Shown here: positions 1 to 50,901 of the stretch, piece after piece
How the letters are laid out: the number at the start of each line of letters is the position of its first letter
How positions within the stretch are numbered: the stretch's first letter is position 1
Assembly (NCBI GenBank): GCA_003990765.1
Contig: RBNJ01000025.1
Coordinates: forward strand, 1-50,901
Length of the DNA stretch: 50,901 nt
Direction of reading: 5' to 3'
DNA from: Jimgerdemannia flammicorona
Lineage: Eukaryota
The notes under the pieces: generated by a model
What the model was told of the DNA's origin: nothing
Seen by the model: only the letters and a program-made list of their open reading frames with translations
The model's database searches: none
Made by a program: the position numbers and the translations under genes

Positions 1-249
1 AATCAATCAAAGAATCATGTAACAGAGTCAGTTTTTTAATTTTGATTTTTTTTAATTTGATCTATATTTTTAAAGTTTACCAAAATTTATTGAGGTTTAT
101 TGAGGTTTATAGATTGGTCGGACTGTACGAGACCATCCTCCAAGTCATCAGATCCTCCATGAGCGGCTCTTTCCTCGCGAACCCTGTAATTGTTCTCTCT
201 TACCTCTTAGCAATGGGTCCAATATACACCATCGGCACTAGCAACACAT

Positions 250-392
250 CCAAGACGTGCTAACACCTCGAAAATACAAAACACTTGATCGATCTCGGGC
301 TGGCCAGCGGGAAATAGGTTGATGAGCTCTATGAAGATTGTTCCGATGTCCCCTATGTCGATGGGGAGGAGTAGGAGTGTTTTGCACCTCAT
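250..392 (-). pseudogene. Degraded CMGC (MAK/Ime2-like) protein kinase fragment, subdomains IX-X
   Basis: Translation PIDIGDIGTIFIELINLFPAGQPEIDQVFCIFEVL resembles the CMGC consensus PIDIWAxGxIxAELxxxxPLFPGxSEIDQxFxIxxVLG. This is the inverted copy of 25119-25285. Confidence 0.65.
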
Positions 393-2029
393 GAATTTGT
401 GTAGGATAGTTCGGAGTTGTGAAAACTGATAATTTTATTGCGTTGGATATTCTCGCCGAACGAACAAAAACTCCACTGGCTCACTAAACCCTCCAGAAAG
501 TATATACGCCAGGTGTCCTATTGTCGTTTGTTGTAGCCGTTGGTGACGACACCCAGTCCGGAAAAAGCAACGAGCTGTACGATACACACGAGTTCCCCAA
601 AAGAATCACATTCTTTCGATTTGAAATTACTTCTACTATGAATGAGCTCACAGATCATGAACGCAGTAATGTCTCGGGCGCCAATTTGTAAGGCGCTCAA
701 CGCCAGGTTTCGGCTAGGCGTAGGGCGGAATTCTATGTCTCGTTTCACGTAATGCGAGCATAGCCGCGCACTCCCTCCATTATATTGTCTTGCCGCTCGC
801 ACTCTACACCCACGATTGGCATCTACTCATCGTGCACTCCTGTACTCTCGTAACTGATTTCATTACCTCCCTCCCTCCCTACTATCATACTACAACCAAT
901 CAGGCCGGGTTTCCACCATGTGTTTTTCACTAAATATACTTCTTTGAATTTGGAATTCTCTGGCATGCTTCGAAGTTTCGTGTTCGGGGTCCTAATGTAA
1001 TTTACATTAAGGCAAACATTGACACCGTTATCCGTGATTATACCACCTTCTAATGGTAGGAGCCGACGTTGATTTACATATGCTGCAAAGTGTCCTTTAC
1101 ATAAAATGCGATGACGTGAACCGTAAAATGTAAACAAATGTACGTAAAATAAATGCAAACGTGAATAAACCCTTTTCATAAAATGCGAAGACGCGAACCG
1201 TAAAATGTAAATAAATGTACGTATATAATGCAAATTTGAATGAAGTAGATGGTTTTGGCTATACGGAAGCATACGCTTCGAAGGCCCGCCATTCGCGTTA
1301 AAGCGAAGGGGTCGTTTATTGTATATAACCCTAAGGAATGGGTGGGAGGGATGCGCAAGCAGATTGAAATGCGAAATTTCTAACGACTAATTACTAAGTT
1401 ACTGGCGTAGTATACGCTTAATTGCTGAGATGCGATCGCTGGATGAACTAACGACATTGCGTGCTAAAACCACTGAAACTGGCGTCTATCTGAAATCGGC
1501 GCTAACTATATTATATCAACGTTTCAAGTTAAACGGTTAGTTCAACCCTTGTCGCCGATCGGAAACAGTTCCAAGAGAACATTTCCTTTATGTTTCCCAC
1601 AATGGAATACCTAGGTGTTGAATAGCAATTTAAACTCAGTCCAATTTCGAAAAAAAAAAGAATAGACGGCAGAGGAAACGCAATATTGTGGGTTTCATGC
1701 GGAAATAATGTATTTATTCTGTGGGGTATTGTGCCATCATGCCATGTCGGCTTGCCGAAATTCGATAAACAACAGCGCCACTGGCTTAGTAAATCGTAGG
1801 ATAAGAGCATGGAGATTGAGAGACGTGAGACAAGAGGATATAGATTCAACAACCATTTCACATCATTCAATTTGCACGGCCACCACGTAAATTTCTTCTG
1901 ATTGCGATAAGCTTGAAAAGGTGATATTAAATAGCAACTTAAAAAAAAAAAATTATTGGAAGAAATACATCATTTCGCTAGTGTAATATGCTTATTCCCT
2001 TTAACAAAATATCGATTTTTCTTCTACGT

Positions 2030-3310
2030 CCCAATTCAACTGCTGGTACTTCCTATACTGGCCCTCAAGTTCGTTAATGGCTTGATTGACTAGTTGGACA
2101 TGGCTACGCCAAAAGAGGAGTCTTGACTGTCTGGCGAAGGGTGTCCACTTGCTCTCGGAACTTGCGGAGGGCATTGGACATGAGTATCAACTCGTTCATG
2201 TGTGCCACGCGTGCTCCCTCAAACTTCTGGAGGATGTTCAGGTTGTTAGCGAGCAGAGTGTGTTGCACGTGGTCTGTGCCCCAGTCAGCCCAGACTTTTG
2301 CGAGAGACGCCTTTTTCTCGCACTGTACGTTCTTCTCTTTGACAACGATATCGTAGGCTCCGGCGAGGTAGGATTCCATGGTCACGAAGCTGCGTTCAGG
2401 GTGAGGAAGGCAATGCAACCAAAAAGAGTCCAAAAATGAATAACAGACAAGATGTCATAGCAACTAAAAGCTATAGCGACATAATCAAACTTAGGAAGTG
2501 TGGAGGAACCTACTTTTTGAGAACAGTCCCCACCAGGAGGTCGAGGATTTCCATGCCATCGTTCGCGTCAGTCATCGCTTCCTCGAAGATGGACATCAGG
2601 TTCGCCAGGAGCTTTCCATCGGTATCCTTCTCCAGTTGAGTTAGAGCCCGCTGGATCATCCGGCTGCGGTCGATGAAGAGGCGAAAAGTGACGGCTGTCT
2701 TGGCCTCCAGCGTTTCCATGTTGTATGCCGCTTGAGTCGTGAATATGGGAATATTTGGGATTTTGACGAGCGGTGGTGGCGTGCAGTCACGGATAACGAC
2801 TTGCAGTGCAGGAAATTGACATAAAATGTTGGTGGATTTGGGGAACATGATTGCCAAGGAGCACCCGAGCATCAGCACCAAACTCCTTGACACGATAGGT
2901 TGCCTGAAGAACGTCATTTCTACAAAACATGGAGTAGACAAAGTTGGTTGGGGATAGGCATAGCATAATTTAATATTATCACTTGATTCCAATTGCCAAA
3001 CAACGTACCACACAAGACCAGAACTTCTCTAAGAAAATAAGACCACCGTGACTTTAGTTTCTCGGCGTGGGTAGGCGGAGGCGGTATGTGACTGGCGTTG
3101 GGGGTATATGAGTGGCATTGGCAGACGTCGGCAGTATGCCAGTGGCGACAGGTCTGTAGACGGTGGCAGTATGGGAGTCGGCTATAAGACATTACATGTG
3201 AAGGTGAGTCTCAGCAGGATCAATCCTTGTTTGGGTCCAATTCTAACCAACATACTACGAGTCCTTCGGGATTGTTGGGTTACTGTACTCGGATCCTTCG
3301 CCTCTGCCAT
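2030..3310 (-). pseudogene. Gene X copy (uncharacterised TM + helical/coiled-coil fungal protein), disrupted
   Basis: Near-identical to the intact copy at 21769-23388. It has an internal deletion (IPIF joined directly to TTQAAY), a deletion near 2105 that gives a premature stop (KTPLLA*), and a shortened, phase-shifted exon 2. Confidence 0.85.
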
Positions 3311-3402
3311 GTTACTAAGGGTCACCATCATTGACACTATTATCCTTGGCAATAAAACTTCGTTATTTTATGGTAGATCCTTTCGACAAGTCATGTGAAA
3401 AT

Positions 3403-3500
3403 TGTAGGAGCCAGGGTTCATGTAAGCATTGTAGGAGCCGAGGCTCATGTGAACATGTAGGAGCCGGAACATTGTAGGAGCCGGGGCTCATGGGAACATT
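3403..3500. repeat. Short degenerate tandem repeat (tgtaggagcc...ggctcatgt) in the bidirectional intergenic region between gene X and gene Y
   Basis: tgtaggagcc occurs four times in about 90 bp; mirrored at about 21580-21690. Confidence 0.7.
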
Positions 3501-3782
3501 GGCAAATCGGTCATCGACACATTTGGATAAGTTTGTCATTTACTGCGCCACTTGAACAAAGGTTATGAACACTGCTTCCGTCCACGCAATTGGTGCTCTG
3601 CGCTTTGCTTTGGCAATAGCATCACACAAGTGAGTGGTCCACTGTCCAGATGACATATTTCTTTCATCACGCAAAAAATGTAATATCCTGGCTTCCGATG
3701 CCACGAACTTGAAACGCTAACTGATACTTCCCCATGCGCTTTCTGCGACATCTCTGCAGTTTCGTCGAACACCCTGAGAAAG

Positions 3783-4432
3783 ATGGCAACACATCTGATT
3801 GCGATCATAATTCTGTTTTTCATGCTGTCAAAGTTGGTTGACTCTCTGTACGGTTCGACCAAGGGGGTATGCCCGGGAATTTGCCCAGGCGAAGAGGAAG
3901 CCTTCGTCGATGTCAGTAACGACAACAATCTACGGTCCGTTCCCTGGGGCAGCCACGGACCTGAATGGCTGGTGGCTGTTTCCGGTTTGAACCTGGAAGG
4001 TATTTCAATGCTCCGATAGCATTTTCTCAAATGAAAGTTTCGGTGAAAGGGGTTCAAACCACTAATAATCACCGCAAACACCACATATTCTCAGGCAAAT
4101 GCACCAACAAATCTTGCAAAGCCTACTTGCAAGACGTTATCGTTCAATGGGGGTTCAAAAACTTCACGTTGGATGACAGGCAATATACCACATGTCCCCT
4201 ATGTAAGCATCATGTCCGTGTCTTTAAGTGTGCCTTTGCTAGGTGGAACTACCGTGCGGTTGGGAACATGGACAATGATTTTGAAATACCAACATTCGTA
4301 GAAGGAAAGTGGCGGTGGGCAGACGACCGTTACCACGTATTTGAACATGTAGTTGGTAATGATAATACGGAGAGCGTCGTGGGCAAGTGGGACTTTCTCA
4401 CCATTGTCGTCAGCGAAAAAGATCCACGCTAG
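3783..4432 (+). CDS. Gene Y copy 1: 184-aa Cys-rich protein with hydrophobic N-terminus, join(3783..3999,4095..4432)
   Basis: A GT-AG intron at 4000-4094 joins two ORFs in frame: MATHLIAIIILFFML...GLNLEG|KCTNKSCKAY...CPLCKHHV...CAFA...WDFLTIVVSEKDPR*. A paralog with the same intron lies at 20670-21318. Confidence 0.8.
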
Positions 4433-4858
4433 TTATTTAATTTCACAGTTTGTTTGTCAATAAGTTTCATAAATGTACTTATATTTGTGGCGCGCCTACA
4501 TAAATTGAAGGTTGCCAGCACATCAAAAAAATAAAAATGTAACTGTGGCGTACTACGAATGGCATTGAACACATGTTCGTATCCATGGAGCTACATATTC
4601 GTTTATTCTAATTATACACATAATCTTTTCGCCAAAGTTACAACTTCCCAAACGATGTAACAGATGTCCAATTAGCCAGCCAGTTGACGCTGTCGCATGT
4701 CCAGAGGGGAGCGAATAGACAATGTGCGTTTCCGAGTAGTAGATGACATAATGTTTGGAAATGGAGAGCCCAAAAAGGTAGTAGAGTTGGCCATGGCAGA
4801 GTACTTTTGGTTATCTCATTCTTTTCATACCTTAGAGCGCACTTCATATGGCAAATAT

Positions 4859-5010
4859 TGTTGGGATTTTTACTAGTGGAGTTACTGGAGAGAAGCGCGT
4901 TGTTTATTGATGTTCAACTTACGCGTGACGTAAAAATGATGACATCACCGTTTATGACGTTTACATCTAAATACAAGCCACAAATTGCTCGTTGCTCGAG
5001 TTGCAAATAT
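4859..5010 (+). mobile_element. Short solo-LTR-like element copy (3' end degraded)
   Basis: Begins tgttgggatttttactag and contains catctaaatacaagccacaaa...ctcgagttgca, as in the complete copy at 45181-45319. Confidence 0.65.
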
Positions 5011-5284
5011 GAATATGTACACTCTCGCCTAGCTCATTTACCTTCTGCAATGAATTTATGACGTGATACATATCAACACACAAAATAAAACGAAGTTACA
5101 AAGTCCCAAATGATGCAACAGATTATCCGATCAGCCAACCTGTTGACGCCGTCGCATGTCCAGAGGGCGGTTCCCCCGGGAGCCACGCTGGTTCTATGTC
5201 ATATAAATAGTTTTGTCGGTTTGAGCACGAAAGTGTGCGGATTCGAGATCCAAATTGGCAGGTTCCTGAAATTTAGCAGATTAC

Positions 5285-5420
5285 AATATGCAACTCAAGT
5301 AACGAGAATTTGTGGCTTATATGTATACGCCATTCATCATTCTTTACGTCATCAATTTGCAACGCATAAGAACGCATCTATAAACCTTCCTCTTCCCGAT
5401 TATACTGAAAAGTCCCAACA
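5285..5420 (-). mobile_element. Short solo-LTR-like element copy, reverse orientation
   Basis: aatatgcaactcaagtaacgag...tttgtggctt...tctttacgtcatc...gtcccaaca is the reverse complement of the 8902-9049 / 45181-45319 family. Confidence 0.65.
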
Positions 5421-5429
5421 CCATTCCTC

Positions 5430-6791
5430 TCGAGTATACCAAACACAGAGGACTCTGTACCCTGTAGTCGGTGCATCAATGCATAGGTGAATAGACTGCG
5501 GCTGGAGGAGCTACTTCCGGCTGAGTCTTATCAAACATAGAGAATAACGGTAGCCTTGTGAGGTCACAGAGATGATGTGAAAGTAATAGTGATTGGATGG
5601 GAAGCATTTGTGCTGCCGATTACTAATGGTGGTTTGGGGTTGGTGGACTTTTGGCAAAGGTTGAAGGTACTTAGGGGCTGGTGGGGTCACTGACTAGTGG
5701 AGTTAGAAGAAAGCTGGGGCAGATTAGTGATGGACAATTGGGAGATCAGATTCTGCCCCTGGAGTGTGGAGAGGAAGGATTTGTGAGGGCTACTTCAGGT
5801 TGGATCCATGGGGAAGATGAGGTTTAAAGGATTCTGGTGGGGCATCATTGAGGCCTGGCTTATGATGGGCCTAACAGGGCTAGAGGTGGAGGCAATAGAG
5901 GAGGGGGCAGACCCTGAGCAGTGGTGGTGGCAACTTGGACTACTAAGGGTAGGAGGGAAGGAGCTGAAGGACTATTCTCTGATTGAGGTGATGGAATGGG
6001 CCATATTGGGCCCTCTTGAGCAGTGGCCAGTAGGATGGCAGATGGCTGATATTGGCAAGATATGGGAATGGGGTAGAATTTGAAGATAGGCAGCCGCTTT
6101 GAATAAGGTGGTGCTTCCTCAATATTGGGTAGTTTGGTGGAGATTCCTGAGAAGGAATGTCTTGTTGAACTATTGAATAGGATGGATGGTGGTTGATGGA
6201 TACAGAGATTGTGAATGGTGTGCTGAGATCTCCAGAGAAGTGGTTTAGACCCCAGAGCATATCATAGAGATCTACCCAGGGGTGGAGAGTTATTGGCAGA
6301 TGCTAGAGAAATATTGGGGTTCTGATTGAAGGAGGCCAGGAGAGTTGGTCAGTATTGTCATCCAGAGGAGACTGGTGGGAGATGTTGGGGACATTTGGGA
6401 AAGTATTGAGTGGATTTTGGGAGTATGGGTCTTAATGGTAGCATACTGGTAATGGGTCTTTGAAGGTGAATGTTAGATGGAAATTGGGGATCTGGTAGAG
6501 CAATAACATTGGCTAGTATGAGAAGTAGTACAGGGTTGATGGTACCAGGGGAGGTGGCAGGAGTTGGGGGCAGTAAAGAAGGTACAAGACATTGTATTGG
6601 GGAGTCAGAGTCATTTGATACTAGGTAAGAGTGGGGTGCAGTGGAAAATTGGAGTGGGTTGATAGGACCTATTAGGTTTATTTTACTTAATAGTATGGGA
6701 TAGGCAGTTGGTGGGATAACTTTGTGGTTTAATTCATATAGACTAGTGGAATAAAGGAGTCCAAGCGATTATAAAAAAAAAAAAAAAAAAA
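5430..6791 (+). mobile_element. 5'-truncated, decayed non-LTR retrotransposon (L1/Tx1-like) 3' end with poly(A) tail
   Basis: IGWEAFVLPITNGGLGLVDF at about 5590-5650 matches the W..l.lPk..GGLG motif found downstream of L1/Tx1 RT. The region has Trp-rich interrupted frames, strong CpG depletion, AATAAA at 6750 and poly(A) at 6773-6791. The 5' boundary is approximate. Confidence 0.7.
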
Positions 6792-7329
6792 GAAAGTAAT
6801 AATGGGTAACCCAACTGACTTTAGCCTATGGTTTGGCAAATGGACCTAAAACCCCTCCATTATTTTGTTGGATTTAATGGTGCGAGAAGGCTGGTAGTAA
6901 ACCTGTTGGTGCACAACCCACATGGCTACGTCACGTAGCATAATAAAATTATGACGCTAAGCCACTTCGATACACAATTATGTAAATCAGGATACTCAAG
7001 TAAAACAAAGTATTTTTATCTTCCAGTGCCATTGGAATCTAGATGGTATTTTTTTCAATTGTCTACGGAGTAATAGTGAAAACTCGGCTTCGTCGCAGAT
7101 TAGAATATCTATTACTATCTCTGTTTGTTGCTTTTCTACCTTAAAGTAGTTACGCTCTACGATGTGACTATCCGAATGTTTTAAAATACATCCGGGCAAA
7201 ATCTATTTCCGTAATTGATGACGTAAACACAAGCCACAAATAACTGGATAACGAGTTGTAAATTCAACAATAGCAATCAACAAAGTATGAATTGATCAGA
7301 AGTGGTCAGTCTCTCCAGCTCGGCCTTGT

Positions 7330-8245
7330 GCGATTCCCGCTGATGGAGTAGATGTCCAATTCCGTTGCTTGAAGGTGAACATGGAGTGAATGAGAAAACA
7401 CGTGCGGGTGTTTAGCTAATACCCATCACACAGCTCTGCTTCAGAGACGCGGCCGTGCTTGTACTCCCTCGTCGCCAATTCTGATTCCGTTGAAGATGAA
7501 CAGAGATGGATGAGCAAACATTCGAAGATCGTGAGCTGGAACTCATCACGCAGCTGCAACAACAGCTCTAATATACTCTAGAGATCCAGCGTGGTCAGGG
7601 CCGTGTTCTGCTTCAGAGAATAGGCCAGAGTACGTACTGATTTTATGCCTGAAGATGAACAAGGGAAGGGAAATAAGCACATTAAGATCGCAAGCGGGAA
7701 TCAATGGTACGGCTTCAAGCAAAAGTCCAAACAGTTTCGACGTACTATTGAGATTTAGCGTGGCCAGCGTCGTGTTCAGCTTCAGAGACTCTTCCAATGT
7801 GCGTGGCCGATGGGGTTTACTTTAAAATGAACAAGGGATTAGTGAACACACCTCAGATTATGAACGTGGTTCTATCACAATGCTTCACACAGTTCCGACA
7901 TACTTTCAAGATTCAGCTCGGTCAAGGCCATGTTCTGCTTCAGAGACCCAGCTAGGACGACCGGCCCCAGTAGCCAATGACATTCCCTTAAAATTAACCG
8001 GAGACGAGCGAACATGTATGTATTACGAGCGTGATTTGATCACGCGGCCGCACACAATGCTTCAGAAAAGTATTGCCATTCAGAAGAGATTCTGTTTCGT
8101 CAAGGTTATCTTCGCTTCAGGGACTGGGTTAGAAATGTGTGCTTCATAGTGACATACCCGAAATTCAGCTCGGCCAAGGTCGTGTTCGGGTTCAGAAACC
8201 CGGCTTGGGTGGGTGCCCCTTCGAGACTAATGTCAACATCTTAAT
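7330..8245 (-). pseudogene. Orphan, degenerate array of about 6 RI-type LRR exons with cognate introns
   Basis: Repeated gtgttctgcttcagaga core and introns like those in 29400-31600. The exon at 7746 reads LEESLKLNTTLATLNLN; exon 7577-7648 has a TAG; exons 7904-7986 (83 nt) and 8158-8239 (82 nt) are off-frame. Confidence 0.85.
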
Positions 8246-8261
8246 AAAATTCAATGGGAGG

Positions 8262-8580
8262 AGTCCTTGAACACATTGCATGCCATGCGCGTACGGTGCT
8301 CACATGCCCCGTTGCTACAGCACTAATTGGCGTGGTTGAAAGCCGTGTTGGAGCTTACCATGCATGAGACACTGGAACTACAGGGCTCATAACCGCAGCC
8401 GTAGCCGCGTATGAAAGGGAAGGGCCGAAACTGGTGGTAGCCGAAACCATAGGTGTCGCACCGCTTTTGCTTAGTGAGGCCATGCATATTGGGACGGTCG
8501 TATCCGAACCGCATAGAAGCCAGCGCAGGGAAGACCGTGGGCACCGATGCCATTGGGAGGGGAGGCACCACGCACCGGGC
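8262..8580 (-). pseudogene. Fragment of Cys/Gly-rich protein gene, inverted copy of 19475-19790
   Basis: ORF 8323-8571 (VFPALASMRFGYDR...YGFGYHQFRP...GYGCGY) is clearly paralogous to ORF 19421-19726. Confidence 0.6.
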
Positions 8581-8901
8581 AGGTTTTCTTTATCTTAAAC
8601 TCTGACATAGCGAGGTCCGTTGATCGGTATCAAAGAAGGCTGAGCAATTGTGTTGTTAGTACATTTGTTGATATTGAGTATGGCAATGAAATTGTTATTG
8701 TGTTCTTCGAATGATAAAGGCTCGAATCACGGAAGGTTCAAAAGGGAAGGTTCAAAACGGATTTGTCGCTCCAGGCATGACATATTGACATGCAAATATC
8801 TGATGTGTTTGTATTTGGCAGTAGTCGTTCATTTTGTTTTCTTGCGATTTTAGTATGTTCTCAGACGGCGTTTTGGCGGGGTATGGGTTAGACATGGATG
8901 G

Positions 8902-9049
8902 TGTTGGAATTTACAGTATAATCCGGGAGAAACGACGTGGGGAGGAGTAGTGTTTATTGATACCCAAGTTATGCGTTGCAGATCGATGACGTAAAGAATG
9001 ATGACGTCACCATTGATACATCTCGTTACTCGAGTTGCATATTTCAACA
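8902..9049 (+). mobile_element. 148-bp solo-LTR-like element
   Basis: TGTTG...CAACA termini; flanks gatgg / gatga (4 of 5 match, a likely TSD); 3' end gttactcgagttgcatatttcaaca is identical to that of 45181-45319. Confidence 0.75.
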
Positions 9050-10334
9050 GATGAGATGTGCTGAGACGCCAGGATCCCGTTGAAATCAACCTGGCTTGTG
9101 ACAAAGGAGGTGTATTTTTCCCGGATGTGTTTGATTCATCGGAACCCCTGGTCATAAACGCGGAGGCAACGGAGGGAAGTCGTTGAGACAGTCAATGATG
9201 CGGGAAACAGGAATTTTCGGCAGCTTGGTAGAGGCTGGTTGCTATTTGTTCCTGTGGTGTATAACATATGGAAATGGTGGATGAATGTTGAGAGCGAGCG
9301 AAGTAAAATTCTGTACAAAAGAATCAGATAATTCCTTCGGAACATATCGTAGAGCAATAACTACTTTAGGATGGAAAAGCAATAGTAATTGATATTCTAA
9401 TCTGCGACGAAGCCGATTTTCCACCATTACTCCGTAGGCTATTGGAAAACATACCAATGAATGGCACTGGAAGGTTAAATCCTACGACTTATCAAATGAT
9501 ATAGGCGAGAAAGTAGTAGCCAATTTGGTGTTGACATGGTGACGATGTAATTACATATGCAAGTTGTGAATCATATCTACTCTATGAAGTGTGCTCTAAA
9601 GTACAAAAAGACTACTAAAGCCGTCCGAGAAAACCAAATCTCGAATATGGTTTATTCCGATGTCACACCAAAGCTGTGCCATGGAGTAGGTTTAAGAACA
9701 AAGTCACCATCTCAGATTCTACTTGCGTTGACCAATATTGGGTTGTGAGCCAACCTTTTCGGTCAAATCTTGAATTCATGAAGCGTGCCATCTCGCATCA
9801 TAATTAAATTCCAACCAAATAATGGAGTTTTAGGTCCGTATGTCAAATCACAGGCCAAAAGACAGTCGAGCTATCTTCACCCCTCGCAAGGCTGGGCGTT
9901 ATTCCCTATGTTTGGTAAGACTCAAGCGGGAAGTAGCAATTAGATCTACCAATTCACGGATTACAGGTTGCAGGGGCCCTCTGTGTTTGGTGTGCCCCAA
10001 CACTCAAACCGTAACAGAACTATCTGTACGGGACAGAACCAACACCTAAAAGAGAAGCCTCTGTACGAGAAAAACCAGTCACGGTCGCATATCAAATGGT
10101 GTGTACACCGTTTCCGTACAGACGATTCAGACTTCGAAGCAACTTTATAAATAAGAATAAAGAAGAATAATTTTGTGCAAATAATTCTAAAACCATAATC
10201 AGTACCTGCACAACCGCGATTATCTGCAGAATCTTTAAGTACCAAACATAAAAAATAGCCAAACGACATGTGGGTCACCTCTTGCGCCACAAAATTGGCA
10301 AAGACCCACTCATATTCTCGTCCCCAAAAAAACT

Positions 10335-12871
10335 ATGGTCGAGACAGCCAACGTCCTCACCGCACAGATCAAGGAGCAGGACGATAAGATTCACGCTCTT
10401 AAGACACAAAAGGCCGATAAGCACATCACCGACGCCGAGGTTCTCGTCCACAACGACCTCAAGCAACAGCTCGTGACGCTCAAGGCCAGTCAGCTGCCCA
10501 CAGGAGACAACGCCGAGAAGAAGAAGAAGAAGGAGTGGAATGGGTTGTTTGTGCTTAAAGCACCAAAGGTACACATCAGGAGGGGAGGGTTTGGTTACGA
10601 GGGCCGAGAACGGTTTTGAAATGTAGAAAACGTAATGAAACGCAGAGTTTTCTTTTATCCTCAATGCGTAGAATCAAATTGTTCTGAAGACGCTGTGCGC
10701 TTTTTTCTGTGATTCTTGCAGGAGACAAAAGACTACAATAATATGGAAATGGCCATCCGCGAAAAGGTTTTCTCAACCATCACCTCCGTCTTCAAGCGTC
10801 ACGGCGCCGTCACGATCGACACGCCCGTCTTTGAGCTCAAAGTAAGAACAGGCATGGGGTGGGTCCGTAGATTTTGGCGCATCATGAGAGCTTCAGGATG
10901 CATGGATAATACCATGATTTGCTAATCTTTTCTCCTTTTCTACATTGATCTGCCTAATATTGTTGCGGTGTAGGAAATTCTCTTGGGTAATTACGATGAG
11001 GACAGAAAACTCATCTACAATCTCAAGGATCAGGGCGGCGAGGAGTGTTCCCTGCGCTGCGATCTGTCGGTGAGTATGATCTGATCTCTCTTTAGTGATC
11101 CTCTCAATCTCAATCTCTCACACCACGTAACAACCAACTGCGCCGACTTTACTCCTGCACCTCCTCGTTCATCAGGTACCCTTCGTCCACTTTCTCGCCA
11201 TGAATGGCAAGAAATACCAGAACTTCAAGCGCTACCACATTACCAAAGTGTACCGCCGCGACCTTCCGGCGATGTCAAAGCACAAGGTGACAGAGTTCTA
11301 TCAATGCGTGAGCGATCCCTTTTTTTTTTTTTTTTTTTTTTTTTTGGTTCGTTTATTAGGGCGGAAGGTTCTTGGTAGATTTGTATACTGATTGATATTC
11401 GTCGGACAGGATTTCGACATCGCCGGGACTTATGATCCCATGGAGCCTGACGCCGAGATCTTCAGGATCTTATGTGAGGCGCTAATGGCGCTGGACGTTG
11501 GAAAGTACACCGTCAAGGTATGTAGCCAATTGTGTTAGATTCTAATCAAATTTTCTATAAGTAATATTGTGTCCTTGCTCACCCATATATCTATATCTGA
11601 AAGTGCAGATCAACCACCAAGATCCTTGATGGCATCTTGGAGGTTTGCGGAGTTCCCGTCGACAAGATCAGGCCCATATCCTCTGCTATTTGCAAGCTCG
11701 ACAAAGTACATTACCGATTGCCCTCTCCATCGTTTCCTTCCTACCTTCCGCACAAGGGTCCCAATCCGCGCCCCCCCCCTCCCCAACCTTCCACAATCAC
11801 ACAGCTGTCCTGGGAGGACGTCCGTAAGGAGCTGACGGAGAAGGGCCTCTCAACCGAGTCTGCCGATGCCATCGGCGAGTATATTAAACTCAAAGGCGGC
11901 TGCGACCTGCTCGACCAGCTCATGGCGGACCACAAGCCCGTGGTTAACTCCAGCGCCAAAAAAGGACTCGACGATATGGCACTGCTATTCAGATACCTGG
12001 AGGTACAGGGAGTGGTGAATAAGGTACATGCTCGGCGGTGGGAGAGATTTTAAGCTGTTTGTGGAATTCTGATGGTAGATGAATCACAATTGGGCTTGTT
12101 ACGAATTAGCGTATGGTTATATATAGATATATGTCGTGTCAAACTAGATGTCATTCGATCTGAGCTTAGCGAGAGGATTGGACCACTACACTGGCATTAT
12201 TTACGAGGCCGTGACGGAAAAATCTGCGCTGCCAAGTTAGTATCTCTCCACCACCTTCTCCCCTCTTCCGTCGCCATTGTTTAACTGTACTCCAAGAATC
12301 GTTCACCCTCGATCACATTCCAACCATTTTCTTTCCCATTCTTCAACCCACTTCCCTCAGATCGCGCCCAAAGCAAACACCCTACCTCCAAGAAAGACAC
12401 GGACGAGCTAGATGAGTTGACGGTAGGGGTTGGGTCGATTGCGGCAGGGGGGCGATATGACGAACTGGTGGGCATGTTCACGGGAAAGAACAAAAACCGC
12501 GAGGTCAATTTGCGTATTCCCTGCGTTAGTGTCTCCATCAGTGTCGAGCACGTCTTCTCTATCATGCTTGCAAAATACCGCACGGAGGAGATTAAGACCA
12601 GCGAAGTTCAGGCTTTCGTCGTGGCTGCTAGTGGTGGATTACTCGAGGAGAGGATGGCGGTCGCGAAAGAGCTGCGGGATAATGAGGTTAAGGTTAGTAT
12701 AACGGTGGGAGGTGGTGGGATTTGTGATGTTATTTAGCTGAATTCTTGTTCAACTTCTTGAACCCTTACATTATAACCCTTGCATCTTTCTGCCCAACAA
12801 TCCTCCCGCACCAGGCATAATATATGTTTAAGGGGAAGCCGAACCCGCAGAACCAGCTCGACGCTTGCGAC
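10335..12871 (+). pseudogene. HTS1: Histidyl-tRNA synthetase-derived pseudogene (copy 1), C-terminally truncated and fused to gene X
   Basis: Spliced exons give a WHEP-like N-terminus plus TKDY...[66 protein letters not shown] and VGSIAAGGRYDELVGMF. There is a 2-nt deletion near 11618 relative to copy 2 and a TAA in the last HisRS exon (~12818). Confidence 0.92.
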
Positions 12872-14196
12872 CAGCACCCTGCCAACGCGGCTCACATACT
12901 GCCCCCATCTACCAATGCAACTCACAAATTGCCATCATCTGTCAACGTCACTCACGGCTACCAACACTGAGCAATTAAAACCATTGTGGTCCAAACTTCT
13001 TGAAGTGGTTAGGGTCTTGTATGGTACGTTGCTTGGAAATTGTAACATGTACCAAGTGATAATATTATATCATGATATATACATCCCCAACCAACTTTAG
13101 CCATTATACATTTTTTGGAAGCAATTTTTTTCGGGCAACCTATTGTGGCAAACAGTTTGGTGCTGATTCTTGGATTCTTCTTGGCAATCCTATTCTCCAA
13201 GGCCACGGAGATCTTATGTCAATTTTCTGCAATTCAGGTAGTCAACCCTGCCTGCACGCCTACACCGTTTGTCGAAATACCTAATGTTCCCATATTTCTG
13301 AATGCCTATTTAGAGACCATGCAATCCTATGACCTTGTCCTTCATGAGAAATACTGTCAGGAGCTACTCAAAACTTAGTCAACGATGCTCGACCTCAAAT
13401 ATCAGGTCAAGCATTCGAACCTGAGCTCGACAAGGAGATTTTCGCAATTTCGTTGAATTCACTGTGGAAAGCCACGACCCAAGTGGTCTACAACATGATA
13501 ATGCTGGAGTCCGATGCGACTATCACTTTCGGCCTCTTCATCGAAAGCAGTCGGACGATTCAGTGGGCTTTGGCGCAACTGGAGAAAGGTAGCAATAAGA
13601 AGCTCCAGGTGAACTTGATGTCCATCTTTGAGAAAGTCGTGACCGATATGAATAATAACTTAGAAGTACTTGACCTCCAGGTGGGCACTGTTCTCAAAAG
13701 GTAGGTTTATCCACCCTTCGTAAGTTTGTTTATATCATCACGGCTGTTAGTCACTTGAGTTCTTGTCTGTTATTCATTTATGGACTCGTTTTGGTTGCAT
13801 TTCCTTCCCCACCCTGAACGCAGCTTCACGACCATGGAATCCTACCTCTTAGAAGCCTACGACATCTTCGTCATAGAAAATAACGTCCAGCACGAAATAA
13901 AGGCGTCTCTCGAAAACGTTTGAGCCACAGACCACGTGGCATACACCCTGCTTGCTGACATTCTCCAGCAGTTCGAGAGAGCACGCGTGGCAAGCGTGAA
14001 TGAGTTGGTACGCGTGTCCAACGCCCTCCGCAAATTCCGAAATCAAGTGGACACCAATCTCCGAAAAACCATTGCTGTTCTTTTGGAGAAGGGTATCGTG
14101 CGTATCCATGTCCAAATTGTCATTCAAGCCATTAGCGAACTTGAGGCCCAGTATAGGAAGATGAAGACAAATCGATATTGTATTAAAGGGGACTAA
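12872..14196 (+). pseudogene. Gene X moiety of chimera copy 1, disrupted
   Basis: Homologous exons (FFGQPIVANSLVLILGFFLAILF; LDLQVGTVLK; HVQIVIQAISELEAQYRK), with an in-frame TAG at 13376-13378 and further frameshifts. Confidence 0.85.
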
Positions 14197-15322
14197 GCAT
14201 ACGACAGTGGCGAAGCGATGTATTTTCTTCCAATAAAGAATTTTCGGATAGTAATAGACATTAGTCTGCGACGAAGCCGAGATTCTCCAAATATATGTGC
14301 CGTCAAGATTTCAATGGATGGCACTGGAAGGTAAGATCTTATGACTTGATTTTTACGTGAGTATCCTGATCTAATTGTGCTGTTTGGCAACACAGAAAGT
14401 CATTACAGGAGTGTAAATGGGGTAGGCGAGGAAGTAGTAACCAATTTGGTGTTGATATGATAGCGATATATTAATACGTATTACCTGTAGTAAGTTGTGA
14501 ACCATATTTACTCTATGAAGGTGCTTTAAAGTATGAAAAGATCACAAATGCCGTCCAAGAAAACCAAATTTCTATATACGTCATGGAGTAATTAAATACC
14601 AATCCGGGAATTGGGTTAAGAACCAAGTCACCATCTCAGATTCTACTTGTGCAACTCTGATGTTACCAATATTGGGTTGTGAGCCCACCTTTTTCGGTAA
14701 AATCTTGAATTCTTAAATTCCAACTAAATAATGGAGGGGTTTTAGGTCCGTCTGTCAAACCACAGGCCAAAAGACAGGCTGGGCGTTATTCCCTACGTTC
14801 GACAAGACCCAGGCGGAAGCAGCCCCCCACGCAGTAAGACCTACCCACGCACGAACTACAGGTACAGGGTCAGTGCAGGGGCCCTCTGTGTTTGGTATGC
14901 CCCAACGTACGACTTCGTGCTCAAACCGTAACAGTACTATATGTATGGGATAGAACTAATTTGTCTCCCAATCTGGACATGAGGCTGCGTCAACCGGACT
15001 TTGTAAATATTTTTTGGGGCCAGCACAACACCTAAAAGAGTTGTCTTTGTTCGAGACAAAACCAGTCACGGTCGCATATGACGGAAGCCCAGGATATTTA
15101 CGACATTTACAAGCAATAATGGCGCGCACACCGATTTCCGTACAGACAATTCAGACTTCGAAACTAAAACCCATAATCAGTAACTGCACAACGACGATTA
15201 TCTGCAGAATCTTTAAGTGCCGAAATACTAACTACAAACCGACATGTGGGTCACCTCTTGCGCCACAAAATTGTCAAAGATTCTCGCATTCTCCTCCACC
15301 CCCCCTCCTCCCCAAAAGAACT

Positions 15323-17732
15323 ATGGTCGAGATAGCCGACGTCCTCATCGCACAGATCAAGGAGCAGGGCGATAAGATTCATACTCTCAAGACACAAAAG
15401 GCCGATAAGCACATCATCAACGCCGAGGTTCTCGTCCACAACGACCTCAAGCAACAACTCGTGATGCTCAAGGCCAGTCAGCTGCCCACAGGGGACAACG
15501 CCGAGAAGAAGGAGAAAGAGGGGAATGGGTCATTTGCACTTAAAGTTCCAAAGGTACCCAACGGGAGGAGATGGGTGGGTTACGAGGGACGAAAACCGGG
15601 TTTTGAAATATAGAAACCGTAATGAAACTCTGATGTCGCTTTTATCCTCAACGCATTGTTCTGAAGACGCTGTGCGCTTTCTCCTGTGATTCTTTCAGGG
15701 GACAAAAGACTACAATGATATGGAAATGGCCATCTGCGAAAAGGTTTTCTCAACCATCACCTCCGTCTTCAAGCGTCACGGCGCCGTCACGATCGACACG
15801 CCTCTCTTTGAGCTCAAGGTAAGCACAGGCATGGGGTGGGTCCGTAGGTTTTGGCGCGTCATGAGAGCGTGTGCTTTGGTTCAGGATGTGTGGATGATAG
15901 CACAATTTGCTAATCTTTTCTCCTTTCTATTTTGATCTGCCTAATGTTGTCGTGGTATAGGGTAGTTACGATGAGGACAGAAAACTCATCTACAATCTTA
16001 AGGATCAGGGTGGCGAGGAGTGTTCCCTGCGCTACGATGTGTCGGTGAGTACGTTGATCTGATCTCACTTTAGTGATCCTCTCAATCTCAATCTCTCGCA
16101 ATACGTACCAACCAACTACGCCGACTTCGCTCCTGCTCCTCCTCGTTCTTCAGGTACCCTTCGTCCACTTCCTCGCCATGAATGGCAAGGAATACCAGAA
16201 CTTCAAGCGTTACCACATTACCAAAGTGCACCGCCGCGACCAGTCGGCGATGTCAAAGGACAAGATAACAGAGTCCTACCAATGCGTGAGCGATCCTTTT
16301 TTTTTTTTTGTTCTTGCATTAGGGCAGAAGTGACTTGGTTGATGTGCATACTGATTGATATTCGTCGGGCAGGATTTCGACATCGCCGGGACTTATGACC
16401 CCATGGAGCCTGACGCCGAGATCCTCAGGATCCTATGTGAGGCGTTAACGGCGCTGGACGTTGGAAAGTACACCGTCAAGGTATGTAGCCAATTGCGTTG
16501 AATTCCAATACAATTTTTATAAGTATTATTGTGTCCTCGCTCACACATATATCTATACCTGAAATTGCAGATAAACCACCGTAAGATCCTTGACGGCATC
16601 TTGGAGGTTTGCGGAGTTCCCGTCGACAAGATCAGGCCCATTTCCTCTGCTATTTGTAAACTCGACAAGGTACGTTACCGATTGGCCCCTCCATCATTTC
16701 TTCCTACCTTCCGAATAAGCGTTCCAATCCGTCTCCTCCAACCTTCTCCAATCACACAGCTTTCCTGGGAAGACGTCCGTAAGGAGATGACGGAGAAGGG
16801 CCTCTCAACCGAATCTGCCGATGCCATCGGCGAGTATGTTAAGCTCAAAGGCGGGCACGACCTGCTCAACCACCTCGTAGCGGATCGCCAACTCGTGGTT
16901 AACCCTAGTGCTAGAAAAGGACTCGACGATATGGCACTGCTATTCAGATACCTGGAGATACAGGGAGTGGTGGATAAGGTACATGCGCGGCCGTAGGAGA
17001 AATTTTATGCCGTTTGTGTGCGGATTTCTGACAAAATTTGTTTTGTAACGAATCATGTGTGGGGGGTTTTTTTTTTTTTTATGTCGTGTCAAAATAGATA
17101 TCGTTTGATCTGAGCTTAGCAAGAGAATTGGACTGCTACACAGGCATTATTTACGAGGCCGTGACGGAAAAATCTGCCCCGCCAAGTATGTCTCTCTACC
17201 ACCCTCTCTTCTCTTCTATCATCATCGTTTTACCAAACGCTGAGCATCGCTCACCCTCGGCCCCATTCCCTTCCCCCCTTCTCCAACCCACTTCCCTCGG
17301 TGCTCGCCGAAGATGAACGCCCTACCTCCAAGAAAGACACTGACGAACTAGACGAGTCGACGTTAGGGGCTGGGTCAATTGCAGCGGGTGGGCGGTATAA
17401 CGAGCTGGTGGGCATGTTGTCGGGAAAGAACAAGAACGGCGAGGCCAACTTGCGCATCCCCTGTGTTGGTGTCTCCATCAGCGTCGAGCGCGTTTTCATT
17501 ATCCTACTTGAAAAATACCGCACGGAGGAGATTAAGAGAAACGAGGAGAGGATAGCTGTCGCGACCGAGGTATGAGATAAATGAGGTTAATGTTGTTGTA
17601 ATGATGGGATTTGTGAGGAGCAGTTGCGTTATTTAGCTTAACTTACACTCTTGCATTATTCTCTCCGCCCAATAGGCAGAATACGTGTTTAAGGTGAAGC
17701 CGAATCCCCAGAACCAGATCGATGTTTGCGAC
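15323..17732 (+). pseudogene. HTS1: Histidyl-tRNA synthetase-derived sequence (copy 2), active-site degenerate; either a pseudogene or the 5' part of a chimeric gene
   Basis: Exons 15323-15553, 15699-15818, 15961-16044, 16154-16285, 16373-16480, 16571-16669, 16760-16978 and 17098-17185 are all open and in phase. The ancestral acceptor at 17299-17300 is mutated (AG to GG). Motif 2 reads RRDQSAMSKDKITESYQ and the HisA loop reads RELDCYTG. Confidence 0.85.
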
Positions 17733-19019
17733 CAGCACCCTGCCAACGCTGCTCACATACTGCCGCCGGCTACCAACTCTGAGGAACTAAGGTCATGGTG
17801 GTCCAAATTTTTGGAGCGATTCGGATCTTGTATGGTATGTTTGCTGGCAATTGTAACATGAACCAAGAAATAATATTATATCATGTGATGTCGATCCCTA
17901 ACCAACTTACGTTTGTATAAAAGATGTTTTTCAGGCAACCTATCGTGACAAACATTTTGGTGTTGATGCTCGGGTGCTTCTTGGCAATCCTATTCCTCAA
18001 ACCGACCGACGAATTATGCCAGTTTTCTGCAATGCAAGTGGTTATCCCTGCATGCAAGCCACCACCACTCGTCGAAATCCCTAACGTTTCCATATTCCTC
18101 AACGCCCACTTGGAGACTATGCAGACCTACGACCTGGCCCTTCGTGGGAATTACAGTCAGGAATTACTCAAAACTTGGTCAGCGATGCAAGACCTCGAGT
18201 CGCAGGTCAAGAATTCGGACTTGAGCTCGAACAACAGGGAGATTTTTGTAAATTCGTTGAATCTACTGGGGAAGGCCACGACTCAAGCGGCCTACAACAT
18301 GGAAACGCTGGAGGCCAAGGCGGCCACCACTTTCCGCCTCTTCATTGAACGCAGCCGGATGATCCAGCGGGCTCTGGTGCAACTGGAGAAGGATATCGAT
18401 GGGGAGAACCTGGCGAATTTGATGTCCGTCTTTGAGGATGCCATGATTGACGCGAACAATGGCATGGAAATCCTCGACCTCCAGGTGAACATTGTTCTAA
18501 AAAAGTAGGTTTCTCCACCCTCCGTAAGTCTGTTTAAATCACTATGGCTTTTAGTCACTATGGCTTATTGTCTGTTATTCATTTTTGTACTCGTTTTGGT
18601 TGCATTGCCTTACCCACCTTGAGCACAGCTTCATGACCATGGAATCGTACCTCAACGCTGCCCACGATATCTCCAACAAAGAGAAGAACGTGCAGCTCGA
18701 GAAAAGGGCGTCTTTCGGAAAGGGGACGTTTCTCGCAAACTTCTGGACCCTCTGGGGCACAGACCACGTTGCATACGCCCTACTCATTAACAACATGGAG
18801 ATCCTCCAGCAGTTCGAGGGAGCATGCGAGACACGCATGAATGAGTTGATACTCATGTCCAACGCCTTCCGCAAGTTCCGAGAGCAAGTGTACACCCTTC
18901 GCAAGAAAGTCAAGGCTCCTCTTTTGGAGAAGGGTAACGTGAGTATCCATGTCCAAATTGTCAATGAAGCCATTGACCGACTTGAGGTCCAGTATAGGAA
19001 GCACCAGGTATTGAATTGA
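17733..19019 (+). CDS. Gene X moiety of chimera copy 2 (open exons 17924-18504 and 18629-19019)
   Basis: Uninterrupted ORFs MFFRQPIVTNILVLMLGCFLAILFL... and FMTMESYL...QYRKHQVLN*, joined by a phase-2 GT-AG intron at 18505-18628. Confidence 0.65.
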
Positions 19020-19230
19020 AATGGAGAAGACAAATCGATATTGTACTAAAGGGGGTTAAGCATACTATAGTAGCGAAGAGATGTATTTTCTTTCACCTTT
19101 TGAAGCTTTATCGAATTTTAACAAGCTGATATGCCAAATTCCCTGTCACGACGGTGTAATGCTCCACAGAATAAAATCATTATTTCGGTACGACACCCAC
19201 GGTCCACTGTATCTGCCGTCTATGGGGGTG

Positions 19231-19273
<43 letters not shown>

Positions 19274-19279
19274 ATTGAG

Positions 19280-19850
19280 GTTTCAATTGGTTTTCAACAC
19301 TGCTTACAATAACAACGCATGCAAGGACTTTGGCACGGCGTACCGCGTAAATAAGGATGCGTGTTGCCAGGACAAGTCGAACAGCTTTAACGTAATTAAC
19401 AAGAAGGCAAAACGCCGCGATTGTGGTGGTGCGGCGCTTTCAATGGCTTCGGCCTATGCTGTGGTGGCTTCGGTACGTGGTACCTCCCCTCCCCTATGAC
19501 ATCGGTGCCCGCGGTCTTCCCTGCGCTGGCTTCGATGCGGTTCGGGTACGACCGTCTCAATAAGGATGGCCTCCTTAAGCAAAAGCTGTGCGATAATTAT
19601 GGTTTCGGCTACCACCAGTTTCGGCCTCTCCCCTTCGTATGCGGCTACGGCTGCGGTTATGGCGCCTGTAGCTCCAGTGCCCCATGCATGATAAGCTGCA
19701 ACACAGCTTGTAACCACGCCAATTAGTGCTGTAGCAACGGCGCATGTAAGAACCGTACGCGCATGGCGTACAATGTGTTCAAGAACTGCGATATGGACAA
19801 GGGTCACTGCTGCTTGTTAATGCCGGCCGAAAGGGATGACGGGTTGGCAT
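19280..19850 (+). pseudogene. Cys/Gly/Asn-rich low-complexity protein gene relic
   Basis: NNNACKDF...DACCQDKSNSFNVINKKAKRRDCGG, then a frameshift into CGAFNGFGLCCGGFG...CGYGCGYGACSS...CNTACNHAN*CCSNGACKN...GHCC. Confidence 0.5.
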
Positions 19851-20526
19851 TGTAAATAGAGAGTATTAGAGGAACGTGAAGAGGTTGTGTTCTTAGTTCA
19901 TAATCTCAGAAGACAAACGAATTCAGTGTCACAGAGTAGTGAAGTGGAATCTACCGACTTAATTGAATTTTCAAAATGCCACTGTTTAGTGAAGGGATTT
20001 GGTCAACCGCTAAGAGAGCTGGAGTGAGAATGATGGAGATGTACGATATTGGTTGTGCACGGGGAAAGATAGCATGGATGGGATGTGTTAATATCATCCT
20101 TCCTATTGATTTTTTGTTTGGTTAGCATTAAGGGTCTCGCCATGGTCATGGAGTATCAATCCGAGAATTGGGTTAAGAACCAAGTCACGATCTCAGATTC
20201 TACTAGTACCTTTTTGGTCAAATCTTGACGAAGCTCTGCATCTATAGTAAGATCTAACAAGGTCTGCCCCAAGCGAAATGGGCTCTCCATTTTCAAACAT
20301 TATGTCATCTGCTATTCGGAAGCGCACATTTTCTATTCGCTCCCGAGAGAACACATGCGATTGCGTCAACTAGGTGGCTGATCGGACGGACTCTGTTACA
20401 TCGTTTGGGAGGTTGTAACTTTGACGAAAAGATTGTGTGTATAGAATTAACGAATAGGTAGCTCCATGGATACGATCATGTTTTCAATACCATTCATGAC
20501 TCACAAGCTTGTGGTACGCCATAGTT

Positions 20527-20561
<35 letters not shown>

Positions 20562-20669
20562 ATGTGTGCAGCCGAACTGGCAACCTTAAATTTATAATAA
20601 GTACATTTGAGAAACCTATCGACAAACAAACTGTGCCACATGAAATGCTGGTCTCGTGAAATTAAATAA

Positions 20670-21318
20670 CTAGCGCGGATCTTTTTCGCTGACGACAATG
20701 GTGAGAAAATCCCACTTGCCCACGACGCCCTCCGAATTATCAACTACATGTTCAAATAAATGATAACGGTTGTCTGCCCACCGCCACTTTCCTTCTACGA
20801 ATGTTGGTATTTCAAAATCATTGCCCATGTTCCCAACTGCACGGTAGTTCCACCAAGTTTTAGCAAATGCACAGGTAAAGACACTGACATGGTGCTTACA
20901 TAGGGGACATGTAGTGTATTGCCTGTCACCCAACGTAAAGTTTTTGAAACCCCACCGAACGACGACGTTTTGCAAGTAGGCTTTGCAAGATTTGTTGGTA
21001 CATTTGCCTGAGAAAATGTGGTGGTTGTGGTGGGTTAGTATTTTTGAAACCCTTCCATAGCAGCTGTCATTTGAAAAAATCCTATCGGAGAATGGAAATA
21101 CCTTCCAGATTCAAACCGTAAAAAGCTCTCCTCCATTCAGGCGCGCTGCTGCCCCAGAGAATGGACCGTAGATTGTTGTCGTTACTGACATCGACGAAGG
21201 CTTCCTCTTCGCCTGGGCATATTCCTGGGCATACTCCCTTGGTCGAACCGTACAGAGAATCAACCAGATTTGGCAGCATAAAAAACAAAATAATGATCGC
21301 AATCAGAGGTGTTGCCAT
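20670..21318 (-). CDS. Gene Y copy 2: 184-aa Cys-rich protein, complement join(21102..21318,20670..21007)
   Basis: MATPLIAIIILFFMLPNL...WGSSAPEWRRAFYGLNLEG|KCTNKSCKAYLQNVVVRWGF...CPLC...TCAFAKTWWNY; canonical intron at 21008-21101; frame is open. Confidence 0.82.
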
Positions 21319-21768
21319 CTTTGCTGAGGGTGTTCGACGAAACTGCAGAGAGCGCATGGGGAAGTATAAGTTAACATTTCATGTCCGCGGCAGGAAAACT
21401 AAGGGTATTACTGTCTGTCGTGATGAAAGGAAAATATAATCTGGACAGTGGGTCGCCCACCTGTGTGATGCTATCGCCAAAGCAAAGCGCAGAAGACCAA
21501 TTGCGTGGACAGACGCAGTATTCAAAAAGAAAATGAACAAAACTATCCAAATTCGGTGACTGATGTGCCTGATTTGCTCCAGCTCCTACAAGGTTCCACG
21601 AGCCCCGGCTCCTACAATGTTCCCACGAGCACAATTGTTCACATGAGCCGGCTCCTACAATGTTCTGTGACTACAATATTCACATGACTCGTCGAAAGGA
21701 TTTGCCATAAAATAACGAAGTTTTTATTGCCAAGAATAATAGTGTCAATGATGGTGACCCTTAGTAAC

Positions 21769-23388
21769 ATGGCAGAGGCGAAGGACCCGAGTACAGTAAC
21801 CCAACAATCCCGAAAGACTCGTGGTATGTTGGTTAGAATTAGAATAACCCGAACAAGGATTGATCCTGCTGAGACTCACCTTGACATATGTAATGTCTTA
21901 TAGAGGTCAAAAACACACCGCCGACTCCCATACTGTCACCGTCTACAGAACTGCCGTTGCCACCGTCTACAGAACTGCCGCTGCCACCGTCTACAGAATT
22001 GCCCCTGCCACCGTCTACAGAACTGCCGCTGTCACCGACTACAGAACTGCCGCTGCCACCGTCTACAGAACTGCCGCCGCCTACCGACGCCACTGGCATA
22101 CTACCAACGTCTGCCAATGCCACTCATATACCGCCGCTGTCTCCCAACGACAGTCACATACCGCTCCCGTCTACCAACGCCCTGCAACTAAGGTCATGGT
22201 GGTCTTATTTTCTTAGAGAAGTTCTGGTCTTGTATGGTACGTTGTTTGGCAATTGGAATCAAGTGATAATATTGAATTATGCTATGTCTATCCCTAACCA
22301 ACTTTGGCTACTTCATGTTTTGTAGAAATGACGTTCTTCAAGCAACCTATCGTGACAAGGAGTTTGGTGCTGATGCTCGGGTGCTTCTTGGCAGTCGTGT
22401 TCCCCAAATCCACCGTCATCTTATGTCAAGTTCCTGTACTGCAAGTGGTTATCCGTGACTGCACGCCTCCACCGCTCGTCGAAATCCCAAATATTCCCAT
22501 ATTCCTCAACGCCCATTTGGAGACAATGCAGACCTACAACCTGGCCCTCCGTGGGAATTATAGTCAGGAGTTACTCAAAACTCGGTCGGCGATGCGCGAC
22601 CTCGAGTCGCAGGTCAAGCATTCGGACTTGAGCTCGAACAACAGGGAGGTTTTTGTAAATTCGTTGAATCTACTGTGGAAGGCCACGACTCAAGCGGCAT
22701 ACAACATGGAAACGCTGGAAGCCAAGACAGCCGTCACTTTTCGCCTCTTCATCGACCGCAGCCGGATGATCCAGCGAGCTCTAACTCAACTGGAGAAGGA
22801 TACCGATGGAAAGCTCCTGGCGAACCTGATGTCCATCTTCGAGGAAGCGATGACTGACGCGAACGATGGCATGGAAATCCTCGACCTCCAGGTGGGGACT
22901 GTTCTCAAAAAGTAGGTTCCTCCACACTTCCTAAGTTTGATTATGTCACTACAACTTTTAGTTACTCTATGATATCTTGTCTGTTATTCATTTTTGGTTG
23001 CATTGCTGAACGCAGCTTCGTGACCATGGAATCCTACCTCGCCGGAGCCTACGATGTCGCTGTCAAAGAGAAGAACGTACAGTGCGAGAAAAAGGCGTCT
23101 CTCGCAAAAGTCTGGGCCGACTGGGGCACAGACCATGTGCAACACACTCTGCTCGCTAACAACCTGAACATCCTCCAGAAGTTTGAGGGAGCACGCGTGG
23201 CGCACATGAACGAGTTGATACTCATGTCCAACGCCCTCCGCAAGTTCCGAGAGCAAGTGGACACCCTTCGCCAGACAGTCAAGACTCCTCTTTTGGAGAA
23301 GGGCATCGTGAGTAGCCATGTCCAACTAGTCAATCAAGCCATTAATGAACTTGAGGCCCAGTATAGGAAGTACCAGCAGTTGAATTGA
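21769..23388 (+). CDS. Gene X intact copy: ~448-aa protein with Pro-rich N-terminus, one hydrophobic segment and a long helical domain; join(21769..21823,21904..22236,22326..22911,23016..23388)
   Basis: Four exons with GT-AG introns sum to 1347 nt with no internal stop; an alternative ATG lies at 21748. Hydrophobic stretch SLVLMLGCFLAVVFP. It resembles, from memory, an uncharacterised fungal family with ...DL...VxxSDL... and ...LWxxxG...HxxxIxxxIxxL motifs. Confidence 0.82.
21936..22085 (+). repeat. Coding 24-bp minisatellite, ~6 copies (PPSTELPL)
   Basis: ccaccgtctacagaactgccgctg repeated in tandem within exon 2 of gene X. Confidence 0.92.
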
Positions 23389-25118
23389 GACGTAGAAGAA
23401 AAACCGACATTGTGTTAAAGAAGGGGCCAAGAATACGACACTAGCGAAGAGATGTATTTTCTTCCAATATATATATATATATATATATATTTCAAGTTGC
23501 TTTTTAAATATCACCTTTTGAAGCTTATCGCAATCAGAAAAAATTTACATGATGGCCGTGCAAATTGAATAATGTGATGTGAAATGGCTGTTGAATCTAT
23601 ATCCTCCTTGTCTCACGTTTCTCAATCTCCATGCTCTTATCTTACGATTTACTAAGCGAGTGGCGCTGTTGTAAAAAAAAAAATTATCGAATTTCGGCAA
23701 GCCGACAAGGCAAAATTTTGTCATTATGGCACAATACCTCACAGAATGAATACATTATTTCCGCATAAAACCCACGTTATATTGCGTTTCCTCTGCCATC
23801 TAAACTTTTTCTTTTTTTCTTTTTCCGAGACCCAAAAACAATCTGGATAGATGGTTCTCTTAGAACTGTTTCCGATCGGCGACAAGGATTTAACCAACCA
23901 TTTTAGCTTGAAACGTTAATAACGTAAATGTAATATAGTTATGAACGTAGTTCAAACTATGGCAAAGTGGCCGGAGCCGTTTAACATTCCTGTGGAACAA
24001 TTGCCGCTAACATTCATGCGGAACAACCATGCATTCCCCTGCGCCAGTCGGTTCCCCTGCTCCAGAAGCAACTTAGCGTCGATTTCAGATAGACGCCAGT
24101 TTCAGTTGTTTCAGCACGCAATGTCCTTCGTCAGCAGTTAAGCGTATAATACGCCAATAACTTGGCAATTAGTCGTAGGCAATTTCGCATTTCAAACTGT
24201 TTGCGCATCCCTCACACCCACCCCTCAGGGTTATATACAATAAACGGCCCAACGCGAATGGCGGGCCTCGGAAGCGTATGCTTCCATATAGCCAAAACCC
24301 ATCCACTTCATTCTTACATTTATTTTACGTATAGTTATTTACATTTTGCGGTTCACGTCTTCGTATTTATGCAAAGGACACTTTGCAGCATATGTAGATC
24401 AACGCCGGCTCCTACCATTGGAAAAGGTGGTATAAATTTTGCCCCAGTCTCTCCACTGCCTTGTCAATTTTTGCCGAAATGTAAATTAATACAGGGGTAC
24501 GCGTAAATGTCAATCGTGAGTATAGAGCGCGAGCGGCAAAACGGAATAGAGGGAGTGCGCGATTATGCTAGGTCCATGAAACGAGACATAGAATTCCGCC
24601 CTACGCCTGGCCGAAACCTAACGTACACTGGTTTCGATAAATCTGTGGCTTTGAATCACGTGACAACGTCACTCATGTTGACGTCATCAACAATCACATT
24701 GCCTTCCTGCCTGTGATCTTAAACGAGCTCATAGTAGAGTAATAATTCCAATCATTAGAAAGGACTCGAAAGTATGTGATTCTTCTGTGTATCGCACAGC
24801 TAGTCACGTGAACTCCGAAATTGGAATATCTCATTAATGATAGCCAAGAATGCATTTGCACAAGTCGCATCTGTATTGCTGCCCTGGCCATGGAGATATG
24901 ACAATATGTGGTTTTCACGTGGCCGATCGACACAGGCATTGCTTGTTTCGGACTGGGTTTCATCACCAACGGCTTGTGGCTTTTCCAACAACAAATGCCT
25001 GGCATACATTTAGTGTGCCAGTGGAGTTTTTATTTGTTTGGCGAGAATATCCAACATAATAAAAATATCAGTTTTCATAACTCCGAACTATCCTATACAA
25101 TTCATGACGTGCAAACCA

Positions 25119-25285
25119 CTCCACGCGCTGGTACAGCATCCTTAAATCCTCCTACTCCTCCCCCCATCGACATAGGGGCCATCGGAACAATCTTCGTCCT
25201 CTTTCCGCTCTGCCCTGGCCAGTCTGAGGTCGATCAAGTATTTTGTATTTGCGAGGTGTTAGCGCGTCCCGGGTGTTGCTAGTGC
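25119..25285 (+). pseudogene. Degraded CMGC (MAK/Ime2-like) protein kinase fragment
   Basis: tcc acg cgc tgg tac = STRWY, then ILKSSYSSP(frameshift)IDIGAIGTIF...PLCPGQSEVDQVFCICEVL. Confidence 0.7.
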
Positions 25286-25449
25286 CGATAGTGTATATGG
25301 GACCCGTGGCTGGGAGATAAGAAGAAAACAATTTACAAGGTTCGCGAGGAAAGAGCCGCTCGTGGAGGATCTGATGGCGAGGAGGAAATCTAGGACTAGC
25401 ATCAAGGGTGAGGACGAGGCCGCGGTCGCTGCGTTGGGGGCTTGCAGGG

Positions 25450-27250
25450 GTGTTCTGAATTTCCCATAGGATATCAGATAAGCAGAGGTCCCAGTTGGTA
25501 GGATTGACTTGGGCAAGTCCCTTCTTGATGGTCTGGTGCATTTGCTCAGTTATACCATTGGTCTGAGGGTGGTATGATGTGGTCCTTTTCAGATAGATTT
25601 TGTGAATTTATACATAAGTTATGACTAACTTATTAATAAATTCTATATCACAGTTAGAGATAAGTTTCTCTGAGAGTTTATAACTAAGGATAAGGTTATT
25701 GAGGTGGTTTATAATAGTTGAGATATCTGTAATTTCTTTTGGAAAAGCTTTAGGCCATTTGGTCAAATATTCTACAAATACTAGAATATATTTATTTCTC
25801 TTTAGTATAATTGGCAGAGATCTAATAATGTCTACTTTCTATCTTTAAAAGATGTGAATAAATAGTGTAATTGATTATAATAGTACTGGAAAATTCTTCT
25901 TTCTTTAATACTTCTAGCAGATGTCACATCTCTTGAGTATATATATATATATCTAACTTGTATTCTGAGATAGAGTCAGTATTGATATATTTCTTATAGC
26001 TTTTCTTCTATACTAATCTGTTCTTAATAGGCTTTCTGGTATTCTTGTCAGGTGAGGTCTTTTTGCTCTTTAGTAATTATAAAAATTTTCTTTAAAATGT
26101 GGTTTTAGAGTATATCCTTTTTCTAGTTTATTAAGTTCTGTGAAAAAGTATATTAATATTATTGTAAACTTTCTCTACTTTATAAATAATAGTGATTTTA
26201 TAATTTTATTAGATAAAAATTTAGTAGATAAGAATTTGAATAAGTTTTTTATAGTAGAATAGTTATTTGAGGGCAATATAGTTAGTTATCAGAGTAAATC
26301 TTTTTCTAATAAGATAATACTTAAATAGAGTAACTACTTATATAACTGTAAGATATTTCAATTTAGTATTATCATAGTTAATTTGCTACTTATTAGTAGC
26401 TCAGCTTCTATAAGCTATTATATAGTATTGATAATTAAGTTCTTCTTAGACTAGAACTGCTCTAAGACTATCTTTGGAAGTATTTATATATAAGATAAAT
26501 AGTTTCTGCAAGTTGTATTATATAATAACTAGTACTGTAGTTATGCAATACTTAAGTTTCTTGAAGACTAGCTCTTGAGGTTTCTTTTATTTATATAATA
26601 CTTCTTTTTTAAATAGATTCAAATTAATATTATTATTTTGGTAAATTTTTTAATAAAGCTTCTATAGTAAGATACTAGTATTAGAAAGAATTGTACTTCT
26701 TTTGAAGTCTTGAGTACTAATTAGTTATTAATCTTCTTAGTTTTTCTTGAGTTTATATGAGTTCCTTCTTTAGAAATTACAAATTTAAGAAATTTAAGTT
26801 TCTGTTTTCCAAAGTAGTATTTCTTGGTATTAAGTTTTAGATAGTTCTTTTGAGTAAGTTAAAAGAACTCTTTTAGATATTATAAATGTTTTTTTAAATT
26901 TACTAAATAAATATTAAAGTCATCTATATAAATAATTAAACAGTAGTAAATTAATAATATATAGACTAAGTTCATCATTCTTTGAAAATTAGAGATATAT
27001 TACATAGTTCAAAAGGTATTTAAAGATATTTGAATAGTTTTTCTAAGATAAGAAAGACTATCTTTTGAATATTCTTAAAGTTTATAGAGATCTCATAGAA
27101 TTCTGCAAAGAGAGCTATACTGCTAAAGAATCTAATATCTTATAATTAGTCTAGAAGGTCATTGATTCAGAGTAAGAGATAAATATCCTTTTCTGTTACT
27201 AAATTGAGCTTTCTGTAGTCTATACAGAGTTTCTATCCTCCTTTCTTTAG
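25450..27250 (-). mobile_element. Hypermutated Ty3/gypsy LTR-retrotransposon pol relic (RT ... integrase)
   Basis: On the minus strand: LCIDYRKLNLVTEKD (~27185-27230), IIYIDDFNI (~26910-26937) and integrase TTSYHPQTNGITEQMHQTIK...NWD (~25490-25587). RT-before-IN order indicates Ty3/gypsy. Many stop codons. Confidence 0.88.
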
Positions 27251-28130
27251 TCTCAATCCAATTTATCTCACTTTATTTTACCCTAATACACTCTCTTCTT
27301 CTACTTCTACTCTCTCAAAAACAACTATACTATTAACTACTGTGATCTGTCTATGACTCTTCTTACAAATTTTTTTTATCAGATACTAATAGCAATCTCT
27401 CTGAGAGCTTCACCCCCTCTATCAGCCAGATAGAATATCTATTATTAGCTCCTTTTACCTAGTATACTTTATAGTTAGTAGTAACTCTCAATATTATTAA
27501 AAATATTATTAAAAATATTATTATAAATATTATTATAAAGTAACTTATAGTTTAGCCAATTAAATAGCTATATATAATATAGTAAACCTGTATAAATATC
27601 TCTAATATCTAAAGTGAATAAACTTTAAATAAATAGTTCAAAGTAAAGAAATAAGAGAACTAGTAAGCCTGTAGATATATATACTTTAAACTTACTCACT
27701 TCTGTATCTCTGAGGACTCTAAGAAGTCAAGAAGATCAAGTACTCAAGATAAAGAAATCTGTTGCATTTTCTAAGTTACATATATATCTACTATATATAT
27801 TATAATATATAACTAATTTATATTTTCTATATTATAGAAAATTTAATAGTTGGTTTCAAATATTTCTAAAGTTATAGCTTTTTAAGTATTATAAATAACA
27901 TAATTTATAATCTTTAACTTTATACTAATTTAAAATTAGACTTAAGATCTAATATATAATCAAATGTCTATTTTTTTATTTATATTATATTATAATATAA
28001 AGAAGTATAAATAATATAACTTTAGATAAAAATAGATCAAAATATAAAAATAATACAAGAATACAAATATATATACATTATATAAATGTAAAATAAAAAA
28101 ATTTATCATAAGATATATTGCTTATTTAGA
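27250..28130. other. Extremely AT-rich hypermutated tract, probable TE relic of unidentifiable type
   Basis: Almost no CpG, TA-rich, no ORF; contiguous with the gypsy relic and ends within a few bases of the kinase stop codon. Confidence 0.6.
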
Positions 28131-28135
28131 GTTAG

Positions 28136-31100
28136 TCAGTTTTCCAACTCCACCTTTGCATGATACTTGCTGACAGATCCACTCAAAAACATGAACTCGG
28201 ATACAGAGTCAATCTCAGCTTGGATATTCTCAAGATGTACCACGGCTTCAGGTATGTCATCCAGCCATTCTTCACCAGCAATATCTGTCTCTATACTTTC
28301 AAGAGCTTTCAACACCTCATCAACCGTCGGTCGCATTTCAGGGTCAAGGCTCCAACACCTTTTGTAGATGTCCGAATATTCAGATGGTGTGCCAGGGACA
28401 GGTTCCTCGCGCAGTCCAGGTGAGGTTGTATCGGGCAGACACAGTGCATTTCCGCGAGGGCAAAACCTTGCCGTTAATTGCCATAGAAGCGTTCCAAGAC
28501 AATATATGTCGGATTTTTTCGTGAATGGTGAATTTTTCTTGAACGCTTCGGGTGGAAGATATTCCTTCCGACCATAAATTTGGCCGTCGTGTTTGCTGAA
28601 ATATTGTACAGTGTTGCTTATACCAACGTCAATGATCATGGGATTAACGTTGGGTTTACCAAGGAATACAATATTTCCTGGGTGCAAGTCATTGTGAATC
28701 AGGTCAGCACTATGTATCACTTGCAACCGGCGGGTGATCTCTACAGCAATCTGCCATACATTTAACCAGGAATTGGCTGAAGACTTGGTGAGAAGTTGTG
28801 TAAGATCACCACCAGCAGCATATTCCATCACTATAATATAGCAACCAGTAGTATCATCCATTGATAATCCAATAACTGCTGGCGTTGATACTCTGCCAGA
28901 TTTGTTGAAGACTCGAAGATAGACATTGACTAGTACCTGCATAAGAAATAGAGTAGGTATCTCACATGAGTTAGTTATAGAAATGAATTCAATAGCAGAT
29001 ACCAGAGAGTAATTAATAATCACCTCATTACAGAGTTGATCCATTCCATGAACATTTGCTTTCAATATCTTTAGTGCAACAACTTTTTCTCTTTTCCGAA
29101 TATCATTCACTTTGGCTTTGTATACGATGCCGAATCCACCTTCGCCTAGAATTTCAACTTGGGTAAATTTACTATAAGGTATCCAAACCATGCAAGCTGC
29201 GAGTTCTGCAATTTGAAGCATTGTTAGGCACTTCACGAGCTTTTCATCATCACTGGGGAAGGCGGATTTCAACTTTGACATAACATCGATGTCAGAATTT
29301 TTGATTACATCCATGATCCAACTAAGTTGTAATAATCTTGAGGCTGTTTCGTAAAGCCAGGTCAGTAACCGGAAGTTATGAGTATCTTTGCCAAACGGTA
29401 AATAACAGTTTGCACAACTCTCACATACCATTGAGACTGGATTTGGACTCAGCGAAGAACGCATTCCGCTTCAGAGAATCAGCAATAATATCTAATGTTT
29501 CGTCGCTGATGACATTGTCTGTTGAACAGTAGATGGGCGAGTAAACATTGTGGTGAGCTGGGACCCATCAAGCGGCGGTAAACAACAGTTCACACAGTTC
29601 AAACATACTTTGGAGATACAGTGTGGTCAAGGTCGTGTTCTGCTTCAGAGACTCGGCCAGTATGTGTGCTCCCTCGTCGCCGATTTTGTTGTCTAAAGAT
29701 GGACAGAGGATGGGTGAATAAAGACGCAAGGGTAGTGAGCTGGTATCCATTACGCAGCTGTAAACAGTAGTTCACGAAGTTCAAACACACTTTGGAGATT
29801 CAGCGTGGTCATAGTCGTGTTCTGCTTCAGAGATTCGGCTAATGTGCGTGCTCCTTCTTGGCCGATTCCATTGCCTGAGAAAGGATGAACAAACACGCAT
29901 GGCTGGTGAGTTGGTACCTATCACGCAGCTACAAATTAACAGAGTTGAAACTACCTCGTAGATTCAGCGTAGTCACGGTCGTGTTCTGCTTCAAAGACTC
30001 GGCCAGTGCGCGTGCTCCCTCGTCGCCGATTCCATTATCTGAAGATAAACAGATGATTGATGAGCAAAGACACGCAGGCGGTAAGCTAGCACACATCACA
30101 CAGCTAAAACATACCTTGGAGATTCAGCATAGTCACGGTCATGTTCTGCTTCAGAGACTCGGCCAGTGCACGAGCTCCCTCATCGCCAATACTGTTGTCT
30201 GAAAATGACCAGAGGATAGATGAGCAAATACACACGAGTGGTTCCAAGCAGCAGTTCACACAATTAAAACATACCTTGGAGATTCAGCGTGGTCACGGTC
30301 GTGTTCTGCTTCAGAACCTCGGCCAGTGCGCATGCTCCCTCGCCGATTCGGTTGTCTGAAGATGAACAGAGGATGGATGAGAAAACACGCAAGAATGGTG
30401 AGTTGGAACCCATAGCACCCATCACGCAGCTGCAAATAGCAGTTCACACTGTTCAAACATGCCTTGGAGATTCAGTATGGTCACAGTCATGTTCTGCTTC
30501 AAAGACTCGGCCAATGCACGTGCCCCTTCGTCGCCAATTCCGTTCCCTTAAGTAAAACAAAGGATGAATGGGAAAAGACGTAAGGGTATTGAGCTGATAC
30601 CTGCCCATCACGCAGCCGCAAACAGCAGCTGATATACCTTGGAGACTCAGCATGGTCACGGTCGTGTTCTGTTTAAGAGACTCTGCTAGTGCTTGTGCTC
30701 CCTTGTGGCCGATTCGGTTGTCTGAAGATGAAACAGAAAATTGATGAGCAAATACGCACGGGAGGTGAACCGGTACAAATCACGCAGCTGCAAATAGCAG
30801 TTTACATAGTTCAAATATACCATCGAGATTCAGTGTGTTCACGGTCGTGTTCTGCTTCAGAGACGCGGCAAGTGCACGTGATCCCTCGTCGCCGATTCCA
30901 TTGCCTGAAGGAGAACAAACGATGAATTAGCAAACACGCATAGATGGTGAACTGGTACCCGTCACGCAGCTCAAACATACATTGGAGATTCAGCGTAGTC
31001 ACAGTCGTGTTCTGCTTCAGAAACTCTGCCAGTGCGCGTGCTCCCTCGTGGCCGATTCGGTTGTCTGAAGATAACACAAAATGGATGAGCAAACAGGCAT

Positions 31101-34100
31101 GGGCAGTGAGCTGGTAACCGTCATGCAGCTGCAAATAGCAGTTCACACAGTTCAAACATACAATCGAGATACAGAGCGGTCACGGTCGTGTTCTGCTTCA
31201 GAGACATGGCCAGTGCGTGTGATCCCTTGTCACCGATTCCGTTGCCTGAAAATGAACAGAATATGGATTAGCAAACACTCACAGGTGATGAGCCGCTACT
31301 CATTACACAACTCAAACACACCTTTGAAATTCAGCGAAGTCACAGTCGTGTTCTGCTTCAGAAACTCGGCCAGTGCGCGTGCTCCTTCGTCGCCGATTCC
31401 GTTGTCTGAAGATGAAGAGAGGATGGATGAGCAAACATCCACAGGTGGTGAGCTGGTGGCTATCATGCAGCTGCAAACAGAAGCTCACAGTTCGAACATA
31501 CATTGGATATTCAGCTTGGTCACTGTCGTGTTCTGCTTCAGAGACTCGGTCAGTGCTCGTGCTCCCTCCTCAGCTGATGAACAGAGTATGGATGAGATAA
31601 TACACAGTGATACTCATTCCACAACTGCAGACAAAAATTCCCATAATTTCAACATACCATTGAGATTCCGTTTAGTCAAAGTCTCGTTCCGCTTTAATGC
31701 CTTGTCTATGGCAATTATTATCCCCTTGCCCTTAAACCCATCTACTGAAAAATGCACAAATGCGCAAAGATAAGCTGGATCGAAGCACCCACATTCAAAT
31801 AGTCACACACTGACCTCTGACATACAGTAGAGACTCAGCTGGGAAAGGGTCGTGTTCTGCTTCAGAGACTCGGCCAGAGCATGGCCACCCTTAACGCCGA
31901 TTCCAGTTTCTAAATAAATACGCACACGTCAGCTGGATTGAATCACCCACATTCAAACAGTCATCATACACTGATATCCGATATACTGTTGAGATACAGG
32001 TTGGTAAGGGTCGTGTTCTGCTTCAGAGACTCGGCCAGAGCACGAGCACCCTCATCGCTGATGTGGTTATCTAAATGAATGTGCACAGGTCAGCTGGATG
32101 GATGGAATCACCCACATTCAAACAAGCACACACTGACTTCTGACATACTGTTGAGATCCAGCTGGGTAAGGGTCGTGTTATACTTCAAAGACTCGGCTAG
32201 AGAACAGGCACCTTCAGCGCTGATTCCATTTTCTAAATGAATACGCACAAGTCAGTTGGATGGAATCTCACACATTCAAACAGTCACACACTGATTTTCG
32301 ACATAATTACTTTTGAGATTCAGCTGGGTAAGGGTCGTATTATGCTTCAGAGACTCGGCCAGAGCACAGGCACCCCCAGCGCCGATGCCATTCCCTGAAA
32401 AATGCACAAATGTGCACAGGTCAGCTGGATGGAATCACTCACATTCAAACAGTCACACATTGATTTCTGACATACCGTAGAGATCCAGCTGGGTAAGCAT
32501 CGTGTTCTGTTTCAGAGACTCAGACAGAGCACAGGCACCCTCGGCGCCGATTCCGTTACCTAAATGAATACGCACAGGTTAGCTGGATGGAATCACCCAC
32601 ATTCAAACAGCCACACACTGATTTAGGACATACAGTGAAGATGCAGCTTGGTGAGCGTCGTGTTCTGCTTCAGAGACTCCGCCAGAGCACGGGCACCCTG
32701 ATTGCCGATGCTATTCCCTGAAAAATACACAAACGCGCATAGGTCAGCTGGATCGATTCACCCACATTCAAACAGTCACGCGCTGATTTCTGACATACCG
32801 TAGAGGTTCAGCTTGGTAAGGGTCGTGTTCTGCTTCAGAGACTCGGCCAGAGCACGGGCACCCTCAATGCCGATTTCGCTATCTAAATGAATACGCACAG
32901 GTCAGCTGGATCGAATCACCCACATGCACACTGGTTTCTAACATACTTTCGAGGTCCAGCCGGGTAAGGGTCGTGTTCTGCTTCAGAGTCTCGGCCAGAG
33001 CACGGGCACCGTCATCGTCAATGTCGTTATCTAAATGAATATGCACAGGTCAGCTGGATCGAATCGCCCACATTCAAAACGATTCCCGACATACCTCCGA
33101 GATCCAGCTGGATAAGGTTCGTGTTCTGCTTTAGAGACTCGGCTATAGCAAGGACACCCTTGGTGCTGAAATCATTCACTAAAAAGTGCACAAATACGCA
33201 CAGGTCAGCCGGGTCGAATCACTCACATTCAAACAGTCACACACTGATCCCAACATACAGGAGAGATTCAGCTGGGTAAGGGTCGTGTTCTGTTTCAAAG
33301 ACTCTGCCAGAGCATAGAAACCCTCAGTGCCGATTCTATTCCCTGAAAAATGCACAAATATGCACAAGTCAGCTGGATCGAATCACCTAATCACACTGAT
33401 TTCCGACATACCGTAGAGATCCAGCTGGGTAAGGGTCGTGTTCTCCTTCAGAGACTCGGCCATAGCACACGCACCCTCATTGCCGATTTCGTTATCTAAT
33501 TAAATTAATACGCGTTAATACATACAGGTCAGCTGAACGAATAAAACAATCATACCTGATTTCGGACACACATTCGAAATTCAGCTGGGCAAGAGACGTG
33601 TTCTGCTTCAGAGACTCGGCCAGAGCACAAGCACCCTCGGCGCCGATAGGGTTATCTAAATGAATGCACAAATACGCACTGATCAGCTGGATCGAATCAC
33701 CCACATTCCAAAAGTCACACACTGATTTCTGACATACTGGAGAGACTCAGATGGGTAAGGGTCGTATTCTGCTTCAGAGACTCGGCCAGAGCACGAGCAC
33801 CCTCTACGCCAATGCTATTCCCTGAAAAATGTATAAATACGCACAGGTCAGCTGGATCGAATCACCCACATTCAAACAGCCTCGTAATGACTTCTGGCAT
33901 ACTATTGAGATTCAAATGGGCAATGGTCGTGTCCTGCTTCAGATATTCCGCCAGAGCACGGGCACCCTCGTCGTCGATTTTGTTATCTAAATGAATACGC
34001 ACAGGTCAGTTGGATCGAATCGTCCACATTCAACCAGTAACACTCATTTCTGACATACTTTCGAGATTCAATAGGGTAAGCGTCGTGTTCTGCTTCAGAG

Positions 34101-34251
34101 GCTCGGCCAGCGCGAGTACACACTCAGTGTCAATACGCCCATCTGAAGATGAACAAGAATTGGATGAACAAACACGCTTTGGAACTCGTCAGACAGCTGC
34201 AAACAACAGTTCACTCAGTTCTAACATACTAGAGATCTTCAGCGTTGACAT
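28136..34251 (-). CDS. Intracellular LRR-protein kinase (~1189 aa): 29 RI/NLRC3-type LRR exons + TKL-like kinase domain
   Basis: Exons in transcription order: 34230-34251 (MSTLKIS, tentative start), 34059-34142, 33903-33986, 33738-33821, 33572-33655, 33412-33495, 33259-33342, 33095-33178, 32947-33030, 32799-32882, 32634-32717, 32476-32559, 32311-32394, 32149-32232, 31987-32070, 31826-31909, 31658-31741, 31502-31573, 31322-31405, 31162-31245, 30981-31064, 30821-30904, 30638-30721, 30463-30546, 30275-30355, 30115-30198, 29955-30038, 29791-29874, 29609-29692, 29429-29518, 29024-29343, 28136-28936. Total 3570 nt with no stop when translated by hand. Repeat consensus xNxIGDEGARALAESLKQNTTLTxLxLx. 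Kinase motifs GEGGFG, VALK, HNDLHPGN, DVG, YLPPE, SDIYCLG, CWSLDPEMRP. Confidence 0.9.
29429..34229 (-). repeat. Tandem exon-intron repeat array, period ~150-190 bp, 29 units
   Basis: The core gtcgtgttctgcttcagagactcggccag recurs in nearly every unit, and the introns are mutually similar in two families. Confidence 0.97.
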
Positions 34252-35329
34252 ATTTGTATCAGTGTCGAGCGTGAAGTGTCAAGTGTTGAGTGTCAAATTT
34301 CTAACCCTAATCACTAGCGGAAAGAAATTAGGTGGCTTGTGTGATGTTTCACCTGAAAGCATTAGTCAGAGAAGAAGAAAAAGAGTGTTTGTTTGCCGAT
34401 GATAATAAAGATCAGATTTAAAGCCTTGAACTATTGGAATCCGCGTATATAGGTCACTTTTCAAGCTCAACGGGTTGCTCTACGACGTGTCGCGATAAAT
34501 CCGCTCTTTTCAGGTTATATTTTTTATTAGCAACAAATAACATGGGGGGGGGGGGTGGGGGGCGCGCCGCGTAAGCTCTATGAAAAGTTCTCGAGGGTAC
34601 GTAGAGAACCGTTCAGCTTGCGTAGAGCGAACAGCGATTTCTAGACCCCTTGCGCCATCGTAAATGGGACGCGTCACCAAACACATGCCTCCTTTTGTCC
34701 GATGATAAAAGCCTTGAAAGTATCAATGAGATGATTCCTCCTACCGGTCTCACTAGAGTTATTTTGGTCGATTCCCTGAATATGCTTGGTAATTTGGGTC
34801 ATGAACAGGTAGAGAGCTTGCAGTGAGTGGCGGCCCTGCTGATGATATCGGCCGGTGTTGTTCTGAAAATAGCTGCAGTGTTTGTTGTCACTATTGGTAT
34901 CCAATGTATGGTGCCAGGACTTTGTGATGACGGCCTTGAACTTGGCTTCGGATTCTGGGACCATATACATAAATATTTCTGGATATTGTTCACGTCCTAG
35001 TTGTGGAAGACAGATTTGCCAATCGAGATATCAATGAGTTTGGTGTTTGTGAGCGTGGAATGGTGTGCGTGTGAATCGTAGGAGGCCTTATATATAAACC
35101 TCCGAGTATTGGCAGCTTTGCACTAACTTTATTTTATGACCACCGATTCCATGCAGTTCCCGTTCGGTGAACAACGTTAGCAAAGTGTCCTTGCGCTGGT
35201 GTGATTTTAGGGATATGTTTTAAAGTGTTCGAGTGTAGAAATGAGGCGTACGTAACTAATTATAAATGTCAATGTTCAATGTAAGACCAAATGACTAAAA
35301 GCGGGGGCCCGAATGTTAGCTGAGAACCA

Positions 35330-35705
35330 AGCAACTGGGTTTGGCTAATATGGAAGCCTGCCCGCCATTCGCGTAAGCGAAAGGGGCCAAGTCTTTATTA
35401 CATTACCATTAGGGAAGGGTGGGAGGGGCACAAAACAGATTGCAAGTACAAATGCCTAGATGCGATTACTGGTGTCGTTGAAGGAGAAGAGCGACAAGGT
35501 ACTTTGTCGCGGGCCAGCCTTGAACCTATGGCTTACTAACTATTATTACTTAGCGCTGGCGCATAACTGAAACTGACCTTAAACCACTGGGCGCTGAAAC
35601 TTCAGGGACACTGAAACTGCACTAACTAATGCATTACTGTTCAAGGGTTGCGCGGTTCCGGCCACTTTGCTGAAGTTTGAATTATATTCATAACTCTATT
35701 ACATA
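35330..35705. repeat. Copy of a dispersed non-coding repeat also present at ~1250-1500 and (inverted) ~23930-24300
   Basis: Shared blocks tttggcta...cccgccattcgcgt...gggtgggaggg and ccggccactttgc...ttcataact. Confidence 0.65.
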
Positions 35706-35860
35706 CACACGCACCGTGTATCACGCTGCTGATAAATCCCGATCTCGCATACAAGAAATTCTTCAATCGAGGTTTTGTGGGGACATGCAGTCTTCCTTTT
35801 GTTGAAGATAAAATCCCTACAACCGCTCCATCACAACCCAAAAATGCAAAACAAAAAAAC

Positions 35861-35892
<32 letters not shown>

Positions 35893-36229
35893 TTCCAGGG
35901 ATTCTATGGTCAAGAGCGCACCAACTGTTGCAGACCTGAGGCAAGAAACTCGGTCTACACCCAATTCTCGCGTTGATATTTATTGTTCCCTATAATACGA
36001 TGACGTACAACGCAACAATTTGAAACCTTTGATGTAGCGCTTTGCGTGAGGTGAGTACTGAATACGAGGCAGGTTATAGCGACGGGACTATGTGCCCACC
36101 AAGTTGGAGGCAGCCCACCCTCCACAAAACTAGCTTTGGAAGTGTAATTTCCGACTAGCATGACATTACCTAATCGTTCGTATCGTTTGGTTCATTTTCT
36201 GGCGGACTTCTTGAAATTCTCTTGGTTAA

Positions 36230-38140
36230 TCCTATAAGGTTTATTCTCTCTGGTCTGTGGGGTTATTTATACAAGTTGGGCTAAGCTATGGTATGATGGT
36301 TCTTACTGAGTAAGACTAACTAATGAAGATAAGAACAAAGTTATTACCAGTGGCAATTTGATAGTGGTGAGTTGACAAGAGCAAAGCTAATACTAATAAG
36401 GATAAGATTGTTGCACTTGTCAAGTAACAGTATTAAAGATAAAAGCTAATTAAATAAATATAAGATAAATTATTTATAGAATTAGACTAATTAAGCTATA
36501 ATACTTGATGAATGATACTATTAAAAACTAAGCTATAATAAGTAGGTTTTGTCACTAGTAGTAGTTAACAGTAGTAAGACCAATAGCTAACTAAATATAA
36601 GTTAGAAATATTTGTTAATATCAATAGAGTGATATAATTTTTAGTTAATAAGATCTGTGACTTTTTTTATTTATTTTTCAAAAAGTAAAAAGTAGGTCAG
36701 AATAGAAGTTAGACTAATTATCATTTAAAGATAGATAGAAAACTGATAAATTCTTAAAGTTTTTTCTTTTTTAGTTAATAATTAAAAAGAACTATATTTA
36801 GAAATAATTTTATATTTTATAATATTATCTAAAAATAATTATTCTTTCTCTCAGTAAGAGATATCTAAAATTTCTTATATAATAAACAGCTAACTAGATA
36901 GTAAGTGATATAATATAAACTCTAATAAAATAAGTTCAGTATATTTAAATTTATCTTGGATATAGTTATTACATACTAATAAAGTAGGCTATATATCTTA
37001 GCTTTTATTTAATTAATATTTTCTTTAGTAAGATATATATGAAAAACATCTTAAAAATATATAATTATTTAAGAAATATAGCAAAAGATTTAATAAACTT
37101 GAAGTTTTTTTTTAATTTATCTAGTAGTAAGTTTTTTTTTACTAAATAAGATCTTAATAGTTTTTATTTTATAATTTATCTTAAAGTCTATAATATTATG
37201 TATATTATTTATTTATTTATTTAGATAAAAATTATCTACTTCATTATATTTTTATTTATAAATTAATAGATATATTAATAATTTAAAATATATACTTATA
37301 AATAAGATATATAATTTAATTGATAATATATATAAATATTAAGTTAATAATATATATTATTGCTAAATAATATAACTATTATAGTATATACTATTTAATA
37401 ACTTTATCTAATTTATTTATTATATGTATTTTATAATATAGATATATAATTAATAATAAAAGAAATCAGAAAAACTCTATTCTATTTTTATATACTAGTT
37501 ATATTATTTAGTAATCTTATAATATTTTATATAATAAACTCTATTTATTATATAAACTAGTACTCTATTTTCTCAAAGATTTATATTTATATAATTATTT
37601 AAAAGATCTATTTTTATCTAAATATTTATAAATATCTGAACTTCTATATTAATAATCTGAAATACTTTATTCATTATTACTAAGTTATAATATAATATCT
37701 TAAGAATATTTCTAAAAATTTAGTCTTTTGATATATATATATAATATATTTATTGAAAATATAACTCAATTTTATTTAAAAAAAATAAATTTATTTTTAT
37801 TTTTATTTTATTTATAAAAATTATAAATTTTATAAAATTTTAATTATAAGTATTTTTTTTTTTTTATAAAGTTATTATTATTTTATAAGTTAAACTTCAA
37901 AAAGTCAAATTTGTCTATATATATATTAATAGATATATATATAAAATAAAAGAATAATTATTTAGTAAGAATTAAATAATTTATCTACTAATAATTATTT
38001 TTATAATTATATTATACTACTATGCTAACATATCTAGAGAGGAAACTTATTCCAAATGAAATCTAGTTACATATATAGAAGAATAAAGTAGAAAAAATGA
38101 TATAAAAACTATTATTAACTATGAAAGTGTTATATAGAAG
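36230..38140. other. Extremely AT-rich hypermutated island, probable TE relic
   Basis: GC content falls progressively from ~36230 to almost pure A/T; CpG is absent; residual C and G occur mostly as CT/AG; no recognisable protein motif. Confidence 0.65.
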
Positions 38141-38244
38141 GGTGGGGCATGATATTTGAAAATGTTGGGTAAATAATTTAGGTCACAAGAGTGATCAAAA
38201 GCCACCGCGCTGTGGCACAGCAGCCTCAACCATATAGCATCGTT

Positions 38245-39150
38245 ATGACATCCCCCAAACATGTCCTCCTTTTCGGCGACTCGCTGACCGAAGGCTATAC
38301 AATAAAAGGCTGGCTGTTCCATCCATATGGGAAAAAGTTGCAGACCTTATGCGATGCAGCAAACCTGGATGTGCAGGTCACTATCGAAGGTCGTTCTGGC
38401 GACCGCGTCGATTCCTCTAGCTGGGAAAAAAGGCTCAGGAACCAATTGGAAAAGATGCATAGCAACGAGATCGCGTACCGAGCCGTCGTCATTCTTGGAG
38501 GTAGGTCGGTCTGTCCTCTGTCGACGCAATTATGACTTGCTCGCCCAATAACAATGTATTTGCTCTCGAATTAAACCTATCAAAGGGATCAATGACGTGT
38601 TTACCTCCATCACCACCGCGCAAGATATATTCGACCGCCTTTGCACCACGTATCGCTTGTGCGAAGAGTTTGGAGTGGGCCATGTGATTGGATGTAGTCT
38701 GATGGAAATGGACACAGGCAGCGTATGCGATTTCAATACTTGCGTCTCCTTTTGACTTTATGGTTGTTGTGTTAACGACTGCATCACCAAAATCAGGACG
38801 ATGGCGAAGACGAGATCAAACGTGTGGCGGTCAACGAATTGCTTCGGTAATCTTCCTCTCAACCCCTCTATACACATTCCTCGACATCAACGTAAACTCA
38901 TCATCTCCACCAAATCGGTGTAAAATCCTCTCCTAGATCTTCTCCGTCCAGTCCATTTGCCGGAACCAAGGTCCCAACGGCGGCCACGCGCTTCACATTC
39001 CTCGACCTCTCCGACCAGTTTCCTCTACACCGACTTTCTCCCGAGGACAAGAAGCTATACTGGGACGATGGGTTGCACTGTACAACGGCGGGGTACGACC
39101 GGATGGGCGAGCTCGTGTTCGAGGTTTTGAGGCCGTTGTTGGGCGAGTGA
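38245..39150 (+). CDS. SGNH/GDSL-type hydrolase; join(38245..38500,38586..38722,38797..38846,38937..39150)
   Basis: Block I FGDSLTEG, block II GRSG, block III LGGIND (across intron 1), block V WDDGLH; canonical introns; open frame. Confidence 0.9.
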
Positions 39151-41510
39151 GCGGGATGTCCTCATTTACCAAGAAATGCTTGCATTGTATGATGTTCACT
39201 TCGCATTCAGAATGTATTTAGCCTAACTTCGTCATAACAGACATACAAATGATAACAATCCCAATACATGATGACACATTACTAGTGGCTGTCTCTGATA
39301 CCCTAATGATGTATACTGATGACTGGTGCACTCCTAATTTTTCTTTGGTCATTCATGTGGTCTTTTCTTTCTCTTCACTCCGTATGTAATGTTCCTTTGC
39401 TTGTTTGGTGTCGCACAATATTTGTGTTTGGTGTTGCGAAATCTCCCACACACCTTGACTGAGTGTGACTGGCGAAGGGGCTAGGACGAGCGGTGAGCGG
39501 CAAGTGACAGGTGAAGCTGATTAAATAATAACAAACAATGCGCTCAGAGGGCTTTGCTGGATGTATCTGTCCTTAGAGCCTTAGGGTATTATGGTCGCCA
39601 GGTGATTATTCAATGGCCAATCCTTTCTATCGGAGCCATCCGAAGATGCTCCAGTTCAACAATGACACACTACACACTCTCACTATTTGTACCCAGCTTG
39701 AAATCGGCTATTCACATTGGTCATCTTTGTACCCCTGGATACAGCAGGTTACCTCGCTCTCATTAAACGGGGAGCGGAACGGGTGCATCAAATCTTTGTC
39801 CCGTGAGTCAAAGCGCTCATATCTGAAAAGTCGATGACCGCAGGTAGAGGTGTGAAGTGTAGTGTAACCTGATACTCTTTCTTCTATACCCCCCTCTACT
39901 GGGGGGATCGGTGCACAGTCGCACTATGTAGGGCTTTTATTCTTGGACCAGACTCGTTCTCGGTTATCATAAGGCAACCGGAGACGGGGCAGTTTTATAC
40001 CTTCATTCCCCTCCGTGAGGTTGTTGGTTCCCGGCAAGGACGCCGGTTATGGTATGGAATATCAGTCCAACGGCTAGCGAACACTGCCTTATGTCATGCC
40101 ATATTCTCTTTTTAATTATTGACGTACTTCGCTGCCAGTCTCAGGCTCGAATATACCATGTAGTTGTTCTGAGTGTGAAATTAGGCTACTCACCCTCTCT
40201 AATCGAAAAAGCAATGGTTTAAAGCTATATTTAAAAAGTTATTCAGACACTAGATATAGTTGGCAGTAATATTAGTCCCAAAAGATACGTATAGAACGTA
40301 AAGTACCTGGAGTAATAACGATTTGCAAGCTATCGTGTCCATTTCTAAAACACGTATATTTATACACAGTGGCGACTTCAAACAAGCCACGCCCTTACCA
40401 TCTTGCATACTCCCTCAAATCTCTATTGCTTCCACTCTTCCTGTACCCAAAGAACCTTCGCCACCACAATCAATGTATATGTATCGCCGACCTCAACACT
40501 GGTGACCTAATTTCGTCGGGTTCAATGATCTCGATTACACTGAATGACATCTCCGTTTGAAAATCAGACAAATTGCTCGTTACTCGAGTTGCATATTTCA
40601 ACTGTTTTCATTGTTGATATCCAAACCGAATGTCAAAAGATACACAAACCTCCTTCCTACTCTGTTTTGTGGACTTTCAACGTCAGTATAATATACGACC
40701 TTCTATATTCGACATCAGTCATGCTATTTCCAGTACATCATCTATGTGCAAAAGGCAGAGATATGCAAAGAGATATATGCACTGTTTGTGTGATAGGATC
40801 ACATAACAATAAAAACAATAGATAAAATAGATAGTCTATGCTCCATTAAAGAAGAAAGACCTGGTGGTACATATATTGGCGCGCATCTACAACTCTTTTA
40901 CCCTGGCAGTATACACATAGTGCATTTTAAGCTGTTTGGCAGCAGAGGTCGCGAGGCCTTGGCAAACTCACCTCGTTTAGCTTTTCTCTTTTTTAGACTA
41001 TGCATGTCCTGGGAAACTGGTTGGATTTCCACACCATTTGTGTTGCGATCTGTCGAAGTAGAAATCGCCATTCCCTCGACCATTGTCATTGTAATATCGA
41101 TTGATAGCTGCCTGAATCAATCGTGCTTGCGAATACTGCACAATTGTAGTGTGAGAGTAAAAAAATATATATATATATTTGTAAAAATTCGTTTTCGATA
41201 CAAAAACCCTTCAACACCAAAATCAGACGAACCGTGTTTCGGAAGGATAGGACCCCTTAAGATTTCGTTAATTCATAGGGTTCCACAAAACCCGGGAATT
41301 TGGATATTTCCCCGTACATAAATGACGTTTCACGATGTTCACGAAAAAATAGGTTCAGTAAATTTATTAGGCTGCTCCAGAACCTCGATATTGATTACAG
41401 AGTATTACCAACAGAACGAATTTAATCCACTGCCATCCGTATTGAAAAATAGAATTATGGGATTTTTTTGTATATTAGGTATAAAATCGTGCGTCATTCA
41501 ATAATATTAT

Positions 41511-43267
41511 CTAAAACAATTCAGGAAGAGGCTTAGTGTGTTCGATGACGACCGCCTCCAACTCATGTGGGTTCAAACCAAGGGCTACGAGGGTGGATGG
41601 GGCGATCTGCCTGGTGGACACAGGGACAGAGACCTTTTTGGCGCGGAAGCGAGGGTTGTGCACAATAATGGGAACGTGCAAATCGTCCTCGTTAAATCCA
41701 CCATGCTCGGCAACCTTACTTTTCGAAGCCGTGTAGATGACGCCGGGGACGGTTTGGATGATCACATCTGGTACACGTGAGTCCGTCGCCGGATTGCCGA
41801 AACCGGCAGTTTTAACGCCGGGACCTTCCCAGAGCTTGAGCAGACCAATCGTTTTGGCGGCAGTCAACAGGCTCGCAGCTGCGGAGGCACTATCGCTGCC
41901 GTTCTTGAGCCAGAGAAGGCCGACATCGTCGCCGGTGAAGTGGGCGACGGGCACGCTGCCCACGTGGCTGGAAGCGTCCGGGTCGACCTTGTTGAGTAGA
42001 GTCTTATCGATGGGGGACTGGCCGTGCTTGGCGGAAATAATGAGGAGGGTCTTCCTATAGATGCCGCTCTTTTTCAGGTTGGCGATGAGGGTGGCGAGCT
42101 GGGCGTCGATACCGAGAAGGGCTTGTGCCACGACGGGAGACGGTGTGCCGTCAGCCTTGAGGTAGCCATCGGTCTTCTGGACGACGGAGAGCGATTGGAA
42201 GTTACCACCGAAGAGGTTGGGAGTGGCCCAACCCTTCTCGTGCTTGCCGGCGGAGTCCAAGCCCTTGATCCAGTTGTTAATGGCATTCCAGTGGAGCTCT
42301 GGATAAAATGCAACAAATGTGAGGGTATGATTCCACGATGCGGCCGATGTCCGTGTATGACACATAAAATCGCATGTAAAGATCGACACGGAATACTTAC
42401 GGTCATAAGCCTGAACGGCCGCAAGCCCTGCGGCAATGGAGTTAATCTCGGGAGTATACAAATCCTCGACACCCTTGCCAGAGGGACCGTGGACGATGTC
42501 ATAGGCAAAGTGCTTATCCGTCCAGGCTGTGTGCAGCTTGTGCTTTCTGGCGACCTCGAATATAGTGTTTACACGAATGTAGTTGTGTGGGTACTCTGGC
42601 AGGCACTTTTTGCCAACCAACCTGAGTGGCAATTTCGCTACATCGATGCCGCCACCACCATCGAGAAGTGTATCATTAAAATCGATACTTTCGTCATACA
42701 GAGCATTCACGCCACGAGCTCCTTGGCAATTTGACCCTGGTGGGAACAGTTCGCGATCCCAAGAGTTGTCGTACCAAATACCAGTGGTCTTCGGGGAGCC
42801 ACCAGTTATCTGGGCTATCAGACCGGGGAAAGAATCAGAGGGCTTGGAGGTCTGGATGGGAAGGACACATTACGATATTTTGTTATTCAATATTCATTCG
42901 ACCCGTTGGTCAATCACATCGGCTTATTTGTGACGAGGAAAAAAAGTAAATTATTATAAGAGATATCCTACCTGCGCATTCTGATATTCAATACCATTCT
43001 TCAAGAGAGCAGCAAAGGCGGACTTGGGATGATTCTTAACAAACACGTCCAAGTCTTTTTGATGCATACTATAATTATGTAGAAAGACGATTGCAAAATT
43101 AATAAGGAGATCGGATGAATACTGATTAAAATTGAACCATAGTGTGGTAAAACGTACCCATCGATCGACAACAAGATGACATGCTCAATGCCACGTCCTC
43201 TCTTGGGATGCGCGTCCGTGGTGGAAAGAAGGAGAAGAGCAGCAAAGACAATGGTCTTGAACATCAT
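41511..43267 (-). CDS. Secreted alkaline phosphatase superfamily protein (type I phosphodiesterase/nucleotide pyrophosphatase-like); exons 43158-43267, 42972-43068, 42401-42851, 41511-42298
   Basis: Signal peptide MFKTIVFAALLLLSTTDA; HVILLSIDG|MH, PSDSFPG, IISAKHGQSP and AEHGG...DDLHVPII motifs. An in-frame 102-nt intron (42299-42400) lies inside the listed ORF. Confidence 0.9.
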
Positions 43268-43607
43268 GTTTGCAGGCGGAATGCCGTTGTGAAAGAGAAA
43301 ACGCCGATGCATTTATAGTTAATTTTCGGATGCAGCCGCCATCAAAAGGGCCTTTGGCGGCGGCCACCAGTTGTACCTGGAACAATCATTGTAGAATGAT
43401 TGGGTTGTATCACGGGATTATCGGAAAATTAATTTCGCACCTTTCATCCCAGTTCTTTTGTCTCATAGTACTCAAGGCCTCGGTGCTTTACTCTTCGAGC
43501 GATGATTGGCCAACTAGAACTGTGTCCCCGTCTCGCGCATAGATGGTGACAAAGCACCGTCCCACAGTTGACACATCATATTGTCTGTGTAGCTCACGCC
43601 GTTTACA

Positions 43608-43765
43608 AGGAATTTCGGTGGTATAAGAGTACCGAGCATTTCCGTGGCGTAAGAACCAGGAATTTCTGTGGTATAAGAGTACCGAGCATTTCCCTGGCGT
43701 AAGAACCAGGAATTTCCGTGCCATAAGAACACCAAGAACTTCCGGCATAAGAGTACCAAGCATTT
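43608..43765. repeat. Tandem repeat, ~49-bp period built of two related ~24-bp subunits, ~3 copies
   Basis: aggaatttc.gtggtataagagtaccgagcatttcc.tggcgtaagaacc repeated. Confidence 0.85.
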
Positions 43766-44067
43766 AGAGCATTGAATGGCTATGTGCGGATCTAGAAAAA
43801 TAATTAACTTTGACAGACGATTATCACTAGCTATGATTATCACAACTGAGGGTTTCAAAAGGAGCGTCCAATATTACATGATTGACACGCACGTGTACCA
43901 TCCAGGGACTTATATAGTAACTCCCAGGCGGGCCGTCCCAGGCTTGGCAAATTTTTGTGCACCATCGGCAAAATATTCATCACCTATATAGAGATTCGCA
44001 ATTAAAAAAGGACTTAACTTTAGTATTACAAGCCACTTTTTTAATCACCGCACAAAAAATGGGCATA

Positions 44068-44395
44068 CTCCACTCGATTTTGCAATTGAGGAGTACGTTG
44101 ACGTGGGAAGAGTTTGTATACGATTTGTAACAAACTTCTGTACTTTCTGCAAAATGCATTAGCAGATGAATTGTCGTCTAGCGAAATCGAAGACGTACCG
44201 TCGACCAAACGCATGTTTGGCATGCGGAGAAATGATATTTTAAAGGCGTAGGCCTACTTTCAAGCTGTCTAACCCGATTTCATCATATATGGTAATGACG
44301 AGATGAAGTTAAGGGTGGGTACACTACCCATACCGAATGGGGACTCCTCATTGTGTTCGCTCCGGTGCTCTTATTTTATTTTATTTAATAAATTC
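44068..44395 (+). repeat. Direct repeat, partner at ~49478-49833
   Basis: Shared cactcgattttgcaa...aaaatgcattagcagatgaattgtc...ccgtcgaccaaacgcatgttt...gcctactttcaagct...acactaccc. Confidence 0.85.
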
Positions 44396-45180
44396 ATATT
44401 TTCAAATTTCATCACCAATACCACACTCCTCCCCATATCAAGTCTATTCCTTCTGAATGAATTTTTCTAGTAGTTCCATGCCGAACGATTACATTGACGA
44501 TCACCTCAGTGTCGAAGATTATGTCTAACGAAAAGTGGAACATGTCACACAAGGAAAATACCCATGTGTTACTTATCTCAGAAAGGAACTTCTAAGGATT
44601 TATACCCGAATAACCCATTCAGCTCGAGCACCGATTGCTCTATTATGAGGATGCACCATATGTACGTATCTTTCTTTTGACTGATATGGCTGGGCACATG
44701 CCCTTCTATGCTTATTCCATTCATCAATGCTTACCTCAATAGTAAACTAGCTCCAGATAGCCACCTCTTTGGTGGGCAATCACGGTTTACCAACCTGCAG
44801 AACCTGATCAGCGAAACCAACTTTCGCTGGCTGCTGCCCAATATCCCATCTGGTGCTCAAGAGGACCTGCTCTCAATGCCCCATGCCGCTGCAACGTGAT
44901 CGCGCTTGACCCATGCGACCGAGCATCGACTTTATCACCGTCACATTGCGCCTGTCTGTTGCGGACGCAGAACTCTGATGTCAGGCGTTTTATTTCTTTC
45001 TCCTTTTACTTTGTTACTGGAGTTTGATGGCTTCAAGGAGACTTTGGCACTTGGCTTTCAGCGCCATGTAAGGGTGGAGACGCAAAAGGAAGAGTTGTTT
45101 TGGTTGGCCTGAAGAATCGGCGCTATGTCACCTTTTCGTCCTCTCATTCACATTAGTTGGCCATATGTGTCAATCATTAC

Positions 45181-45319
45181 TGTTGGGATTTTTACTAGAA
45201 TTTACGCGTTTTTACGCGTTTTAAATTGATGGCGTAAAGAATGACATGTCACAGTTGATGACGTATACATCTAAATACAAGCCACAAAATGCCCGTTACT
45301 CGAGTTGCATATTTCAACA
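45181..45319 (+). mobile_element. 139-bp solo-LTR-like element with 5-bp TSD
   Basis: TGTTG...CAACA termini; perfect ATTAC duplication at 45176-45180 and 45320-45324. Confidence 0.82.
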
Positions 45320-45834
45320 ATTACTACCGTGCCGCTCGCACTTTATCTATGATGTGACTAGCTACCAACACCACGACTGTTTTCCCGGCAATGGTTGGCA
45401 ATATGAGACACGAAACGTTTCATTTATTCATTTATTGCAAGTACAAATATACCTTTTTTATTTTATTTTTTTACAAAATTTGACTACCCGAGTATCTTTA
45501 TACACCTTTGGCTCCATGTCCTCTCTGTGGCTTGACAATCTGAACGATGGCTTCTCCTGCTTGCTGAGCGACCACATTACGAATTACCACTTCTTGGAAT
45601 CGGTTACGATCTCGAATAACCACACTGTGGCCTTAATTGAGAGAACCTCGCACAAGTCGTCTAACGCCATGATGACATGTCATGTAAACGGCAAAAAGTC
45701 ACGAACTCTTTGTGGTGTAAACAGACAAAGCCGGACCTCTTTGATACGAAAGGTCATTGACGACGTCAAGTCGATCGGCCACGAAAAGCGACAAATTTCA
45801 TGTCCTGAACAGTGAATTATTCTTGACTTTTATT

Positions 45835-46247
45835 CATGGCTAATTATCCTGCGAGTTGGTAAACTATATATTCGACTATGCCAGCACACTGCACAATACG
45901 CTATGGCCATGTTCTAAAGCAGTCATATACTCAAACTATTGGTGACGACACCAAGTCCGAAACAAGCAACACGGAATGCCGATCGGCCACGTAAAAAACG
46001 GCAAAATTTCTTATCTCCATGGCCAGGGTAGCAATACAGATGCAACTTGTGGGAGTACATTCTCGACTTTTATTCATGAGGTTCCAGCCATATTTCACTG
46101 CTGGTTATTATGTGGAAAGGGAAGTAAAGTGAGAAAAATGCTTTTTTGGTTGCTCAAATAATCCAAATTTGGGGGTCCTCCGTGACTGTGTGGCTGGCGA
46201 TGACCGGTGGCTGCTGCAAACTCTACCAAAATCAGTTCAGTTCACAG
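45835..46247 (+). repeat. Dispersed repeat, direct partner ~49055-49467; part also inverted at ~24860-24975
   Basis: Shared ggctaattatc...ggtaaactat, gccgatcggcc...tatctccatggccagg.tagcaatacagatgca, and accaaaatcagttcagttcac. Confidence 0.8.
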
Positions 46248-46912
46248 CCCAGTAAAATATTTGGCGGCAGGGGGCGCTTAACAAATCCATAGTTTTATCA
46301 CGCCTCTTTGGAAAGGGAATGTCTGATCAAGGCAATTCGATTGTGGTTATATTAGGTATGTTCGATCCGTGCCCGTGATTCTTTTTTGCTGTAAAAATCG
46401 CCTTCTAGTGCCACACACTGGATCAGCAACTACAAAGGACACGTAAGCGATATGCGAAAATATAATGTAAAAGCTGATATTCTAGAACTCCTAATTGTCA
46501 ACTCAATCCTGTGAGTATACTACCCCAAAACAGAATTTCGATCGTACGAAGGTTCATTGCAGATATTATTCTTGGTAAAGCATTTAGCTCCGTCGACGCA
46601 TATATTTTAAACTGCTTGGATTATGACTCGGGTTCAAATATATAACCTAGTAGAGTTCATTTTTATTCACAACGCTAGCACAAACTCGTCCGACAATGAA
46701 ACAGACAATCTATTTCACTAGTATTCAATTGCCATTTTGTCAGCAGTACTACTTATTGCAAATATAGAAGACATGTAGATTGTAGTCAAGATATAAACCA
46801 AACATAAATGGCTATGCTCCAATACATACAGTACAAAATGTTAAAACAATATTGCAAAGACTTCGGTACGGAACAATGTCAGTTTCGTAAGAGTATGAAC
46901 TATCTACGACAC

Positions 46913-48368
46913 TCAGCCTCGACGATCTTTTATCCGATACTTGCATTGTCCATATAAGGTCACAGCAGGATAAACCTTATTGGGAAGATTAGTCCAGGCT
47001 GTCTCGTAATTTAATCCGTTAATCGAAAGGGCACAGGTATTGTTATTTAGATTTAAATGCAAGGTTATGACATGACCGACTGCAATACGTTTGCCATAGG
47101 ATTGGAGAGTCCATGCATATGGCCGGGTTGCCATGCTATCACCAAAATGTGCGAATTACTCTCCAATGAGCCCAATGTGACAGGCACCGTCGGGGCGAAG
47201 GGATTCAACAACGATGTCCCATTCGCAAAGATCCTTCGTTCCAGGAGAGGAAAGCCGTACTGTCTGTGACGAAATCCCCGAGGGGAGCTCCATAGTTCGG
47301 CCATCTTCCGAAATGACCACTTGAGAACTGGCTTTCGACCGATCCCACTGAAGAGTAACATTGTGATGCACCTTTCCGCGACATGCGGATGGATGTCCCG
47401 TAGGGCACACCGTGTTCTTGCAGGCGTGATGGCAAAATGCCATATAAGGCACAGAGGTCCCTGCAAACTCGTCAACTGCCTCTGTGAGGCTCTTAAGTCG
47501 ATGTGGGCAGACGAGTGTGAGGTCAAGGTGGCTCATCATTTTGAGCAGCAAGTCGCGCGATGGACCATCTCCCAGTCGAATCGTGCCCTTGCTCCCCGCA
47601 ACAACATCATTAATGTCATGCAGAACGGTATGGCGCTCTGAAGCCGATGGCGAGCTCTCGTTGCGTCCCCAGACCCAGTCGACGACGCACAGTAACAGCT
47701 CATGCTCGGATGTGGCAAGGGTTGCTACCTCGGTGAGGAGCAGCTCGAGGGCCTCTTCGGAGAGGTCGATCAGCTCGCCGATGGCAAGCTTGTGAACGCG
47801 GAAGTGTTGAGGAGCACGTCGTAGAGGTCTTTGTTGGCTTCGCTCCAGGGAATGGAGGCGACGGCTTCGTTAAGAAGCGATGAGGCGACACCAAAATCAT
47901 CGAGGTTATGTGCGCGTTCCAGCACCATCTTCGTGAGCTTGGGGAGGAGGAGAAAGCTTGCTGCGCGGTATATTCCAACCGCGATGGAAAAATTGACAGT
48001 GTTGTCGATGGTTTCGGTGTGAATGAAGCCGAGGACGATGTTGAGCACCGCAGAGGTGATGTCGTTTAGGACAACGCGATGAGAAGAACTCTCTCGCATG
48101 TTTCCGTACAGCATCACCTTGAAGACTGGGCACCTTTTAGGAGACCATATAAATTAGATGTGTAAAAAAAAGGCACGAAAACCGATGGACAAAACTAAAC
48201 TGTGTAAAGGAATCGAAATCGGACAAACCTTGAAGCCAGTACGGCACGGCACGCGCCTAGCTCGACACCGTCCGCGCAGACGATGGTGACATCGTGGTAG
48301 GTTTGGTCCTTCCAGATGGAAGCGATGTCGTCCCTAAGGCTAAAACCGCTATCAGATTGATCGACCAT
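46913..48368 (-). pseudogene. BTB/POZ - BACK-like - SPRY/B30.2-like protein gene with a frameshift and an internal stop
   Basis: Exon 1 ...YHDVTIVCADGVELGACRAVLASR|CPVFKVMLYGNMRES... (BTB); LSEEALELLL...TSEHELLLCVVDW (BACK-like); GHVITLHLNLNNNTCALSING...AWTNLPNKVYPAVTL (SPRY). Frameshift near 47800 and TAA at 47156-47158. Confidence 0.82.
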
Positions 48369-49996
48369 GTTTGTAAAAGCAGGAGAAATAAAGGGGGTTC
48401 GCTTTGGGATGATGAGGTGGTGGTATGTTTTTAATTGTGGCGCAATGATCCGTGACGTCGATCAAGTATCCAACCCGTTCAGCGACCCTGCCCTACGACA
48501 TGCCATCGGGTCCTTTCAACATCGAGTAAAGGCGCGGAATCGCCATAACACTAGATCTTAGACAAGATTTACATCCACAAATTCTGTATGCAAGTTATGC
48601 ATAGCTTGCGCTATAAATCATCAGCGACTTGGTGTATTTTCCAATCGTTCAGCAAAGGTCGCTGTTGGTAATACATGTGTCAGCCTAGCAATGGCTGTAC
48701 TCACAGAAAACTCGCATAATTGCGTGTATACTCGTTTCTATCTCTCAACAAACCACACTATAAATTTGTAGTGGTACAGTCCACAACAGAATTTTGCACG
48801 AACAACCAAATGAAATTCAAATGTTATACCATTTCTTTGGCAATATTGGCCCATGCCGCTGCAACGTAATCGCGCTTGAACCACGCGGTCGAGCATTGAT
48901 TTATCACCGCCGCATTCTTTGCTCCTTGTGTCTAGTTGCTGATATCAGCGATTCTGTGGCTTAATTGCGCGAAGCTTGTACTAGTTTACCACCATGATTC
49001 AGTAACGACACCAAGCCGATCGGCCACAGAAAACAATCCCCATGAATCCCTTCCACGGCTAATTATCGTGGGAGTCGGTAAACTATTTGACTTGTCAGCA
49101 CACTGAACAATACGTCTATACTATTGTTCAAAAGCAGTCATCATACTCGATTTATTCAATCTCTACCACCTTGCAGGTTGAACCAAGCATTGAATTGGAT
49201 GGAGGATAATGCTAATAATCAAATGCCGTCGTGTTGTTGGAGAAGCCACAAGCCAATTGTAACGACGTCCGAAACAAGCCGATCGGCCGCGTAAAAAACC
49301 GCAAAATCTCGTATCTCCATGGCCAGGTAGCAATACAGATGCAATTTGTGCGAGTATACATTCTCGAAGTAAAGTGAGAAGAATGCTTTTTTGTCCAAAT
49401 TTAGGTGGCGATGACCTCACCCTCCTAGGGGCTGCCGCAGACTCCACCAAAATCAGTTCAGTTCACGGTTCATACACCACTCGATTTTGCAACGGAAATT
49501 AGAAACTGTTGTGATAAGTTCAGATCCGAAATCGTCGCCTTTGGTTTATGTGATAAACGTCTGTATTTACTCTCTGTAAAATGCATTAGCAGATGAATTG
49601 TCTAGCGAAATGTAGATGAACCGTCGACCAAACGCATGTTTGACATGCGGAGAAATGATACTTCTTTAAAGTCGTAAGCCTACTTTCAAGCTATCTAACC
49701 CGATTTCATCATGTATGGTAATGACGAGATGGAGTTAAGGGTGGACACACTACCCTTACCGAGTGGAGACTTCTCCCACTTTTTCTGTTCCAGTGCTCTT
49801 TATTTTATTTTATTTTTATTTTTCCAATAAATTCAACGCTCCCGCTTCCTTCCGTTGTTTCTTTAAAGGGTGTGAAAGAGCAATTAGACATGGTTGATGT
49901 ACAAGAAGGTTAAATGAAACACTGGACAGGGACAGGAAAATGTATCACCCTCTATTGAAAAAAATAAATAAACAGGGGCAAACAAAATTAATACAC

Positions 49997-50335
49997 TCAC
50001 AAGCGACCCTTCCCATCCTCAACGTTTAAATGACCTATCACCACTACCACCAGCCTGCTTGGCCGCCCAAAACTTGCACCGGATGCTTTCAGCCAACAAG
50101 CTTTCCATGTATCGAAATCAGTCTGCCGATTCCAATATAAATTATCATATGTAAAGAAATTCAGGGACCTTACCATCGCTCGACATTCGCCTGCCACCAT
50201 CATACGCGCGAACCATTTCAATGTTGAACCAGAGTTCCTGTAATATTTCAGCATCGAAAGATAAATTAGATCGTGCGCTTGGAATTGTGTGTATTTCTGC
50301 TCATTGCAACTCGCTTCGTTTATTATCTTTTCCAA
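49997..50335 (-). other. Possible coding fragment of unknown family
   Basis: 112-codon open frame with protein-like composition; the upstream sequence is interrupted and no motif was recognised. Confidence 0.3.
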
Positions 50336-50901
50336 AACTCAATGTGCTCATCTCTTTCATGTAACGTACCGACAGCATCGTAATGTCCCTCATCCGAACG
50401 ACCTCAAAGCAGATACTACATTTAGAACGCGCCTCTGATCTCTGTGATAGGGTTCGTTTTAGATCGTGAAGAGCAGCGAGGATATTAACGACGATTTTGA
50501 GATCGGTTTATGGACTTTATTGTGATAGCATATTAATACTATTCAGCGGGGCATGGAAAATGGAAAAAATAGAACCAAAAAGATCAAAGTTTTGCATATT
50601 GTCGAGGTGCGAAAAGGAAGCACATCGCCATCACTGAGTAGTGCCAGCCTCACAAAGCCGTGATCTCACCACCTCCAATATTTCCCAAAATTAGCTGTAT
50701 TCCCGCGACCCCTACTTTTTTCCACCACCTCACCTCTAATGGCCGCCAAACCTCATTCACCTCACAACTCTCCTCAGCATTGCTTCATGGTCCAACCTCC
50801 CAATGATAAATACGTGACATCTGCGCAGAGCGGATTTGAACTTGAAGCTCGGGTTCTCCAACGAGGACAATGGCACCGCTTACCAGAGCTGGGGGGTGGG
50901 G

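Follow-up and report, generated by a model that had tools for sequence, protein, structure and literature searches.

Does a fungal genome conceal an intracellular kinase whose leucine-rich repeats (LRRs) are each encoded by a separate small exon, and if so, is the protein likely to be used for recognition? The question is raised by the minus strand of a Jimgerdemannia flammicorona contig (RBNJ01000025.1, assembly GCA_003990765.1), where a sequence-only reading of the window (the whole stretch analyzed, 50,901 nucleotides) had proposed a modular LRR-kinase acting as a candidate immune or non-self receptor. In the parts of the surveys and reviews drawn on here, fungi are portrayed as having no LRR-type pattern receptors, and the sensors of fungal NLRs are given as WD40, ANK, and TPR repeats (PMC2939053, PMC10197012).

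The locus (minus strand, 34251-28136) was modeled as 32 exons separated by 31 introns of 64–107 nt. Splicing gives a stop-free coding sequence of 3,573 nt and a protein of 1,190 aa; AG acceptors are present at 31/31 introns, and the donors are GT in 30 cases and GC in one. A 22-nt start exon is followed by 29 phase-1 LRR exons (exons 2–30) and then by two kinase exons, which bears out the earlier claim that the LRR exons run in phase and without stops into the kinase. Of the LRR exons, 26 are 84 nt long and the others measure 72, 81, and 90 nt if exon 17 uses the acceptor at 31741; with the alternative acceptor at 31744 the series becomes 25 exons of 84 nt, one of 87 nt, and the same three outliers. 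All features below lie on the minus strand. Upstream of the ATG, a probable 5' untranslated region (34252..34372) is covered by one contig of a public sequencing run (X1 record 8), whose match to the genome spans 34073-34372 before Illumina adapter begins, and an in-frame stop is found 10 codons 5' of the ATG. Exon 1 (34230..34251, 22 nt, phase 1, donor GTATGT) carries the ATG and encodes MSTLKIS, which corresponds to the end of an LRR beta-strand. No other part of the model is less certain, since intron 1 is retained in X1 record 8, the sole contig listed for this exon.

The LRR exons fall into two sub-arrays. Sub-array A (exons 2–16, 31826..34142) consists of 15 exons of 84 nt each, at 34142-34059, 33986-33903, 33821-33738, 33655-33572, and 33495-33412 (exons 2–6), 33342-33259, 33178-33095, 33030-32947, 32882-32799, and 32717-32634 (exons 7–11), and 32559-32476, 32394-32311, 32232-32149, 32070-31987, and 31909-31826 (exons 12–16). 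Its core motif is NTTLTxLxL, its introns (64–82 nt) form one family, and TRF reported periods of 165/323 over 31749-34110. Exon 17 (31658..31744), a divergent LRR (GFKGKGIIIAIDKALKRNETLTKRNLN) of 87 nt (acceptor CAG) or 84 nt (acceptor TAG, 31741), forms the hinge between the sub-arrays, and exon 18 (31502..31573) is a shortened LRR of 72 nt whose flanking 84-nt and 96-nt introns are both spliced in contigs. Sub-array B (exons 19–29, 29609..31405) has 11 exons, located at 31405-31322, 31245-31162, 31064-30981, and 30904-30821 (exons 19–22), 30721-30638, 30546-30463, 30355-30275 (81 nt), and 30198-30115 (exons 23–26), and 30038-29955, 29874-29791, and 29692-29609 (exons 27–29). Here the core motif is NTTVTTLNLQ, and the introns (76–107 nt) belong to a second family in which short and long members partly alternate. 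The array ends with exon 30 (29429..29518, 90 nt), a degenerate terminal LRR or cap (NVISDETLDIIADSLKRNAFFAESKSSLN). Exon 31 (29024..29343, 320 nt) encodes a linker of about 60 aa, conserved in Endogone relatives, and the kinase N-lobe (GEGGFG, VALK, NE). Intron 31 (28937..29023, 87 nt, phase 0) is in frame and stop-free, and an open reading frame (28136-29470) stays open across it. Removing this intron restores alignment with Endogone proteins P0001 and P0089, and the P0002 sequence continues through an intron located at this site. Exon 32 (28136..28936, 801 nt including the stop) encodes the catalytic core and C-lobe with HNDLHPGN, DVG, and PPE, followed by a conserved C-terminal tail, WLDxIPEAVxxL.

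A repeat HMM was built from the 29 exon translations and searched against a six-frame translation of the whole window. Its matches were exactly the 29 exons (E 1.5e-19 to 7.3e-10), plus a few weak ones in a second array at 7444-8240 whose degenerate LRRs have no clean exons. The consensus over the 29 exons is NxIGxEGAxALAESLKQNTTLTxLNLx. LRR_6 was the sole Pfam family matched by the repeats, with 12/29 single exons reaching E<=0.01, and the repeats have the features of an RI/NLRC-type LRR_6 unit: a length of 28–29 aa, an LxxLxLxxN/C strand, and a conserved amphipathic helix. The earlier description of one such repeat of about 28 aa per symmetric exon was thus confirmed for all 29 phase-1 exons (25–26 of them 84 nt), an organization matching the tandem one-repeat-per-exon pattern of brown-algal ROCO genes.

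Splicing was assessed with contigs from two public runs of two studies (X1 and X2), RNA by guess; joined forms in them are transcripts if the runs are RNA and intron-less paralogous copies if they are DNA. Among the joints and pieces listed, five coincide to the base with introns predicted by the model, out of 31: 31573/31658, 31405/31502, 30721/30821, 30355/30463, and 29429/29343. Three of the four tabulated joints occur in both runs, namely 31573/31658 (removing the 84-nt intron 31657-31574), 30721/30821 (99 nt), and 30355/30463 (107 nt, the GC-AG intron), and 31405/31502 was seen in X1 only. The fifth lies in a single X2 contig (record 12), in which 29518-29429 (exon 30) is joined to 29343-29102 (exon 31), with the 85-nt intron gone and the frame kept. 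Absence of a transcript linking LRRs to kinase had been named beforehand as grounds for refuting the proposal; with exon 30 spliced directly to exon 31 in record 12, this ground for refutation falls away. Unspliced contigs across introns 1, 2, 15, and 16 also occur in X1 and X2. Taken together with the intact reading frame, the locus is very probably a real spliced LRR-kinase gene.

Several other features of the contigs were observed. The 6.4-kb stretch was matched by 733 and 394 contigs, many of them 95–99% alike, which suggests a multi-copy family. Contig cover is absent in both runs at 28000-28213, for example, and a plus-strand GT..AG joint, 34002/34073, is found among the contigs. The many joints between non-adjacent repeats were rejected as isoforms, as they contain extra letters or run in backward order, and were attributed to pieces of paralogues or assembly-graph effects. 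One joint from exon 7 to exon 11 (32716/33258), with 20 nt on its short side, gives a weak hint of exon skipping.

Read together with the in-frame intron between them, exons 31 and 32 cover positions 2–259 of the 263 in the Pkinase profile (E 6e-27), and the Pfam matches for exon 32 are PK_Tyr_Ser-Thr (1.7e-22) and Pkinase (3.6e-22). The motifs GEGGFG, VALK, NE, HNDLHPGN, DVG, and PPE make up a full kinase domain, including the alpha-C Glu, the catalytic Asp and Asn, and the APE Glu, with HND, LHPGN, and DVG as variants. The catalytic motifs are therefore intact, as had been claimed, though they are non-canonical: the kinase is non-RD, the catalytic-loop Lys is replaced by His, and DFG reads DVG. 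Because of the latter two changes, and because relative P0001 has HSN where HxD is expected, kinase activity is not assured. The closest solved kinases are a mixed group (NEK2, TAK1, MLK1/4, CSK, RIPK1, and CTR1; E ~1e-14). We classify the domain as probably TKL-like and non-RD with a family-specific C-terminal tail, and predict catalytic activity.

The nearest relatives of this kinase are fungal; the gene is of Mucoromycota type, closest to Endogonales. Exon 32 is 54–60% identical to proteins of Endogone sp. and unnamed (Endogonales) proteins, and 38% identical to the Jimgerdemannia protein P0115. They belong to a group of Endogonales/Glomeromycotina HxDLHPGN kinases (RUS13961.1 = P0089, P0001, P0115, P0219, P0212, and Sel1-kinases) that, at 38–60% kinase identity, share with the present one the location of the intron that follows the alpha-C Glu, the linker, the C-terminal tail (both also seen in the alignment), and the non-RD state; the HRD Arg is absent in 8/8 aligned family members. 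The family features are all present, namely an xIPYxxF linker before the G-loop, H-x-D-L-H-P-G-N, YGRxEYLPPE, and the C-tail WLDxxPEA. Judged by these sequence features, the kinase belongs to this modular family. Where our gene has an LRR array, its relatives have a caspase domain (PF00656, P0001), a ricin lectin (PF00652, P0007), Sel1 repeats (Rhizophagus proteins), MLKL_N (Geosiphon P0219), TLDc (P0226), AIG1 (Rhizophagus P0212), or no module. An LRR domain was found in 0/51 close kinase relatives scanned, a result that is weak either way because many of these are fragments or ORF calls blind to small exons. Two LRR_6-plus-kinase proteins of other eukaryotes (P0342 and P0242) were considered as relatives and rejected; their kinases are unrelated (24% identity, and 33% over 92 aa), so they represent convergent fusions. 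A metagenome scan with the kinase alignment returned 36 loci, most of them short or distant, and LRR exons were found at only one, contig L007, where a family kinase is followed by 84-nt-type LRR exons starting about 250 nt after the end of the kinase gene.

The predicted protein also lacks the domains that would place it in a known receptor class, in agreement with the earlier claim that it has no signal peptide, transmembrane (TM) segment, or NACHT/NB-ARC domain. By inspection of the sequence, the N-terminus (MSTLKISNGRIDTE) is not hydrophobic and shows no signal peptide, and the LRR array starts 7 residues after the ATG. No convincing TM segment was found in the hydropathy profile: the best 19-aa window scores 1.61, lies in the linker, and includes the charged residues K and E; in relatives the corresponding linker has D, E, and K. 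No Pfam match to NACHT/NB-ARC was obtained in the 29 LRR exons, in exons 31–32, or in six upstream minus-strand ORFs, the latter showing no Pfam domain at all. Roc-COR and GTPase matches were likewise absent, with the last LRR exon spliced straight to the linker/kinase exon. The protein is therefore neither a plant-type receptor kinase, as it has no signal peptide or TM segment, nor a ROCO protein, as it has no Roc-COR between LRR and kinase.

Is the array built and maintained as expected for a diversifying sensor? All LRR exons are 1-1 phase and hence frame-preserving. The exon+intron units form two families, and duplicated blocks of two units can be recognized (19~21, 20~22); tandem duplication of single units and of two-unit blocks gave rise to the array. 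Maximum pairwise unit identity is 84%, however, with no decay of identity with distance; since no pair exceeds this value, shuffling appears not to be recent, and the array is not visibly dynamic now. Of the earlier proposal that exons could be gained, lost, shuffled, or skipped without losing frame, the frame-preserving architecture stands, but unit identities give no sign of recent shuffling and skipping is represented by the one weak joint. Related LRR exon+intron arrays exist elsewhere, as database ORFs P0083 and P0085-87 read through them; with P0082 (a 67-aa frame of exon 7 and its in-frame intron flanks) as the query, only 5 proteins matched among 16 candidates.

Variation among the repeats follows the predicted pattern of a near-invariant helix and variable x positions, with entropies of 1.8–3.1 bits at the x positions vs 0–1.4 bits in the helix. 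Any LRR protein normally combines a conserved scaffold with variable concave positions. Here, dN/dS at codons other than the concave x positions is 0.23–0.53 (dS 0.3–0.6), and the scaffold is under purifying selection. NG86 dN/dS inside the x codons is 0.89–1.40; since dS at these codons is inflated by multi-step codon paths, this value cannot be taken as decisive, and per-column diversity was compared with introns and third positions instead. In sub-array A, positions 1–2 of the concave x codons have a diversity of 0.51, compared with 0.18 for the intron core (p 4.9e-5) and 0.23 for non-x third positions (p 6e-4), making concave-face codons 2–3 times more variable than either. In sub-array B, non-x codon positions 1–2 are less diverse than introns (p 2.7e-6), and the concave-face excess in per-column diversity is not significant (p 0.09). 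The excess variation expected at the concave face across the aligned exons was thus significant in A but not in B.

These data bear on a rather unlikely but substantial alternative, namely that the protein is an ordinary intracellular signaling kinase whose LRRs form a fixed docking or autoinhibitory domain with no recognition of variable ligands, comparable to LRRK-like scaffolds, RanGAP-type LRRs, or the LRR through which fungal adenylate cyclase binds Ras. The non-significant result in sub-array B and the 84% ceiling on unit identity fit such a role, as do the annotated RI-type LRR proteins of Mortierella, Podila, and Jimgerdemannia, whose partner domains are unrelated (MYND fingers, for example), and the cytoplasmic LRR of fungal adenylate cyclase mentioned in the part of the LRR survey used here (PMC2939053). 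It is harder to reconcile with concave codons in sub-array A that diverge faster than introns and third positions, with 29 repeats, far beyond the needs of known docking LRRs, with the apparently multi-copy nature of the family, and with partner modules elsewhere in the family that are of cell-death or immune type. A decaying or non-functional gene, in which an exon-like tandem array sits beside a kinase relic and is incidentally transcribed, would account for the degenerate array at 7444-8240, the AT-rich blocks flanking the gene, and the unspliced contigs, but is highly improbable given zero stops in 1,190 codons, 62/62 usable splice sites, purifying selection on the scaffold, and the retention of all motifs with their catalytic residues. 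Equally improbable are two adjacent genes, an LRR protein ending before 29343 and a kinase starting at an internal Met: L007 indicates that the two gene types can adjoin and close kinase relatives of 313–485 aa have no LRR, but record 12 splices exons 30 and 31 in frame, no stop separates the two parts, and the linker encoded just past the junction has its homologue ahead of the kinase in Endogone P0001 and P0089, where it too follows an N-terminal domain.

With the preferred reading of a soluble LRR-kinase in mind, the gene can be compared with known systems. Animal NLRC3/NOD2-type LRRs have the same 28-aa repeat, conserved helix, and LxxLxLxxN strand; the repeat profile's PDB matches include 5irl/5irm, which we take to be rabbit NOD2, and the database neighbors of a related LRR fragment are named NLRC3 and NOD2. 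Animal NLRC LRR exons are reportedly 84 nt long; a literature search on 84-bp NLR LRR exons returned no report confirming this. Animal NLRCs have NACHT/CARD domains, whereas here neither is present and the LRRs are N-terminal to a kinase. Plant LRR receptor kinases and LRRK/ROCO kinases also couple an LRR sensor to a TKL-type kinase, but the former have a signal peptide and TM segment and the latter a Roc-COR between LRR and kinase. In plants and animals, non-RD kinases have reportedly been associated with pattern-recognition receptors. Fungal NLRs with hypervariable WD40, ANK, or TPR repeats share with our protein a cytosolic location, tandem repeats, a conserved scaffold, and variable binding positions, and, in the portion of a review consulted, a combinatorial toolkit including kinases and caspase-like and MLKL/HeLo-like modules (PMC10197012); they differ in having a NOD domain, and our repeats are LRRs, which the same portion does not count as the predominant sensor type of fungal NLRs. 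In the available part of a study of Sordariales, the N-NACHT type paired with LRRs in animals goes with HEAT repeats (PMC12258605).

The closest structural parallel in exon organization comes from brown-algal ROCO genes, proposed as candidate cytosolic immune receptors in the excerpts used (Zambounis et al. 2012, PMC3341825; Teng et al. 2024, PMC11378527). According to these excerpts, they likewise have frame-preserving LRR-per-exon tandem arrays built by exon duplication and shuffling, variable binding-face positions, and inactivated LRR exons nearby. However, their exons are 72 nt (24-aa plant-type LRR) rather than 84 nt (28-aa RI/NLRC type), their output is a Roc-COR GTPase rather than a directly attached kinase, their shuffling is very recent whereas unit identity here reaches at most 84%, and the kingdoms differ. 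Within fungi, the consulted part of one survey lists LRR-plus-kinase proteins with no TM helix, four in Batrachochytrium and five encoded by intronless ascomycete genes that resemble bacterial LRR-kinases and are likely of bacterial origin (Soanes & Talbot 2010, PMC2939053). They have the same domain combination, but our gene is interrupted by 31 introns, encodes 29 RI-type repeats, and carries a kinase specific to Mucoromycota. The earlier statement that this architecture is undescribed in fungi needs qualification, given this catalogue; for Mucoromycota, a literature search covering Endogone, Jimgerdemannia, Rhizophagus, and Gigaspora margarita found no description of such genes. A soluble LRR sensor coupled to a kinase is a rare design in fungi, and the gene may encode a recognition receptor.

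How might such a protein work? Its LRRs form two RI/NLRC-type blocks, one of about 16 repeats and one of about 12, with two irregular repeats between them, followed by a short conserved helical linker and the kinase. The concave beta-face of the LRR solenoids would bind a ligand, presumably a protein or a molecule of microbial or partner origin, and binding would alter the activity or clustering of the kinase, which would then signal via phosphorylation. The 1-1 phase of the duplicated exon+intron units keeps the array in frame, and the gene is one member of a lineage-specific family whose single linker+kinase cassette is paired with exchangeable partners (caspase-like, ricin lectin, MLKL_N, AIG1 GTPase, TLDc, and Sel1). 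We favor this soluble sensor-kinase reading as a whole as the probable one. That the protein is a receptor for variable ligands is a more tentative idea, with somewhat less than an even chance, and by analogy an immune or non-self role is plausible. The host lineage forms mycorrhiza and harbors endobacteria. It is possible, but doubtful, that Endogonales-type fungi possess a multi-copy cytosolic recognition system pairing NLRC-type LRR arrays with non-RD kinases, diversified by exon duplication or alternative use and directed at bacteria, endobacteria, other fungi, or plant partners.

In any case, a spliced and selectively maintained non-RD kinase with 29 NLRC-type LRRs provides a tangible candidate for recognition through LRRs in fungi. 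The gene also points to a blind spot, in that ORF-based and many automated gene calls detect the kinase exon alone; because such calls miss small LRR exons, domain censuses of early-diverging fungi may undercount these proteins. If its function is ordinary signaling, the gene is still a clean example of a repeat protein made from symmetric exon+intron units. If such a multi-copy recognition system is real, annotation would have overlooked it, with every repeat concealed in an exon of 84 nt, the view of fungi as free of LRR receptors would be overturned, and exon-per-LRR receptor diversification would have arisen independently a third time, after animals and brown algae.

The tandem array spans 28136–34251 in the window, where Tandem Repeats Finder reports a period of 165/323 over 31749–34110 and periods of 160 and 341 over 29948–31572. 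On the minus strand the short open frames are of the type NxIGxEGAxALAESLKQNTTLTxLNL, and the spacers between them contain stops, start with GTATGT, and end in YAG. A search for AG...GT intervals that are open in phase 1 and have a length that is a multiple of three yielded a single consistent chain. The assembled model comprises 32 minus-strand exons: a start exon of 22 nt (34251–34230), 29 LRR exons between 34142 and 29429, a linker/kinase exon of 320 nt (29343–29024), and a last exon of 801 nt (28936–28136). All 31 introns have AG acceptors, their donors are GT in 30 cases and GC in one, at exon 24, their lengths are 64–107 nt, and an in-frame stop lies 10 codons upstream of the ATG, with no AG in the interval. 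Every one of the 29 LRR exons has phase 1 at both ends, and their length is 84 nt except for exons 18 (72 nt), 25 (81 nt), and 30 (90 nt); the choice between two adjacent acceptors sets exon 17 at 84 or 87 nt. The sequence-only reading had counted 26 exons of exactly 84 nt, which holds with the shorter form of exon 17 but not with the longer one, and its 72-, 81-, and 90-nt exons were all recovered. Its description of 29 phase-1 exons with one repeat each was confirmed in detail because a repeat HMM, built from an alignment of the 29 exon translations (A1) and searched over all six translated frames of the 50.9-kb window, matches precisely these 29 sites (E 1.5e-19 to 7.3e-10), with a few weak matches at 7444–8240. 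The spliced CDS of 3,573 nt encodes 1,190 aa and runs into the kinase without a stop, as had been predicted. We consider it very probable that this is a real spliced LRR-kinase gene.

The gene lies in a GC-normal island of roughly 8 kb flanked by AT-rich blocks at 26000–28000 (GC 0.21–0.23) and 36000–38000 (GC 0.10–0.28), in which only short low-scoring tandem repeats and no simple satellites were found; they may stem from RIP-like decay or be old AT-rich repeats. Elsewhere the window contains a WHEP-TRS domain at 14960–15613 (plus strand, Pfam E 5e-8), a type I phosphodiesterase/nucleotide pyrophosphatase domain at 41511–42869 (minus strand, E 8e-15, in an open frame of 452 aa), and a BTB/POZ domain at 47770–48153 (minus strand, E 8e-8); the other 29 long ORFs scanned there had no Pfam match. 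A second LRR-exon array, on the minus strand at 7444–8240, is short and degenerate (for example GSLKQNMALTELNLESMSEL, ESLKLNTTLATLNLNS, and YSLKQNTALTTLDL). Its HMM E-values reach 6e-10 and it has stops, with neither clean 84-nt AG..GT exons nor a nearby kinase; it is probably the relic of a paralogous array.

Contigs from two public sequencing runs (X1 and X2), which come from two studies, contain 0.23 and 0.20 of the sampled words, and are RNA only by guess, were mapped onto 28000–34400. At least five predicted introns match contig joints to the base. Among them are the joints 31573/31658 (84 nt) and 30721/30821 (99 nt) in both runs, 31405/31502 (96 nt) in X1, and, again in both runs, 30355/30463 (107 nt), which has plus-strand ends CT..GC and corresponds to the predicted GC-AG intron. 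A transcript joining LRR exons to the kinase had been named beforehand as decisive. Record 12 of X2, a run whose RNA type is guessed, links 29518–29429 directly to 29343–29102 and thereby connects the last LRR exon in frame to the linker/kinase exon, which speaks for a single gene. Were these DNA runs, such joined contigs would represent copies lacking introns instead of transcripts. The two runs also contain contigs in which introns 1, 2, 15, and 16 are unspliced, and the start exon is covered, among the contigs listed, by a single unspliced one that ends in adapter at 34372. Pre-mRNA mixed with mRNA is the likeliest explanation for this combination.

On the same 6.4-kb stretch, 733 and 394 contigs of the two runs map with at least 95% identity, roughly half being no more than 95–99% alike, and many joints linking non-adjacent repeats contain foreign letters. 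These look-alike contigs and joints point to further similar arrays in the organism sequenced, but do not prove them. One X1 joint, 32716/33258, runs from the exon 7 donor to the exon 11 acceptor with plus-strand ends CT..AC, so that exons 8–10 would be skipped in frame; its shorter side is only 20 nt, and a paralogue origin is equally possible. Another X1 joint, 34002–34073, skips 70 nt with plus-strand ends GT..AG, 15 nt off the predicted minus-strand intron 2 (33987–34058), and may stem from a paralogue, from antisense transcription, or from an artefact of alignment.

LRR_6 was the sole Pfam family matched by single LRR exons, with 12 of 29 at E≤0.01, a modest count because each query is only 27 aa long. 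Solved-structure matches of the repeat profile include 5irl/5irm, which we take to be NOD2. The contiguous frame 28136–29470, which runs through an in-frame 87-nt intron, covers positions 2–259 of the 263 in the Pkinase profile (E 6e-27) and carries the motifs GEGGFG, VALK, NE (alpha-C), HNDLHPGN, DVG, and PPE. All residues usually required for catalysis are present, and the catalytic motifs can be called intact as originally read, though some are non-canonical: the kinase is non-RD (HND), with His at the catalytic-loop Lys site of Ser/Thr kinases and DVG in place of DFG. Because of these departures, we can only infer that the kinase is catalytically active. The closest solved kinases are NEK2, TAK1, MLK1/4, CSK, RIPK1, and CTR1 (E about 1e-14), and its neighbourhood appears TKL-like, without a clear assignment. 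The predicted 1,190-aa protein has no hydrophobic N-terminus. Its top 19-residue hydropathy window (1.61) lies in the linker (VKCLTMLQIAELAACMVWI) and includes K and E, and the homologous segment of relatives has D, E, and K. Neither the exons nor six upstream minus-strand ORFs, reaching up to the AT-rich block, yielded a NACHT, NB-ARC, or Roc-COR domain. The protein is thus, as had been claimed, devoid of a recognizable signal peptide, TM segment, NACHT, or NB-ARC domain.

The last exon (266 aa) aligns over its full length with proteins of Endogone sp. FLAS-F59071 at 54–57% identity, followed by Gigaspora and Rhizophagus kinases at about 30%. An exhaustive representative search returned 125 proteins at E≤1e-30, with named members including Endogone RUS13961.1, Jimgerdemannia flammicorona RUS29268.1, one Geosiphon protein, and Rhizophagus proteins. 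In an alignment of family members (A2), similarity reaches past the kinase domain into the pre-kinase linker (xFPxDxxxLxxxL...IPYxxF) and the C-terminal tail (WLDxxPEAxxYL), and the HRD arginine is absent in all eight aligned members. One relative, the ORF call P0002, continues through the intron placed as intron 31. The cassette occurs beside a caspase domain (PF00656; P0001), a ricin lectin (P0007), Sel1 (Rhizophagus proteins), MLKL_N (Geosiphon P0219), TLDc (P0226), and an AIG1 GTPase (Rhizophagus P0212), and by these comparisons the gene belongs to a modular, lineage-specific kinase family. The caspase-domain relative P0001, from Endogone sp., reads HSNLHPGN, with Asn at the catalytic Asp site, and may be a pseudokinase inside the same family. 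A domain scan found LRRs in none of the 51 closest representative kinase relatives, which is weak evidence in either direction because the majority are either short or prokaryote-style ORF calls blind to 84-nt exons. These relatives place the source of the window in Mucoromycota, closest to Endogonales.

Relatives of the repeats were sought with the contiguous frame through exon 7 (P0082), which retrieved five short database proteins. Four of them (P0083 and P0085–87) are ORF calls running through the exon-plus-intron units of very similar arrays, with 'intron' peptides near-identical across units and LRR x positions unlike. The fifth, P0084, is encoded on a 935-nt contig; in it, ankyrin repeats precede four LRRs that adjoin one another with no spacers, and it looks like a spliced transcript. 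Its LRRs in turn matched RNI-like proteins of Mortierella alpina (1,162 aa), Podila humilis, and Jimgerdemannia (LRR_6 + MYND), many animal proteins named NLRC3 and NOD2, and two LRR_6+kinase proteins from other eukaryotes. The latter two were rejected as relatives: their kinases are unrelated (24% identity, and 33% over 92 aa), indicating independent fusions. Scanning metagenome data with the kinase alignment gave 36 loci. One 1.5-kb contig (L007, 1–1508) encodes a family kinase with HKDLHSGN, YGRPGYLPPE, and an intron-like frame break, and about 250 nt downstream of it a gene start and three LRR exons, with one LRR in each exon of roughly 84 nt and GTATGT introns. This locus is therefore not the only one to have one LRR per exon; in the L007 relative, kinase and exon-per-LRR genes would either adjoin or form tandem LRR-kinase genes.

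Two blocks can be distinguished among the 29 units. Sub-array A (exons 2–16) has the core NTTLTxLxL and one intron family, and sub-array B (exons 19–29) has the core NTTVTTLNLQ and a second intron family; the divergent exon 17 and shortened exon 18 lie between them, and the degenerate exon 30 follows. Mean unit identity is 0.65 across blocks and 0.70–0.80 inside them. In sub-array B, units pair at distance two (19~21, 20~22) and short and long introns alternate, which argues for duplication of a two-unit block. Sub-array A shows scattered best partners and no decay of identity with distance. Given this pairing and scatter, and a maximum identity of 0.84 for any unit pair, the array arose by unit and block duplications, possibly with conversion, none of them very recent. 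The sequence-only reading had proposed diversification by exon gain, loss, shuffling, or skipping. Its structural side stands, in that the array was built by duplication and the phase-1 exons are frame-neutral, so that gain, loss, or skipping of a repeat leaves the frame intact; for current use of such exchange by the fungus, however, we found a single weak joint, which links the donor of exon 7 with the acceptor of exon 11 and has a shorter side of 20 nt.

Two neutral yardsticks for selection were used: the introns duplicated together with the exons, and third positions in non-x codons, where the x codons are unit positions 24, 26, 28, 1, and 3 (TxLxLxxNx). In sub-array A (14 units), nucleotide diversity was 0.51 at x-codon positions 1–2, versus 0.18 in the intron core, 0.23 at non-x third positions, and 0.16 at non-x positions 1–2 (Mann-Whitney p = 4.9e-5 against the intron core and 6e-4 against third positions). 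The corresponding values in sub-array B (9 units) were 0.375, 0.29, 0.26, and 0.10; here the x-codon excess was not significant (p = 0.087 and 0.089) and the scaffold was strongly constrained (p = 2.7e-6). NG86 estimates ran in the same direction, with dN/dS of 0.23–0.53 on the scaffold (dS 0.3–0.6) and 0.9–1.4 at x codons, all these comparisons being among paralogous repeats of one protein, whose columns share a tree that conversion could distort. It follows that the near-invariant LRR helix is under purifying selection and not just young, and that, among paralogous repeats, divergence on the predicted binding face of block A outpaced that of neutral sites. The wide variation described earlier for the concave face thus amounts to a significant excess in sub-array A but not in sub-array B. 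A variable concave face is typical of LRR proteins generally.

The gene cannot be classed as an NLR (no NOD domain), as a receptor kinase (neither signal peptide nor TM segment), or as a ROCO protein (no Roc-COR). In gene design it most resembles the brown-algal ROCO family, which is described as having one LRR per 72-nt exon, exon shuffling, diversifying selection, and alternative splicing (PMC3341825, PMC11378527); the repeat type here, unlike theirs, is that of animal NLRC/NOD proteins. Fungal NLRs use mainly non-LRR repeats according to reviews (PMC10197012), and in Sordariales the NACHT type paired with LRRs in animals goes with HEAT repeats instead (PMC12258605). Soanes & Talbot 2010 describe LRR receptors as essentially absent in fungi and list a few LRR+kinase proteins lacking TM segments, of which four occur in Batrachochytrium and five come from intronless, bacteria-like ascomycete genes (PMC2939053). 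The suggestion that the architecture is new to fungi must therefore be narrowed: LRR-kinase proteins without TM segments were already listed there, but in our literature searches no LRR-kinase with one repeat per exon turned up for Mucoromycota, and PMC12574304, which these searches brought up, has no mention of LRRs. For this lineage and this kinase family, an LRR-kinase with such an array had not been noted before.

The array and its architecture are confirmed, and the sensor-receptor interpretation is partly supported. Because the protein is a soluble LRR(16)-hinge-LRR(12)-linker-kinase, spliced and constrained, with a kinase of a modular lineage-specific family, a cytosolic sensor-kinase is the reading that the observed facts fit best. 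In such a protein, a ligand would be bound on the LRR concave faces and its binding would regulate the C-terminal kinase. That it serves as a recognition receptor for variable ligands is a tentative step further, to which we give rather less than an even chance. Non-RD kinases are associated with pattern-recognition signalling. The non-RD kinase, the concave-face excess in block A, the apparent multi-copy family, and family partner modules of cell-death and immune toolkit types (caspase-like, MLKL_N, AIG1, TLDc, and lectin) would all fit a role in the recognition of non-self or partners.
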